Positions 1 to 60,006 of a DNA stretch of 60,006 bases are shown here, piece after piece. Numbering within the stretch: the stretch's first letter is position 1; every line of letters begins with the position of its first letter. The notes beneath the pieces were generated by a model that saw nothing but the letters and a program-made list of their open reading frames with translations, was not told the origin of the DNA and did no database searches. A program made the translations under genes and the position numbers. The DNA is from an uncultured Candidatus Peribacteria bacterium. Lineage in GTDB: Bacteria > Patescibacteriota > Gracilibacteria > UBA1369 > LOWO2-01-FULL-3. The stretch is from the NCBI GenBank assembly GCA_964480115.1, contig CAYZOB010000075.1, forward strand, positions 1 through 60,006, in the 5' to 3' direction.

Positions 1-240
1 GAGACGGGAAAGCCATTCAAAATTATTCCACAAGAATTGGATTTTTGTAAGATGAAGGGTTTGCCTTTGTCGCGCGTGTGCCCGCGCCAGCGTCATAAAA
101 ACCGCATGGCTTTGCGAAATCCCTGGGCTTTGTATGAAAGAAAGTGCAGCAAATGTGAAGTGGCGATTAGGACCACATATGCGCCCAGCAGGATGGAGCC
201 GGTGTATTGCGAGAAGTGTTATGCAGGCTTTGTGGTATAA
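1..240 (+). CDS. 3' end of a Cys-rich zinc-ribbon protein (paralog of 4424..6115); the 5' end lies outside the window
   Basis: Frame 1 is open from base 1 to the TAA at 238-240. The tail (PFKIIPQELDFCKMKGLP..CPRQRHKNRMALRN..LYERKCSKCE..YCEKCY) matches, motif for motif, the C-terminal module of the 563-aa ORF at 4424..6115 (YKITPQELKFYQRMKVP..HPDQRHYDRLKL..LWEKECAKCQ..CCEGCY). Confidence 0.6.
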   Translation, partial: ETGKPFKIIPQELDFCKMKGLPLSRVCPRQRHKNRMALRNPWALYERKCSKCEVAIRTTYAPSRMEPVYCEKCYAGFVV

Positions 241-249
241 TTCTGCTCG

Positions 250-789
250 ATGCAGAAAATTTGTAAACAATGTGCGGCGAAATTTGAAATTGATCAGCGC
301 GAGCTGGATTTTTACAAAAAAATTGAAATGTCTTTGCCAAAACTATGTCCGGATTGTCGGGTGCAGCGCAGGCAGGTTTTTCGCAATGATCGTGTTTTCT
401 ATAATCGAAAATGTGATCTGAGCGGTAAGCAGTTTGTTTCTACTTATGCATCGGACTGTGGTTATAAAATTTATCATCCCGGAGCTCAGCTATTATTTAG
501 GGGCATTGAGGATTACGTTGTTTCAGATTATGTTTTAGCTGAAGTAGCAACTGTTTTGAAAAATAAGGAGGTTTTGAAAATTGCAAAAAGTGCTTTGGAT
601 TTTTTAACCAGCATTGATGGGATAAAAATTCACGAAACTGAGCCGGAATTATTTTGGTCAGCTATGAGTTTTTTCACAAAAACCAAAAATAAACTTTCAT
701 TTACCGATACGCTCTTGCTTTTATTGAGCAGGGAAAATAGAATCCCTCTAGTTACTTTTGATAAGGAATTGGCTAGAATGGCGAAGTAA
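250..789 (+). CDS. Chimeric ORF: N-terminal zinc-ribbon module of the Cys-rich family fused to an N-terminally truncated PIN domain (probably non-functional)
   Basis: Residues 1-77 (CKQCAAKFEIDQRELDFYKK..CPDCRVQRRQVFRNDRVFYNRKCDLSGKQFVSTY..YKIYH) parallel the N-terminus of 4424..6115. Similarity stops near nt 478. The remainder (DYVLAEVATVLKNK..SFTDTLLLLLSRENRIPLVTFDKELARM) looks like the middle and C-terminal parts of a VapC-type PIN domain, without the first acidic motif. Confidence 0.5.
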   Translation: MQKICKQCAAKFEIDQRELDFYKKIEMSLPKLCPDCRVQRRQVFRNDRVFYNRKCDLSGKQFVSTYASDCGYKIYHPGAQLLFRGIEDYVVSDYVLAEVATVLKNKEVLKIAKSALDFLTSIDGIKIHETEPELFWSAMSFFTKTKNKLSFTDTLLLLLSRENRIPLVTFDKELARMAK

Positions 790-791
790 TT

Positions 792-872
792 ATTGAAATC
801 AGCTTTACCGACTCGCTCTTGCTTTTATTTGGCGCAAAAAATAGAATTACTCAGGTTGCTTTATTTTTTTAA
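792..872 (+). pseudogene. Second PIN-domain C-terminal remnant
   Basis: One frame reads IEISFTDSLLLLFGAKNRITQVALFF*. The DNA at 804..860 is a diverged copy of 702..755 (ttaccgaYWcgctcttgcttttatt). There is no start codon and no N-terminal part. Confidence 0.4.
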
Positions 873-885
873 CTTTACCTATTCT

Positions 886-1113
886 ATGATGTTTGGAAAT
901 TTTTTTGGTGGTCTTTCCCTTTCGTTGTTTTTGTGGTTTTTTTTCCAAGTAATTTTGTGGATGGGTGTTATTTTGCTTATTATTTGGATGGCCAGGTATC
1001 TTACAAAAGAGGAGTTGATCAAAAACATCGTTTTTATGATTTTGGTTGGTGCGGGCGGTTCAATTCTCATCTTGACAGCTTTGAATCAATCTGTAACTTA
1101 CGACGTATTGTGA
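886..1113 (+). CDS. Small hypothetical membrane protein (2 predicted TM helices)
   Basis: ATG at 886 within the ORF 793..1113. Hydrophobic stretches LSLSLFLWFFFQVILWMGVILLIIW and IVFMILVGAGGSILILTAL. No recognisable family. Confidence 0.4.
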   Translation: MMFGNFFGGLSLSLFLWFFFQVILWMGVILLIIWMARYLTKEELIKNIVFMILVGAGGSILILTALNQSVTYDVL

Positions 1114-1168
1114 TGCTAATGGTGCGTGAGTAACTAAAGTATCCAGAATTCGAGATTAAATGCCACAT

Positions 1169-1258
1169 GGAGAGATGGCCGAGTGGTTGAAGGCGCTGCT
1201 CTCGAAAAGCAGTAGGGGCGCAAGCTTCTCGGGGGTTCGAATCCCTCTCTCTCCGCCA
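1169..1258 (+). tRNA. tRNA-Ser (anticodon CGA) with encoded CCA
   Basis: Cloverleaf read by eye. Acceptor GGAGAGA/TCTCTCC; D-arm GCC-GAGTGGTTGAA-GGC; anticodon stem CTGCT/AGCAG with loop CTCGAAA (anticodon CGA); long variable arm (TAGGGGCGCAAGCTTCTC) typical of class II Ser tRNAs; T-arm GGGGG-TTCGAAT-CCCTC; then discriminator G and CCA. Confidence 0.93.
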
Positions 1259-1656
1259 TGATCTGTACCCCAAAAAGTGGACACGGCATGGAGTTTTCTT
1301 TTGTTAGAATAAGTTAGTAATCAATCGAATTCAAAAAACGTGCACTATAACTGCACGCGGAAGGAGTCAGTGCAAAAGAAATATGGCTGCGATCAGGCTT
1401 TGACATTGGTAAATGGAGAAAGAGCTATTTCAGAGAAATTTTAAGAGATTGAAGAGAAACAGCATAGAGGTGGATGAATTGTTTTTTATGATTTTTGATC
1501 AGTTTATTCTCTCACTGGATTGGTTATTTCTATATTCAGGAAAAAACTAGTAATTAAAATTTAAAAGTGATAGTATTCTCACATGAAGAAAAATGCTATT
1601 GCAAATAAATTCGGTTTGATAACTTTAACAGAGCCAATATCCTCTAATAAATCCAC

Positions 1657-1854
1657 ATGAATAAATCAATTATTGCGGTAATCGTTTTAGTTATTATCGG
1701 GCTTTACTGGCTTATCGACCATACAGCTCCCTTGCCTTTCAATCATGAACAATTTGGATTATATTACCACAATATACACAGAATAATCGGGGTTGTTTTC
1801 TTAGTTGCGGCTGGATTAGTATGGCGGAAGTCGAAAGAAAAACAAAAAAGCTAA
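1657..1854 (+). CDS. Small hypothetical membrane protein (2 TM)
   Basis: 65-aa ORF with an ATG start, two hydrophobic helices (IIAVIVLVIIGLYWLI; IIGVVFLVAAGLVW) and a basic tail. Confidence 0.45.
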   Translation: MNKSIIAVIVLVIIGLYWLIDHTAPLPFNHEQFGLYYHNIHRIIGVVFLVAAGLVWRKSKEKQKS

Positions 1855-1898
1855 AGTCGGAAGATTTTAAAAATAATTTATTAACTTTAATCAAATAG

Positions 1899-2030
1899 CT
1901 AAAACTATTGTTGCCATCGTTGTTCTCGTGGGTGGATATTTTCTTTTTTACCTTCGACAGCACCGGAACATTTAGCTATCATTGCGGTTTACATCCCTCT
2001 ATGACAGGAAGTGTGGTGATTAGACAATAA
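1899..2030 (+). pseudogene. Remnant of a cupredoxin (plastocyanin/amicyanin-like) gene: only the C-terminal copper-ligand loop survives
   Basis: The frame ending at TAA 2028-2030 reads ..FTFDSTGTFSYHCGLHPSMTGSVVIRQ*. This is the Y-x-C-x2-H-x2-M type-1 copper ligand pattern. There is no ATG, and only about 43 codons are open. An adjacent frame encodes a signal-anchor-like KTIVAIVVLVGGYFLF, which suggests an internal deletion or frameshift. Confidence 0.4.
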
Positions 2031-2068
2031 CTTTATTATCTGGTCGCTGCAAAAAAATTTGCCAACCC

Positions 2069-3028
2069 ATGCACGAAACAGAATATTTATCACGTAAAAA
2101 TTTGATTGCACTGACTCAAGAGGTGAGGGAATATCTCAAGAGTTTAAGCTGGTTTAAGCGATATGTTTATGAGGTTTTCATTTGCGTTTTTAAACTGGCT
2201 CTTTTTGCCGGCGGTATTTGGATTTTTTCTTTTCCGGGTCTGTGGAATAAAATTTTAATTTTGCCGGTTTTGTCTTTTTTGTACGCCAGTATTTCAATTA
2301 CCGGTATTCATGAAACTGGTCATCGTGCTTTCGTGAAATGGCCTTTGCTCAATAAAATTTTGGGTTACTTTTTTGCGGACTTTTGGACGGGAAAGAGCAG
2401 CCTTTGGTTCCATTATCATCATTGTCAGGAGCATCACACTTATACGAATGTGCCCCAGAAGGAAGAGCAATTTATATATTATCCCTGGATGAATGCTTAT
2501 GTTTATTTTTTTGGATTGCCATATTTAATTCTTTTTTGGTTTTTTTATCGCAGCATTAAGTTTTTGTGGGAGAAGTGGCTGCAGCTTGCCATCTATTTAG
2601 TATTGGCGATTGCCGGTTATGCTTTGAATATTTATCTTTTTAGTTTATTTGTACCGCTTGGTTGGGCGATTTTTTGGACTTTTGCAATGCGGCTTTTGTT
2701 TGTGCCTGTTTTTTTACAACTGACAATTTTTAATCACATAGATTTGGATTTGTTGGATAAATTGGAACCATGGCTGCCTCACCAAAGCAAGACGACCAGA
2801 AATATCAAAAAAACCTGGTTTTTCTCTTGGATTGGCGGTAATTCCTTGGTAGATTGTCATATTGAGCATCATATTTTCCCGGCTTTATCTCAGGCGATGC
2901 TTGCAAAAGTTCATCCAATTATTGAAAAATATTTGCAGCGAGAAGGCTATAAATATGTGGAGGATAATTATTGGAAGTGTTTGAGGTTTTGTTTGAAAAA
3001 TTATGACAAAATCTTTTTGGTGAGCTAA
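2069..3028 (+). CDS. Membrane fatty-acid desaturase family protein (di-iron, three His boxes)
   Basis: His boxes HETGH, HYHHCQEHH and HIEHHIFP in the canonical order and spacing, separated by multiple hydrophobic helices. 319 aa. Confidence 0.85.
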   Translation: MHETEYLSRKNLIALTQEVREYLKSLSWFKRYVYEVFICVFKLALFAGGIWIFSFPGLWNKILILPVLSFLYASISITGIHETGHRAFVKWPLLNKILGYFFADFWTGKSSLWFHYHHCQEHHTYTNVPQKEEQFIYYPWMNAYVYFFGLPYLILFWFFYRSIKFLWEKWLQLAIYLVLAIAGYALNIYLFSLFVPLGWAIFWTFAMRLLFVPVFLQLTIFNHIDLDLLDKLEPWLPHQSKTTRNIKKTWFFSWIGGNSLVDCHIEHHIFPALSQAMLAKVHPIIEKYLQREGYKYVEDNYWKCLRFCLKNYDKIFLVS

Positions 3029-3031
3029 TTG

Positions 3032-3904
3032 CTATCTTCTTGATCTCCAAGCGCTGATTCTAGCTTTTATTTCGTCAATATCACTTTCTAAGAGCCATCT
3101 TTCTTTTGGCCATTCCTTCCTTCTATCCCATTGTTCCCTTGTCCATCTTCTTTTACTGCGGCGACAGTCAATATGAAGAGCATTTTTACCGCTGTATAAT
3201 CCTATACCTCCGCTATTTCTCATTAAAAAAAGAGCGCTTTTTAAAATCCTTTTATCTGTATATTCAAAATCCAGTGCTTGTCCTGAGATGTGTCTACTCC
3301 TATACGCTTTATCTCCTCCTCTATCATCGTACATACGTTTATTCTCCAGATATGGTCGAAAGCCCTCATTTACTACCATTATGACACCAGAGTCATTTCT
3401 AATAGATTCAACCAAGGCAACTAATTTGCGATCAATTCTCGCATATTTTCGGTAATATTCCACGTTATCTCCGGACTGGATTGTCCAATAGGTTCCACCT
3501 TTTACGTATTTTAAATCTTTGGGATCAATTCTTACAAATTCTTTAACCGTGAAATGTGGTGAAATTTGTTTATCCAGATCTCCTTTTTCAATTTCCAGTA
3601 AAGGATTTCCTGATTTGATTGGATCATAGTATTCCCATTTTTCGGGTTTCTTTTTCGGAGGTATAAGATTTCTGCCTTTAGCAATTTTTAGTCTTAATCC
3701 ACTACCAAATTTGAGGGTTTCTGCTTTATTGGGTTTGTTGGGTCTATTGGTTAGCTGTCTTGCTAATTCATTTCCTGATCTTACTGTTCCAGCCATTTTT
3801 AAATTTCCGGCAATATAATCAGAAAAGCTTTGTCGTAGAGGATTCCAGGTTGGTAGATTTTCCCAATCCGGTTGTATGCCACCATTTTCTTTAGGAGGTT
3901 TCAT
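3032..3904 (-). CDS. Peptidase M15A-like (YcbK/DUF882-type zinc D,D- or L,D-peptidase), leaderless, with a cationic Trp/Arg-rich C-terminal tail
   Basis: ISPHFTVKEF..; SRHISGQALDF and ALHIDCR give the H-x6-D ... H zinc triad of the M15A family. No N-terminal hydrophobic segment. The tail reads RRSKRRWTREQWDRRKEWPKERW..AWRSRR. Confidence 0.8.
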   Translation of the reverse strand: MKPPKENGGIQPDWENLPTWNPLRQSFSDYIAGNLKMAGTVRSGNELARQLTNRPNKPNKAETLKFGSGLRLKIAKGRNLIPPKKKPEKWEYYDPIKSGNPLLEIEKGDLDKQISPHFTVKEFVRIDPKDLKYVKGGTYWTIQSGDNVEYYRKYARIDRKLVALVESIRNDSGVIMVVNEGFRPYLENKRMYDDRGGDKAYRSRHISGQALDFEYTDKRILKSALFLMRNSGGIGLYSGKNALHIDCRRSKRRWTREQWDRRKEWPKERWLLESDIDEIKARISAWRSRR

Positions 3905-3963
3905 GATTTGATTTTACAATGTGATAGCTCATGTCGTCATTGTATCAAAGTAGTAGACTTTTA

Positions 3964-4194
3964 CTATTTGTAATCTTTCAATAATTCTATGCGCTTCAGT
4001 GATTTGGCCTGATTGTAGTATTTTGTGTCGGAGGTGAGGAAAGTGCCGTTGTTTCTGATTGCAATCGAATGGTAGATTGCGTCGTAGAATGATATTTTCG
4101 GTGATTTTTCGATTATTTCCGTGGCCGTGCCGATATTTTCCAGGGTTAATTCATATTCTTCGATTTCCATCATCATTATTTGTGCCAATATCAA
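3964..4194 (-). pseudogene. N-terminally truncated PIN-domain (VapC-like) toxin gene
   Basis: 76-aa ORF with a TTG start. Only the distal half of a PIN fold is present (..FYDAIYHSIAIRNNGTFLTSDTKYY..). The N-terminal region carrying the first catalytic Asp, roughly 50 aa, is absent. Confidence 0.55.
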
Positions 4195-4199
4195 AGTAG

Positions 4200-4355
4200 T
4201 TATGGTAGGAATTTTCCTGTAAATCGTAAATTTTTTAATTTAATTAATTCTTCGGTGGACATTTTTAATTTCCAAGCGTCTCTGAGTTTGTCCATTTCTT
4301 CTGAGGCTCTGTGGCGTTTATATGATCTCATGGCGTCTTTTAGAGTTTTTTCCAT
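4200..4355 (-). CDS. Small ORF (51 aa) in the antitoxin position upstream of the truncated PIN gene
   Basis: ATG at 4355 and TAA at 4200-4202, which is 5 nt before the PIN ORF. It translates to MEKTLKDAMRSYKRHRASEEMDKLRDAWKLKMSTEELIKLKNLRFTGKFLP. Position and size fit a VapB-like partner, but no fold is recognisable. Confidence 0.3.
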   Translation of the reverse strand: MEKTLKDAMRSYKRHRASEEMDKLRDAWKLKMSTEELIKLKNLRFTGKFLP

Positions 4356-4423
4356 GAAATCACTGCGTGCTGGAAAATTTCAAGCATGTTGCTTTTCGCC
4401 TGTTATTTAGCTAAAAAGTACAT

Positions 4424-6115
4424 ATGTTTAAAAATTGCCGGCAATGTGGAGTTCGGTTTGAAATAACGGATGAAGATTTGCAGGCTTATGATAAATTTTC
4501 GCCTACTTTTGATGGTAAAAAATTCCATATTCCTACGCCGAAAATGTGTCCGCTTTGCCGTCAGCAGCGCAGGTTGGCTTTTCGTAATGAGCGGAAGCTT
4601 TATACGCGCAAATGTGATCTTTCCGGCAGACAAATCATTTCAATTTATTCTCCCGATAAACCATATAAGGTCTATGATCAGCCGGAATGGTGGAGTGATA
4701 AATGGGATCCGCTGATTTATGGCAGAGAGTATGATTTTTCCAGAGATTTTTCCAAGCAACTGAAAGATTTGTATGTGGATGTTCCGCGCGTTTCAATGCA
4801 TATTTTAAGTAGTGAAAATTGCTATTATAATTCTTATCTTTTGTATTGTAAGAATTGTTATCTGCTCTCCGGTGGCGGTTATAATGAAGATTGTATGTTT
4901 GGCAAATATATTTCTTTTTCCAAGGATGTTTTAAATGCTCTTTGTGTCTATTCTTCGGAGTTTTGTTATGAAATAGTGGCGAGTGACGGTTGTTATAATT
5001 GTCGTTTTTTATTAAATTGCCGCAATTGCAGCGATTGTACGGTGATTGAGGATTGTAGCGGCTGCAAGAATTGTTATTGTTGTTTTGGCCTTAGATCAAA
5101 GGAATATTGTGTTTTTAATGAATTTGTTGGCAAGGAAAAGTATCAGGAGTTTGTCCAGGAGTATGAATATTTGACCAATAGCAAAATTGAATTTTTGCGA
5201 AAAGAATTGCAAGAATTAAGTGCAAATATGCCGCATATTCAGTCGCATATTTATGCCAGTGAAAATTGTAGTGGTGATGCCATTTTTAATTCCAAAAACT
5301 GTCATTTTGCTTATGATGTAAAGGATTCTGAGGATTGTAAGTTTTTGCACAATTCGCCAAAATGCGTGGGAACTTATGATGCGGTGTATTGTGCTCCGGA
5401 TGGCTTGCAGTTCTGCTATAATGTTTGTTCTTGCGTCGGTACGAATCTGATGGCGACTTACTTTGTCTGGTATTGCGATAATGTGCGTTATTCAATGGAT
5501 TGTTTGAATTCGCAGGATCTTTTTGGTTGTGTGGGTTTACGAAATAAGCGTTATTGTGTTTTTAATAAGCAATACGGTAAGGAAGAATATGAGAAATTGG
5601 TGGCAAAAATCATTGAGCAAATGCAGAAAGATGGAGCCTGGGGCGAATTTATGCCCTATCAGTTGGCACCGTGTGATTATAATGAAACGGTGGCGATGGA
5701 ATATTTTCCTTTGAGTAAAGAGCAGATTTTAAAGTTGGATGCGCATTTTCATGAAGAAAAAGTTGTTCAAGGGCCGGATAAAGATTTTTATGATCCACCG
5801 GCTGATATTAGAGAGGTGCCTGACAGCATCTTAGATAAAACTTTGAAGTGTGAGGTAAGTGGTCGTGAATATAAAATTACACCTCAGGAATTGAAATTTT
5901 ATCAAAGAATGAAGGTGCCTATTCCGCGCAGACATCCTGATCAGAGGCATTATGACAGGTTGAAATTGCATGGTTACTATAGATTATGGGAGAAAGAATG
6001 TGCTAAATGTCAGAAAAGTATGCAGACGGTTTATGCGTCGGATAAAGAAAACAATGCACATTTTGCTCCGCAAAATGTCTGTTGTGAAGGGTGCTATTTG
6101 AGGGAGCTTTATTGA
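4424..6115 (+). CDS. Cys-rich repeat protein bracketed by two homologous zinc-ribbon modules (full-length member of the family fragmented at 1..480)
   Basis: 563 aa. N-module CRQCGVRFEITDEDLQAYDKF..CPLCRQQRRLAFRNERKLYTRKCDLSG. C-module YKITPQELKFYQRM..LWEKECAKCQ..CCEGCY. The core carries many degenerate Cys-containing repeats, roughly 15-20 residues apart (NCYYNS.., NCRFLLNCRNCSDCTVIEDCSGCKNCYCCFG.., NCHFAYDVKDSEDCKF..) and two copies of G(L)R.K.YCVFN..YGKEEY. Confidence 0.8.
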   Translation: MFKNCRQCGVRFEITDEDLQAYDKFSPTFDGKKFHIPTPKMCPLCRQQRRLAFRNERKLYTRKCDLSGRQIISIYSPDKPYKVYDQPEWWSDKWDPLIYGREYDFSRDFSKQLKDLYVDVPRVSMHILSSENCYYNSYLLYCKNCYLLSGGGYNEDCMFGKYISFSKDVLNALCVYSSEFCYEIVASDGCYNCRFLLNCRNCSDCTVIEDCSGCKNCYCCFGLRSKEYCVFNEFVGKEKYQEFVQEYEYLTNSKIEFLRKELQELSANMPHIQSHIYASENCSGDAIFNSKNCHFAYDVKDSEDCKFLHNSPKCVGTYDAVYCAPDGLQFCYNVCSCVGTNLMATYFVWYCDNVRYSMDCLNSQDLFGCVGLRNKRYCVFNKQYGKEEYEKLVAKIIEQMQKDGAWGEFMPYQLAPCDYNETVAMEYFPLSKEQILKLDAHFHEEKVVQGPDKDFYDPPADIREVPDSILDKTLKCEVSGREYKITPQELKFYQRMKVPIPRRHPDQRHYDRLKLHGYYRLWEKECAKCQKSMQTVYASDKENNAHFAPQNVCCEGCYLRELY

Positions 6116-6125
6116 TGAAGCTTTA

Positions 6126-7127
6126 TTGACGGATTTGCCTATATTTTCTATAAAGCACATCAGCGTGCGAAATTTCTTTTGGCTTTGCTTTTTGATCATA
6201 GGTGTAGATCCTATTATTTTCCTGTACAATGCCTCCATGTGGTTACTTTTTTCAATTTTGGCGCCGTTGTTGTGGGCTGTCGGGAATCCGATAGATGGAG
6301 CTTTGCGCCGAAATTGGATTAAAGATGATATGTTCATGACCGGTCTTTTTGCGCTGACGAAGCTGCCGGTAGCGATCGGATTCATGGTGATATTTGGGCA
6401 GGGAATTGTGCTGGGCTGGCCGTTTTTCTGGATGTTTTTTGCCGGAATAATTTGGATGTTGGGCTTTGTTTTTTATTATAAAGCAATGCAAATTGAGGAG
6501 GTGAGCAGGGTGGTTTTATTTTTACAGTTTCAGCCGATAATTATCTTTATTATTGGAGCGATGATGCTGGGGGAGACTTTGAGTTTTTCCCAATTTATAG
6601 CGTTTCTTTTGATTTTCAGCGGTAGCATTTTGGCGGCAATCAAGAAGAGCGAGAGTAAATGGCATTTCAGTAAGGCCTTTTTATTTATTTTTGTGGCAGA
6701 TATTATTTGGGCGTTAGCGGATGTGATGTTTAAGAAATTCGCGGTTTATTTTCCAAATTTCTGGTCGGCATTTGCGGTAGATTTGTTTGGTAGCAGTATT
6801 TTGGGATTGTTTTTGTTCTTTTTGCCAAAATACAGGATCGTTTTTAAGAATTTCAGATTGCCAATTCGTGGCTGGAGTATGCTTTTTATTTCGGCGACTG
6901 TTGGTACAATCGGCTCGCTCGCTTTTGCCTATGCTTTAATTTTGGGAAAAGTAGCTCTTACGTCAGTTATTATGGGCATACAGCCTTTTTTCGCCTTTAT
7001 TTTTGCTTTATTGTTGCATTTTTTCTTTAAAGAAATTCCTCGGGAATCGATTGCAAAGGCAAATTTGCTGGTGAAATTGTTTTCCTTTGTTTTGATTGTT
7101 TCCGGCCTTGTTTATTTGTATTATTGA
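6126..7127 (+). CDS. EamA/DMT-superfamily-like transporter (about 10 TM)
   Basis: Polytopic hydrophobic ORF with a two-halves organisation and an EamA-like motif (MLGETLSFSQFIAFLLIFSGSILA). The ORF opens at TTG 6126. The ATG at 6237 (MWLLFSILAPLLWAVGNP) is the more typical start. Confidence 0.65.
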   Translation: MTDLPIFSIKHISVRNFFWLCFLIIGVDPIIFLYNASMWLLFSILAPLLWAVGNPIDGALRRNWIKDDMFMTGLFALTKLPVAIGFMVIFGQGIVLGWPFFWMFFAGIIWMLGFVFYYKAMQIEEVSRVVLFLQFQPIIIFIIGAMMLGETLSFSQFIAFLLIFSGSILAAIKKSESKWHFSKAFLFIFVADIIWALADVMFKKFAVYFPNFWSAFAVDLFGSSILGLFLFFLPKYRIVFKNFRLPIRGWSMLFISATVGTIGSLAFAYALILGKVALTSVIMGIQPFFAFIFALLLHFFFKEIPRESIAKANLLVKLFSFVLIVSGLVYLYY

Positions 7128-7154
7128 TCATTTATTTATGATATAATTGGGTCT

Positions 7155-9383
7155 ATGAAGTATTTTCAGGTGGTCGTGCCCCAGGGTGACGGCGAGAAAA
7201 AAAAGGAGAAAATTTATGAAGAACTTTTGGTGAATCTGCATAAGACGGCACATCATGCCCATCTGTCGATGGAATACTTCGGTTATGAGCAATATACGTA
7301 TTTGTTTTTTGCGGTCCCGGACAGTCTTTTTGAGACGGTGGAAGGTTTGCTTTATGCCACTTTCCCCGATTGTGAGATCAAGGAAACTTCCGATTATGTT
7401 GATAATTATAAGCAGGGAAACGGTAAATTATTCTTGGCGGGTGCGCGGCTGAAATTCAAGTGGGGTGATATTTATCCTTTTAAAACTTTTAGTCATTTTG
7501 AGGATGATAGCCAGAGCAGACTTTTTTCAATTATTTCCAAAATTAATTCCGGTGAACAAGTTTGGGTGCAATTTGTGATTCATCCGCTTGAGGAAACTGC
7601 AGGGTATCATTTCAAGCGCAAGTGGGCGGTCAAATTCAACAATTTCAAGAAAACTTTCAATATTCGTGATCGGCTGAGAGCCAAAGATGCACATAGTGTG
7701 GTTCAGCATCGTAAGGAATTGGCCATGGAAAAGCTGAAACATGGTGAACCGTTTCAGATTACAATACGATGCGGTTATTTAGCCAAAACTGCAGCAGAAG
7801 CTCATCGTAAACTGCATGCTGTCGCGCATAGTTTTTATCAGTATAATGAAACGGATATTCAGGAATTCAGATCTGTGGATATGGGAGAGGCCACTTTTCT
7901 CCTTGAATATAAGCAGCGCAAATTGATTACTCCGATAATGGTGGGGCCGACGGAGCTGGCAACTTTATACCATTTGCCGAATCCGGATATCGTGCCACAT
8001 ATTGTGCATGTTTTAGCCCGAAAATCCGAGGCACCGCAAGATTTGCCAAAAATAGGGGAGCCGAACATCAGTCTTTTCGGTGTAACTAATTATCATAATA
8101 ATTTTGATAAGTTTGGGATTAAACTTATTGATCGCAGACGTCATTTGTATGCGGTGGGTAAGTCCGGTTCCGGTAAGTCGAAATTGCTGGAGCTTTTGGT
8201 CTATTCAGACATTATTAATGGTAGGGGCGTGGGTGTGTTGGATCCGCACGGTGATTTGGTTGATAATGTGTTGGAATTTGTGCCGGAACATCGTATAAAA
8301 GACGTGATTTATTTTGATCCTTCCGATATAAATTTTCCTATTTCCTTCAATCCTTTGGAAAATGTGGCGGAGGAGTACAAAATGCAGGTGACGATCGGTT
8401 TCCTGTTTATTTTTAAGAAATTGTTTGGTTCAAATTGGACTGATCGTTTGGAACACGTTTTGCTTTATACGGTTTTGGCGCTTTTGGACAGTCCTAATAC
8501 CACGGTGCTTTCAATTCTGAAAATGCTGACGGATAAAAATTATCGTCAAACAATCGTATCCAGGATCAAGGATAATGTGGTGAAGAATTTCTGGGTTTCG
8601 GAATTTGCCGGTTGGAGTGAAAAGTTTGATGCGGAAGCCATCACGCCGCTTTTGAATAAAGTTGGTCAATTTGTGGCGACCAATATGATTCGTAATATTA
8701 TCGGTCAGCCAAAAAACAAGATTAATATCAGGGAGATTATGGACGGGCAGAAAATTTTATTGATGAAGGTTTCCAAGGGTTTGTTGGGCGAAGAAAACAG
8801 TGGATTGATGGGCGCGATGATTATTACAAAAATGTATCAGGCGGCCATGAGTCGCGCTGATATAAAAGAGGAAGAGCGTAAAGATTTCTATTTCTATGTC
8901 GATGAATTTCAGAATTTTGCGACGGATACTTTTGCGGAAATTTTGTCCGAGGCTCGAAAGTATCGTCTGGATTTGACGATTGCTCATCAGTACATGGGGC
9001 AATTATCCGGCCTGATTCAGAAAACGGTTTTTGGCAACGTAGGCTCAATGATCAGTTTCCGCGTAGGTGCGGATGACGCCGGTGTTTTGGCTCAGGAGTA
9101 TAATCCGATTTTTAAGGAAAGAGATATTATCAATCTCGGCGTGCGGGAATTTTACTGTAAAATGTCCATTAATGGTGAAATTCGAGAAGCTTTCTCGGCC
9201 AGGACAATGGACGTGCCAAAAATCGAGAAAAACTACGTGAAAGAAATTATTGAAAATTCGCGTAAAACTTATTGTGAGACAAGAGCTTCGGTTGAAGAAA
9301 CTTTGTCAAAATGGGATGAGTCCGGTGAATTTGCCAATTTGGTGCCGGCGGAGGAGCCGGAGTTTGAAGAGCCATTAATTTAA
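7155..9383 (+). CDS. TraD/VirD4-like (FtsK/HerA-superfamily) P-loop ATPase with a lineage-specific N-terminal domain of about 330 aa
   Basis: Walker A AVGKSGSGKSKL; GVLDPHGDL; Walker B FYFYVDEFQNF; AHQYMGQL. The overall layout is that of type IV coupling-protein-like ATPases. No TM anchor and no other T4SS genes nearby. Confidence 0.8.
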   Translation: MKYFQVVVPQGDGEKKKEKIYEELLVNLHKTAHHAHLSMEYFGYEQYTYLFFAVPDSLFETVEGLLYATFPDCEIKETSDYVDNYKQGNGKLFLAGARLKFKWGDIYPFKTFSHFEDDSQSRLFSIISKINSGEQVWVQFVIHPLEETAGYHFKRKWAVKFNNFKKTFNIRDRLRAKDAHSVVQHRKELAMEKLKHGEPFQITIRCGYLAKTAAEAHRKLHAVAHSFYQYNETDIQEFRSVDMGEATFLLEYKQRKLITPIMVGPTELATLYHLPNPDIVPHIVHVLARKSEAPQDLPKIGEPNISLFGVTNYHNNFDKFGIKLIDRRRHLYAVGKSGSGKSKLLELLVYSDIINGRGVGVLDPHGDLVDNVLEFVPEHRIKDVIYFDPSDINFPISFNPLENVAEEYKMQVTIGFLFIFKKLFGSNWTDRLEHVLLYTVLALLDSPNTTVLSILKMLTDKNYRQTIVSRIKDNVVKNFWVSEFAGWSEKFDAEAITPLLNKVGQFVATNMIRNIIGQPKNKINIREIMDGQKILLMKVSKGLLGEENSGLMGAMIITKMYQAAMSRADIKEEERKDFYFYVDEFQNFATDTFAEILSEARKYRLDLTIAHQYMGQLSGLIQKTVFGNVGSMISFRVGADDAGVLAQEYNPIFKERDIINLGVREFYCKMSINGEIREAFSARTMDVPKIEKNYVKEIIENSRKTYCETRASVEETLSKWDESGEFANLVPAEEPEFEEPLI

Positions 9384-9428
9384 TCTTTTTAATTTGTTTC
9401 TTCAATTGATGTGATATATATTTAGGGC

Positions 9429-10571
9429 ATGGAAAAGTTCTCTCGTTCCAAGTCTGTAAAAAATAAGAATTTGCAAATTGAAGATGTTCTTCCGCAACAT
9501 GCGATTATTTTGGATAAATTGCCGGGGTATTTTTTGATTTTTTGTTTGGCTTTTACCACGGTTTTGTTTTTCCAGATTTTGAAACCTTTTTTGACTGTAA
9601 TTTTTTTGGCGGCTGTTTTGAGTATGGCTTTTTATCCAATGTATAAGAAGTTATTACGAATTTTTAAAGATGTTCAGGGCTTGGCTTCAATAATTACTTG
9701 TTTGCTGGTTATATTGTTGACGGTGGTGCCTTTGACAATTTTTGTTGTTTTGATGGCCGGCGAAGCGGTCAGTACTTATCAGACAATTCAGACCAAGGTT
9801 AATTCCGGTGTATTTGATCAATATCTGCAATGGCAGAATGGTGGTTTTTTCTATGATTTAAATGAAAAAGTTAAAACTATTGTAGATCTTGAAAAAATCG
9901 ATCTTAAAAAAACCGTTCTGGATATGGCTCAGTCATTGAGTACTATTCTGGTTGCTCAGGCCGCGACGCTTTTAAGAAGTATTTCGGATTTGTTTATAAA
10001 TATTTTCATTCTGCTTTTCTCAATGTATTATTTTTTTAAGGACGGAAAACTCATAGTGGAAAAAATCAGATCTGTTAGCCCTTTACCTTCTTTATATGAA
10101 AATGAGCTTTTTGCCAAGATGAGTGATATGTCCAAAGCAATATTGTTGGGAGTTTTTTTGACAGCGGTATTGCAGGGTTTTGTTGGCGGAATAGGATTTT
10201 TGATTGCCGGTATTGACAATCCGATTTTCTGGGGAACAGCAATGGCATTTTTCTCGTTGGTGCCACTGATAGGTACTGCGGTGATATGGTTGCCGGCGGG
10301 GATTATTTTGGCGGTAATGGGGCAATATGGTGCGGCAATTTTTATATTGCTTTGGGGCGCGGTGGTGGTTGGTTTGGTTGATAATGTGGCCAGACCATAT
10401 CTCATTGGTGGTAGAGCCAATACTTATCCTTTGCTTACTTTTTTTGTTATTTTGGGAGGAATCTGGACCATGGGGCTTCAGGGAGTGATTATTGGCCCGC
10501 TGGTGTTAATGCTGCTGATGTCTTTTCTTCATATATATCAGGCTGAATATGGCAAAGTTCTTAAAAATTAA
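9429..10571 (+). CDS. AI-2E family transporter (PerM/UPF0118)
   Basis: 380 aa, about 8 TM. Characteristic C-terminal core: GFLIAGIDNPIFWGTAMAFFSLVPLIGTAVIWLPAGI.. Confidence 0.85.
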   Translation: MEKFSRSKSVKNKNLQIEDVLPQHAIILDKLPGYFLIFCLAFTTVLFFQILKPFLTVIFLAAVLSMAFYPMYKKLLRIFKDVQGLASIITCLLVILLTVVPLTIFVVLMAGEAVSTYQTIQTKVNSGVFDQYLQWQNGGFFYDLNEKVKTIVDLEKIDLKKTVLDMAQSLSTILVAQAATLLRSISDLFINIFILLFSMYYFFKDGKLIVEKIRSVSPLPSLYENELFAKMSDMSKAILLGVFLTAVLQGFVGGIGFLIAGIDNPIFWGTAMAFFSLVPLIGTAVIWLPAGIILAVMGQYGAAIFILLWGAVVVGLVDNVARPYLIGGRANTYPLLTFFVILGGIWTMGLQGVIIGPLVLMLLMSFLHIYQAEYGKVLKN

Positions 10572-10582
10572 TTTAAAATAAC

Positions 10583-11365
10583 ATGACTGTAAAAAAATCA
10601 TTGAAGGTTAAGGCGAATAATAAAAACGAGGGCGGTATTTCCCCGCATCATCGAAATTTTTTGGCGATGCTGGTTTTGTTTACAGGATTTTCGTTGTACG
10701 CAATTACTTCTTTCATGAGTTCAAATAATAGTTATATTAAGAGGATGTTTGCCGATGTTCTTGTGAGTGATCAGGTTCAAGAGCAGCCGGTAAATAGAGA
10801 AAATCCTTTTACGGATTTGCCGGACTACCATCAAAGTTATCAGGCTGTTATTGAGCTTTATTATCGTGGAGTGGTCGGTGGTTATTCCGACAATACTTTT
10901 AAGCCTGACAATAAAGTAAATAGAGCGGAATTTGCAAAAATGTTGGTGGAAGCTTCCGATGTCGATTATTCAGCTGTGCCCAGTCAAAATATTGCGAATT
11001 GTTTTACCGATGTGAATGTGCCTGGTGCTTGGTTTGAGCCTTCGGTGTGTGCGGCCAAGTATAAGGGTTGGGTCAATGGTTATGCCGGTGGTGAATATGG
11101 TGTGACCAGGAATATTACCAAGTCTGAAGGGCTGAAGATTGTGTTGAAAGCTTTTAACTTGGAGGTTCCCGCTAATGAAACTGTCGTTGAGATGCCTTTT
11201 AATGATGTACATCCTGAAGATTGGTTTCTTGGCGTGGCCAGAGCTGCAAAAGATAATGCTTTAGTGAGCAAGGCTGCGGTATTTGTTCCCGGTTGGGAGT
11301 TAACGCGAGCTGATGTCGCGCAGATTATCTATAAGGCGATGCGAGTTAAAGGTCTTGTGCAATAG
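10583..11365 (+). CDS. S-layer homology (SLH) domain protein, three SLH repeats, N-terminal signal anchor
   Basis: FTDLPDYHQSYQAVIELYYRGVVGGYSDNTFKPDNKVNRAEFAKMLV, plus two further SLH-like repeats (CFTDVNVPGAWFE..; FNDVHPEDWF..LTRADVAQIIYKAM). Confidence 0.8.
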   Translation: MTVKKSLKVKANNKNEGGISPHHRNFLAMLVLFTGFSLYAITSFMSSNNSYIKRMFADVLVSDQVQEQPVNRENPFTDLPDYHQSYQAVIELYYRGVVGGYSDNTFKPDNKVNRAEFAKMLVEASDVDYSAVPSQNIANCFTDVNVPGAWFEPSVCAAKYKGWVNGYAGGEYGVTRNITKSEGLKIVLKAFNLEVPANETVVEMPFNDVHPEDWFLGVARAAKDNALVSKAAVFVPGWELTRADVAQIIYKAMRVKGLVQ

Positions 11366-12274
11366 CCATATTAGAATTGTCAAGATTGGGATGAGGCTGT
11401 AGTAAAGCCATTCTTCTTTGTTTTCCTGTTCCTTGCTTGTTGTTTTGGCTTGTTTGGTGATTTTGAAGTCAACTAGAGAATAGTTTTGATTTTTGTTTTT
11501 TTCGATGAGGAATAGAGCGGTAGTGCCGGGATTGAGAGTGTTTTGTATAAGTTCGAAATTCATTGTTTTTGGGATGTATACTTTTATGATCTCATTGGTT
11601 TTGATTTTTATTTTTAAATGTTTGGATGTGTTTTTTGCCGTTTCCGTAATTGTCTCTTGAATTGTTCCACTTAATTTATAGAAGATCGGATTTGGCTTGT
11701 TTTTTGTAGGATTTGTCCAGGTAATCAGGTTCTTGCCGCTGGAAGATCCCTTGATTTGAATTTTGCTCAGACTCAGATCCTCTTTTGTTTTGGCGTAATT
11801 TACGGTGTCGATATTTTTTTCAACAAAGTCCCGCAATTCGATTTTGCAATTTGAGTTTAATAAGGAGAATTTACTGTTGCTAGAGTCCAGAATTAAATAT
11901 GAATGTGGCGCGACGGTGATTTTGTCCGATAATTTGATGATTTTTGGCTTGGTACCTTTTTTAGTATTGGTTATTACCAATCTCCAATTTCCAAGATTAA
12001 CATTGTGATTTTCCGGATTATATAACTCTATCCATTCTTTATCGGTGTCTGTACCTTTCGGGTTGGGAAAAATTTCGGAAATACTGATTTTGTTTGAGAG
12101 ATTGCCGTTTTGATAGTTTTTGGCTTTAGTTTTCTTTACTTTTGTTTGTTCGGTAACTTTTGAAGTTTTTGACGTAATTTTTGCGGTTTTTGCCAATGAA
12201 ATGTTTGAAAATTGATAAAAAATGACCAAGGAGGTTATTAAAAGTACTATTTTTATTGATTTTGATTTCTTCAT
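11300..12274 (-). CDS. Lamin-tail-domain (LTD) surface protein with signal peptide and C-terminal TM anchor
   Basis: ISISEIFPNPKGTDTDKEWIELYNPENHNVNLGNWRL is the LTD signature. N-terminal KSIKIVLLITSLVIFY..SLA. C-terminal WLYYSLIPILTILIWLL. The 3' end overlaps the convergent SLH gene by 66 nt. Confidence 0.8.
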   Translation of the reverse strand: MKKSKSIKIVLLITSLVIFYQFSNISLAKTAKITSKTSKVTEQTKVKKTKAKNYQNGNLSNKISISEIFPNPKGTDTDKEWIELYNPENHNVNLGNWRLVITNTKKGTKPKIIKLSDKITVAPHSYLILDSSNSKFSLLNSNCKIELRDFVEKNIDTVNYAKTKEDLSLSKIQIKGSSSGKNLITWTNPTKNKPNPIFYKLSGTIQETITETAKNTSKHLKIKIKTNEIIKVYIPKTMNFELIQNTLNPGTTALFLIEKNKNQNYSLVDFKITKQAKTTSKEQENKEEWLYYSLIPILTILIWLLHKTFNSHRLIDNLRDISSR

Positions 12275-12292
12275 GTTTTTAAACTAAGCATA

Positions 12293-12329
12293 CAAACTTA
12301 AAATTTTCTTAAAATAAATCTAAAATCCT
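12293..12329. repeat. Copy 1 of a 37-nt AT-rich element (26 nt identical to the copy at 45527..45563)
   Basis: caaacttaaaattttcttaaaataaaTCtaaaatcCt versus caaacttaaaattttcttaaaataaaGTtaaaatcTt. It contains CTTAAAA twice, 11 nt apart. Located in the divergent intergenic region between the LTD gene and rny. Confidence 0.8.
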
Positions 12330-12340
12330 AAATTATCCGT

Positions 12341-12368
12341 TTGACATTCTGCATGAATGAGGTAAATT
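12341..12368 (+). promoter_or_regulatory. Candidate sigma70-type promoter for rny
   Basis: TTGACA (12341-12346), 16-nt spacer, TAAATT (12363-12368). It would leave a leader of roughly 190 nt before rny. Confidence 0.35.
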
Positions 12369-12564
12369 GAGTTTGTAAATTAAAGGAGTTTTGGATAGGT
12401 TTATAAGATTTATTCGCACGATAAAGTTGTTAAAAAAACGTTTGATCATAAAGAAAAAAATTGCAGAACAGGTTAGAATTCTTTCCAGTCAAGTTAATGA
12501 CTAGGGGGTAGTGATGTGGAAAATCTTTAAATCAGGTCCGGAACTTCAATCTAACCAATAGATT

Positions 12565-14088
12565 ATGTTTGTTCCAATTTTACTAGCGCTTCTTGGGATA
12601 GCTTTGGGTATAGCTTCAGGTTACTATTATCGCAAGAAACAGGTTGAAGGAAAGAATAAGGATTTGGTTGCCAAGTCTGAACAGATTTTGGCCGATGCCA
12701 AAAGTAAGTCGAAAGAAATTATCTACGAGGCTCGTAATGAGGCGATTAAGCTTCAGGACGAAGTAAAGAGAGAGGAACAGCGTACCAATGCGAAACTCGA
12801 TGAGGTGGAGGAGCGCTTGTTGAAAAAAGAACAAGTACTGGATCACAAACATGACGATGTGGAGAAATTGAGGCTGGAACTGGATAATAAGGTTACTTCG
12901 GTAAAGCAATTGAGGGATGAAATAGAGAGCATTTACAAGATGCAGGCTCAGCAACTGGAGAAAATTGCCGGAATGTCCAAGGAGGAAGCTAAGGTTGTTT
13001 TGTTGCAAAAAGTTGAAGAGGATTCCAAGGAAGATATTGCCGCTCAGATCAGGAAGGCTGAGAAGGATTTACAGGAAAAGGCTGATGAAAGAGCCAAGTG
13101 GATTATTGCCGATGCTATTTCGCGCTGTGCCGCTGAGACTACGGCCGAATCTACAGCTACAATTGTGAATTTGCCGAATGATGAGATGAAAGGACGTATC
13201 ATTGGCCGTGAAGGGCGTAATATTAATACTTTTGAACAAATTACAGGTGTGGATGTTATCATTGATGACACCCCGGGATCGATTATTATTTCCGGTTTTG
13301 ATCTGGTGCGTCGCTATATTGCCAAGGTGTCTTTGGAAAGATTGATTGAAGATGGTCGTATTCATCCCGCCAGAATTGAGGAAACGGTGGAAAAAATGAA
13401 AGATGAAGTGAATGTGTTGATTAAGGAATTAGGAGAGAAGGCGGTGTTGGAGACGGGAGTAACCGGTTTACATCCAAATCTTACAAAAATCTTGGGTCGT
13501 TTGAAATTCAGGGTGACTCATGGTCAAAATGCTTTGAGACATTCTATGGAGGTGGCATTGATTGCTGCGGCTTTGGCTGCTGAATTGGGGGCTGACGAGG
13601 GGATCTGCAGGAAAGCCGGTTTATTGCATGATATTGGTAAAGCGGTGGATCATGAGGTGCCGGGGCATCATGCTAAGATTGGTGCGGACATTGCGCGTAA
13701 ATTTGGATTGTCAGCGGAAGTGGTTCATGCGATTGAAGCTCATCATGGTCATCCGGCTCCGGAAAGCATTGAGGCTCAAATTGTGCAAATTGCCAATATT
13801 ATTTCCAATGCCAGACCTGGTGCAAATAAAGAGAATTTGGATACTTACATCAGAAGACTTATGGAATTTGAGAACATGTGTAACAGCTTTGAGGGAGTGA
13901 AGAAGTCTTATGTGATTCAGGCCGGTACCGAGGTGAGGATATTTATTGATCCTGATCAGATTGATGACTTGGGATCCGTCAAGTTGGCGCACAGTGTGGT
14001 GAGAAAAATAGAACATGATCTGCAACATCCCGGTCCGGTAAAGGTACATGTAATCAGAGAGACCAGGGTGGAGGATTTTGCCAAATAA
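12565..14088 (+). CDS. rny: Ribonuclease Y
   Basis: N-terminal TM helix, a long charged coiled coil, a KH domain (GRIIGREGRNINTFEQITGVDVIIDD) and an HD domain (LLHDIGKAVDHE..HH). 507 aa. Confidence 0.95.
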   Translation: MFVPILLALLGIALGIASGYYYRKKQVEGKNKDLVAKSEQILADAKSKSKEIIYEARNEAIKLQDEVKREEQRTNAKLDEVEERLLKKEQVLDHKHDDVEKLRLELDNKVTSVKQLRDEIESIYKMQAQQLEKIAGMSKEEAKVVLLQKVEEDSKEDIAAQIRKAEKDLQEKADERAKWIIADAISRCAAETTAESTATIVNLPNDEMKGRIIGREGRNINTFEQITGVDVIIDDTPGSIIISGFDLVRRYIAKVSLERLIEDGRIHPARIEETVEKMKDEVNVLIKELGEKAVLETGVTGLHPNLTKILGRLKFRVTHGQNALRHSMEVALIAAALAAELGADEGICRKAGLLHDIGKAVDHEVPGHHAKIGADIARKFGLSAEVVHAIEAHHGHPAPESIEAQIVQIANIISNARPGANKENLDTYIRRLMEFENMCNSFEGVKKSYVIQAGTEVRIFIDPDQIDDLGSVKLAHSVVRKIEHDLQHPGPVKVHVIRETRVEDFAK

Positions 14089-14209
14089 TAATTACTTAAA
14101 GTGGAGCGTTATACTCCATTTTAAGATTGATTTCTGGTTTTATAGGCTTGTTTTTTAGGTGAAAAAATGGTAGGATATCAGGAAGGAAGGAAAATAAAAA
14201 TAAAATTTT

Positions 14210-17200
14210 ATGCGAAAATATGGTTATTTAAATTGGTTGAAACGATTGGTGGCTTTTCTGACGATTTTTGCGGTTTTTTCCAATGGTGCTTTTGCGTCAA
14301 TTTGGAATGTTGATATCAACTCTGATACCGATCCAAATACTTGTGTAGCCAATGAAGCTGATAATGATGATGATTGCACTTTTAGAGATGCTATAAGTCA
14401 GCTGGCCAATGGTGATACGATCAGATTTTTGGAGGATGAGACAATAACCGATACCACTGCCGGGATTACTTCTCATCAGATTACAGCAAATAATATCACT
14501 ATTGATGCAACAACCGGTAACAGGACGGTAAACTTTGATGGTAATCAGAAAGGTGGTGGAAGTGCGGCGGCGTTTTTACGCATATATGGAACTAATTTCA
14601 CTTTAAACGGTGTGCATCTCTATAATTACAACGGTAATGCCATACAGTTGGAAAATGGTGCCAACACTGCAAATATTCATGATAACGTAATTGGCAGAAA
14701 CTCTGCTGCCGCCGGTACCGGAAATTCATATGCGGTGAATATTGCCGGAGCAACCGGAGTTACAATTCAAAATAATGTTTTAAGCAATAATGGTAGAGGT
14801 ATTCTGATCAATACTCTACAACCGGTCGATGCTACCATTAAGGGTAATAGAATCGGTGTAGATGGAACTTTATCTTCCGGGGCATTGGCTGCAACCGGTG
14901 GTAATACCGCCGTTGCCAATTCCGGTGCCGGCATTGAGGTTCAGGGTGGAGATTTTTCAGGAGGATTACAGATTGGTGGATCCGCCGCTGCCGATAGAAA
15001 TATTATCTCCTCCAATGCGGGTTCCGCCGTATGGGTCAGAAGTTCCAATGCCGTTACCGGCACTATTACAGTGCAAAATAATTATATGGGTCTTGGACTG
15101 GATGGTTCTACTGTTTTGGCGAATGATACAAGCTCAACCAGTTATGGAGTAATTAATGTTGATAATGGTGCTGCTACTGCGGCTAATTGGACAATTAAAG
15201 ATAACGTGATTTCCGGTAATACCGGAGGTATCGGACCTATTCCCGGTATAGCCGTAAGATCAGGTGGTAGTGCTACAATTCAGGGTAATAAAATTGGCGT
15301 GAAAGCTGATGGCACTACGGCAGCCGGTAATAGCGGTCCTGGTATTTTAGTTGATGCAGGTACGGTAATTATTGGTACTAATTCTGATGGAACAAATGAT
15401 GCGGCTGAAGCGAATATTATTGCCAATAACGGTGCTGATGGTATTGAGAATACCGGTGCGGAGACGAATACCATAACTATTGCCGGAAATTCAATTGGTT
15501 TGGATTCTGCTGGTGGGGCGGATGGCAATACTTTGAGTGGGATTAAAATCAATAGCAATGCTACTACGGTTGCTATTGGCAAAGTGGCACCAAGCACTCC
15601 CGCAAACGGGCGAAATAAAATAGGTAATAATTCCGTAAACGGTGTTGAGATTGCAAGTACCGGTGGTACTTCGGGAAGTCCGGCGACGGTAACTATAGTG
15701 AATAATTATATCGGCACCGATGGCACGACTAATTATCCGAATACGGTCAGTGGTATTAAGTTTGCGGCAACTTCCGGCGTTACAAATCCAACTATTGGTT
15801 CTAATGGGGATGGAACAAATGACGCAAATGAAGCCAATACTATTGGTAAAAATGCGACTGCCGGAGTAAGCGCGACCACTGCGGAAATATTTATTCAAAA
15901 AGCTGTGAAAAATCTGGTGATTGCCGGAAATATTATTCTTGGCAATACGCCAACCAACGGAAGTCATGGAATTCTTGTAAACAATAGTACCGATGCGGTT
16001 TTAGCTTCTATTGTGATTGGCGGTGATGACTGCTCTACCGATGCTCATGCGACAAGCAATAGTTCGGTGGAAAGAAATTATATTACAGGAATCAAGGGTG
16101 AGGCCATATATATAGCTGATGCCGGTTCAGCTTCACCTACCGCTACCAGTCTTACTGTTCAATGTAATCAGGTTGGTATTAAAACTGATGGTACTTCCAG
16201 CGCCAATGCGATCAAGGGTGTAAATGTAGTAGATGCCGGGAACATTGTTTTCAAGGATAATACTATAGCTAATTCTGCTACCGACGGTGTCAATATCACC
16301 GGCGCGACGAAGGTGGAAGCTTATGGTAATAAAATAGGTACGGTTGCTTCCGGTTTGACACCGGCCGGTAATGGCGGTTATGGCATGATTATTAATGCGG
16401 CTACTTTGGCTGTTAGTGAATCTATTCCAATTCCTGTGATTATTGGTGGTATTACTGCCGCTTTGGGTAATGTTTTTGCCGCTTCATCGGGAGTTGCAGC
16501 TTTGCAAATCAATGATGTGGCTGCAACAACGACCCCTGTTACTATTCAAGGAAACTATGTGGGTGTATGTGCCGATCCTTTCGGCAAAGGTACGATTGCG
16601 ACAGGAAATCTGACTACCTGCAAAAACACACAGCGTGGTATAGGAATTTATGATGGCAGTGTGACTGTTGGTGGAGGAAGCGGCAACAGTATAGAAGTAG
16701 ATGGTACTTTGGCTGCCGGCAATGTGATTGCTAATAATGGTAGCGAAGGTGTAGCCATCGGTTTTGGTGGCACGCCATCGTCTGTTACTTTGACCGGCAA
16801 TATAATTGGTTTAATTAAATCTACCATTAATGATCCTTATAATGTGGCTGCCGGCAATACGAATGAAGGTATCAGTGTTTCCGGAGGTACTCCTGTTATT
16901 ACAATTGGGGGTACGGCCGGAGCGAATGCCTCTGCAAATCGCAATGTCATTTCGGCAAACGGTGGCGGAATTATTTTTAAAACAGCTAATAATTCAGCGG
17001 CTACAATTATAAATAATTATTTTAATACTGACTGGACCGGTGTGACCAAGCTTGTTGGTGCCGGTGGTGGTGCTATCGATATTGAAAGTGGAAGTTCTAC
17101 GATAAATGTTGGTGGAACAGGTACTAATCAGGGTAATTTAATTATCCCCGGTACAAGTTCTAATTTGGCAGGAGCTGCAATAGAGACGAGCTTAACCTAT

Positions 17201-19390
17201 TCCGGGACTTTGAATATTTTGAAGAATATTTTTGGTTTGAATGCGGCCGGCACTACCGCGTTAAGCAGTAATGATGCTTATATTCTTCTTAATGCCGCCG
17301 GTGCCACAGTAAATATTGGTGATGGTACTGCCAATGGCCGCAATGTTTTAGCCGGTAGTTATGTTAATTCAATTATTGTTCAGGCCGCTACAGCGGTGAA
17401 TGTTTTGGCAAATTATATCGGTTTCGCGGTCGATGGTACGACTAAAATTCCAAACGCAACCAATTCTTCCCATCTTCAGACTGCCAGTTTGCCCGCAGCT
17501 GAAATATATTTACAGGGTGGTGGAGCGGTAAGTGTTGTCGGTAATTTGATCAATAATTTTACCAATATCGGTGCATATTATAAAAATGTTACTCCTTCCA
17601 ATGAAAGTACGATGACTTCCGGAAATACCTGGTATACCAAGGCGGGCGGTTTGTCTCCAACCAATAATTTTTGGCAAAGATATAGTGGAGCTACTTTGGC
17701 CGCTTTTGGTCCTAAAGCCTGTGATGACGGCTATGATAACGATGGTGATTCCAAGGCTGACATGAGTGATCCCGGTTGCAGTGAGGCCGGTGATACGGAT
17801 GAAACCGATCCGGTTACGGCTGGTGGTGGAGGTGTAATCATTGCTGTGGCAAATTCTGTAAGTAATGCGAGTAATAGTTCCGCGACAAATTCGGCCGCTC
17901 AGGCTAAGGCTGACGCAGATGCCAAGGTGGCCGCTCAGGCTGAAATTCAGGCTAAAGCTGACGCGGCTGCGGCCGCTCAAGCTGAAGTTCAGGCTAAAGC
18001 CGATGCTGATGCTGCCGCTAAGGCTGAGGTTAATGCTAAAGCTCAGATCAATCAGCCGGTTCAGCCTCAGCAGGTTTCAAATAACGTGAAGAATTATATT
18101 ATTGCCAAGAAATTGGATGAGGGAGTGAACGTAGTTACAAATACCCTGTTGGGTAAAGATGAAGTAAATGTTGATTTGATAATTAAAGATTTGGTTGCTT
18201 CTCAGGCCGTGGCTGAAAGAGTCGAGATTCCGGAAGTGCCTAAAACTCCTGAACAGCAATTGGTTCAGGAAAGTTTGAATAAGTTGAATACCGGAGAAAG
18301 TCTTACTGTTGATGAACAGAGTCAACTTGAAGCTACGGTTGAGAATACGGTTCAAAGTGTCGTGAGTGGTTTTTATCAGAAAGCACAAACCGGTGGCTAT
18401 GTTGTACCGGAAATTGATGTAGTACTTTCCAATGGTAAGACTAAAAAGCTGAGTGGCAATTCCAAGATGGTCTTTACATTTGATGCCAAGAAAGCTGTGG
18501 ATTTTCAGGAATTGGCTGATTTAAAAGGTGAAGATACCTTCGTTTTAACTTCGTCTACGGTGGTCGGTAATAATAATGTTGCCGCATTGGTGACCGTAAT
18601 GAATGGTGGTGAGATCGGTGATCCTTTGGCGGCTGAAAAAATATTCTTTGGTGGTTTGGCTAATTTGGCTAATGAAAAGGATGAAATTAAGGATTTGAAG
18701 CCGGATGTTCCCATGGCTACTAATTTGGCGAATGGTTCCGAAGTTGCTCCCAAGTTCATGATGTGGTTGGCCGGGCCGGGGGCAGGTCAACAGGTTTCGA
18801 TATTTGCTATTGATAAGATAGATTTGAAGGATCCAACAACCTGGAAAATTTATAAACTCGGCAAATATGAGCTTGAACAATATAAGACCGCGGTGGAAGT
18901 AGATTTGACCGGTCAAATGGACATTGATTTGAAAAAATTCACTTTGGTGGTGCAGGACGATAAAGGTAGTGGAACCGCCACGGAAGTTAGTTTGAATAAA
19001 AATGTCGAAATGAAAATGGATACAGTTACCATTAAATCCGGTGAAAAAATAATTCCGTCCGATTTAACTGCCGACCATTCCGGTTGGGCGAAATCCATAC
19101 AAACTTCAGTGTTGATGGCGGCGGTTTCGGCTAAAAAAGACTTGGTAAATGGAGCTGCTGGTGAAATTACGCTTAGAGGCTATGCTGAGCCCGGTAGTGT
19201 GGTATTTGTTACCTGGAAGAGCGTGGTGAAGACTTCGGCTGTAATTGCCGATGCTTCACAGGGTTACTTTGAAGTGCGAGTTCCAAAAGAATTAGAAAAA
19301 GGTGATCATACGGCCTATACTTACAGTTACAATAAAAGTAAAAAGACAGCCAGTAGTTTCGCTAAGATTTTCTTTAGCAAATATTTTTAG
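14210..19390 (+). CDS. Giant (1726 aa) secreted right-handed parallel beta-helix (PbH1-repeat) surface protein
   Basis: Signal peptide (LVAFLTIFAVFSNGAFA). CSLREA-like motif CTFRDAISQLANGDTI. Dozens of approximately 22-25 aa repeats of the type N.I..N...GI.. Acidic Cys-bracketed motif CDDGYDNDGDSKADMSDPGC. Ala/Lys/Asp-rich (AQAKADA)-type repeats. A C-terminal region of about 560 aa with no family recognisable by eye. Confidence 0.85.
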   Translation: MRKYGYLNWLKRLVAFLTIFAVFSNGAFASIWNVDINSDTDPNTCVANEADNDDDCTFRDAISQLANGDTIRFLEDETITDTTAGITSHQITANNITIDATTGNRTVNFDGNQKGGGSAAAFLRIYGTNFTLNGVHLYNYNGNAIQLENGANTANIHDNVIGRNSAAAGTGNSYAVNIAGATGVTIQNNVLSNNGRGILINTLQPVDATIKGNRIGVDGTLSSGALAATGGNTAVANSGAGIEVQGGDFSGGLQIGGSAAADRNIISSNAGSAVWVRSSNAVTGTITVQNNYMGLGLDGSTVLANDTSSTSYGVINVDNGAATAANWTIKDNVISGNTGGIGPIPGIAVRSGGSATIQGNKIGVKADGTTAAGNSGPGILVDAGTVIIGTNSDGTNDAAEANIIANNGADGIENTGAETNTITIAGNSIGLDSAGGADGNTLSGIKINSNATTVAIGKVAPSTPANGRNKIGNNSVNGVEIASTGGTSGSPATVTIVNNYIGTDGTTNYPNTVSGIKFAATSGVTNPTIGSNGDGTNDANEANTIGKNATAGVSATTAEIFIQKAVKNLVIAGNIILGNTPTNGSHGILVNNSTDAVLASIVIGGDDCSTDAHATSNSSVERNYITGIKGEAIYIADAGSASPTATSLTVQCNQVGIKTDGTSSANAIKGVNVVDAGNIVFKDNTIANSATDGVNITGATKVEAYGNKIGTVASGLTPAGNGGYGMIINAATLAVSESIPIPVIIGGITAALGNVFAASSGVAALQINDVAATTTPVTIQGNYVGVCADPFGKGTIATGNLTTCKNTQRGIGIYDGSVTVGGGSGNSIEVDGTLAAGNVIANNGSEGVAIGFGGTPSSVTLTGNIIGLIKSTINDPYNVAAGNTNEGISVSGGTPVITIGGTAGANASANRNVISANGGGIIFKTANNSAATIINNYFNTDWTGVTKLVGAGGGAIDIESGSSTINVGGTGTNQGNLIIPGTSSNLAGAAIETSLTYSGTLNILKNIFGLNAAGTTALSSNDAYILLNAAGATVNIGDGTANGRNVLAGSYVNSIIVQAATAVNVLANYIGFAVDGTTKIPNATNSSHLQTASLPAAEIYLQGGGAVSVVGNLINNFTNIGAYYKNVTPSNESTMTSGNTWYTKAGGLSPTNNFWQRYSGATLAAFGPKACDDGYDNDGDSKADMSDPGCSEAGDTDETDPVTAGGGGVIIAVANSVSNASNSSATNSAAQAKADADAKVAAQAEIQAKADAAAAAQAEVQAKADADAAAKAEVNAKAQINQPVQPQQVSNNVKNYIIAKKLDEGVNVVTNTLLGKDEVNVDLIIKDLVASQAVAERVEIPEVPKTPEQQLVQESLNKLNTGESLTVDEQSQLEATVENTVQSVVSGFYQKAQTGGYVVPEIDVVLSNGKTKKLSGNSKMVFTFDAKKAVDFQELADLKGEDTFVLTSSTVVGNNNVAALVTVMNGGEIGDPLAAEKIFFGGLANLANEKDEIKDLKPDVPMATNLANGSEVAPKFMMWLAGPGAGQQVSIFAIDKIDLKDPTTWKIYKLGKYELEQYKTAVEVDLTGQMDIDLKKFTLVVQDDKGSGTATEVSLNKNVEMKMDTVTIKSGEKIIPSDLTADHSGWAKSIQTSVLMAAVSAKKDLVNGAAGEITLRGYAEPGSVVFVTWKSVVKTSAVIADASQGYFEVRVPKELEKGDHTAYTYSYNKSKKTASSFAKIFFSKYF
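17893..18046 (+). repeat. In-frame tandem repeat encoding A-Q-A-[KE]-[AV]-x-A-K-A-D-A units inside the giant beta-helix gene
   Basis: Reiterated gctcaggctgaa/gctaaagctgac units translating to AAQAKADADAKVAAQAEIQAKADAAAAAQAEVQAKADADAAAKAEVNAKAQ. Confidence 0.8.
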
Positions 19391-19414
19391 TCGCATGGGT
19401 GACTAGAAAAACTA

Positions 19415-19442
19415 TTGACGGCGAATTTTAGCACTCTATAAT
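19415..19442 (+). promoter_or_regulatory. sigma70-type promoter of groES-groEL
   Basis: TTGACG (19415-19420), 16-nt spacer, TATAAT (19437-19442), 40 nt upstream of the groES ATG. Confidence 0.6.
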
Positions 19443-19454
19443 ACGGGGTGCTAA
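19428..19454 (+). promoter_or_regulatory. CIRCE operator (HrcA binding site) overlapping the groES promoter
   Basis: TTAGCACTC-tataatacg-GGGTGCTAA versus consensus TTAGCACTC-N9-GAGTGCTAA: one mismatch, and the -10 box lies in the N9 spacer. Confidence 0.8.
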
Positions 19455-19481
19455 TTTTTTATATTTTAACTTTAAAATAAT

Positions 19482-19775
19482 ATGGCGAAAATTATTCCTA
19501 CAAACGATCATCTGGTGGTGGAGGCTATTGAAGAAGATATGAAGTCCCTAAGCGGGATTATCATTCCCGATACGGCTTCAAAGGAAAAGCCGATGAAAGG
19601 CAAGGTTTTGGCTGTGGGGCCGGGAAAGTTGACCGATGATGGCAAGAGATTGCCAATGGATATTCAGGAAGGTGACACGGTTTTATTCTCGAAATATGGT
19701 CCGACAGAGGTGAAGGTGGATGGCAAGGAGCTTTTGATTCTGGCGGCAAGTGATGTATATGCCAAGCTGGTTTGA
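19482..19775 (+). CDS. groES: Co-chaperonin GroES
   Basis: 97 aa; IIPTNDHLVVEAIEE..GIIIPDTA..KGKVLAVGPG..GDTVLFSKY. Confidence 0.95.
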   Translation: MAKIIPTNDHLVVEAIEEDMKSLSGIIIPDTASKEKPMKGKVLAVGPGKLTDDGKRLPMDIQEGDTVLFSKYGPTEVKVDGKELLILAASDVYAKLV

Positions 19776-19812
19776 GTAGAACTATTTTATTAGCTAATTT
19801 TATAACTTCTAA

Positions 19813-21459
<1,647 letters not shown>

Positions 21460-21468
21460 AAAGTAATC

Positions 21469-21500
21469 GGCCACCCGGAAACGGGTGGCCTTTGTTTGTT
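21469..21500 (+). terminator. Rho-independent terminator after groEL
   Basis: GGCCACCCG-gaaa-CGGGTGGCC (9-bp perfect stem) followed by TTTGTTTGTTT. Confidence 0.8.
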
Positions 21501-21503
21501 TAT

Positions 21504-22544
21504 ATGAATTTACAAAAACTTGAAGAAATATTATCTGCTGAACCAAAGTTTCGTTTGAAACAAGCGTACGAAGCTTTGTTCAAAAACTTTGTGGAATCCT
21601 GGAGTGAGGTCACGGTTTTTTCGAAAGATTTAAGAGAGAAACTGGATAGGGAATTTCCTTTGGCGGTAAATGCGCAGCTGAATAAAGCAATTGATGGTAC
21701 GGTAAAGGCCTTGGTGACTTTTCCTGATGGAAAATTTGTGGAATCGGTACTAATGAGGCATAAAGATGGGCGCAATAGTGTTTGTGTTTCTTGTCAGGCC
21801 GGCTGTCCGATGGCTTGTGCTTTTTGCGCGACAGGAGATATGGGGTTTTTCAGAAATCTTGTGGCCGGGGAGATCGTGGAGCAGGTTTTATTGTTCGAAA
21901 GAATTTTGAAGAAGGAAGGGCAAAGAGTAACTAATGTGATTTTTATGGGTATGGGTGAGCCACTTTATAACTATGCCGAAGTAATGGGGGCGGTGACTAT
22001 TATGAATAAGGATATTGCTATCGCAGCGCGGCATATTTCCATTTCTACTTGTGGAATAGTGAAGGGAATTCAGAAATTGATGGATGAACCGATGCAGATC
22101 AATCTGGCAATTTCTCTGCATGCGCCAAATAATAAGATGCGGGATGAAATTATGCCGGTGAATAAAAGTGATCCGGTGGAGTTGTTGTTAAAAACGGTGA
22201 GCGATTATATTCAGAAAACCAATCGGAAGGTGATGATTGAGTATTTACTTATTGGTGAAGTTAATGATGCGGTGGAGACGGCTAAGGAGTTGGCTAATGT
22301 ATTGAAAAAACAATTGGGTCATTTGTTTGTGGTGAATGTGATTCCATATAATCCGACCGGGCGATTTACGCCGCCGTCCCATGAAAGTGTACGAAAATTC
22401 AAGGAGGAATTAGAGCGAAATGGCGTAACGGTGACGCAGAGATATACTTTCGGTCAAGAAGTTTCGGGCGCTTGCGGGCAGTTAGCCGTGAAGGGAGTTA
22501 AGGGTGTGTCGCGGAGGGGAGTGTTAGGAAAAACTGTGAAGTAG
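21504..22544 (+). CDS. rlmN: 23S rRNA/tRNA (adenine-C2)-methyltransferase RlmN (radical SAM)
   Basis: MNLQKLEEILSAEPKFRLKQAYEALF; radical-SAM cluster CPMACAFCATG; GMGEPL. The ORF-track start at 21381 would overlap groEL and its terminator, so the ATG at 21504 is preferred. Confidence 0.88.
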   Translation: MNLQKLEEILSAEPKFRLKQAYEALFKNFVESWSEVTVFSKDLREKLDREFPLAVNAQLNKAIDGTVKALVTFPDGKFVESVLMRHKDGRNSVCVSCQAGCPMACAFCATGDMGFFRNLVAGEIVEQVLLFERILKKEGQRVTNVIFMGMGEPLYNYAEVMGAVTIMNKDIAIAARHISISTCGIVKGIQKLMDEPMQINLAISLHAPNNKMRDEIMPVNKSDPVELLLKTVSDYIQKTNRKVMIEYLLIGEVNDAVETAKELANVLKKQLGHLFVVNVIPYNPTGRFTPPSHESVRKFKEELERNGVTVTQRYTFGQEVSGACGQLAVKGVKGVSRRGVLGKTVK

Positions 22545-22649
22545 GACTTGTCGAATTTTACAGATTGAAAAGAGTTCATATGAACCAACTGGAATTCAAG
22601 AATGTGTGTTTGTCAAATGAGGAAAAATGAAGTTGAATGCTGGTTTGTT

Positions 22650-23297
22650 CTATATTCTTCCTTTCATTTCCTGTTTAATTTTTCTGAAAAACTTTACCAT
22701 GAAATCATGACGCTCTTTGGCTAGAAGGCGGCCTTCTTTGGTTAACATGCGAGATTTTATGTGGCGCAATTTGACTAGAAATTCACGGTAGGCGGTGTCT
22801 TCTTTGCCGTATTCTTGGGTTTTTAAAATTTCGTCAGTATTTTTTCCGGTATTGTGCAGTTTTGCTCCAAGTTCGCCGGCAAAAAGGAAAGCGCGGCCGA
22901 TACCAATGGCTCCAATAGAATCTAATTTATCAGCGTCGAAGAGAATTTTAGCTTCGAGGGTCTGTGGTTTTATTGTTCCGCGATATCGGTGCGCCTCAAT
23001 GCAATGTGCTATTTTAGCAATTTTTTCTGCTGAAATGTTGTGTTTTCTCAGAATTTCTGCGGCTGAATGGGCGCCGTCTTTAGCGTGATCGGTTTTTCCT
23101 TTGCTTTTGTCTGCCTCATGGCGGCCAATGTCATGCAAAATCGCGGCCAGTTTGAGAATTTTCATATTGCCACCTTCTTTTTTACCAATATGTAGAGCCA
23201 TTTTTAGCACTCTTTCCACGTGATTAAAATCGTGGCTGCCACGGGCATTTGCGAAGTGTCTTTTTGCTTCACTTAGGATCTTGCTGAATTTATCCAT
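22650..23297 (-). CDS. HD-domain phosphohydrolase
   Basis: HDFNHVERV..LAAILHDIGRHE..; 215 aa. Confidence 0.8.
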   Translation of the reverse strand: MDKFSKILSEAKRHFANARGSHDFNHVERVLKMALHIGKKEGGNMKILKLAAILHDIGRHEADKSKGKTDHAKDGAHSAAEILRKHNISAEKIAKIAHCIEAHRYRGTIKPQTLEAKILFDADKLDSIGAIGIGRAFLFAGELGAKLHNTGKNTDEILKTQEYGKEDTAYREFLVKLRHIKSRMLTKEGRLLAKERHDFMVKFFRKIKQEMKGRI

Positions 23298-23300
23298 GTG

Positions 23301-23720
23301 TTACTTTAACTGAATTGAGCGTTCGATTTTGTTGATGGCTTTTGCGGTGTCTTCGTCCCCTTCCTTGTAAAATACCTCGACAGCAACTTTTCCTTCATAG
23401 CCGTAGCTGCCAATTTTCTTTGGCAATTCATCTTTTTGTGCCTGAGACATATCTGCCGTTGGTGCTGGACCTGCATCCGGTTTAAAATTGCCGATCTGAA
23501 TTTTTCCTTTATCATTAGAGACAGTGATGACTTTTGGAGTGCCGAAGTTTTCTTCTTTGAGCTGAAAAATTTCCGGATATTCGATGGCGAATAGGCTGTT
23601 GGAATATGTTTTAAAGCCCGGTTTTTCCACTACATCCCAGGTTACTGGTGCTTGTGTGTTATTGCAGGCTGAGAGAGTCAGTGTTCCCAAAACCAGGATT
23701 GATAGTAGTGATTTTTTCAT
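23301..23720 (-). CDS. Hypothetical lipoprotein
   Basis: Signal peptide plus lipobox (LGTLTLSAC). 139 aa, no recognisable domain. Confidence 0.65.
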   Translation of the reverse strand: MKKSLLSILVLGTLTLSACNNTQAPVTWDVVEKPGFKTYSNSLFAIEYPEIFQLKEENFGTPKVITVSNDKGKIQIGNFKPDAGPAPTADMSQAQKDELPKKIGSYGYEGKVAVEVFYKEGDEDTAKAINKIERSIQLK

Positions 23721-23833
23721 AATAATGTGATGTTAGATGTTTTAGCGTGAAGATTATAATCATTGCTTTAAAAAAAATCTATGATAAGATTTTTGTGTAT
23801 GTTTCATGGTTCAAAAAAAAATGAAGATGGGGT

Positions 23834-23952
23834 GATTGATCTGCGGATTTCATCGGACGCGCACCCCGCGCGTCACGGAGGTCGATTACCGCAATCGACA
23901 TCAAGCCTTGGCTTGACCGCGGCATCGGACGCGCCGGAGTTTAGGATTAATC
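23834..23952 (+). promoter_or_regulatory. Candidate structured RNA (leader or small ncRNA): GC-rich multi-hairpin element
   Basis: Closing helix GATTGATC (23834-41) / GATTAATC (23945-52). Hairpins GACGCGC-acccc-GCGCGTC (23856-74), GTCGAT-taccgca-ATCGAC (23881-99) and CAAGC-cttg-GCTTG (23902-15). The 12-nt direct repeat catcggacgcgc (23851 and 23923) lets GCGCGTC pair with either copy. Markedly GC-rich compared with its surroundings. Confidence 0.4.
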
Positions 23953-24035
23953 GTGTGACGGAAGAAAGACATGTTGCACAGTTTGGTGATCATGCGGTTT
24001 TAGCGACGCCTTTGAGTGATCAAGAAAGTGCTACT

Positions 24036-24281
24036 ATGAAAGCAAATGATAAAGTAAAAGTGAAATTTGATAAATTTGTTAATCTTATCGCAACTCATGC
24101 TTATCAGGAAATTTTTGATAAACATGTTAATGAAGATGTTATTATCAGTACCGATTTATTGGCGGATTTGGCTAATGCTCATGAAGAAAAAGATGATGGT
24201 AAAAAAATTCCACTTTATATTCTTATGGGAGTGCTGTTGGGAGTAATGGTGACTTGGTTTATTTTAAAATCAAACGTTTGA
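24036..24281 (+). CDS. Small hypothetical protein with a C-terminal TM anchor
   Basis: The ORF is formally open from 23781 (166 aa), but its first 85 codons cover the GC-rich hairpin element and encode atypical sequence (SSDAHPARHGGRLPQSTSS..). The ATG at 24036 gives an 81-aa protein (MKANDKVKVKF...IPLYILMGVLLGVMVTWFIL). Confidence 0.5.
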   Translation: MKANDKVKVKFDKFVNLIATHAYQEIFDKHVNEDVIISTDLLADLANAHEEKDDGKKIPLYILMGVLLGVMVTWFILKSNV

Positions 24282-24294
24282 ACTCAGTAATTAT

Positions 24295-25038
24295 ATGGAG
24301 CAATTTAAATTAAAATATAAAAGAATTTTGCTGAAAATTTCAGGGGAAGTTTTTGGTGGTGAAAGTGGAGCAGGCTCCGACGCTAAGGTCGGAGCAGGCG
24401 TGGATGGTAAAGTGATTATGGAGTTGGCAAAAGAGGTTTTTGCATTGCAGAAAATCGGTTGCCAGATTGGCATCGTGATTGGCGGCGGGAATTTCTGGAG
24501 ATATCGTGACTTTCAGCATCTGAAATTTGATCGAGTCACTTCCGATAATATGGGGATGTTGGCTACTATTATGAATGCCCTGGCTTTTGAAGAGGCTTTG
24601 AGGGCGGTGGGTGCCGAAGTGAGATCCATGAGTAGTTTTCCGGCGGAAAAAGCTTTGGAAACTTATACGGTAAAAGGGGCGAGACATGACTTAAATAAGG
24701 GCAGAATTGTGATTTTTGCCGGTGGAACGGGAAGTCCGTTTTTTACTACTGATTCGGCGGCGGCTTTGCGAGCATTGGAGATGAAATGCGATGTGCTGAT
24801 GAAGGCGACAAAAGTTGATTATGTCTACGATAAAGATCCGGTAAAATTTCAAGATGCAAAAAAATATACGCAGTTGACTTATCAGGAAGTGATTGAAAAG
24901 GGCTTGGGAGTAATGGATTTGACTTGTGCCGCGATGTGTAAAGATGGCAAAATTCCCATGCTGGTTTTTAATTTAAACAAAAAAGGAAATATTGAAAAAG
25001 CCGTGAAAGGAGATAAGATAGGAACAATTATCAATTAG
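24295..25038 (+). CDS. pyrH: UMP kinase
   Basis: YKRILLKISGEVFGG..IVIGGGNFWRY..GTGSPFFTTDSAAALRA; 247 aa. Confidence 0.93.
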   Translation: MEQFKLKYKRILLKISGEVFGGESGAGSDAKVGAGVDGKVIMELAKEVFALQKIGCQIGIVIGGGNFWRYRDFQHLKFDRVTSDNMGMLATIMNALAFEEALRAVGAEVRSMSSFPAEKALETYTVKGARHDLNKGRIVIFAGGTGSPFFTTDSAAALRALEMKCDVLMKATKVDYVYDKDPVKFQDAKKYTQLTYQEVIEKGLGVMDLTCAAMCKDGKIPMLVFNLNKKGNIEKAVKGDKIGTIIN

Positions 25039-25058
25039 CAATTATTAATTAACAATTA

Positions 25059-25625
25059 ATGAATATGACATCAGATCAGGCTCTAAATGCGGCAACTCAG
25101 GAATTTGATAAGGCGATAAATCATTTGAAAGATGAGTTTTCCCGTTTGCAATTGGGTCGTGCAAATCCCTCGTTGGTGGAAAATGTGCAGGTGGAGATTT
25201 ATGGCAGTAATCAGCCAATTAAGGCGGTAGCAAGTATTTCCGTGCCGGAGCCCAGAACTTTGGTTATTTCACCTTGGGACAAGTCATCTTTGGCGGCGAT
25301 TGAAAAGGCGATTGTGGGAACGGGATTGGGCTTAAATCCAATCAACGATGGTGTCGTAGTGAGAATTAATATTCCCCCTTTGACGGAAGAACGTCGTATA
25401 CAGTTGGCCAAGGCGGTAAAGAAATTGGCGGAGGAAGGGCGCATCGGTGTGCGTACGGCTAGGCAGGATGCTCATAATGTTTTGAAAGATTTGAAAGCTA
25501 AAAGTGAGATTACGGAAGATGATTGGCGCGGAGCTGACAAGAAATTGCAAGAAAAGGTTGATGGAATAAATACTAAAATTGATGAAATGACTAAGCAGAA
25601 AGAGCAAGATGTGATGACGGTATAG
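25059..25625 (+). CDS. frr: Ribosome recycling factor
   Basis: 188 aa; ..RTLVISPWDKS..IPPLTEERR..AKVAVRNIRRD-type region (VRTARQDAHN). Confidence 0.93.
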   Translation: MNMTSDQALNAATQEFDKAINHLKDEFSRLQLGRANPSLVENVQVEIYGSNQPIKAVASISVPEPRTLVISPWDKSSLAAIEKAIVGTGLGLNPINDGVVVRINIPPLTEERRIQLAKAVKKLAEEGRIGVRTARQDAHNVLKDLKAKSEITEDDWRGADKKLQEKVDGINTKIDEMTKQKEQDVMTV

Positions 25626-25689
25626 GCCAATTAGAAATTATTAATTATCAATGCACGCTGTTAATTTCAGCTAATAATTGAACTCTCTC

Positions 25690-27306
25690 ATGTCCTATGT
25701 GCTTTCAGTAATAGCTTTTATAGTTATTTTTTCGGTTTTGGTTTTGGTTCATGAGTTTGGGCATTTTATTATGGCTAAAAAAGCTGGAATTAAAGTGGAA
25801 GAATTTGGTTTTGGCTTGCCTCCAAGATTGTGGGGCAAGAGAAAAGGGGAAACTATATATTCCATAAATTGGATTCCTTTTGGCGGATTCGTGAGAATGT
25901 ATGGTGAGGAGGGAAAGATTAAAGCTAAACGCAGTTTTGCGGCTCAGCCAATGAGGGCAAGGGTACTGGTGATAGTGGCGGGGGTGGTGATGAATTTTTT
26001 GCTGGCCTGGTTGTTGATGTTTATAGGATTTACCGTCGGAATGAAGCCGATTATTCAAGATCTTGATGGTTTTTTTAAAGCGGTGGATAAGGGTCAAATT
26101 GTTTTACATCAAGGTGTGGTGGTGAAAACGGTGGAGGAAGGGACGATTGCAGCACAGGCCGGGTTTAAGAGAGGGGATATAATTTATGCAATTGATGGAA
26201 AAGCAGTGAATTTTACCAATATTGAAAAGATTGCAAAAAATTCGGCAAAGTTTTATGGAGTTGTGCGCAATGATGAGCAATTAAATATCCAGGTAGCTGC
26301 AAAAGGTGAGATGAAACTGGGTTTGGTTTTTGATGATTTTAATGCTTTTCCGAGAGTAAGGATTTTTAATTTGAAATCGGGTACAGCACTGTATGATGCT
26401 GGTTTACGTTCGGATGATGTGATTTTGAGTGTAAACGGGCAACAAATTTTTACTATTTCCGAATACGAATCTTCAATAAAGGGTAAGAATCAATTGAAAT
26501 ATAGTGTTTATAGAGGTGGCCAGGTGAAGCAGGTTATCCTTGAGAATCGGGCGATTATCGAGCATAGTGATGTGCGGAGGGTCATTATTGATGATGTTTT
26601 GCCGGATTCACCGGCTGAAAAGGGGGGGCTTGAAAATGAAGACATTGTAGTGGCTATAAACGGAGTATTGTTTAGTGATAGTCAGGATGTGGTGAATTAT
26701 ATTCAGGAACATAGAAATGAAAATCTGGCTTTTGATGTTGAGAGATTGGGACAGAAATTTTCTTATAAAATTAAACCCGAGGAAGGGCGGGCGGGAATTT
26801 TGCTTGCCGAGTTAAGGAGCTATGAAAATCAGGAGGGAATAAGTGTTTATAACTCTGATCAAATTGCTTCGCTGATTGAAGTTAAAAATGAACAGTATCC
26901 TTTTTATGTGGCTATTTATAAATCGTTGGGTACGACATGGAAAATGTCTGTTTCTACAGCAAGGATGTTTGTGAGTTTTGTTGGCGGTTTGTTAAGAAGC
27001 GGAGAAGTACCGGAGAATGTTTCCGGCCCGATAGGTATTGCCAAGATGACGCACGGTTTTGTACAGGAAGGTTGGATGCCTTTGCTTGGATTTGTGGCGA
27101 TGTTGTCCTTGAGTTTGGCGGTGATAAATATTTTGCCTTTTCCGGCTTTGGATGGTGGCCGCTTGTTGTTTATTATTATTGAGTTAGTTATAGGGCGCAG
27201 GGTGAATCCGAAATGGGAGAATCGGATCCATGTTTTTGGCTATTTCCTTATTATGCTGCTGATTTTAGTTGTGACTTATAGCGATATTGTACGACTTATA
27301 AAGTAA
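25690..27306 (+). CDS. rseP: RIP metalloprotease RseP (site-2 protease, M50) with PDZ domains
   Basis: HEFGHFIMAK zinc motif near the N-terminus, PDZ-like segments in the middle, and NILPFPALDGGRLLF near the C-terminus. The ORF also opens at TTG 25678. Confidence 0.9.
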   Translation: MSYVLSVIAFIVIFSVLVLVHEFGHFIMAKKAGIKVEEFGFGLPPRLWGKRKGETIYSINWIPFGGFVRMYGEEGKIKAKRSFAAQPMRARVLVIVAGVVMNFLLAWLLMFIGFTVGMKPIIQDLDGFFKAVDKGQIVLHQGVVVKTVEEGTIAAQAGFKRGDIIYAIDGKAVNFTNIEKIAKNSAKFYGVVRNDEQLNIQVAAKGEMKLGLVFDDFNAFPRVRIFNLKSGTALYDAGLRSDDVILSVNGQQIFTISEYESSIKGKNQLKYSVYRGGQVKQVILENRAIIEHSDVRRVIIDDVLPDSPAEKGGLENEDIVVAINGVLFSDSQDVVNYIQEHRNENLAFDVERLGQKFSYKIKPEEGRAGILLAELRSYENQEGISVYNSDQIASLIEVKNEQYPFYVAIYKSLGTTWKMSVSTARMFVSFVGGLLRSGEVPENVSGPIGIAKMTHGFVQEGWMPLLGFVAMLSLSLAVINILPFPALDGGRLLFIIIELVIGRRVNPKWENRIHVFGYFLIMLLILVVTYSDIVRLIK

Positions 27307-27564
27307 CGTGAAAAATCCACTTGCTAGGTATGTGAGAATTGTATTGTGGGAGTATTGAAGGGATGTGTGGTTTGTTTTTTAATTCTGAGTTTTTCACTAA
27401 ATATAGTGTGGGGTGATGGTGGTGTACCTATGGATTGAGGAGGGTTTTTCAGGATTTTTGTGGCTTGTAAGGGGGTGTGGAAATGTTAGTATGTGGGTCC
27501 AAATAATTTTCATTAGGGCTGAAAATATCTGGGATTGAAGGGCTTATTTTTTATTATTTTTCCT
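27307..27564. other. Candidate oriC / dnaA regulatory region
   Basis: Strongly G+T-skewed intergenic region with six same-orientation TGTGG cores (27345, 27366, 27407, 27459, 27476, 27492). The best DnaA-box-like 9-mer is TGTGGAAAT (7/9 to TGTGGATAA). AT-rich stretch at 27371-27406. Lies immediately upstream of dnaA. Confidence 0.35.
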
Positions 27565-29001
27565 ATGACAAACAAAGAACTGTGGGTTTCTATTCTGCGC
27601 CGTCTGCAACCTACTATCAAGAAAGCGCATTTTATTACCTGGTTGCAAAATACCAATGTTAATTCTATTGAAAATGGCGTCATGAACGTAGGGGTTCCTA
27701 ATGTTTATGCCCTTAATTGGATTACTCAGCATTTTTCTTTAAAAATTTTACAGGCGGCTCAGGAACTTTCTCCGGAAATTCTGAAAGCTGAATTCAAGGT
27801 TGAATTAAGTTATGGTCAGGTTGGTGGTAATGGGGTGGATGTTAAGACTCTTTTTGCTCAGGAAACAGATAAAAAAGTGAGAAAAATCCGTAATGTAAAC
27901 GAAGTGGCGGTGGTGAAAGGTCTATCATCCGGTAAAATTATCAGTCAGGTGATGAGTCATAAATATTCTTTGGATAATTTTATAATTGGTTCCAATAATA
28001 GGCTTCCTCATGCGGCTTGTTGCGCGGTGGCCAATATGCCGGGTGGAATATATAATCCGCTTTATATATATGGCGGTGTTGGCTTGGGTAAAACTCATTT
28101 GGTTCAGGCGGTTGGTAATGAAATTTTGAGAAATTTTCCGGATAAGGTCGTGAAATACGTGACAGCGGAAAAATTTGTGACCGAAGTGGTGGAAGCTATA
28201 GGCAAGCGCAATACTAAAGCTTTTAAAGATCAGTATCGTAAAGTGGATTGTTTTCTGATGGATGATGTGCAGTTTTTTGCCAGAAAAGATTCTTCCCAGC
28301 AGGAATTTTTTCATACTTTTAATGATCTTTATGATGGCAATAAGCAGATTGTGATTACCAGTGATAGAGCGCCATCGGAATTGGACGGGATTGATGAAAG
28401 AATCAGGAGCCGTTTCGGTATGGGTATGGTGGTAGAGCTTTTGGCGCCGGATTTTGAGACCAGGTTGGCTATTTTGTATCAAAAATGTAAGGAATTTCAG
28501 GTGATAATTGATCCGGAAGTTTTGAATTTCGTGGCAACCAATGCACAGACAAGCGTGCGTGAATTGGAAGGAATTTTGCGTCAGATTATGGCGGAATCTC
28601 AGCTTTGCAATCAGGTAGCAACTATTCGTTCGGCTGCGGAGGTAATGAAAAGGATGAATAAGGCTCAAAAAATTATTGGCTATGATATTGAGGCCAGGCA
28701 GGGTCAGAGAATTGTAAAAAGTGCCGTTGATGTGCTGAATATTGTGGCGGAGTATTATAAAGTGGCTTCGGATGATATTACCGGTAAGGATAGACATTTG
28801 GGCTTAATGCTGCCGCGTCATGTGTGCATGTATTTGATTAAAAATGAGCTTGGAGAATCTTTTGAAAAAATTGGAGAAGGCTTTGGGGGCCGCAATCACA
28901 CAACGGTGATGCATGCATGCAATAAGACTGCTAAGAGGCTCCGCACAGATCTAAGATTAGTTAGGGATATAAATGCGATCAAAAGAGAAATGGGTTTATA
29001 G
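27565..29001 (+). CDS. dnaA: Chromosomal replication initiator DnaA
   Basis: MTNKELWVSILRRLQ..; Walker A GGVGLGKTHL; DDVQFF; C-terminal DNA-binding helix GGRNHTTVMHACNK. The ATG at 27565 is preferred over the TTG-type start at 27535. Confidence 0.95.
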   Translation: MTNKELWVSILRRLQPTIKKAHFITWLQNTNVNSIENGVMNVGVPNVYALNWITQHFSLKILQAAQELSPEILKAEFKVELSYGQVGGNGVDVKTLFAQETDKKVRKIRNVNEVAVVKGLSSGKIISQVMSHKYSLDNFIIGSNNRLPHAACCAVANMPGGIYNPLYIYGGVGLGKTHLVQAVGNEILRNFPDKVVKYVTAEKFVTEVVEAIGKRNTKAFKDQYRKVDCFLMDDVQFFARKDSSQQEFFHTFNDLYDGNKQIVITSDRAPSELDGIDERIRSRFGMGMVVELLAPDFETRLAILYQKCKEFQVIIDPEVLNFVATNAQTSVRELEGILRQIMAESQLCNQVATIRSAAEVMKRMNKAQKIIGYDIEARQGQRIVKSAVDVLNIVAEYYKVASDDITGKDRHLGLMLPRHVCMYLIKNELGESFEKIGEGFGGRNHTTVMHACNKTAKRLRTDLRLVRDINAIKREMGL

Positions 29002-29044
29002 AAATGCTGATGACATTTTTTGTCTACTGCTTTAATATGGTTTT

Positions 29045-30349
29045 GTGTACCAACGATCACGTTATTATCAGGCGCGCAGACAGGGTCAGGCAGGCAGGGC
29101 TAATTATGTTATGCCATTTCTGATTCTTATTTGCATGGGGATCATAGGTGTTTTGCTTTTTAACTTGTGGCGTGTTTTTTCTCCTTCCGCCAATGTAAAA
29201 GCCGCTTATTTGCATATAGTCGAGGGTAGTGCTCAAATGAAAGCCTGGGGTACGGAATCGTTTTTTAATTTGAGTAATGACTCGGTGATAATGCAGGGCG
29301 ATAGAATCAGGTCTTCGGCTAATGCGAAATTTATTGTGCAATTTTTTGATGGAACTAATATGCGTCTTGGCAATAATGCCGATATGAGTTTCAATATGAT
29401 TGATGACAAAAGTGATACGCCGGAGATGGATTTGCATTTGTATGCCGGTAGCGCCTGGTTTGATGGTAATGCGAATATTGAAGTTACGATGAATAATGTG
29501 GTGATTAAGTCCAGTGGTGCAGGTATTTTTGAGCTTGAAAACAATGGTGATCAAATAGCGAGGGTGATTTCTATTTTTGATAATAATGTTTTGGATGTAG
29601 ATGTGATGGATGACAGTGGTGATAAAGTCGTAGAAACGGAGACAATTGGTATTGGTCAGCAGATTAATTTTACTAATGAAATTTTGAAGGCTTATTGGGC
29701 TCATCAAAGTCCGACGGTTCTTACTGCGATCGATGATGATTTCAAGCTTACCGATTGGTATTTATGGAATATAAAAGAGGGCGACAATCCTACCGTATTT
29801 GAGAAAACTGTTGGTCCCGGTGGAGTGGGTTTGGTGAAGGTGGAGCCGGAGGTTCTTGAAAAAAGCGCTGCTGTTTCAGCCGTTAACACAAATCAGGATG
29901 TTGCGGCTACAGGTACGGGAGATTTACCAATTGAAACTGCGGAAAAAGCTGTTGCTCCGGCTGAGGCTAAAGGGGTTTCCAAGCCTATAATAGTTTCTGT
30001 TGCCGGTGGCGTGAAGCCGGATGCACTCGGTAAATATCAAGTTACCAGTAGGGTTACAACTTTGAGTGGCACGATTAAGGGTGCGGATAAGGTGGTGGTA
30101 AATGGTTATACTTTGACTAAATTTAAAGCAGGGGATTCGAGTTGGAGTTATTTTGCCAATGCTGATTTTGATTTAATGAAGGCCGGTGAAAATGTTTATG
30201 AGGTTTATGGCCTGGATGTGGAGGGCAAAAAGGGAGAAAGCCTGGTTTTGAAAGTTTTTTATACGCCACAAGCGGTGGCTCCGGCTCCAGCGCCTAGCCC
30301 GATCGGTACTCCTGCGCCTGCAAAAGATTCTGTTAAGGCTGGGGCGTGA
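29045..30349 (+). CDS. Membrane-anchored FecR-domain-like protein with an Ala/Pro-rich C-terminus
   Basis: N-terminal TM (FLILICMGIIGVLLF). FecR-like beta segment (HIVEGSAQMKAWG..VIMQGDRIRSSANAKFIVQFFDGTNMRLGNNADMSF). Ig-like C-terminal part. Start is GTG 29045, or ATG 29111. Confidence 0.6.
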   Translation: MYQRSRYYQARRQGQAGRANYVMPFLILICMGIIGVLLFNLWRVFSPSANVKAAYLHIVEGSAQMKAWGTESFFNLSNDSVIMQGDRIRSSANAKFIVQFFDGTNMRLGNNADMSFNMIDDKSDTPEMDLHLYAGSAWFDGNANIEVTMNNVVIKSSGAGIFELENNGDQIARVISIFDNNVLDVDVMDDSGDKVVETETIGIGQQINFTNEILKAYWAHQSPTVLTAIDDDFKLTDWYLWNIKEGDNPTVFEKTVGPGGVGLVKVEPEVLEKSAAVSAVNTNQDVAATGTGDLPIETAEKAVAPAEAKGVSKPIIVSVAGGVKPDALGKYQVTSRVTTLSGTIKGADKVVVNGYTLTKFKAGDSSWSYFANADFDLMKAGENVYEVYGLDVEGKKGESLVLKVFYTPQAVAPAPAPSPIGTPAPAKDSVKAGA

Positions 30350-30973
30350 AGGGTGCCAATCTGACTGATATGCCTGTGAATTATGGTCTTGTCTAATTCT
30401 GATCTGTTAATTTGCAACGGTGCGTTTTATTCCGGAATGGTGGCACTATATGCAATAATTCCAGAACAAAATGCATTCCTGGGAAGTCTTCTGATAGTGT
30501 GACTTACCTCTGGTTATGCATATGGCACTCACTAAAACAGTGAACGTCATTTGCCCGATTCCTTATCAATTAGCCTTGGAGGGTAAGGGCAGACGTATTT
30601 TGTCGCTTGACGAAATGGAATCATTAGCAACTCCTGAAATAACTAGATTTTTGTGTAGATGCATTTTTTTCAGAAAGTTTCGAGTTGTATAGCCTAACAG
30701 TTGCAGGGCATTTCCCTAGTATTCCAGATAAGCTGTTCGAGACTTGAATGGCTTATCTAAGCTATTTTTAAGGCATAAATCTGTCCACGAGGGATGCTTC
30801 GCTATGCGCGCGCACACTTTTTTGTAATAGTTTTGACTGGAAGGCAAATTCATTGTTGAATTCCAAATCGAATTCCTCTTTCTCCTTTGCGCCCTCAGGT
30901 ATTAGGATTTGTTCGTTTGAGAAATTCTATCTTGATATATATAAATTGCATTTCAACTACAGCAGCCTGGATT

Positions 30974-32011
30974 CTAATTCAAATACTTAACTCGATTTGC
31001 ATTATGTTCCTCATTGCTTTTGGCGTAAATTACTTTGCCGGTGTCGAGGGTGGTGAGGTAGAACCAGTAATCGCTGGAAGTGGGAAACATCGCGGCTTCT
31101 ATGCTGTTGATACTGGGATTGGAGATTGGACCTGGGGGCAAGCCGAGATTTTTACGAGTGTTATATGGGGAATTGAGGGCCAGATCTTTGCTGTCAATTT
31201 TGCGGTCATCTGTTATGTATAATAAAGTGGCGTCGGCGCCCAGAGACCAGCCGCTTTCCAACCTTTTCCATAAAATTCCCGAAACTGTTTTTCTATCTGG
31301 CGTACTGCGAACTTCATTTTCGATGATAGAGGCCATGGTGATAATTTGTTGAATAGTATGCCGTTTAATTTGCGGCTGAAGTTTGGCAAACTTTTTCTCG
31401 AAATTGTTGAGCATTATAGTGATGACGCTTTCCGGTGTAAAATTTTCCGAATCTAAAAAATAAGTGTCGGGATAGAGGTATCCTTCCAGAGGCAATGCCA
31501 ATTTTGAGAGCGTATTTTTGTCTAAAAATGAATAATTCCCCCAGCTATTGAAATTTTTCACAGCTTTAAGAAATTCCCCGGCTTGAATTAAATCCAGCTC
31601 GACCAGCTTCTCATCAATATCTTTAATGGTAAGCCCTTCTTGAACGGTAAGGATGTATTCGGCTTTGGCTGGATTACTGAGAGATTTCAGTATATCCGGA
31701 GTGTTCATGGTTTTCGTGAGAATAAAACGACCGGCAATGATGTTTTCGCCCAAATGATTCAGTTTGGCATAAAGGTAAAAGCTATAAGAACTTTTTATGA
31801 GTTTCTTCTTTTCCAGATTATTCGCTATCTCTTTGACGCTTTGGCCTTTTTTCACTTGAAAGGAAATTGATCTGTTGTCGTTTTTATCAACCGGACTATG
31901 TATGTAGAAACTGTATTTAATGTAAGCCAATAGTAAGGCAATAATAACAATTATCGGTATTGACAAAAGTCGATAAAATCTCCTGTTTTTGTGATAGCTA
32001 AGGTTATTCAA
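30974..32011 (-). CDS. mltG: Endolytic murein transglycosylase MltG (YceG family)
   Basis: N-terminal TM. ASIIENEV.., GADATLLY, SPYNTRKNLGLPPGPISNPSINSIEAA are YceG hallmarks. Confidence 0.9.
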   Translation of the reverse strand: MNNLSYHKNRRFYRLLSIPIIVIIALLLAYIKYSFYIHSPVDKNDNRSISFQVKKGQSVKEIANNLEKKKLIKSSYSFYLYAKLNHLGENIIAGRFILTKTMNTPDILKSLSNPAKAEYILTVQEGLTIKDIDEKLVELDLIQAGEFLKAVKNFNSWGNYSFLDKNTLSKLALPLEGYLYPDTYFLDSENFTPESVITIMLNNFEKKFAKLQPQIKRHTIQQIITMASIIENEVRSTPDRKTVSGILWKRLESGWSLGADATLLYITDDRKIDSKDLALNSPYNTRKNLGLPPGPISNPSINSIEAAMFPTSSDYWFYLTTLDTGKVIYAKSNEEHNANRVKYLN

Positions 32012-32040
32012 ACGAGGGTAGAATAATTTTTTATACCAAT

Positions 32041-32334
32041 TTATCCAGTCATTCCGGGTAAATTCATTTCGCCCATGATATCTTTCATAAGTTCGGCACC
32101 GATTTGTTGAGATTTTTTTACAGCCTTATTCATGCAGTTGACCAGGTTTTTTTCCAGAGTCTTTTTGTCTTGCAGGCATTCATCCGTCAGATGAACTTCT
32201 ATAACTTCCTGTTCACCATTGATAATTACCGACACTCCTTCATTTTCAGCTTCAATATGGGTGTTTCCTAGTTTTTCCTTAATTTCTCGAGCTTGCTTCT
32301 GTAGCTTATAGAGATTTTTTGCCTTATCGAACAT
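32041..32334 (-). CDS. ybaB: YbaB/EbfC family nucleoid-associated protein
   Basis: 97 aa; NLYKLQKQAREIKEKL..EAENEGVSVIINGEQEVIEVHL..; tail MNLPGMTG. Confidence 0.85.
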   Translation of the reverse strand: MFDKAKNLYKLQKQAREIKEKLGNTHIEAENEGVSVIINGEQEVIEVHLTDECLQDKKTLEKNLVNCMNKAVKKSQQIGAELMKDIMGEMNLPGMTG

Positions 32335-32464
32335 ATTGTTAGAGTTAAATGATTTGATTTGGATACGATGTTTTGTTTGATTGACCTGCTGATTTTAGCA
32401 AAAAGTATTGCGTTGATAAAGGCTTTCGGCTAGACTGGGCGGGCAATTTAATCTTGAAGCATAT

Positions 32465-33151
32465 ATGGATACAATGGTTTTGGAAGTACAAAGTAGAAAT
32501 ACTAATCTGAAGGGTAAGTCTTTACGACTTCAGAATTTATTGCCGGCAGAATTTTATGGTAGTGGCGTGAAGAATCTGTCTTTACAGATGAATTATGGTA
32601 ATTTTCGCCGTCTTTTTAAGACAGCGGGTAGAAACACGGTTATTGAGCTTAATCTTGAGGGCAAAGAGAAGCATAATGTTCTGGTTCATGATATTCAGCG
32701 TGATCCTATCTCCGATGAAATTATTCATGTAGATTTTATCAATGTGAGAATGGATAAAGTGATTCATGCCAAGATTCCATTGAAATTTACAGGTGTTGCG
32801 CCTGCGGTGAAGGAAATGAGTGGAATTTTGACTTATAACCTGGATGAAATTGACGTGAAGTGTTTACCAAAAGATTTGATTCCTTCTATTGAAGTGAGTG
32901 TTGATTCAATTGTGAATTTTCACAGCTATGTGCGCGTGAAAGATTTGGCTGTTCCTGCGGGAGTTACTGTTCTTAATCCTCCGGACGAAGTGGTGGTAAC
33001 CGCTGTAGCACCTAAGGAAGAGGAAGAGATTGCTCCGGTTGCCACTGCTGCAGCGGATGTACCTTTGGCTGGTGCTGCTCCTGTAGATGCGGCTGGTACG
33101 GCTGATGCTCCTGCGGCTGCTGCGACTCCGGCTCCAAAAGCTAAAAAATAG
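32465..33151 (+). CDS. rplY: 50S ribosomal protein L25/Ctc with an Ala/Pro-rich tail
   Basis: LRLQNLLPAEFYG...NVLVHDIQRDPISDEIIHVDFINV; two-domain Ctc form; C-terminal APVATAAADVPLAGAAP.. Confidence 0.87.
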   Translation: MDTMVLEVQSRNTNLKGKSLRLQNLLPAEFYGSGVKNLSLQMNYGNFRRLFKTAGRNTVIELNLEGKEKHNVLVHDIQRDPISDEIIHVDFINVRMDKVIHAKIPLKFTGVAPAVKEMSGILTYNLDEIDVKCLPKDLIPSIEVSVDSIVNFHSYVRVKDLAVPAGVTVLNPPDEVVVTAVAPKEEEEIAPVATAAADVPLAGAAPVDAAGTADAPAAAATPAPKAKK

Positions 33152-33233
33152 ATTTCCATTTCGTGGAAGAGGTTGTTTTTTGTTTGAATTTAGTTATATA
33201 ATGTTTGGCGGTTTAACCTTATCCTATTTTATT

Positions 33234-33698
33234 ATGAAAAAATTTCTATCTTTAGCAGTCGTTGTTTTGGTGGCCATTGGTTTAGCTGGTTGTATTGGTT
33301 CAAAGCGCGATGTGGCAAAATTTTCTATAACTATGAATGATGCGACCGGCATCGCTGTGGTATCTTTTGTGCCGGATTATGGTAAGCGCACGTTGTCCGT
33401 AGATTACAAAAATGATAGTTTTGACAAAAAACAGCAAAGCGTTGCTACTACCGGCCAGATTGGCGGGGATAATTTTGATAAATTCGAAGCGATGGTGAAA
33501 ATTGTCAGAAATTATAAGGTGATTGAGGGGAGCATTGTTGATGAGAAAAAGCCTAATCTTTCCGCCAGGATTGAGGATAAGGATAAAAATAATGTTAGCA
33601 TGAAAGTGGGAATTGAGAATCCCGATCAGAATGTTAAAGAATTAATGGATTTTTATTATTTCATTATACAATTACTGACAGGGGCTACTCACGTTTGA
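33234..33698 (+). CDS. Hypothetical lipoprotein
   Basis: MKKFLSLAVVVLVAIGLAGC lipobox. The upstream extension to 33087 overlaps rplY and is rejected. Confidence 0.6.
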   Translation: MKKFLSLAVVVLVAIGLAGCIGSKRDVAKFSITMNDATGIAVVSFVPDYGKRTLSVDYKNDSFDKKQQSVATTGQIGGDNFDKFEAMVKIVRNYKVIEGSIVDEKKPNLSARIEDKDKNNVSMKVGIENPDQNVKELMDFYYFIIQLLTGATHV

Positions 33699-33722
33699 TA
33701 ATTATTCAATAAGCTAAAAATA

Positions 33723-34298
33723 ATGGTGGATGAAATCAAGGATGCTATTGAAGTTTTAAAATTTAATAAGCCTGTAATGGCTGCCGTAGCCAATAGACCT
33801 TCCGCTGTAATGTCGGGTTTTGTTATTTTGGCGGTGCCGATTGTAGTGAATCTGCTTTTGTCTTCAATGCTTTTTCCTTCCGGATTTGGTTCGCTTTTTT
33901 CGAGGTTTCTTTTTTGGCCGAGGGTTATTCCTTCATTGGCTTTGGTTGGGGCGATTTTTGCCATGAGTTATGGAGCTGAAAGAATATTTGACAGTAAGCA
34001 TGGGCATTGGGCTTTTTTTAAAGTTTTGTCCTATGCTTCAATATTCTTGTGGTTGACCGTGGTACCTTTTGTCTTGGCATTGACTGGAATGATTGATCCT
34101 GCCGGACTTTCAAATTTGTTATGGATGGTCGGAGTGATTTGGATATTTGTAGTTGCTTATCATTTATTTTTAGAATGGGGGAAAATCTCCAGCCAGAATG
34201 CCGTGAAAGTGGTGGTTGCGGGAGTGATTGCCTATATGCTTTTTCAGTTTATCTTAGGGAGAATGTTGGTGGGCAGCTATTTTCGTATGATGTATTAA
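33723..34298 (+). CDS. Polytopic membrane protein (Yip1-like topology)
   Basis: 191 aa, about 5 TM after a short soluble N-terminus. The family assignment is tentative. Confidence 0.55.
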   Translation: MVDEIKDAIEVLKFNKPVMAAVANRPSAVMSGFVILAVPIVVNLLLSSMLFPSGFGSLFSRFLFWPRVIPSLALVGAIFAMSYGAERIFDSKHGHWAFFKVLSYASIFLWLTVVPFVLALTGMIDPAGLSNLLWMVGVIWIFVVAYHLFLEWGKISSQNAVKVVVAGVIAYMLFQFILGRMLVGSYFRMMY

Positions 34299-35326
34299 AA
34301 ACTTTCGTCTATTTGTGGTTCGTCGGTATCGTTAACCGCTTCTTGCATCACCGGCGTGCCATCGGGATTTGTGGCTGCCGGAGGAGTTTGGATAGTGATT
34401 GTTGGATCATTGTAGAAAGCTTTGATTCTGTTTTGGCGCTCGTTATTCATTGAAAAGTCGTTGGTTGCCTGGAAACTGCGTTGATATGGGCCGAAAACTA
34501 TTGATTCGTCAAAGGCTTCATTGATTTGCCAGGCAATTTCTGAGCGAATTGAGAGAAAATTGGATGGTACAGGTACCCAAAATTTAGCTTTTACTATTAA
34601 ACAATTATTTTGAAAAGCTTTGAAAACTATAGAAAATTTAGGATTTTTGAGGACTAAAGCATTGTTTTCCAGAATTTTTGTGATAATTTTAGTCATTTTT
34701 TGAACATCGGTGCCGTAACCCAGACTAACGTCTATTTCCAGACGACGCATGTTGTGGCGGGAATAGTTTTCTATCGATTGGGACATGATATCGGAATTGT
34801 AAATAGTGACATCGCGATGGTCGAAAGTTTTGAGGCTGGTGGATTGAAATTCCATTTTGTCCACTCGTCCTACATATTGTTTGATTTTTACGATGTCGCC
34901 GATTCTGAAGGGAGCTTTGATGAAAATAAGGATTCCGGCTACATAATTTTGAATTATATCTTTTAAAGCGTAACTTAGTCCCAAAAGTCCGACTCCTACG
35001 AAGATGCTGATATCGATACCAATGATTTTTAGTGCGATGGTCATGCCTATAACCATGACAAAGCCTACAAGTAGTTTTTCCACCACATTAAGGGCGGTAC
35101 GTTGCTGCTCATGCTGGGTTTCCATCTTGGCGATGTATTTTTTGACCCAATGGATGATCAGGAACATAATTAGCAGCACTATGGTTGCTTCGATCACTTC
35201 AATAAATTTATTGAAGATAGCGCCACTGATATTGTTCAAATCAATATCGCCCGCCTTTGTCAGGTTTTTACCTTCACTGGCGAGTTGAGTGCTGTTTAAA
35301 TTGTTGTTTAGGCTGCTCGAAGCCAT
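34295..35326 (-). CDS. Mechanosensitive ion channel (MscS family)
   Basis: TM3 and beta-domain signature LKDIIQNYVAGILIFIKAPFRIGDIVKI..VGRVDKMEFQSTSLKTFDHRDVTIYNSDI. Confidence 0.87.
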   Translation of the reverse strand: MASSSLNNNLNSTQLASEGKNLTKAGDIDLNNISGAIFNKFIEVIEATIVLLIMFLIIHWVKKYIAKMETQHEQQRTALNVVEKLLVGFVMVIGMTIALKIIGIDISIFVGVGLLGLSYALKDIIQNYVAGILIFIKAPFRIGDIVKIKQYVGRVDKMEFQSTSLKTFDHRDVTIYNSDIMSQSIENYSRHNMRRLEIDVSLGYGTDVQKMTKIITKILENNALVLKNPKFSIVFKAFQNNCLIVKAKFWVPVPSNFLSIRSEIAWQINEAFDESIVFGPYQRSFQATNDFSMNNERQNRIKAFYNDPTITIQTPPAATNPDGTPVMQEAVNDTDEPQIDESF

Positions 35327-35432
35327 ATTTTTTTGGTTTTATCTGATAATTCTAGCATATTTCTTCAGTTTTTACCATGCTTTATTTCGTAGTGGTTTTA
35401 TGGTATAATTTTGAGATACTTTACAAGTAAAA

Positions 35433-37115
35433 ATGGCTGATAATACGCAAAATTCAGGAGGTCAAAATGGTCAAGGAAGCAATGCCGGTGATGATGGGCG
35501 CGACCAGAATGGTCAGAGCAAGAAAATTGAAAAGGAAACGGGTGATCCGGCTACCAATATTTGGCATAAGATTCAGCAGGGTGCTGCAGCTAAAGAAAAA
35601 ATGGGTGATTTTAAGCAGCAGCTGGGTGAGCCAGAGGCCGTACCTAAAAAAAGACGTCGTAGGCGTCGCAAAAAAAAGTATAACCCTGATGGAGTTCCAA
35701 AAAAAATCGATCAGCCAAAACAGCAGGGTCAACAAGTTAAAGAGCTCAATGAGCCGAAGAAAGATTTCGCATTGCCGGTAAATAAATTTGATGATGGCGA
35801 TAAAGATAATTTTCAGGAAATTACGCCTTTTGTAGCTGAAGAACCTCAGCCTGTTGTTGAGGCAATTGTACCAAATCCGCCTGTCGCTCCAATTAATCCT
35901 TTTGATTTCAATCCGGAACCCAAGCATGATTCTGCTGAACCATCATTGCCTTCTTCGACCTATGTTAATAACTATGGCCTGAAGAGTAAAAATGGTCAGG
36001 AGCCGGAAGTAAAACCTGTTAACCCTTTTGACAACAAAGAGACTGCTTTAGTGCAGCCAATGATGTCGACGGATCAAATTGTTGAGGAGGAAGAAAAAGA
36101 GTCACCTGAAGATACCGGTGAATCTGTTGAATTTCAGGCCGTGAATACCGGTGATTCGGTGGAAACGCCTAAGCGTGATGATGATGAAAAGGTCGAAAAA
36201 AAAGATGATGTAATAGAAGTAAAAGCGGAGGAGATTAAAGAAAGAAAAATTGAACCGGTTTTCCCTGATAAAGAAGATCTGTGGACTGTTCTTGAGCATG
36301 CGGGCATTACCAAGAAAAAGTTGATTGTTTTTGGGATTATTATTGCAATTTTGCTTGCCGGTGGTTTGTTTTTTATTTTTGGCGGAAGGAGTCTTTTTTC
36401 TGTCGCAAAAAATAATGAGCCGGTTGTGGTTATAGAGCAATCGGTTGTTACGCCAGTCATCGATCAACGTCCTTATGACGTTATTTCTTCTTTTATTTTT
36501 GGTTTGGAATTTAAACCGCCAGAATTGATTCAGGTTCAGCCGATTAATAGTTTTGGAGATATTGGTGGCGTGGATAGTGCTCTTATTTTCGGTAAAATAG
36601 CTAATCTTAAAGAGGAGCAATTTGTGGAATACGTGAAGCTTTTGGAACAGATGAATAATGTTTATAATGTGGATCTTTACAGCATGCTTAATTTGGCTGT
36701 GGATAGACGTGCGTCTTTGAATAAGTATCTGCAAGATCTGGATGCTTTAATTAATAATTCGATGGAGGCTTTAACCAATATTCAGGCTCATTTATTGCAG
36801 CTGAATGAGCAATATGATGTTACGAGTCAACAGGCTGCTCTGTATGAAGCTGGATTTTCCAATTATGTTAGAAATTATTACGGACAAACCGCTTATGATA
36901 ATTTGAAATTTTTTATGGATACTTCCAACCAGGCTTCTAAAATAAAAGCTCAATATGGTGCTGAAAATATTCTGAAAACCATGTTTATTAATTCTTTGAA
37001 TGCTTTAAGGCCGCGTTATCGTGATGTTGCTGCCAATACCGAAGCGTTGATTCAGGGTGTTAAAGTCTTTGATGTCAAGAATTCCAGCATCAATGCAATT
37101 ATTCCAATTCAGTGA
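35433..37115 (+). CDS. Hypothetical single-pass membrane protein with a disordered, basic N-terminal half
   Basis: 560 aa. Low-complexity N-terminus (QNGQGSNAGDDG.., KKRRRRRRKKKY). One TM (LIVFGIIIAILLAGGLFFIFGG). Helical C-terminal domain of about 240 aa. Confidence 0.6.
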   Translation: MADNTQNSGGQNGQGSNAGDDGRDQNGQSKKIEKETGDPATNIWHKIQQGAAAKEKMGDFKQQLGEPEAVPKKRRRRRRKKKYNPDGVPKKIDQPKQQGQQVKELNEPKKDFALPVNKFDDGDKDNFQEITPFVAEEPQPVVEAIVPNPPVAPINPFDFNPEPKHDSAEPSLPSSTYVNNYGLKSKNGQEPEVKPVNPFDNKETALVQPMMSTDQIVEEEEKESPEDTGESVEFQAVNTGDSVETPKRDDDEKVEKKDDVIEVKAEEIKERKIEPVFPDKEDLWTVLEHAGITKKKLIVFGIIIAILLAGGLFFIFGGRSLFSVAKNNEPVVVIEQSVVTPVIDQRPYDVISSFIFGLEFKPPELIQVQPINSFGDIGGVDSALIFGKIANLKEEQFVEYVKLLEQMNNVYNVDLYSMLNLAVDRRASLNKYLQDLDALINNSMEALTNIQAHLLQLNEQYDVTSQQAALYEAGFSNYVRNYYGQTAYDNLKFFMDTSNQASKIKAQYGAENILKTMFINSLNALRPRYRDVAANTEALIQGVKVFDVKNSSINAIIPIQ

Positions 37116-37175
37116 ACTCTATAATGAAAGTGAAATCTGAAATCTTGTAGTCAGACAGGAGGATTTGCTTTATAA

Positions 37176-39422
37176 TTGAAGCTCTGTCGGGGTAGATTTT
37201 ATTTTATCATCATGACTGCGGAAATTCTTGATAAAATCGGCAGTTACAGTAAGTCTTTTGATAAGGCTAAGGTTCTTAAAGCTTTTGATTTCGTCAGTGA
37301 TAAATATGCTTATGCCGAAAATAATAATAATTGTCATTTGCATGTTTTAGAAGTCCTGTTGCCATTAAAGCCGGATGAAAATACTATCGTGGCTATTTTG
37401 TTGCACGATATGTATGTGATGTCCGTGATCAGTGATGAAACGGTGCGGGAAAATTTTGGTGCTCAGGTGCTGGCAATTTTAGCTTCACTGAAACGTCTTT
37501 ACGCTCTTAATTATGCGGAAAACGATAAAGGTGTGCAGGTGGAGGTTTTACGCAAAATGTTTATGACTTTGGCAAAAGATATCAGGGTGATTTTGATTTG
37601 GTTGGCTCATAGGCTTTGCACTATGCAGAATCTTGATGTTTCCATGAGTCAGGTTGAAAGTTATAAAATGGCCAAGGAAACCATGAATGTTTATGTGCCT
37701 ATTGCTTCGCGTCTGGGTATTTACAAGATAAAAATGCAGCTGGAAGATTTGGCTTTTAAGTATTTAAATCCCGAGGAATACGGGCGTCTTAGTGAGCAGG
37801 TTAAGGAGTTTACCGAGAGTAAAAGTATGCCGATAGAGGTGATTAAGAAGCAATTGATGGATTTTTTTAAGTCTCAGGGCATTGAGGTGGAGATTCAGGG
37901 AAGGATTAAAAATGTATATAGTATTTATACCAAATTGGCGCGCAAATCTTATCTGAACGTGGGGGATCTTTATGATTTTTATGCTATTAGGGTAATTTTG
38001 CCGGAAAAGGAGAAGTATGATCATTTGTATATGGTGTTGGGTTTAATTCACAGTGAATGGAGGCCTATTTCCAGTAGATTTAAGGATTATGTGGCAGTAC
38101 CAAAACCCAATGGTTACAGGAGTCTGCATACTGTTGTCCTGGGTTTGGGTCCAAAAGGTTTGGATAAACCGGTGGAAATTCAAATCAGAGATGAAAAAAT
38201 GCATCGTGAAGCCGAGTATGGCGTGGCTTCCCATTGGCTTTATAAAAGCAAAAAATCATCCTCAGTGGAGGATTTGAATCGTCATGTGGATTGGATAAGG
38301 GGATTGCAGCAGATTCACGAGTATTTTGGCTCTGAGTCCTCGGATGTGATGAAGGAAGTTGAAGTGGATATTTTTAAAGATAGAATTTTCGTTTTGACAC
38401 CGAGAGGCGAGGTTAAGGATTTGCCGGTAGGATCAATAACACTTGATTTTGCTTATGCCGTCCATAGTGATGTAGGTAATCACTGTATTGCGGCGAAGGT
38501 TAATGGCGCGATGACACCTCTTGATTATCAATTAAAGAATGGTGATGTTGTGGAAATTGTGGTGCGCAATGATGCCACGCCTAAACTGAAATGGTTGTCG
38601 ATAGTGAAAAGTAGTTTTGCCAAAAATAGAATTAAGGGCTGGTTTAGCGGGCAAAATCGTGACAGAAATATCAAACAGGGTAGAGAGCTGGTTAATGCCC
38701 AGTTGGAGCGTTTGAACAAGCCTACGCTTGATCAGAATTATGCTATATTGAAGCATTTTGGTGAGGCAAACTTGAATTTGTCACAGAGAGAGAGTTTGAT
38801 CGAAGAAGTTGGGCGTGGTGGCAAGGTGGCCAGTGAAATTGTGAAAAAGCTATATCCTTATGAGAAAATTTTGCCAGCAGGGATGAGTGTGGCGAGATCC
38901 GAAAAATTGATGCCCAAAAAGGCTGACAATCTAGAGATTTTACCTTTGGAACAACAAATTATAGTTGGTAAACAAACTGGTTTCCCCCTCAAGCTTGGGA
39001 TTTGTTGTAAGCCAAAGCTGGCCCAAAAAATTGTCGGCTATGTGAACAGTCGTGGAAGGCATATATGTATTCATTGCGTGAATTGTCCTGTTTTGGATAC
39101 TTCAAATCGTGAAAAAATTATTTTTGCCGAATGGAAGGGTCATGAGGTGTCACCAAGTGAGGGTGGCGTAAGAATTGCCATTGATTTGACGGTTATTTCA
39201 AGAATTGGTTTGTTGCAGGATATTACTGCGGTAATTGGCAAAATGAAGATAAACGTTCTGGATATTATTATAAAAAAAGGAGAGAATGCTCTGCATAATG
39301 ATTATTTTTTGCTGGATTTGATTGATGTTGATCAGTTTGATGAATTGCTGGATAGACTGGAAAATATTGTCGGAGTCGTGAAGGTGGTTAGGACCGAGAA
39401 GGTTTTTAAAGATTGTGGCTGA
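37176..39422 (+). CDS. RelA/SpoT homolog (long RSH) with intact synthetase, TGS and ACT regions and a degenerate hydrolase motif
   Basis: Synthetase: RIKNVYSIYTKLARK, DFYAIRVIL, GYRSLHTVV, EIQIRDEKMHREAEYGVASHWLYK. TGS: IFVLTPRGEVKDLPVGSITLDFAYAVHSDVG. The hydrolase region reads LLHDMYVMS where HDxxED is expected. TTG start at 37176, alternative ATG at 37212. Confidence 0.88.
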   Translation: MKLCRGRFYFIIMTAEILDKIGSYSKSFDKAKVLKAFDFVSDKYAYAENNNNCHLHVLEVLLPLKPDENTIVAILLHDMYVMSVISDETVRENFGAQVLAILASLKRLYALNYAENDKGVQVEVLRKMFMTLAKDIRVILIWLAHRLCTMQNLDVSMSQVESYKMAKETMNVYVPIASRLGIYKIKMQLEDLAFKYLNPEEYGRLSEQVKEFTESKSMPIEVIKKQLMDFFKSQGIEVEIQGRIKNVYSIYTKLARKSYLNVGDLYDFYAIRVILPEKEKYDHLYMVLGLIHSEWRPISSRFKDYVAVPKPNGYRSLHTVVLGLGPKGLDKPVEIQIRDEKMHREAEYGVASHWLYKSKKSSSVEDLNRHVDWIRGLQQIHEYFGSESSDVMKEVEVDIFKDRIFVLTPRGEVKDLPVGSITLDFAYAVHSDVGNHCIAAKVNGAMTPLDYQLKNGDVVEIVVRNDATPKLKWLSIVKSSFAKNRIKGWFSGQNRDRNIKQGRELVNAQLERLNKPTLDQNYAILKHFGEANLNLSQRESLIEEVGRGGKVASEIVKKLYPYEKILPAGMSVARSEKLMPKKADNLEILPLEQQIIVGKQTGFPLKLGICCKPKLAQKIVGYVNSRGRHICIHCVNCPVLDTSNREKIIFAEWKGHEVSPSEGGVRIAIDLTVISRIGLLQDITAVIGKMKINVLDIIIKKGENALHNDYFLLDLIDVDQFDELLDRLENIVGVVKVVRTEKVFKDCG

Positions 39423-40011
39423 CAATCCTTTCCATTACTTGATTTACCGTTTCCTTTTCCTCTTTGTTGAGCATTATTTTTTCAATTTGATTCATTGGGC
39501 GGGTTTTTAAAAAGTGGAAGAATTTCAAATATTTTTGTTCGAGATTGCCGTTGATTAATTTGAAGTCCGGAATGAGTCCGGATCTGTCGAGAATCTTGAT
39601 AATGTAGGCTTGGGCTGTAAGTACCGCTTTGTTTGAACTGCTGAGTTGTTGGAGGGTTTGGGTTAAAAGTTCCATCAGATTTTCGATTTTCTGATTTTCA
39701 AAAAGCATTTGATTGGTTATTTTTGCTATTTGTATGGCTGCTGTGAGGGTGTCCAGTTTTTCCCGTATTTTTTTAAAATTTTTGATGGTAATAATTTCCT
39801 TGAGAATAATATTGCGAGGGCCAAAGTAAATTTCCGCGAGTGAAAAATTCAAAGTTTCCAGATGTCCGGTGAATTTACTGGTGATTTTTCGCGCACCTTT
39901 TGCTACGACTTTTATTTTACCAAAATCCTCACAGTACATGTAAATAAGCCTGTCGTTTTCACTAAAATCACGATGTCCAAGGATGACGCAATTTATGCTG
40001 CTGTTTTTCAT
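39406..40011 (-). CDS. recO: DNA repair protein RecO
   Basis: 201 aa; OB-fold N-terminus (VILGHRDFSENDRLIYMYCEDFGKIKVVAKGARK). The 3' end overlaps the convergent RSH gene by 17 nt. Confidence 0.8.
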   Translation of the reverse strand: MKNSSINCVILGHRDFSENDRLIYMYCEDFGKIKVVAKGARKITSKFTGHLETLNFSLAEIYFGPRNIILKEIITIKNFKKIREKLDTLTAAIQIAKITNQMLFENQKIENLMELLTQTLQQLSSSNKAVLTAQAYIIKILDRSGLIPDFKLINGNLEQKYLKFFHFLKTRPMNQIEKIMLNKEEKETVNQVMERIVSHNL

Positions 40012-40012
40012 T

Positions 40013-40924
40013 TTAATCGAACAGATCCTTTTTTAAATATTGATGAATGGCGATAAGAGAACTTATGATGCTAAGAATAATTGTGCCGATCAATTCAATT
40101 AAAAAAATTGTCAGAAAGTGTATGCCTGAATAGTAGCTCCAAAGCGCTGTATTTTCGATTTGGATTTTCTGGGTGAGAGTGAAGAACATGATGAAACTAA
40201 TGGCGACAGCCAGGATACCGTAAATGATGCTTTCGATTATAAAAGGTGAGCGAATGAACCAGTGTGAAGCTCCAACCAATTTCATGATGCTGATTTCGTG
40301 TTTGCGGCTGAAGATTGTCATTTGGAGGGCGTTTATAATGATCAAGGCGCCGCCGAGCAAAAAAGTAAATATCAGCCAAAAAATAACCTGGTTGGTGAAG
40401 GTGCTTAGCTTGATGAGGTTTTTTGAGACACTGGTGATTATAGTGCTATCCCGGGAGTTATTGGTTACGACATTGGCAAGATGGATCCGGTATTGGTCCT
40501 TGGCGAGGAAGTTGGCTATGTCGTCATGAAATTCAGGATCGGTGGTGGTGATATTAATGCTCGCCGGCAGGGGGTTGCCGAGATTGTATTTTTCAAAAGA
40601 AAGAGATAATTCCGGGTGAGTAATTTTGATTTGCTCTAAAGCGTCAGCTTTAGAGGTGTAATCTACTGCGCTTACCTCTTGCAATTTACTAAGATCATTG
40701 ATGATTTCTTGAGTTTGTTCTTCCGTGGTGCTTTCTTTAAGATAAACGACAATGTCTATTTTCTTATTTAAATCGCCGAGAGCGGTTTGAGCGATGAAGT
40801 TGACAGCTAGAATGATATTGAAAATAAAAAGAATTGTACCGGTTACAAGAATTGTAGCCAGAGAAAGCATTTTGTTACGCCAGATGTTGCTGATGCTTAG
40901 TTGAAAGCTTTTTATTAGCTGCAT
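40013..40924 (-). CDS. ftsX: Cell-division permease-like protein FtsX
   Basis: SISNIWRNKMLSLATILV.., an extracellular domain, then three C-terminal TM helices including MKLVGASHWFIRSPF. No ftsE adjacent. Confidence 0.82.
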   Translation of the reverse strand: MQLIKSFQLSISNIWRNKMLSLATILVTGTILFIFNIILAVNFIAQTALGDLNKKIDIVVYLKESTTEEQTQEIINDLSKLQEVSAVDYTSKADALEQIKITHPELSLSFEKYNLGNPLPASINITTTDPEFHDDIANFLAKDQYRIHLANVVTNNSRDSTIITSVSKNLIKLSTFTNQVIFWLIFTFLLGGALIIINALQMTIFSRKHEISIMKLVGASHWFIRSPFIIESIIYGILAVAISFIMFFTLTQKIQIENTALWSYYSGIHFLTIFLIELIGTIILSIISSLIAIHQYLKKDLFD

Positions 40925-40983
40925 AGGAAAATTTCAGGCTTGTGAGGATTATATATCAAGCGGAAACGGTTTAAAAGCATAAT

Positions 40984-41436
40984 CTACTTTGTTGAAAGTA
41001 AAGTTTTAATTTCCAGTTGCCGCTTTTTGATAATGGAAGATTTGTACATATCCGGTCTATAGGGCTTTAGTCTGACGATTGTGGCGTCCAGCTTGATTTC
41101 CATTAATAATTTTTCCAGTCTATAGGTAAAGGCAAATTGGTCGTAACCCAGGGCAATTACGTCAGGACGATATTCTTTAATTACTTTAGTTTTATCTTTA
41201 GGATTTCCCAAAACGGTAAAATCCGCCCAGCCGGTTTCTTCCAGATTCGCTAAACGTTCTTTTTCGTTATGATCAGGACTTTCTCCTTTGATGTTCTTCA
41301 CGGTTTTGTCACGAGCAATGATGGCGACGATTTCATCACCAAGTTCGCGTGCTTGGATAAAAAGATTTTCGTGGCCGGCGTGTAGATAATCGAAGGTTCC
41401 GAAGACCATGACTCTGATTTTGGTTTCTTGATTCAT
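40984..41436 (-). CDS. Cytidylyltransferase-like nucleotidyltransferase (TagD/RibL-type, HxGH)
   Basis: VMVFGTFDYLHAGHENLF (the (T/H)xGH motif); 150 aa. Confidence 0.75.
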   Translation of the reverse strand: MNQETKIRVMVFGTFDYLHAGHENLFIQARELGDEIVAIIARDKTVKNIKGESPDHNEKERLANLEETGWADFTVLGNPKDKTKVIKEYRPDVIALGYDQFAFTYRLEKLLMEIKLDATIVRLKPYRPDMYKSSIIKKRQLEIKTLLSTK

Positions 41437-41850
41437 TTAGGCTTTAAGATCGGGTAGAAATAGATTTATGCCAATCAGACCCAGCAAGACTGATATAATT
41501 ACACAGATAAGAATAATATCAAGTATTTTGTGTTCGTGCTCAGGATTTGTGAGGCCCAGACGAAGAGAAGAGAGTCCATAAATCAGGCCGGTGATGGCAA
41601 AAGGTATGTCCATGGTTTTGTTTAATAGAAAGGCCGGTTTCACGAAGAGGTTATTGGCCAGAAAAATACTGGAGCTTAAATGAAAAAAGCCCGTAATTAT
41701 AAAAAAGATCAGCGCTACTTTTTTAATGTTGATGATGGTTGTTGAGGTGGTCATGAAGAGGAACGTTTCTTTGGCTGTCAGTATAGCTAAATCTTGAAAA
41801 ATGGAAAGGCGAAGCCGTTGGCTTGCGCTTTTTTCTGCGGTTTTGTACAC
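41437..41850 (-). CDS. Hypothetical membrane protein (3-4 TM)
   Basis: Hydrophobic ORF abutting the upstream gene. The internal ATG at 41754 (MTTSTTIINIKK) is a plausible true start. Confidence 0.5.
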   Translation of the reverse strand: MYKTAEKSASQRLRLSIFQDLAILTAKETFLFMTTSTTIINIKKVALIFFIITGFFHLSSSIFLANNLFVKPAFLLNKTMDIPFAITGLIYGLSSLRLGLTNPEHEHKILDIILICVIISVLLGLIGINLFLPDLKA

Positions 41851-41873
41851 TGCTGCTGTTTTTAAATTTTAAA

Positions 41874-42167
41874 ATGCTCAGCGACGATCAAGTAAAACAT
41901 GTGGCGAAATTGGCCAGAATCAAACTTACCGATGAAGAGGTGAAAAAGTTTGGAAAGCAGCTTTCGAGTGTGCTTGCGTATATTGATATTTTGAGTGAGG
42001 TTGATACGAAGGATGTGGCTGAAACAAGTCAAGTTACCGGGCTTACTAATGTGATGGAAAAAGATGAAGTGGTGAAAGGGCAGAGTTGCAGAGAGGAGCT
42101 TTTGGGTTGTAGTGAATTGCCGGTTGATGGTAAGCAGATGAGAGTTTTGAAGACAATTGGCAATTAA
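41874..42167 (+). CDS. gatC: Asp-tRNA(Asn)/Glu-tRNA(Gln) amidotransferase subunit C
   Basis: MLSDDQVKHVAKLARIKLTDEEVKKFGKQLSSVLAYIDIL.. is typical of GatC. The ATG at 41874 is preferred over the ORF-track start at 41823. Confidence 0.88.
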   Translation: MLSDDQVKHVAKLARIKLTDEEVKKFGKQLSSVLAYIDILSEVDTKDVAETSQVTGLTNVMEKDEVVKGQSCREELLGCSELPVDGKQMRVLKTIGN

Positions 42168-42175
42168 CAATTAGC

Positions 42176-43612
42176 ATGGGAAAATTGAACAAGCTGACAA
42201 TTAGTGAAGCCGCGAAAGGCCTGAGAGAAAGGCATTTTTCCAGTGTCGAACTTTTGAAGGATTGTTTGGCGGCTATTCAAGAAAAAGATAAAGAGATTAA
42301 TGCGTTTGTGACGGTGGATGAAGAGGGGGCGATGAGGTCGGCGGAGGCTGTTGATAAAAAAATAGCAGCTGGTGAGAAGTTGCCGGTGCTTGCCGGAATT
42401 CCTTGCGGCGTGAAAGATTTGATCTGTACCAAAGGTGTGCGCACCACTTGCTGTTCGCCGATTTTAAAGGATTTTGTACCGCCTTATGATGCGACGGTGG
42501 TGGAGAAATTGAAGGCGCAGGGTATGGTGATGATTGGCAAAACCAATCTGGATGAATTTGCCTGTGGTGGTTCCAGTGAGCATTCCTGTTTTGGGGCAAC
42601 CCGGAATCCTCATGATTTGAGCAGGGTGGCCGGTGGGTCTTCGGGTGGAAGCGCGGCTGCTGTGACAGCTGATATGTGTTTATACTCTTTGGGAACCGAT
42701 ACCGGAGGCTCGATTCGTTTACCGGCGGCTTTTTGTGGTAATTATGGTATGAAGGTAACTTATGGTCGAGTGAGCCGTTCCGGTGTGAATGCCATGGCTT
42801 CTTCGTGGGATACGGTAGGGCATTTTGCGAAAAATACCGAGGATATCGCGACGGTTTTACAAGCAATTGCCGGACGTGATCGACGTGATTTGACGACTCC
42901 CGATAGGGAAGTGCCCGATTATGGTAAGTTTTTGGGACAAGACGTGAAAGGGATGAAAATCGGCTTACCTAAGCAATATTTTGGCGAAGGTGTGCAGAAG
43001 GAAATCGCTGATGCGGTGATGAAAAAGGTGGGAATTTTGAAAAAGGCCGGGGCGGAGGTGATGGAAGTGGATTTGCCTTCAACTAAATATGCGGTGGCGG
43101 TTTATTATGTCAGTGTGCCGGCGGAATTATCAGCAAATCTGGAAAGATTTGATGGTATTCGTTATGGTAAAAAGCCCGTGAAAGATCCGAAGGATTTGGT
43201 GGATTTTTATTTTGAAGCCAGGGGTGCGGGATTTGGCGATGAAATCAAGCGTAGAATTATGATTGGAACTTATGTGTTATCCGCGGGTTATTATGATGCT
43301 TATTACAAGAAAGCGCAAAAGGTGCGTACTGTAATTGTGAATGAATTTGCCGAGGCTTTTAAGAAGGTGGACGTGATGATCGGGCCGGTTTCACCCATTC
43401 CTCCTTTCAAAATTGGTGAATTAGTGGACGATCCTTTGGCGATGTACATGGCTGATGCTTTGAATATTCCGGTGAATGCCGCCGGTGTGCCGGCACTGGC
43501 TTGTCCTGCTGGTCTGGATAAGGCCGGTTTGCCAATTGGTTTGCAAATTATCGCGCCACAATTTGAGGAGGGCAGATGTCTGAGGGTAGGAGATTTTTTG
43601 GCCGGCGACTAG
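42176..43612 (+). CDS. gatA: Glu-tRNA(Gln) amidotransferase subunit A
   Basis: Amidase signature GGSSGGSAAAV..GTDTGGSIRLPAAFCG; 478 aa. Confidence 0.95.
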   Translation: MGKLNKLTISEAAKGLRERHFSSVELLKDCLAAIQEKDKEINAFVTVDEEGAMRSAEAVDKKIAAGEKLPVLAGIPCGVKDLICTKGVRTTCCSPILKDFVPPYDATVVEKLKAQGMVMIGKTNLDEFACGGSSEHSCFGATRNPHDLSRVAGGSSGGSAAAVTADMCLYSLGTDTGGSIRLPAAFCGNYGMKVTYGRVSRSGVNAMASSWDTVGHFAKNTEDIATVLQAIAGRDRRDLTTPDREVPDYGKFLGQDVKGMKIGLPKQYFGEGVQKEIADAVMKKVGILKKAGAEVMEVDLPSTKYAVAVYYVSVPAELSANLERFDGIRYGKKPVKDPKDLVDFYFEARGAGFGDEIKRRIMIGTYVLSAGYYDAYYKKAQKVRTVIVNEFAEAFKKVDVMIGPVSPIPPFKIGELVDDPLAMYMADALNIPVNAAGVPALACPAGLDKAGLPIGLQIIAPQFEEGRCLRVGDFLAGD

Positions 43613-43635
43613 CACGTCACGAGTCAATTTTTGAC

Positions 43636-44562
43636 CTATTTGATTGTTAGACTGGTCATGAATTCGTTAAATTCCTTTTCTTCATCTGGAAACCGATTTA
43701 TATCGGTAGCTGCAAAAACTATATTGAATAAATCGTTGTGAGTAAAAATAGCGATTCGCTTTATTTTCCTTTCTGTTTTTTCTTTGGCACCTAAAATATT
43801 TTCGTCAACAATAAATGTTCCTGTGGCTGCCGGTAAACCTTGAATGGTAATTTCCTGTATCTCGCCAGCTCGTTTAAAATTTTTCCAGTTTAAATTTGGA
43901 TCTGCTTTGATGCCCTCTTCTATCGATTTTAATTGGCCATCAAGTATATCTTTTGGTTTGCTATTTTGTATTGTTGTCGCATTTAGGATGTTGATTAATT
44001 TCTGATCGTGGTCAATGCTAATAGTGGCAATACCATTCTCTTTAAATAGCTGAATTATGGTATCTGTATCACCGGGGTCGTTTTTGTAGGCATGCCAACC
44101 TTTTGGTACGGTTGCAGAAATGTATTTGTTTTCAAATACAATATGTCCGTTGATTAAAATCAGCTGTCTAGTTTGCAAAATATTAAAGCCATAAATCCCA
44201 CCATTTAATAATCCCACGAAAATAACAGAATATAAAATGGGCAGTTTGAAACTGGCTTTTTTGCCTCCGTCTTTTAGAAATTTATCGAATGTTGCTCTTT
44301 GACTATAATAAAAAAACAGAGCTGCAATGATGTTCGAAGACAACAGATTTTTTTCGTTTAAATAAAATGTAAACACCAAGATAAGTAGAAGAATAAAAGC
44401 GGCTGCTACACCCACAATAAATCGCCATTTTAACTGTGGTTTGCCAAGTTTGCTCCAATTTATGGCGTAAAAAATTCCTGCCGGGAAAAAGCCCAAGAAA
44501 AAAGTTAGCCAGGCTATACCGGTCGGATTCCAGGCTGTTTTTGTAGTGCTTTGTGATGTCAT
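43636..44562 (-). CDS. Hypothetical membrane-anchored protein
   Basis: 308 aa. About 4 N-terminal TM helices, then a soluble domain of about 170 aa with no recognisable family. Confidence 0.55.
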   Translation of the reverse strand: MTSQSTTKTAWNPTGIAWLTFFLGFFPAGIFYAINWSKLGKPQLKWRFIVGVAAAFILLLILVFTFYLNEKNLLSSNIIAALFFYYSQRATFDKFLKDGGKKASFKLPILYSVIFVGLLNGGIYGFNILQTRQLILINGHIVFENKYISATVPKGWHAYKNDPGDTDTIIQLFKENGIATISIDHDQKLINILNATTIQNSKPKDILDGQLKSIEEGIKADPNLNWKNFKRAGEIQEITIQGLPAATGTFIVDENILGAKEKTERKIKRIAIFTHNDLFNIVFAATDINRFPDEEKEFNEFMTSLTIK

Positions 44563-44653
44563 GACTGATGTAAAATTTGTCTGTGATAATATACATGGTG
44601 GACTTGTGATTAACTAGTAAATTGATTACAGATTGAATTTTGCACATTCTTTT

Positions 44654-45481
44654 TCATTGTAATTTTCTCAATGCCGGATGTCCTAAAATTGACTTCATTT
44701 GATAAATTGCTATCTCGTTTAGTTTTAGTAACCTTTCTTCGGGCTGCACGCATTGTTTGATCATTTCAGCATTCAAGCTTTCGAGATTTGAAAGCACCAC
44801 CAGCTGTTCGATTGTCGCATAATCCCGAATATTGCCTTCCTTGTTAGGATTTTCATCGCGCCATTCTTTGGCGGTCGTGTTGAATAAGGCCTTGTTTAAG
44901 AGATCGCCCTCGCTGGCATAAACAAATTTTGCCGGAATCTGATCAATTTTTAGGGGAATCAGATTTTGTTTGATTGCATCGGTATGAATTTTGTAATTTA
45001 CTTTTGCCAATTCGCGTTTTACGTCCCAACCAAGCGATAATTTTTTGTTTTCTGCTTCCTTGAGTCGTTGAAATTCCTTGATCAAATAGAGCTTAAATTC
45101 CGGGCTGATCCAGGAGGCAAACTCAAAGGCAATGTCTTTGTGGGCGAAGGTACCGCCACCGTAGCGGCCGGGTTTGGAAATTATGCCAATAGCATTTACA
45201 CCTTCACTCCAGCGTTTAGGGGTCATAACAAAAGCATTTAGCCCTGCTTGAGATTTAAACCCGTCGAATTCGACGGGTTTAAAATTTTGGTTATTTATTT
45301 TTTCCCAAAGCCCTAAAAATACTAGAGTGTTTTTGTTTCTAATCCAATTTTTTATAATATCGTCAGGGCTTTTGAGATCCTTGTATCGCGCAATATCCGT
45401 TAGTGAGATGTAATCATTTTTTTCCTTTTGAAATAAAGAAATTTCCATACCTTTCACTTCAATTTTTTTATTTTTTTGCAT
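44654..45481 (-). CDS. KilA-N domain-containing DNA-binding protein
   Basis: ISLTDIARYKD..IKNWIRNKNTLVFLGLWE..GGGTFAHKDIAFEFASWISPEFKLYLIKEFQRLKE matches the KilA-N fold common in phages and mobile elements. Confidence 0.8.
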   Translation of the reverse strand: MQKNKKIEVKGMEISLFQKEKNDYISLTDIARYKDLKSPDDIIKNWIRNKNTLVFLGLWEKINNQNFKPVEFDGFKSQAGLNAFVMTPKRWSEGVNAIGIISKPGRYGGGTFAHKDIAFEFASWISPEFKLYLIKEFQRLKEAENKKLSLGWDVKRELAKVNYKIHTDAIKQNLIPLKIDQIPAKFVYASEGDLLNKALFNTTAKEWRDENPNKEGNIRDYATIEQLVVLSNLESLNAEMIKQCVQPEERLLKLNEIAIYQMKSILGHPALRKLQ

Positions 45482-45526
45482 AGTAAAAATAAGTTAAATA
45501 TTAATTCAACTCATAATTTTACCGGG

Positions 45527-45563
45527 CAAACTTAAAATTTTCTTAAAATAAAGTTAAAATCTT
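45527..45563. repeat. Copy 2 of the 37-nt AT-rich element (see 12293..12329)
   Basis: A 26-nt exact match plus 8 of the next 11 positions. Located in the divergent intergenic region between the KilA-N gene and the membrane-protein gene at 45635. Confidence 0.8.
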
Positions 45564-45634
45564 GGAGATTTTTGGAAGATTGGGTTGCCGAAGTTCTTTC
45601 AATGTTTTTAAGTATGCTATAGAATTGCCTCGTT

Positions 45635-46027
45635 ATGTCACTTACTCGTATTTTTCTTGTACCTTTCCTGCCTATTCTTTTTGCTTATTTGGAGTTGGGA
45701 GGAAATTGGTTTGGGTTGAGACTTTTGCAGGGAGGCCCAAGTTTCTGGAGTATTTTTGGGACAATTGTTTTTTCCGTTCTTTACTCTATAGTGGCAGCTT
45801 CTTTTGCTTTGGTGCTAAAGGTTGATATCGGTCTCCTGATGGTGAATTATGGTTTTGGTTTTAGTATTATTTCAATTTTTCTAACTTTAAACTGGGGTAA
45901 ACTTCCTTCATTTTCAGTCGAACTTATAAAAGCCAATCCGTTTCTTTGGGTTATATTTGGTGTCGCTGTTGTTGGTTTTATTGGAAGTGCTTATTTGGTA
46001 GTTGTTTCTCAGACGGCGGCGAGGTAA
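45635..46027 (+). CDS. Hypothetical membrane protein (4 TM)
   Basis: 130-aa hydrophobic ORF with an ATG start. Confidence 0.5.
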   Translation: MSLTRIFLVPFLPILFAYLELGGNWFGLRLLQGGPSFWSIFGTIVFSVLYSIVAASFALVLKVDIGLLMVNYGFGFSIISIFLTLNWGKLPSFSVELIKANPFLWVIFGVAVVGFIGSAYLVVVSQTAAR

Positions 46028-46039
46028 GGGGAGTTTGAT

Positions 46040-46882
46040 TTAAAAAAGAGACAAATTTGCTTCGGCCTTTGTTTCTACCTGTCCTTCAGCCGTTTTTTCT
46101 TCCTTCGCAATCAATCTTCGTTTCACTTCCGGATCCCTAAGCGGATAACCAATGTTCGCGAATTGCCAGCACATGTTGAAAATTGCTCTTTGACTGTTGG
46201 CGATTTCGATGCTTTCGATAATCATGCCGATTAGTTCATCTTTAAAAGAAATAATGGCCATTTTATCGTCGTAAATATTTATTTCGTTGGTAAAATCAAA
46301 TTGGTCCGAGGGAATCAGGCGCATTTCACGGTGGTAATCTTTATCTTGAGATTGGACGGTTTCGCCGGCTTTGTCTCTGGGGGAAATGCCGCGCAAGTAA
46401 ATCTGTTTTTCTGCTCTTTTTCTAACGTATTCCTGATCATAATTTGGCCATTGTTTACGAATTTCGGAAGAATTGGAGTAGTTGAGAATTTCAGTTTTAC
46501 TGGTGAGCGTATCGGCGTAAATGGCTCTTATCCCTTCCAGTCCTTCAAAATATCTGATACGCGGATGATTTATTTCACCGGTGAGAGTTTTGAATTTTGG
46601 TAGCGCTCCTCTCAGATCACCGGTGCGTTTTTCGAATTCTTCCAGCAGATTTTCGGGAGCGATGCTGCTGAAGAATTTGAGCTTTTTCTTGATGTAATAG
46701 CTGACCATGCCACGCTGTTTCAACTTTTCCAAAATGTCGTAAGCTGTGACGCGATTGATGCCGGCCTTATGAGCAATGTCTGACACAACGGCGGTGCCGA
46801 GTTCGGTGCAGGAAAGATAGACTTTAGCTTCTTTATCGGTGAGACCGAGGTTGGTGAGGACGATGATTAATTGATTTTCCAT
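46040..46882 (-). CDS. TrmB-family transcriptional regulator
   Basis: N-terminal winged HTH LGLTDKEAKVYLSCTELGTAVVSDIAHKAGINRVTAYDILEKLKQRGMV, followed by a C-terminal effector-like domain. Confidence 0.75.
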   Translation of the reverse strand: MENQLIIVLTNLGLTDKEAKVYLSCTELGTAVVSDIAHKAGINRVTAYDILEKLKQRGMVSYYIKKKLKFFSSIAPENLLEEFEKRTGDLRGALPKFKTLTGEINHPRIRYFEGLEGIRAIYADTLTSKTEILNYSNSSEIRKQWPNYDQEYVRKRAEKQIYLRGISPRDKAGETVQSQDKDYHREMRLIPSDQFDFTNEINIYDDKMAIISFKDELIGMIIESIEIANSQRAIFNMCWQFANIGYPLRDPEVKRRLIAKEEKTAEGQVETKAEANLSLF

Positions 46883-46903
46883 AAAATGTTATTTTGAGAT
46901 ATT

Positions 46904-47893
46904 TTAATCTTTACAACAATTAATAATCAATTTCTCTATGGCCAGTTCGAATTCGCGATTGTCGCTTTTGTAGCTTTTGATAATGCCTGTTTTGACTCCG
47001 GTGTCAATTTTCAGCATTTCTTCGTAAATTCTGGTGAGTTTTTGTTGATTGAAATTTTTGGCTTGTTGAGAAGTTTTTTGAATTACAAATGGATGTTGTT
47101 TGAGTTTTTTAGTTATTTCAAAGGCTTTTTCGCCTTTGCTTACCAATTCCTGCACTTGCGTGAGAATCCTGAAATGGCGTACCAGCATGAAGAAAATTCC
47201 ATTAAGTTCTTCGCCGCTGTCTTTGAGAATTTTGAAAGTTTTCAGGGAAGCTTTGGTGTTTTTTTGGGCTACTTCATCGGTTAATTTAAAGATCGAGGAG
47301 CTGAGAGAAGGAATACATAGGTCGTCGATCATTTCTTTGGTTATTTCTTGGCCATGCGCAAAAAGTACCAGTTTTTCCAGTTCATTGGAGATGGTCCAGA
47401 GCTCCGGTCCGCATTGTTGGCTTAAGTAATTGGCCGTAAAGAAGCCAATATTAATGTTTTCTTTTTTGGCTTTTATACTGATCCATTGGGTGATTTCGTT
47501 GGGGGAAAGACTTTTGAATTCTTCCAGATGGCCGATTTTGGCAATCTTTTTATAAATTGGATTGGCTTTTTCCGGAATTTCGTTTTCCCGAAAGATCAAA
47601 AGGCAAAAGTCCGGTGTGTTTTCTATGGCTTGAGCCAGCTGTTTTTGTTCATCATCCTCGCCATTTTCCAAAAAATCTTTTACTAAAATCAGGCGCTTTT
47701 CACTCAGGAAAGGCAGTGCTCCCAAATTGGTGGCAAAATTGGCCGGATCGAGCTCTGCACCATCGATAATTTCCAGGGCGTTTTCGCCATATTTTTTTGC
47801 AAATTCTTCCTGCCAAAATTTCAATTTTTGGCTTAGAGAATAGCGATCTGCGCCGTAAAAGAGGTAAACTGATTTTTTGTCGGATGTCGTCAT
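46904..47893 (-). CDS. holA: DNA polymerase III subunit delta
   Basis: 329 aa; VYLFYGADRYSLSQKL.. N-terminus and a helical C-terminal domain in the usual HolA arrangement. Confidence 0.72.
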   Translation of the reverse strand: MTTSDKKSVYLFYGADRYSLSQKLKFWQEEFAKKYGENALEIIDGAELDPANFATNLGALPFLSEKRLILVKDFLENGEDDEQKQLAQAIENTPDFCLLIFRENEIPEKANPIYKKIAKIGHLEEFKSLSPNEITQWISIKAKKENINIGFFTANYLSQQCGPELWTISNELEKLVLFAHGQEITKEMIDDLCIPSLSSSIFKLTDEVAQKNTKASLKTFKILKDSGEELNGIFFMLVRHFRILTQVQELVSKGEKAFEITKKLKQHPFVIQKTSQQAKNFNQQKLTRIYEEMLKIDTGVKTGIIKSYKSDNREFELAIEKLIINCCKD

Positions 47894-48248
47894 GTGGGTG
47901 GGTGGGGTGCTTGGTGAGAAATATGCTAACTGCCCGCTAGGTTTTTATTATATCAGAATTTTGACCTATTCAAAGTTTTTCAGAGGCCGGCTTCGAAGCT
48001 GCCAATGATAACAGGTAGGTCGTGGAAATTACCGATAGGGTGATAGCTTATCAAGAATTCGCGCCGATGATGGGCGGGTAGTTGATGGTAGATTGAATGA
48101 GTTTTACGAGGTGGCGGAGTGAGCTGACAAGCGCTTTGGCTCGTATGTGCCGGTCAATTTGACTTGTTTGTCATTCTGTTTCCTGCTCGGAATTGACCGT
48201 TGACAGTCAATTTGGGGACGAAGCTTGAGCCAAGAAATGAAGATAAAT

Positions 48249-48272
48249 GTCTGCCCGGGCAGACTTTTTGTT
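48249..48272. terminator. Bidirectional intrinsic terminator hairpin just after the stop of the giant operon
   Basis: Perfect palindrome GTCTGCCC/GGGCAGAC (48249-48264). It is flanked by TTTTTGTT on the + strand, and on the - strand by AAAAA upstream and AUUUAUCUUCAUUUCUU downstream. It lies 9 nt from the TGA at 48274-48276. Confidence 0.65.
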
Positions 48273-48273
48273 A

Positions 48274-51200
48274 TCAGTTTGGCACCACTACTTGTTGCAG
48301 ATTTATAAGCTCACTGATTCCGGGTGGAGGGTTCAGCAGAATACGTTCGTCGTAGTGGATATTTACCGAACCTTCGTCTTTTAGGGGGTCGCCGGCAAAT
48401 TGGCGGTTGGTAAAGAGGTCGAACACATTTCCTATCAGACTGCCGTTAATATTGAGTGGGATTTCGTCGGTGTAGCTATTTGACTGGATTTGGCCTTTGT
48501 CCCCATTTGTTCGAGTGTCCACGGCCATTACTATGCCATCGATACGATCGACACTACTATCGATAATGATGTTTCCATTGATTACGATGAAGGCGGCGGA
48601 GGCAATTTTTTTCTTATCAAAAGTGGTGAGGAAGTTGTAGTTGTCATATTCAATGTTGGAGTTGATATAAAGATTATGGTCTTTTACGATGTAGGTTTGG
48701 GCGGCCGGTATGTCATCGCTAGATGTAATGATATAGGCGTTTTGGTCAGGATCGGTGAGAGAGGGAGCGTTGCCGCTTATGGTCAAGTCGCCATCAGTTT
48801 TTACGAAGATGCCACTTTGGGAGTTTGTTTTGTTTGCAAGTTCAGATATATTTTGAATTGTCGGATTATTTTCGACATTCAAATTCGCATCGAATCTGGC
48901 AATTCTTTTCACATTGGCATTGATCGATTCGGTGATATTTTTCTTGGTCCAGGCTTTGGAAATATCGGCGCGGAGCTCGCAAATGCTACTGGAGAAGTTT
49001 TCGAGGACGTCTTGGTAGGCTTCGAGGACGTTGGCATCGGCGTTAGCAATACCGTCTGCATTTTTACCAGCAGTATTGCTGGCTTTGCAGACGTCGTTGG
49101 AAGGGGATTGAAGTAGAATTGGTGTTGGATTGCCATTTGCATCCGTACCTGATTGAGGATTTTCCTGCTGTCCGGGTGTCTCCGGTGTAATACAGGGTCC
49201 ATCACAGGTTTTGACCGCTGAACATTGGCTTACGTCCACGCCGGTCTTGATGACATCGTGGAAGAATACGTCACCGCCCTGGCGGGAAAGAATGTATGGG
49301 CAGATGGCGATTACTTTAGCTTTGCTCTCTAGAGATCTTGTGCTGTCAGATGAACTGTTATTACTATACAAACTTGCTTTTACCGTGTTATCAAATGTTT
49401 GTCCGCAACCTAACTTTTTTGCTGACATGCTTTTGCATTGTGCGTCACTAACTTTATCTTCATACCTCATTTGATACTTGATAACAATTTTTGTATTTTT
49501 GATGTTTTTGAAGGTCAGGCCATTTTTCTTGAATGCGCTTTCAATATTGTTTAAATTGGCTATATCTATACAGATATTGCTTGAATTTGTTTTACAGTCT
49601 ACTTCTTTGTTCGGCGCCGGTGGCGATAGCTCTTTATCCGAGAATTGGCCAAATAGGCCGGCGGAATTTTTGTTTTGCTCGTCTGCTATATAGTTATCTG
49701 ATTGATATAGTATCTCTGTCTTGCCATCCTTTAGAGATATAATTTCCATTGCGTCGAATTTCAGTTTGCCATTTGGTTTTCCATAGATAATATTATCATT
49801 TAAGCTTTCATCTTTAATCAAAGCTTTGTTATAGTCCGTTCCGGCGTTAACTATTACCATGTAGGTGAGGTAGTTTAATTTGTTGTTAATATTGATTGTC
49901 TCGGAACTTTTCTTGATATTGTTGGAAGGATAAACATATTTTGAAATTGAGGGATTTGTTGAATAGGAAAATGCTCCGCCACCTACTCCACCGCCGCCAC
50001 CTACTCCACCGCCACCTCCGCAGCTTGATCCGCTACAAGACCCATTCGTGCTTACCGTTTTATTGATAGGGTAGTTACATGATGCATTTGTTGAACCTAC
50101 AGCTTTGACATTGATAAATAAAGTATTGGGGTTTGGAGTATAGTCACCAAAACTATTTTTTGTGTAAGTAAATTGTAAAGTATTATTGCTGTTTTTTACC
50201 TCATCCGGAGTGAAGGTGATTGATTCATAATTTGTCTCCGATTTGCCGGCACTTTTTATAGTTGGTTTAGTTCCTCCTCCTATAGTACTACTGATACTTA
50301 CCTTGATTTCCCCCGGATGATTTTTGAAATCACCATTAATCTTGAAATCCACCTGGTTATTACTCATCGGGTCAAAATTGCCTTCGTTGGGAGTTACGTT
50401 GATTGAGACACAGGCGGAAGATGGTGGTATCGCCGGATTACTAAAATCAATTGCCTTGGCACAGGCAGGTTCGGTGAATCCTACAGTTTTGATTGTAATA
50501 ATGTTTGGAATTACTCCTGTATCGTTTTTTGACGGCTGAGTGAAAGTGAAAAGTAAGACTGTAGCATTATGATCTACAGTGATTGTCTGAGAGGTGGAAG
50601 TCGCGAATGACGGTGGAAGATTGCTCTTGTTTAAGGTGTTTTTGCTTTGTAGATCTTTCAGAACCGTTTCGATTATCAATCCGTAAATTCCGGAAGTATT
50701 TGTTGCGATAAAAGTTCCATAGTTTTCATCAATTGTGTAAGTCACCTTGTTGGCTGTTCCCGTGGCTGTGAGTGTTGAGCCGAGTTTATAGATGTTGTTT
50801 TTTTCCAGTTTTCCATCGGTCGCCGGTGTTCCATCTGATTTTTTCAAATCGTAGGTCAGACTGGTACAAACTTGTCCCGGAAGCGGATTAAAGAAAGGTA
50901 GGTTTTCCTTACATTTACTTCCGCCTCCTACAACCTGTCCCTGCAGAACATCTTGGATCAGTCCGGTTTGAGCCGGTATGATGTTTTTCGTCTGGATATA
51001 GAGAGGAAGCGTTCTCAGGTTGTCTACAATTGTTCCGATGCTTTGAGCGGGTGGAAGTTTGGTAAAGTCCAGAAAATAGCCGTAATTTTCATTGATTTTG
51101 TACATGACTTTTTGCACCGCTTGTGAAGTTGTGGTGATATTTTCCTTGATTATGTATCTTTGGTTTTTTTCGAGCTGGGTCACAGGGTTTCCATCCAGTG

Positions 51201-54200
51201 TGACGATGAGTTTGAGATCGCTGCAAACCGCTTCCGGTGGGGGATTCAAAAATGGCATGGTCTTGGCACATTCGGCATTGCCATAGCCAACAGCTTTAGC
51301 CATTAATATGTCTGGAATCAAGCCTGTCGGAGCGAGTGGAGGAGTTTCGTTCGTAATAACTAAAATCAGCTCACCGTTAAACGTCTCATTTAGCATAATT
51401 TGTTGAACTATTTTTGGTGGCGTGGTGCTCTGGTCGTAGAAGTAGCCATAGGCGCGATCGATTGAATAAGTAATCCTGTCGATGGTATGTCCATTAGTGG
51501 TGATATTGGCGCTGACAGTGTAGCTTTTGCCTTTTTCCAATACGTTTGCTTGATAGCCGGTGGCCTTGTCTTTTACTAAAAGATTTAATTCTTGACATTG
51601 TTTGACCGGTGTTGGCAGATTATTGAATGACATGGTCTTGGCACATTCGGGATTGCTGTAGCCGGCTCCTTGAGCTTTTAGAATGTCTGGAATTAAGCCG
51701 TTATGAATTCCCGTAAGAGTTCCGCGCGTGGTTAAAATCAACGGACCGGTCATTATTTCACTCAATGTAACTTGCTGAATTTTTTGCGGATTTAGCGGAT
51801 CGGTCATGTCGGTGAAGTAGCCATAATCGGGATCGATAGAATAGCTTATTTCTTCATTGTTATTTCCCGTAGTACTGATTGTAGCGCTGACGCTGTAGCT
51901 TTTGCCTTTTTCCAATTGAGTGACGGGGGCATTCGTTACCAGATCCTTTACGACAAGATTCAAATTCGTACATTGATTGACCGGTTTGCGTATAACGCTG
52001 ATTGTGCCTTTACAAGCTTTGTTGTAAGCCGGATCTTGCGAATCGAGGCTGATGCTTGCATATCCCACGTTTGTGGAATTCTTAAACAAAACTGGGAAGT
52101 CGCTGATCTTGGCTGTGAGAATGTTTGTTAAAGTATTGTTGTTGAATTCTCCGCCGGCGGTGGTGGAAAGTACTATTTTACTTGTTGTTGGCAATGGTGC
52201 GCCGGATCTGCCTACGGGTGTGATTTTTATGGTTGATGTTTGTCCGACTGTGAGGGGGCTGATTGGGGTGCTGGTCAGATTTAGGCTGCTGCAAACGGCT
52301 TCGATACTGAAATCCTCACTGCAATCAGGATTGTCGCTGCCCACGGTTTGCACATGTATGACGTTTGTGCCCGGTTTTTTCGCCCAGAAATAGACGGTGG
52401 TGCCCGGTTCTACAGTAATGGTTTCGAAGAGTGAACTTATGATGGCGGATTTTCCGCTGAAATTACTGTTGTCCGGCTTGATCACACTCGGATCGACAAG
52501 AGGTATACCGATTGGTTTTTTCGGATCGATGTTCAGGTCCAAAAATGGTTTGGTTGATCCTTTGTCTCCGGTTTTATCGTTTAATTTGTTGAGGTTGGGG
52601 TCCAAAAGGTTGGGGTTGATATTTGGGTTACCAATCGGTTTGGCCTGATCGATGTTCAGGTCCAAGCTTTTTTTGTTTACAAGTTCCGACTGATCTGCAA
52701 TCGCGAGCAGCACATTGTTTTGGCCGGATTTCGGATTGAAATTTGAGCCATTACCTTTTTGTTGAAATTGCTCCGCGTTTGGTTTTGGTGCGAGGCCGGT
52801 TATTATCCATTCCGGTAATTCGATGGCGGCTTTTTGCACTGCCTGGTCTAATTTGTTGATGTCTGTAATATTTTCGGAAAGATTATTAATGCCGAAGGTT
52901 CCGGCGGCAATCTGGGAATTTATGTTCAAGATTGAATTGATGGTCTGCGCGGTGTTGCTGTTACCAAAAACCAGGATTTTTGGCGTCAGCTTAAAGTCAG
53001 GAATGTAATTGATATCTGCCGGAATTGGGCCGAGGCTGCCACTATTGCCTCCGGCTCCGCTACTGTTCACCATTGGCGAGGTGTTCAGAGGAATGTTTTG
53101 TGGTGCGAAAGTGTAGAATTCCCCGTAGCCGGCGTCTACACTGTAAGTGACTTTAGTGTCAAGATCATTGCCGTTGGTGTCTTTGGGTTTGGCTTTGAAA
53201 ACAGATACAGTTCCTTCGTAAATATGCTCCGGATGGTCAATCAGGATTTCTTTACATTCGGGTACGTCCGGAATTCTGAAGCTTTTTCGGCAGACCTGGG
53301 GATTTGCTGATGTTGAATCGATACCTGTTAATTTTATCGTTACCGTGCCGGTACCGATGTAGTAAATTTTATCATTAATATCGGTAATGGTGTTCGCGGT
53401 GCCTATCTTGATGAAAGTGGCTACGTCATCACTACCGTCCGGGCTTTCTCCATAAATATATGTGGCCTTCCAAAATTCACCATTAGAATCAGTACTGTTC
53501 CATGCATATTTGACTTCATTTGGAATAATGTTTTCTGGTGCAAAATTGACGGAATCTATTTTGATAGGGTAGGCATCTTTGTTGTTAATTTTAATTGTTT
53601 CGGTAGTTAGAGAGCCTTTGAGTTCGGTACAAATGGGGGGGGTTGGTGGAGGAGTGATGCCATTCCATATTGTTGTTGTTGTGCCGATTGGAAACCAGTA
53701 GTAGTTATTAAATTCACCAGGTTGGTCTGCCGTCTGGGGCATGGCCTGCCAGTCTGTACTACTTGGAATTACGCCCGGTACTACTTTTGCAACAAGATCC
53801 TTAATCAGAATTCTTGAGGTGGTGGTTGCACTCCAGGCCGCTTTTTTATTGTCTTTACTTGTCATAACAACAGAGACTCCAAACTTTCTATTCTCCGGTT
53901 TTGTTGAGTCTATGGTTGAATTTGTTAACTTATCGAGTGTTGGGTTTTTGCCTTCTATCAGAGGTTTGCCGTAATTTTGGTTTGCTGATGTTCCGGGAAA
54001 ATGCCATTTAATTATTCCGCTGTTTTTGTCAAAACTTACTTCGTAGAATAATTCCTGATTGAAAATATTTTTACCTAATGTTGCTGTTCCGTTACAGTTG
54101 GTTCCAACAGCTAGGCCTGAGCATTCAATAGAATTAAGATTGATGGTGTCTCGAAGATCTTGTTCAATGTGCATTTCGAAAGTATCTACATATGATTCTT

Positions 54201-54606
54201 TATAAAAATTTACGTTTTTTGCCTGTCCATTTTCAATAATTGATTTGTTCAATTCTTCGGTGGAAAAATTAAAATATTTATGAAAATGTTCCGTGGCTGG
54301 TTGATGGACCGTTGTAACAGCCGCTTTGTGTTGGGTTAGGTCAATATTAGCCTTGTGGCTACCGGGAAAAGCGTCATGATGGTTCAGATTTTCACAACTT
54401 TGAGTAATATTATTCGGGGTGTTTGTTCCTAGAGGAAGTGACGGATTGAAATTTTGCGATATTTCTTCGCATTTTAGGAGTGGATTATTGGGATCAGCAA
54501 AAGTTACATTTGCTTGTGTTGTCAGAATGACCAGTAGTCCGATTAGTAGTATTTGTAACTTTTTCATTTTATTTGTTTTATTTTTATTGTAGAGGGGCGC
54601 TACCAT
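48274..54606 (-). CDS. Giant (2110 aa) secreted protein with tandem Cys-bracketed modules, a poly-Gly hinge and a DUF11-like/beta-rich C-terminal region
   Basis: Signal peptide (MKKLQILLIGLLVILTTQANVTFA, second ATG at 54567). At least five modules share C.(E/S/D)L...(T/S)Y.ID..YG.F...C. CGGGGGVGGGGGVGGG linker. The start at 54606 overlaps the upstream giant ORF by 23 nt. Confidence 0.85.
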   Translation of the reverse strand: MVAPLYNKNKTNKMKKLQILLIGLLVILTTQANVTFADPNNPLLKCEEISQNFNPSLPLGTNTPNNITQSCENLNHHDAFPGSHKANIDLTQHKAAVTTVHQPATEHFHKYFNFSTEELNKSIIENGQAKNVNFYKESYVDTFEMHIEQDLRDTINLNSIECSGLAVGTNCNGTATLGKNIFNQELFYEVSFDKNSGIIKWHFPGTSANQNYGKPLIEGKNPTLDKLTNSTIDSTKPENRKFGVSVVMTSKDNKKAAWSATTTSRILIKDLVAKVVPGVIPSSTDWQAMPQTADQPGEFNNYYWFPIGTTTTIWNGITPPPTPPICTELKGSLTTETIKINNKDAYPIKIDSVNFAPENIIPNEVKYAWNSTDSNGEFWKATYIYGESPDGSDDVATFIKIGTANTITDINDKIYYIGTGTVTIKLTGIDSTSANPQVCRKSFRIPDVPECKEILIDHPEHIYEGTVSVFKAKPKDTNGNDLDTKVTYSVDAGYGEFYTFAPQNIPLNTSPMVNSSGAGGNSGSLGPIPADINYIPDFKLTPKILVFGNSNTAQTINSILNINSQIAAGTFGINNLSENITDINKLDQAVQKAAIELPEWIITGLAPKPNAEQFQQKGNGSNFNPKSGQNNVLLAIADQSELVNKKSLDLNIDQAKPIGNPNINPNLLDPNLNKLNDKTGDKGSTKPFLDLNIDPKKPIGIPLVDPSVIKPDNSNFSGKSAIISSLFETITVEPGTTVYFWAKKPGTNVIHVQTVGSDNPDCSEDFSIEAVCSSLNLTSTPISPLTVGQTSTIKITPVGRSGAPLPTTSKIVLSTTAGGEFNNNTLTNILTAKISDFPVLFKNSTNVGYASISLDSQDPAYNKACKGTISVIRKPVNQCTNLNLVVKDLVTNAPVTQLEKGKSYSVSATISTTGNNNEEISYSIDPDYGYFTDMTDPLNPQKIQQVTLSEIMTGPLILTTRGTLTGIHNGLIPDILKAQGAGYSNPECAKTMSFNNLPTPVKQCQELNLLVKDKATGYQANVLEKGKSYTVSANITTNGHTIDRITYSIDRAYGYFYDQSTTPPKIVQQIMLNETFNGELILVITNETPPLAPTGLIPDILMAKAVGYGNAECAKTMPFLNPPPEAVCSDLKLIVTLDGNPVTQLEKNQRYIIKENITTTSQAVQKVMYKINENYGYFLDFTKLPPAQSIGTIVDNLRTLPLYIQTKNIIPAQTGLIQDVLQGQVVGGGSKCKENLPFFNPLPGQVCTSLTYDLKKSDGTPATDGKLEKNNIYKLGSTLTATGTANKVTYTIDENYGTFIATNTSGIYGLIIETVLKDLQSKNTLNKSNLPPSFATSTSQTITVDHNATVLLFTFTQPSKNDTGVIPNIITIKTVGFTEPACAKAIDFSNPAIPPSSACVSINVTPNEGNFDPMSNNQVDFKINGDFKNHPGEIKVSISSTIGGGTKPTIKSAGKSETNYESITFTPDEVKNSNNTLQFTYTKNSFGDYTPNPNTLFINVKAVGSTNASCNYPINKTVSTNGSCSGSSCGGGGGVGGGGGVGGGAFSYSTNPSISKYVYPSNNIKKSSETININNKLNYLTYMVIVNAGTDYNKALIKDESLNDNIIYGKPNGKLKFDAMEIISLKDGKTEILYQSDNYIADEQNKNSAGLFGQFSDKELSPPAPNKEVDCKTNSSNICIDIANLNNIESAFKKNGLTFKNIKNTKIVIKYQMRYEDKVSDAQCKSMSAKKLGCGQTFDNTVKASLYSNNSSSDSTRSLESKAKVIAICPYILSRQGGDVFFHDVIKTGVDVSQCSAVKTCDGPCITPETPGQQENPQSGTDANGNPTPILLQSPSNDVCKASNTAGKNADGIANADANVLEAYQDVLENFSSSICELRADISKAWTKKNITESINANVKRIARFDANLNVENNPTIQNISELANKTNSQSGIFVKTDGDLTISGNAPSLTDPDQNAYIITSSDDIPAAQTYIVKDHNLYINSNIEYDNYNFLTTFDKKKIASAAFIVINGNIIIDSSVDRIDGIVMAVDTRTNGDKGQIQSNSYTDEIPLNINGSLIGNVFDLFTNRQFAGDPLKDEGSVNIHYDERILLNPPPGISELINLQQVVVPN
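50413..53256 (-). repeat. Array of diverged protein-module repeats within the 2110-aa ORF (the four best conserved span 50413..51972 and are roughly 120-150 aa each)
   Basis: Module starts at Cys codons 53254-56 (CKEIL), 51970-72 (CTNLNLVVKD), 51595-97 (CQELNLLVKD), 51223-25 (CSDLKLIVTL) and 50866-68 (CTSLTYDLKK). Each ends in ..GLIPDIL.A...G...(E)CAK(T)..F. Confidence 0.75.
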
Positions 54607-57600
54607 CAGGTGTGTTATATCCTCCTTCTCTAATTGTGTCTATCGGCGTAGCTGGTGTATTGGGATCTGCAACTCCAGTGCTGACGCCTCCTTCAGGAGT
54701 TGCTTCCGGGGCAGGTTTTTCCTCCGGAGGGGGTGTTTCTTCATCTGCTTTTACGTCAAATCCTCCGCTAAAACTGAAAGTCACGCCGGCTAATGCCGTT
54801 TCTGCGTCGGAGACTTGTGTAACTTGTTCACTGGCTCCAACTACCGATATCTTCTTGCCGGTTACTTTAGCTTTGCCATTTCCCGATACGTAGAAACTTG
54901 GATTGGTACATTGGGTATATGCGCCTGCTACTATCTTAGTGTCTGAGACCATGTTTATGGTTATTTTGCTGCCGGTTTCCGCACTGACTGTTTCATAAAC
55001 TTGGTTTTCATGTTGTGACTGTCTTAGTGCTAATACTAAATTTTTAAATTGTGTAAAAGTTTCTTTATACTTATCATCATCAAATTTACTTGTATCCTGT
55101 AAGAGTTCGAGCATTAATTTGTAGTTTTTTTCACCCGCAATTAATCTGTAAGCTCCTAAACCTAATATTTTTATCGCAAAGTTTGATTTTAGTACCGATT
55201 CTTGATTACTATTACATCTATCACCAATCCTTAGTAATATTCTTGCGATATCTCGTTCTGCCCCATTGCCTGCCAGAGAGTATTCGTGTGTTGTGGTATT
55301 TAGAAAGCCCGATTCGTAAAGCTGGGCATCCGATTTGTCAGTTTTTTCGAATAAGCTATGAGACAAGATTTTTTCGCTCTTTCCGTCAACTATTAATTTT
55401 GTTCCCGACACTAAATCTGCTCCGTTTGGGATTTCACCGTCCGCCCCAAGGTCTCTGAAATCAAAAACCGGTGATGTTTCTTTATCAAGTGCTGCAAGGA
55501 TTTTGTCGTAAATTCCTCTCATGAAATAGTTTTTCACTAAATCTTCAGCATTTTTATTGCTTAGAGGAGGATTCATTGAGGAAATAACAGTCTGAAATTC
55601 CTCGATGTATTTTGAAGTTGTATAATCCCTCACCACTTCTATACGTTTTTTGAGTTGTCGATTTTTTGCAATAAGTTCTTTATCACTTAGAGGTTTTTCT
55701 TTGAAAATTTGTACCGCATTAATGATGGTTTTCGCTTCTTCATTGCTTAACTCGACTCCTTTTTTTGAGCAAATCTTCTGTAATTCTGTAGTTGTTAGAA
55801 TGTCCAGGTTGCGAATGTTTTTAAATCCGGCCTTGCGAAGATTGGTATTTATTGTCGGCGTCAATTCCAGTTCACTTAGTGCTCCTTCGCATCGGTAAGC
55901 CGTAGTAAACCAGAGGTCGCGCAGCATGTTTTCAGCCAGAGCAAGTTCTTTTGGTTTTAAGTCATTTAATTCAAATGCTGGGTGTGAGTTAGTGTATTGT
56001 TCCAGCCATTTTGCAAGAGCGCCAAAATCCCCTCTATCAGTTGAATCAAACTTTGCGCCGTATTCATTGTGGAAATCCGGATTAATAAATAGAGATCTTA
56101 TTTTCTCATTGAATTCTGCTCTTGGTTTTTCTGCTTCAAAAGCTTCTTTATTAATAGCTCCCAGGACTGTATGCATATCTTTAATTTCATCCAGCATGGC
56201 ATCTGCTTTTGTTTTATCTATTATTTTGTCTTCGTTTCCAACCTGCATTGCTTCTGGTCGATATTGTTGGAGATTCCTTGAGTAGTTGCTTCCAAATTCT
56301 TTGCTGTCTTTCCAGTCCGTTCTAGTGGCAAAACCTTTTACTTCTCGGATATTATCTTGCAATGAACCTATATATCCTCCTCCTGCTTGAGTTTTGAATT
56401 TTTCTTTGCCCATCATAATTTCTAAATAATTTTGTTCATTTTCTTGTAACCAGGATCGGTCAATTTGTTTGCCTGAGACAGAGCTGCTTTGTCTGATGGT
56501 GATAACATCTCTGATGGAAGACCTGCCTTCATCTTGAAAGCGGGAAAACCTGAATCTTTCTCTTGTGATTACCAGGTCATCGATGTTTCCGTCCAAGAAT
56601 ATTTTTTTGCCATCTTGAGTCAGTCCTAGAGTTAAAAGATTTGGATCAATATGGATTTCGAGGTCTTTGTCAGCTTCCCCGTTTTTGTTAAATAAATTAT
56701 CAATGGCTAATTCGATTTTGCCATCAGGGTGTTTTATTAGTCTTGTCTCAGTGCCTCCTTCTTCCAACGCCTTGTTGTATGTTTCGATGTCATTGCGTAG
56801 AGGGTATAGATCGATTACGGTATTTTCAATTCTGATACCTTTGCCGAGATTACTTCCCGGTCTATAATAAACATCGGGAGTATTTTCTGTGAAAATTACT
56901 TTTTCTTTCCCTGTCTTCATCTTCTCAAAAGCGTCTAGGATTTTGGCTCTAACATTTGCATCAGTAGCCAATTCGAGAATTTTTTGTTCTTCTTTTGGAT
57001 GGGGAATGAATATTTCGACTGTACCGATGCGGAATTTGGCTCCGGTAATTACGGCTACTCCTAAAGCCGCTAATGCTCCTACTCCGCTTGCCAAGGCGAT
57101 CGCGGCCGGAATTACACCTGCAACTCCGATACCTGTTAATGTTGGCAAAGATAATGGTACGGAGAATGGTGTTTCCGCCTTGCTGTCAGCCGCACCTTTT
57201 AATGCGGAAATATGGCTATCATAAGCTCTAACTAAATTTTCATCGGTTAAATATTCCGACAATGCAGCTTGTACGGCTTTTATAGATGTCCATGTAGGTG
57301 ATTTTTGAAGTGAGGCCATTTTCTCTGCAGTAGACATTTTTGGCCAATTTGCGAGATCTTCTTTAGTCCATCCGGTTTCTTTCACTGTTTCTTCCTGAGC
57401 TTGTGTACGTTCATGTTCCAATAATGCTCTATCCCAGCTAACTCCTATCCCGGCACCAACTCCCAGATTGACAATGTTTGACCAGGAAGCGCTTAATCCT
57501 AGCATCCAATCTATATCAACTCCTTTGCCGGCATCGAGATTGCCGGAAATTCCGGCAGCGGCTCCCATTATGGTTACTCCGGCATTGAAATTGAAATTCC

Positions 57601-60006
57601 AGCCTTCGCCACCGTCTATTTTGCAACTATATGCCACTGCAGGTGCAATTTTCCCAGGAATTGATTTTCCGACGCCAAAACCAAAGGTTATTGTGGATCC
57701 GTTACTTAGCGTCCAAGGGATTGCCACGCCGCCGGCTACTACGTTGCCATTTTGGTCGAGCTGTATGTGGCCATGCATTATATTTGTTGATTTGCCGCCA
57801 TTTTTCAGGCCTTCGGCTGCTTCTTTTATTTTCATTGGCGTTTGTACTAATTTATCTCTTATCTCCAGAAGTATTGGGGCATTTCTCGGATTGCCTTGTT
57901 TTAATATTTCTTTGAAAAGTTTGCGTTCACCGATCTCTAGTGGTTTTTGATCCTTAAAAATAGAATCGAGGTAGCTGTTTATTCCTTTTTCAACAGTGTT
58001 TTCACTTTCTTCGATTTCCTTGTTTAAAAATCCTAACTGGAAGGCTTTCATTTTGTCTTCCGTGAAATCAGTGTCTCTTAAATTTTTGATATTATATTGT
58101 TTAGCATTTTCCTGAATACTTGTAATTTGTTGCTCAGTTAAAGGCGTGTTTGCTGCTTTAGCCTTTTGTATTTCCCTGATGGCGTAACCTCTCTGCATAA
58201 GCTCATTAATCTCTTTTAGCAGGGCAGGTTCATTAATCTCTTTATGGCTATTTTTGATAATATAAAGTCCTGGTTTTTCCAATAAAATGAATAGTGCTGC
58301 CTTGGGATTAAAATATCTTGAAAACATTCCTCGATCCACGTCAAAGGTCGATCCATCCATGTTTGCCATGGTTATATTTTGCGCACCACCGAGCCATCCC
58401 AGAATTTCTTGCCATTGATCTGATGGATCTTCGGAGTAATTAAGTAATTTCTGTAATGATTTGAGGATTGGCAATTGATTTTCAGGAATACTGGCTTTCG
58501 CGACAACTAAAGGATCTTTTTGAACTACCGGGCCTTCTCTTTTTTCGTCGAAGCGTAGTTGAGACATGGCTTCCAGTAATTTTAGTGCGGGAGCAATTAT
58601 TTTTTCAAGAATGTACAATGCTTCTTTGTTTTTTCCTTGTCTATTTAATTTTTCAAATTCAGCCAAGATTTTATTTCCGTCCTGGAGTAATTCTGCGGAA
58701 ATGTTTCCTTCATTGGCAATGGCCTTAAATCCGGGATATTCATTTGCAAAAGTGAAAATATCCGCGAAGTATAATCTGTCATTATTTCCTTCAGTGATGA
58801 TTTTAGTGGCGATTGTACCGACAAGCTGTGATGAAACTCCAAATGGAGGCTTGCTCATTATATTCTCTACAGGTTTGCGATTTTCGTAATTTCCCCAATT
58901 TATTGCTATGTCGCCTTCATACATGTCTCCGATTGTATGGTCTAAGGTGTATACTTTAGAGGTTAATTTCTCATAATTATTAGCGTAATTTAGGATTTTT
59001 TGGCTTTCATGCTCGTCCTTTCTTACTTCGGTGCGAGCCTTGCGTGTTTCATTAGCAAATTCTTTAAAGGCCGCAGTATCCCTGCCTTCAAGGGTTATAG
59101 CTTTAATTTCCAGAATTTTATCTATGAGTGGAAGTGTTTCGTCAAATCCATAGTTTTTTGTGTCGTTTGAGGCTGACCATGTTAAGGATTGCTTGGATTT
59201 TTCATCTATTAATGTAACTTGTGCAGTATTGGGGAGGTTTTTTTTAAAACTGATGCCGATTGTTTTTAGTGTGGCGATGATTTCAAAGGTATCCTTTGCA
59301 TTTTTTAAGACATTAGTATAAGAAATCAGAGCTGTTTCCAGGGCTGCTGCTCCAGGGGCTGTCAGTCTTTCCGGTCCATTGGTAATTTTCAATCCTTTCC
59401 CTTTGAGGTCTGCTATTTTTTGTGTTGTTTGATCTTCTGTTAAAAATGTTTTAGGAGCTGATGCGATGGTTTTGAGCTCTATTTCGGTTGGGGCCGGTTC
59501 AGGTTCGGCTGGAACAGGTTCGGCTGGAGCTGGCTTGACTACCTTCGTTTGTGTGGCAAAGTTTGTGCTATCAATATTTTGGTTAATAAATTCCTCATTA
59601 TCCCTTGCCGGTACAGGATTTAATTCATTGTCATATTTCATATCATCATCTCTGAGTGCTTCTCTACGATTCTTGTAATTAGTTTTACTTACTAGACATT
59701 CAGCTCTTTCCTTGGCCTCTTCTTCTGTTTCGGGGAAGATTTCGTCATCAATAACTGGAACTGGCTCGGGTTCGGCTGGAGCTGGAGCAGGTTCGGCTGG
59801 AGCTGGTTCATTTGGCGCTGGTTCGGCTGGAACTGGCTCAGGCTTGGCTGGAGCTGGTTTTGTTGAGTCGTCATTTTTCAGTGGTAATTTATTCCAAATG
59901 ATATCATCATCGTTTTTAGTACTCGTTGTGAATCTAATCATTTCTATTCTACTGTCTACGAAAAGTCTGTCTAATTCTAGATCTTTACCTTTGAATTCTT
60001 TGTTTA
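54584..60006 (-). CDS. Giant (at least 1785 aa) leaderless protein with Pro/Ala/Glu linkers, a glycine-rich membrane-insertion-like core and an HhH motif; the 5' end may lie beyond the window
   Basis: The first in-window Met is at 59941, but the frame stays open (NKEFKGKDLELDRLFVDSRIE-M) to base 60006, and no SD precedes 59941. The ORF ends at TAA 54584-86. No recognisable enzymatic domain. Confidence 0.8.
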   Translation of the reverse strand, partial: NKEFKGKDLELDRLFVDSRIEMIRFTTSTKNDDDIIWNKLPLKNDDSTKPAPAKPEPVPAEPAPNEPAPAEPAPAPAEPEPVPVIDDEIFPETEEEAKERAECLVSKTNYKNRREALRDDDMKYDNELNPVPARDNEEFINQNIDSTNFATQTKVVKPAPAEPVPAEPEPAPTEIELKTIASAPKTFLTEDQTTQKIADLKGKGLKITNGPERLTAPGAAALETALISYTNVLKNAKDTFEIIATLKTIGISFKKNLPNTAQVTLIDEKSKQSLTWSASNDTKNYGFDETLPLIDKILEIKAITLEGRDTAAFKEFANETRKARTEVRKDEHESQKILNYANNYEKLTSKVYTLDHTIGDMYEGDIAINWGNYENRKPVENIMSKPPFGVSSQLVGTIATKIITEGNNDRLYFADIFTFANEYPGFKAIANEGNISAELLQDGNKILAEFEKLNRQGKNKEALYILEKIIAPALKLLEAMSQLRFDEKREGPVVQKDPLVVAKASIPENQLPILKSLQKLLNYSEDPSDQWQEILGWLGGAQNITMANMDGSTFDVDRGMFSRYFNPKAALFILLEKPGLYIIKNSHKEINEPALLKEINELMQRGYAIREIQKAKAANTPLTEQQITSIQENAKQYNIKNLRDTDFTEDKMKAFQLGFLNKEIEESENTVEKGINSYLDSIFKDQKPLEIGERKLFKEILKQGNPRNAPILLEIRDKLVQTPMKIKEAAEGLKNGGKSTNIMHGHIQLDQNGNVVAGGVAIPWTLSNGSTITFGFGVGKSIPGKIAPAVAYSCKIDGGEGWNFNFNAGVTIMGAAAGISGNLDAGKGVDIDWMLGLSASWSNIVNLGVGAGIGVSWDRALLEHERTQAQEETVKETGWTKEDLANWPKMSTAEKMASLQKSPTWTSIKAVQAALSEYLTDENLVRAYDSHISALKGAADSKAETPFSVPLSLPTLTGIGVAGVIPAAIALASGVGALAALGVAVITGAKFRIGTVEIFIPHPKEEQKILELATDANVRAKILDAFEKMKTGKEKVIFTENTPDVYYRPGSNLGKGIRIENTVIDLYPLRNDIETYNKALEEGGTETRLIKHPDGKIELAIDNLFNKNGEADKDLEIHIDPNLLTLGLTQDGKKIFLDGNIDDLVITRERFRFSRFQDEGRSSIRDVITIRQSSSVSGKQIDRSWLQENEQNYLEIMMGKEKFKTQAGGGYIGSLQDNIREVKGFATRTDWKDSKEFGSNYSRNLQQYRPEAMQVGNEDKIIDKTKADAMLDEIKDMHTVLGAINKEAFEAEKPRAEFNEKIRSLFINPDFHNEYGAKFDSTDRGDFGALAKWLEQYTNSHPAFELNDLKPKELALAENMLRDLWFTTAYRCEGALSELELTPTINTNLRKAGFKNIRNLDILTTTELQKICSKKGVELSNEEAKTIINAVQIFKEKPLSDKELIAKNRQLKKRIEVVRDYTTSKYIEEFQTVISSMNPPLSNKNAEDLVKNYFMRGIYDKILAALDKETSPVFDFRDLGADGEIPNGADLVSGTKLIVDGKSEKILSHSLFEKTDKSDAQLYESGFLNTTTHEYSLAGNGAERDIARILLRIGDRCNSNQESVLKSNFAIKILGLGAYRLIAGEKNYKLMLELLQDTSKFDDDKYKETFTQFKNLVLALRQSQHENQVYETVSAETGSKITINMVSDTKIVAGAYTQCTNPSFYVSGNGKAKVTGKKISVVGASEQVTQVSDAETALAGVTFSFSGGFDVKADEETPPPEEKPAPEATPEGGVSTGVADPNTPATPIDTIREGGYNTPDGSAPLQ

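Follow-up and report, generated by a model that had tools for sequence, protein, structure and literature searches.

Two adjacent giant genes on a Peregrinibacteria chromosome, here called A and B, probably encode an undescribed cell-surface or host-contact module specific to this lineage, judging from their sequences and structure models. By sequence comparison neither protein belongs to a characterised family: Pfam (for A at E<=1), NCBIfam, PHROGs, PADLOC and PDB sequence searches gave no match for either, in keeping with the original remark that no catalytic, RTX, cadherin, autotransporter, Rhs/YD or T5SS/T7SS signature could be recognised, and no confident profile match to a characterised adhesin or toxin family was found for A or B. 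The window, the whole stretch of DNA analysed (60,006 nucleotides), carries the pair on its minus strand, where the two co-oriented ORFs occupy the entire segment 48274-60006, as first described. Peregrinibacteria, like CPR bacteria in general, are uncultured organisms of reduced genome that presumably live on other cells, and little is known of how they attach and feed; many CPR giant proteins are unannotated (PMC11573180). The locus is laid out as follows.

54584..60006, minus strand: gene A, at least 1806 aa by ORF call and open frame, 5' end outside the window
54568..54583, minus strand: A-B spacer, 16 nt, A-rich, no Shine-Dalgarno motif, no hairpin
48274..54567, minus strand: gene B, ORF of 2097 aa, predicted Sec-exported, Cys-paired, modular surface protein
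48249..48264, minus strand: terminator-like palindrome GTCTGCCCGGGCAGAC, starting 9 nt past the B stop (dG -9.1)

The reading frame of gene A is open up to the window edge at 60006, a total of 1806 codons, so the "at least" attached to the earlier size of 1785 aa, counted from the first ATG (54584..59941), was correct. Its true N-terminus lies beyond the window, as the N-terminal motif of the family, used as an HMM, has no match anywhere in it, including at ELDRLFV on the window edge, which was rejected as a candidate for that motif. The 5' end beyond 60006 was not recovered: an exact-protein look-up of B with either start gave no match, nor did metagenome contigs when searched for an exact 47-mer or scanned with a peptide pattern. 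Gene A stops at a TAA (54584-54586), and B has two candidate ATGs, at 54606 (ORF 48274..54606) and 54567. The latter is almost certainly the start, because a short K-rich N-region and then a signal peptide stand at the start of every homologue, and because the genome is nearly without Shine-Dalgarno motifs and uses A-rich leaders such as that preceding 54567. With this start A and B do not overlap, and the 16 nt gap, together with a variable gap of median 42 nt in relatives, points to tight operon spacing; the translational coupling originally claimed is not demonstrated, given the missing overlap, the lack of Shine-Dalgarno usage in the genome and the variable gaps. The palindrome 3' of B is the sole terminator-like hairpin near the pair, with none between A and B, which bears out the view that a terminator follows only the second gene. 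The 380-nt spacer 3' of B was considered as a gene remnant or RNA and dropped when a search found nothing.

Gene B, with 23 homologues by protein search and 80 genome loci, comprises the following parts.

54496..54567, minus strand: signal peptide MKKLQILLIGLLVILTTQANVTFA, not a lipobox
53632..54495, minus strand: conserved N-terminal domain, aa 25-312, motifs HxHxYxN, WSATTTSR and YYWFPIG
50077..53631, minus strand: Cys-bracketed tandem modules, aa 313-560 and 749-1497, from a module alignment
49954..50076, minus strand: poly-Gly linker CGGGGGVGGGGGVGGG, by direct reading and regex
49294..49953, minus strand: beta-sandwich, aa 1539-1758, AF2 pLDDT ~80-93, collagen-adhesin (CNA/Cnm) and Gram-positive pilin-like predicted fold
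48277..49293, minus strand: C-terminus, aa 1759-2097, a Cys-rich segment and then a beta-rich terminal domain

To judge from its models B is secreted and modular and has folds of the adhesin type, and the Sec signal, Cys-bracketed modules and beta-rich C-terminus foreseen for it are all present. Its composition is of extracellular type, S/T/N-rich with 1.5-2% Cys, and the 32 Cys fall mostly in closely spaced pairs bracketing eight modules, of which two are mutually 50% identical, the highest identity in the module alignment; an N/P/K-rich linker (aa 561-748) lies within the module region. The modules are probably Ig-like, the Ig-like Pfam families Big_1, Big_4 and Invasin_D3 each matching one relative of B (2 or 3 of 24 sequences). 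The relative P0007 has a different domain in place of the conserved N-terminal one. The Cys-rich segment (ICPYILSRQGGDVFFHD ... NFSSSICE) is poorly modelled by AF2, and the terminal beta-rich domain is highly conserved (PAAQTYIV, SAAFIVINGNIIID, GDPLKDEGSVNIHYDERILLNPPPG). Of possible anchors, no LPXTG, SLH, lipobox or TM segment was found, the protein ending ...LINLQQVVVPN with no hydrophobic segment at the C-terminus.

Among known surface proteins, the MSCRAMM/CNA adhesins and pilins (S. aureus CNA, S. mutans Cnm, GBS80) resemble B in being Sec-exported and modular. Foldseek on AF2 models, which had been proposed as a check, places B aa 1539-1758 with CNA/Cnm N2 and pilin domains (E 3e-5 to 1e-2; 7lgr 3.4e-5, 8jl8 7e-5, 2f68 3.6e-4), a likeness of predicted fold only, and gives just weak barrel matches for the core of A. 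The MSCRAMM sorting signal consists of a C-terminal LPXTG, a TM segment and a charged tail, whereas B lacks an LPXTG/sortase signal and any Collagen_bind or Cna_B Pfam match, and has instead inter-module disulfide loops, unique conserved N- and C-terminal domains and a constant partner in A.

The partner, gene A, has the following parts.

59489..59860, minus strand: acidic proline-rich PAEP linkers (59756-59860 and 59489-59542), by direct reading and regex
57437..57781, minus strand: meander, residues 742-856, Gly-rich and amphipathic, 8 long antiparallel strands in AF2
57140..57436, minus strand: charged helical insert, residues 857-955, between strands 8 and 9, by AF2 and composition
57029..57139, minus strand: Gly/Ala-rich hydrophobic hairpin, residues 956-992, possibly strands 9-10, by Kyte-Doolittle, alignment and low-confidence AF2
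54785..57028, minus strand: C-terminal alpha/beta domains, confidently modelled (AF2 pLDDT mostly 80-90)
54587..54784, minus strand: C-terminal tail, variable and P/E/G-rich

At the level of sequence A is an orphan family. An exhaustive HMMER search of 1.84 billion (1.84e9) representative proteins yields only 74 relatives, 1500-4342 aa long, and none detectable outside the clade; it was needed since a word-indexed search returned just 2-3, its index being probably, we suspect, swamped by words of low complexity. Searches of PDB by sequence and by profile, whether from single sequences or from the family alignments A4, A6 and A7, gave no match, and the weakest A-family matches contain no Pfam domain bridging to a known family. 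The protein is highly charged and mostly helical overall, with 27-33% charged residues in the flanks and helical insert and 0.1-0.3% Cys, unpaired and non-conserved; the soluble parts are cytoplasm-like in composition and A may never leave the cell. The predicted lack of a signal peptide holds for the family members with inspected N-termini, this A's own N-terminus being outside the window, and a motif F-K-E-x-R-h-h-F is conserved there in 32/48 full-length members. PAEP linkers had been reported at both ends of A: the linkers and a P-rich tail do exist, but the linker stretches are internal rather than terminal, and they align solely with a P/K/A-rich linker of the relative P0001 (residues 368-409). 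The C-terminal alpha/beta domains, which contain a GAYT(K/Q)CTN motif (54902-54925; G, C and N invariant), have no structural neighbour, the PDB/BFVD matches of A being barrels only. A transmembrane-helix anchor was considered and dropped, the hydrophobic segment being strong in only some members and Pro/Gly-rich.

The glycine-rich amphipathic core noted originally, the one recognisable element of A, is resolved by an AF2 model, built from a 29-sequence alignment, as a beta-meander of 8-10 predicted strands, with pLDDT ~60-79 (about 70) in the core and ~45-63 in strands 9-10; the hairpin that may form these last strands exceeds in length its counterpart in most relatives. Individual strands measure 8-18 residues, and over the 29 sequences one face is 78% hydrophobic while the other is mainly Gly and Ser (32% Gly), with only 14% charged residues, a two-residue alternation kept family-wide at below 30% identity. 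In Foldseek searches of PDB and BFVD all top neighbours of the meander are TM beta-barrels, matched weakly (E 0.03-0.7, best 0.034-0.076), with no lipocalin, FABP or other soluble-barrel neighbour, and a Pfam scan of meander slices from 19 members gave OMP noise only (2/19, E>=0.15). In both its predicted fold and its residue pattern the core of A resembles a membrane beta-barrel, and its description as a "pore" is plausible though unproven. Outer-membrane beta-barrels (OMP_b-brl and others) are closed barrels of amphipathic antiparallel strands with a hydrophobic face towards the lipid; in A the alternation is present, while a closed barrel is at best possible at these E-values and this model confidence. 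The outer-membrane proteins, however, have a Sec signal and a BAM-dependent location, whereas the A family has no signal peptide. A TamB/AsmA-type lipid-transfer beta-groove was also considered and dropped, since the strands are too few and the structural neighbours include none of this type.

The reading we favour, tentatively and at somewhat less than even odds, is a vertically inherited two-gene module specific to Peregrinibacteria/Peribacteria that acts at the cell surface or in host contact, with B as the adhesin and A as its membrane-associated partner. B would form the extracellular arm, exported by Sec and stiffened by paired cysteines, built of Ig-like modules and the CNA/pilin-like beta-sandwich, with a conserved "tip" domain at the N-terminus and, at the other end, a beta domain that is very conserved. 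A would embed in or associate with a membrane through its central meander and would most likely be the base or scaffold, associated with that membrane, by which B is positioned or held. An even strand number and short turns would put the giant flanks and the helical insert of A on the same side of the membrane; the trans-side loops, too short for binding B, offer no explanation of how A would hold it. We infer that A is embedded in a membrane, that A and B are in physical contact and that the pair takes part in attachment to a host, as we do the attachment or penetration function originally suggested for it, and to our knowledge there is no precedent for a beta-barrel in a cytoplasmic membrane. 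In favour of this reading, large extracellular, strain-variable proteins are reported from Peribacteria (PMC4736985), and in the related Vampirococcus giant membrane proteins have been linked to attachment to the host (PMC8080830). Against it stand the weak barrel matches, the moderate model confidence in the core, the noise-level Pfam OMP matches, the monoderm envelope of the few CPR bacteria for which one is described (PMC8871954) and the charged, Cys-poor composition of A, which fits a purely cytoplasmic protein.

That composition, with the family's lack of a signal peptide, the acidic proline-rich linkers, the long helices in the AF2 models and the lack of a strong hydrophobic segment in some relatives, would suit a different role for A, as a purely cytoplasmic scaffold or cytoskeletal giant that organises a polar attachment site below B, its Gly-rich sheet being soluble. 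The Mycoplasma terminal organelle (HMW1/2/3 and P200 with the P1 adhesin) combines large, charged, leaderless scaffolds bearing acidic proline-rich domains with a giant exported adhesin, and broadly shares with A and B the theme of a reduced genome, a charged leaderless protein and an exported one. A has no sequence or Pfam relationship to the HMW proteins, including no EAGR-box, and is alike only in PAEP-linker composition; its long amphipathic beta-meander is missing from HMW, and Peregrinibacteria, unlike Mycoplasma, have a cell wall and SLH proteins. We consider a cytoplasmic scaffold unlikely, since a Gly/Ser-dominated strand face with so little charge is atypical of a solvent-exposed sheet, the strands are long, soluble barrels are missing among the neighbours, and an identity of 27% in A against 88% in gatA is extreme for a housekeeping scaffold.

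A further explanation, which we rate as rather unlikely, is that A leaves the cell by a non-classical route, perhaps through the F-K-E-x-R-h-h-F motif, and that its meander inserts from one side into the host membrane as a pore or translocon while B docks the cell, which is the penetration device originally imagined. An even-stranded meander with short turns would keep every large part on a single side, a trait of pore formers that insert by themselves; the structural neighbours are barrel-like, A evolves even faster than B, the conserved N-terminal motif could be an export signal, and the presumed monoderm envelope offers no "own" outer membrane for a barrel (PMC8871954). However, no secretion system is linked to the locus, the composition is cytoplasm-like with unpaired, non-conserved Cys, the lumen of a single 8-10-strand barrel would be very narrow, and the structural evidence is weak; A is also unlike any pore-forming toxin family, a PDB profile match to Hbl B at E 0.08 being the sole hint. 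Slightly less probable still is that A represents a new class of giant signal-peptide-free membrane protein whose internal barrel self-inserts one-sidedly into its own or the host's membrane, forming with B a Peregrinibacteria-specific attachment and conduit device that taps the host; this would be a barrel machine in a lineage presumed to have neither an outer membrane nor BAM. Should the core of A indeed prove to be a membrane beta-barrel, the rule that such barrels depend on an outer membrane and BAM would be called into question; barrel or not, the pair gives work on CPR host contact by cryo-ET, proteomics and structure prediction a concrete target found across the clade.

The favoured two-gene module gains from the conservation of the pair, a check proposed with the original prediction. 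An A-family ORF lies directly upstream of the B gene on the same strand in 62/62 species-level loci with enough upstream flank, and the pair is kept in 10/10 other looked-up contigs, partly from the same genomes as the 62, even with different neighbours. The order tpiA(-)|A|B|holA recurs in eight looked-up contigs, including those whose A members match the A profile weakly, and in three contigs from distant lineages the pair is kept while the upstream neighbours differ, holA being also inverted in two; small ORFs adjoining A there were considered as chaperones or WXG100-like and dropped, with no significant Pfam match. The locus has a fixed chromosomal position among housekeeping genes, seen in all 10 contigs with neighbours read, and no PHROGs or PADLOC match gives A or B a phage or defence origin. 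Against the relative L004, gatA is 88%, holA 80% and TrmB 82% identical, compared with 44% for B and 27% for A; the two genes evolve several-fold faster than their neighbours, and A faster than B, as would be expected for proteins of the surface or of interactions.

Taken alone, the adjacency proves less than one might think, since the whole neighbourhood (murC-like, Wzy_C, tpiA, holA, TrmB, gatCA, ftsX, recO and relA) is likewise syntenic in these genomes, and A and B might be functionally unrelated and held together only by a frozen regional gene order. We regard this as very unlikely: the pair outlasts changed or inverted flanking genes, always lies on one strand with its small median gap and has its only nearby terminator-like hairpin after B, both genes are giant and unusually fast-evolving, and their lengths correlate, weakly (Spearman 0.45, n=31, uncorrected for phylogeny). 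By these sequence comparisons the adjacency is not chance. The pair stands out for its presence in every B-carrying species-level genome with flank, its one exported and one leaderless half, its fast evolution and the restriction of A to the clade.

Intimin/invasin and FhaC/FHA likewise combine a barrel-like element, predicted in A, with a giant secreted Ig-like protein (Big/Invasin_D3-type). An inverse autotransporter carries on a single polypeptide a signal peptide, an IAT_beta barrel of 12 strands and, after it, a Big_1 passenger; TpsB joins a signal peptide and POTRA domains to an Omp85-type barrel of 16 strands (Pfam ShlB/POTRA_2), and TpsA has a TPS domain (Haemagg_act) at its N-terminus and a shaft of beta-helix. 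In contrast to both systems, the barrel-like element and Ig array here lie on separate polypeptides, A exceeds 2000 aa with large charged domains flanking the barrel, has no signal peptide, LysM, POTRA or sequence similarity, and an outer membrane is presumably missing from the host lineage; the meander, at 8-10 strands, has fewer strands than the TpsB barrel, IAT_beta gave no Pfam match in A, and neither B nor its 23 relatives match the TPS domain/Haemagg_act. A type V-like pair, two-partner or split inverse autotransporter, in which an outer-membrane barrel of A exports or anchors B, is hardly credible, for all that the top PDB neighbour of A is the invasin beta-domain 4e1t (E 0.076) with FhaC also listed, that Invasin_D3 and Big_1 occur in B relatives and that the logic is of two genes, given the missing signal peptide, POTRA and ShlB, IAT_beta or Omp85 Pfam matches in A, the missing TPS domain in B, the huge soluble domains on either side of the barrel and the monoderm character of the few described CPR envelopes (PMC8871954).

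Nearer relatives offer a shared theme of giant, poorly annotated, strain-variable envelope proteins, seen in Vampirococcus and Peribacter, but the reports list recognisable domains (DUF11, PKD, integrin, FG-GAP) and describe neither a conserved leaderless and secreted pair nor the A family (PMC8080830, PMC4736985, PMC11573180). Nor do A and B carry the GGxGxD motif of the nonapeptide repeats in RTX/MARTX toxins, which also have a C-terminal T1SS signal, or a HemolysinCabind match, or SLH domains in Pfam; SLH proteins are present elsewhere in the window and in related loci.

The window is cellular chromosome, and two long ORFs on its minus strand occupy 48274-60006, with holA, a TrmB regulator, gatA, ftsX, a recO-like gene and relA/spoT downstream; elsewhere the window encodes, among others, RNase Y and an SLH protein. 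The upstream gene (A), the downstream gene (B) and the flanking elements are arranged as follows.

54584 to beyond 60006, minus strand: gene A, at least 1806 codons
54584-54586, minus strand: TAA stop codon of gene A
48274-54567, minus strand: gene B, 2097 aa
48249-48264: perfect palindrome GTCTGCCCGGGCAGAC, dG -9.1 kcal/mol, terminator-like, 3' of B
47894-48273: non-coding spacer between B and holA, 380 nt, 46% GC

The frame of A is open up to the window edge, in keeping with the at least 1785 aa of the original prediction, and the ATG at 59941, the first within the window, is either internal or at least not established as a start. Candidate starts for B are ATG 54606, overlapping A, and ATG 54567, 16 nt past the A stop; the second is almost certainly correct, because every homologue opens with a few residues and then a classical signal peptide, and because window genes have A-rich leaders like the one preceding 54567 and almost no Shine-Dalgarno. 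Leaders are A/T-rich across the window and hardly any gene has a Shine-Dalgarno motif no more than 30 nt from its start (of 38 candidate starts, only about 5 match so much as a 4-mer of the core), so relying on this motif to call start codons would mislead here; the GGAGG preceding 54606 is merely Glu-Gly-Gly codons of A. With B starting at 54567 the genes are closely spaced with no overlap, and the translational coupling first proposed is not demonstrated. The predicted terminator does stand only behind the second gene, nothing comparable being found at the A-B junction. The spacer between B and holA is unusually long (about 70-150 nt in most relatives), with no Rfam match, protein remnant or DNA similarity to related loci.

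Protein B, which is not a lipoprotein, begins with a signal peptide of 24 residues. Closely spaced pairs among its 32 cysteines flank eight modules of 90-135 aa, 50% identical for the best pair; across the family module number varies and a C-terminal domain of about 560 aa, modelled with AF2 from an 18-sequence alignment (mean pLDDT 70.9), is strongly conserved.

B residues 25-312: family-conserved N-terminal domain, with near-invariant HxHxYxN, WSATTTSR and YYWFPIG
B residues 1539-1758: beta-sandwich, confidently modelled
B, middle part of the C-terminal domain: Cys-rich segment, poorly modelled
B, terminal domain: beta-rich, confidently modelled

The Sec signal, tandem Cys-bracketed modules and beta-rich C-terminus originally described are all borne out. 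The sandwich matches Cnm/CNA collagen-adhesin domains and Gram-positive pilins (Foldseek, E 3e-5 to 1e-2). The window B has no Pfam match; Big_1, Big_4 and Invasin_D3 are each matched in one relative. No LPXTG motif, SLH domain, RTX repeat or second hydrophobic segment was found in B, which is 18-25% charged, 20-28% S/T/N and 1.5-2% Cys. In one homologue (P0007, locus L004) the first 260 or so residues form an N-terminal domain unlike the rest of the family, which suggests domain swapping at this end.

Protein A has no match in Pfam, NCBIfam, PDB (sequence or profile), PHROGs or PADLOC; the absence of a known signature noted earlier for both giants holds. An exhaustive HMMER search of 1.84 billion cluster representatives with a profile of residues 530-1729 returned 74 relatives, 54 of them at E<=1e-30; the family is small and clade-restricted. 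Full-length members are nearly all of 1500-3500 aa and have no signal peptide (the N-terminal part of the window copy lies outside the window); a motif near the N-terminus, approximately [LF]-[FS]-K-E-x-R-[LFM]-[VIL]-[FY], is common to 32 of 48. The longest departure is a 4342-aa member (P0026, L006 10001-23029), about twice the usual size, with an ordinary B partner of 1654 aa. An AF2 model of A (29-sequence alignment, mean pLDDT 74.2, pTM 0.49) opens with long helices, after which come, in order:

A residues 742-856: eight long antiparallel strands
A, after strand eight: helical insert of about 100 residues
A residues 956-992: hydrophobic hairpin, lower confidence
A, after the hairpin: alpha/beta domains, well predicted (pLDDT 80-90)

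Across the 29 sequences, at <30% identity, the strands keep a strict two-residue alternation, one face being 78% A/V/I/L/M/F/W/Y and 4% charged, the other 32% Gly, 13% Ser and 14% charged. As the strand number is even and the turns are very short, the two giant flanks and the helical insert would all lie to one side of any membrane spanned by the sheet. No part of A has a significant Foldseek match. The best-ranked PDB neighbours, at a non-significant E of 0.08-0.7, are nearly all transmembrane beta-barrels (invasin beta-domain, OmpG, a designed 10-strand barrel at TMt 0.53-0.58, KdgM, Pla, OpcA, NanC), and the best-ranked named BFVD neighbours are again OMP beta-barrel proteins (E 0.03-0.7); this is consistent with a membrane beta-barrel in A, if weakly so.

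In the best-supported reading, which we hold tentatively and at somewhat less than even probability, the pair is a lineage-specific surface or host-contact module in which B would be an exported, disulfide-stiffened, adhesin-like fibre and A a membrane-associated partner, embedding via its amphipathic sheet; the embedding, the A-B contact and the host-interaction role are what we infer. The soluble parts of A are 27-33% K/R/E/D and 0.1-0.3% Cys, a composition unlike that of B and of the window's other signal-peptide giant, and a strong hydrophobic segment is missing from some family members. A purely cytoplasmic scaffold, by analogy with Mycoplasma HMW proteins with acidic proline-rich domains, seems unlikely. 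Slightly less probable is non-classical export of A followed by insertion of its barrel into the membrane of a host, the penetration device of the original prediction, whose observations are confirmed except for coupling and whose interpretation is partly supported. A 742-aa protein (7155-9383, plus strand), not adjoining the pair, has weak matches to T4SS coupling-protein/HerA-type ATPases (T4SS-DNA_transf 1e-5, TraG-D_C, DUF87) and could be relevant to export of signal-peptide-less proteins.

The pairing of A and B is real and non-random, as expected from the original prediction. A signal-peptide-less giant lies directly upstream of the B homologue in every contig looked up (L001-L004, L006, L007, L009, one JGI contig, L010 and L011), usually in the order tpiA(-), A, B, holA. 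L010 and L011 have other upstream neighbours (S30AE and an ORF of about 155 aa) and an inverted holA, and retain the adjacency; their A proteins link to the window's family via L007 and L011. A profile of the B C-terminal domain, run against a single genome for each GTDB species, gave 80 loci, of which 62 are informative (more than 1.5 kb of sequence ahead of the B ORF), and in all 62 an A-family ORF directly precedes B on the same strand, 58 recognised through a phmmer single-linkage network including the window protein and four, those with B split by a frame break, by an A HMM. The median distance from the A stop to the first ATG of B is 42 nt, and the lengths of A and B correlate weakly (Spearman 0.45, p 0.01, n=31, with no phylogeny correction). 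Nearly all named B homologues and B-profile loci are from Candidatus Peregrinibacteria/Peribacteria, with some bearing the label Gracilibacteria, Altimarinota or Patescibacteria; a complete pair on a contig (JAUVQE010000010.1) of a MAG labelled Nitrospirota is most likely binning contamination, not horizontal transfer. The whole neighbourhood is syntenic within the clade, as unrelated neighbours in a frozen gene order would have it, but the pair survives local rearrangement with constant orientation and short gaps, which argues for A and B forming a unit and makes mere neighbourhood improbable. Identities to the L004 genome are 88% for gatA, 82% for TrmB, 80% for holA, 44% for B and 27% for A, and to L001 81% for holA, 62% for A and 43% for B, indicating that A and B change far faster than the genes around them and yet retain their architecture. 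Gene A is preceded in distant lineages by a conserved ORF of about 155-160 aa. L007 has two such ORFs, the second matching its counterparts in L010 and L011; between its A and B lies a further ORF, of 72 aa with a single TM segment. These small ORFs (L007 2611-3591 and 9706-9924, L010 3132-3608, L011 3015-3482), which have no significant Pfam match, may be extra module components.

Giant hypothetical proteins are common in genomes of the CPR, to which Peregrinibacteria belong. This pair is unusual in being present in every informative clade genome examined, in the complementarity of its halves and in the possible membrane beta-barrel of a signal-peptide-less protein in a presumed monoderm. Large, extracellular, strain-variable, uncharacterised proteins are numerous in Peribacteria and Peregrinibacteria (PMC4736985, PMC11573180), and in Vampirococcus, a related predator, giant membrane proteins have been implicated in attachment (PMC8080830); our literature search found no description of the conserved pair or of the A family. 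B would work like, and in part probably folds like, Gram-positive CNA-type/Ig-like adhesins, but has no sortase signal and no sequence membership in those families; it is a member of the giant-adhesin kind, not previously described. A fits no known kind of system. As a two-gene arrangement the pair recalls two-partner secretion or a split inverse autotransporter, but the barrel-like A has no signal peptide, POTRA, IAT_beta and TPS domains are all absent from the pair and the lineage, a presumed monoderm, would have no outer membrane, so that a type V-like secretion pair is very improbable.

A further giant of 1726 aa (14210-19390, plus strand), with a signal-peptide-like N-terminus, a right-handed beta-helix (Pfam Beta_helix, 6.6e-8) and the Ala/Gln/Lys-rich repeat AQAKADADAKVAAQAE, has no similarity to A or B. 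A lamin-tail-domain protein is encoded at 11300-12274 (minus strand). The TrmB-gatA interval (43636-46027) holds a 130-aa ORF, a KilA-N domain protein and a weakly ECF-transporter-like membrane protein; all three are missing from L002 and L009, where TrmB abuts gatA, which suggests a local insertion. An SLH-domain protein lies at 10583-11365 (plus strand, 8e-23) and others occur in related loci between holA and TrmB (L001, L004), after TrmB (L003) or near it (L006), which indicates a probable SLH-anchored envelope in the clade.
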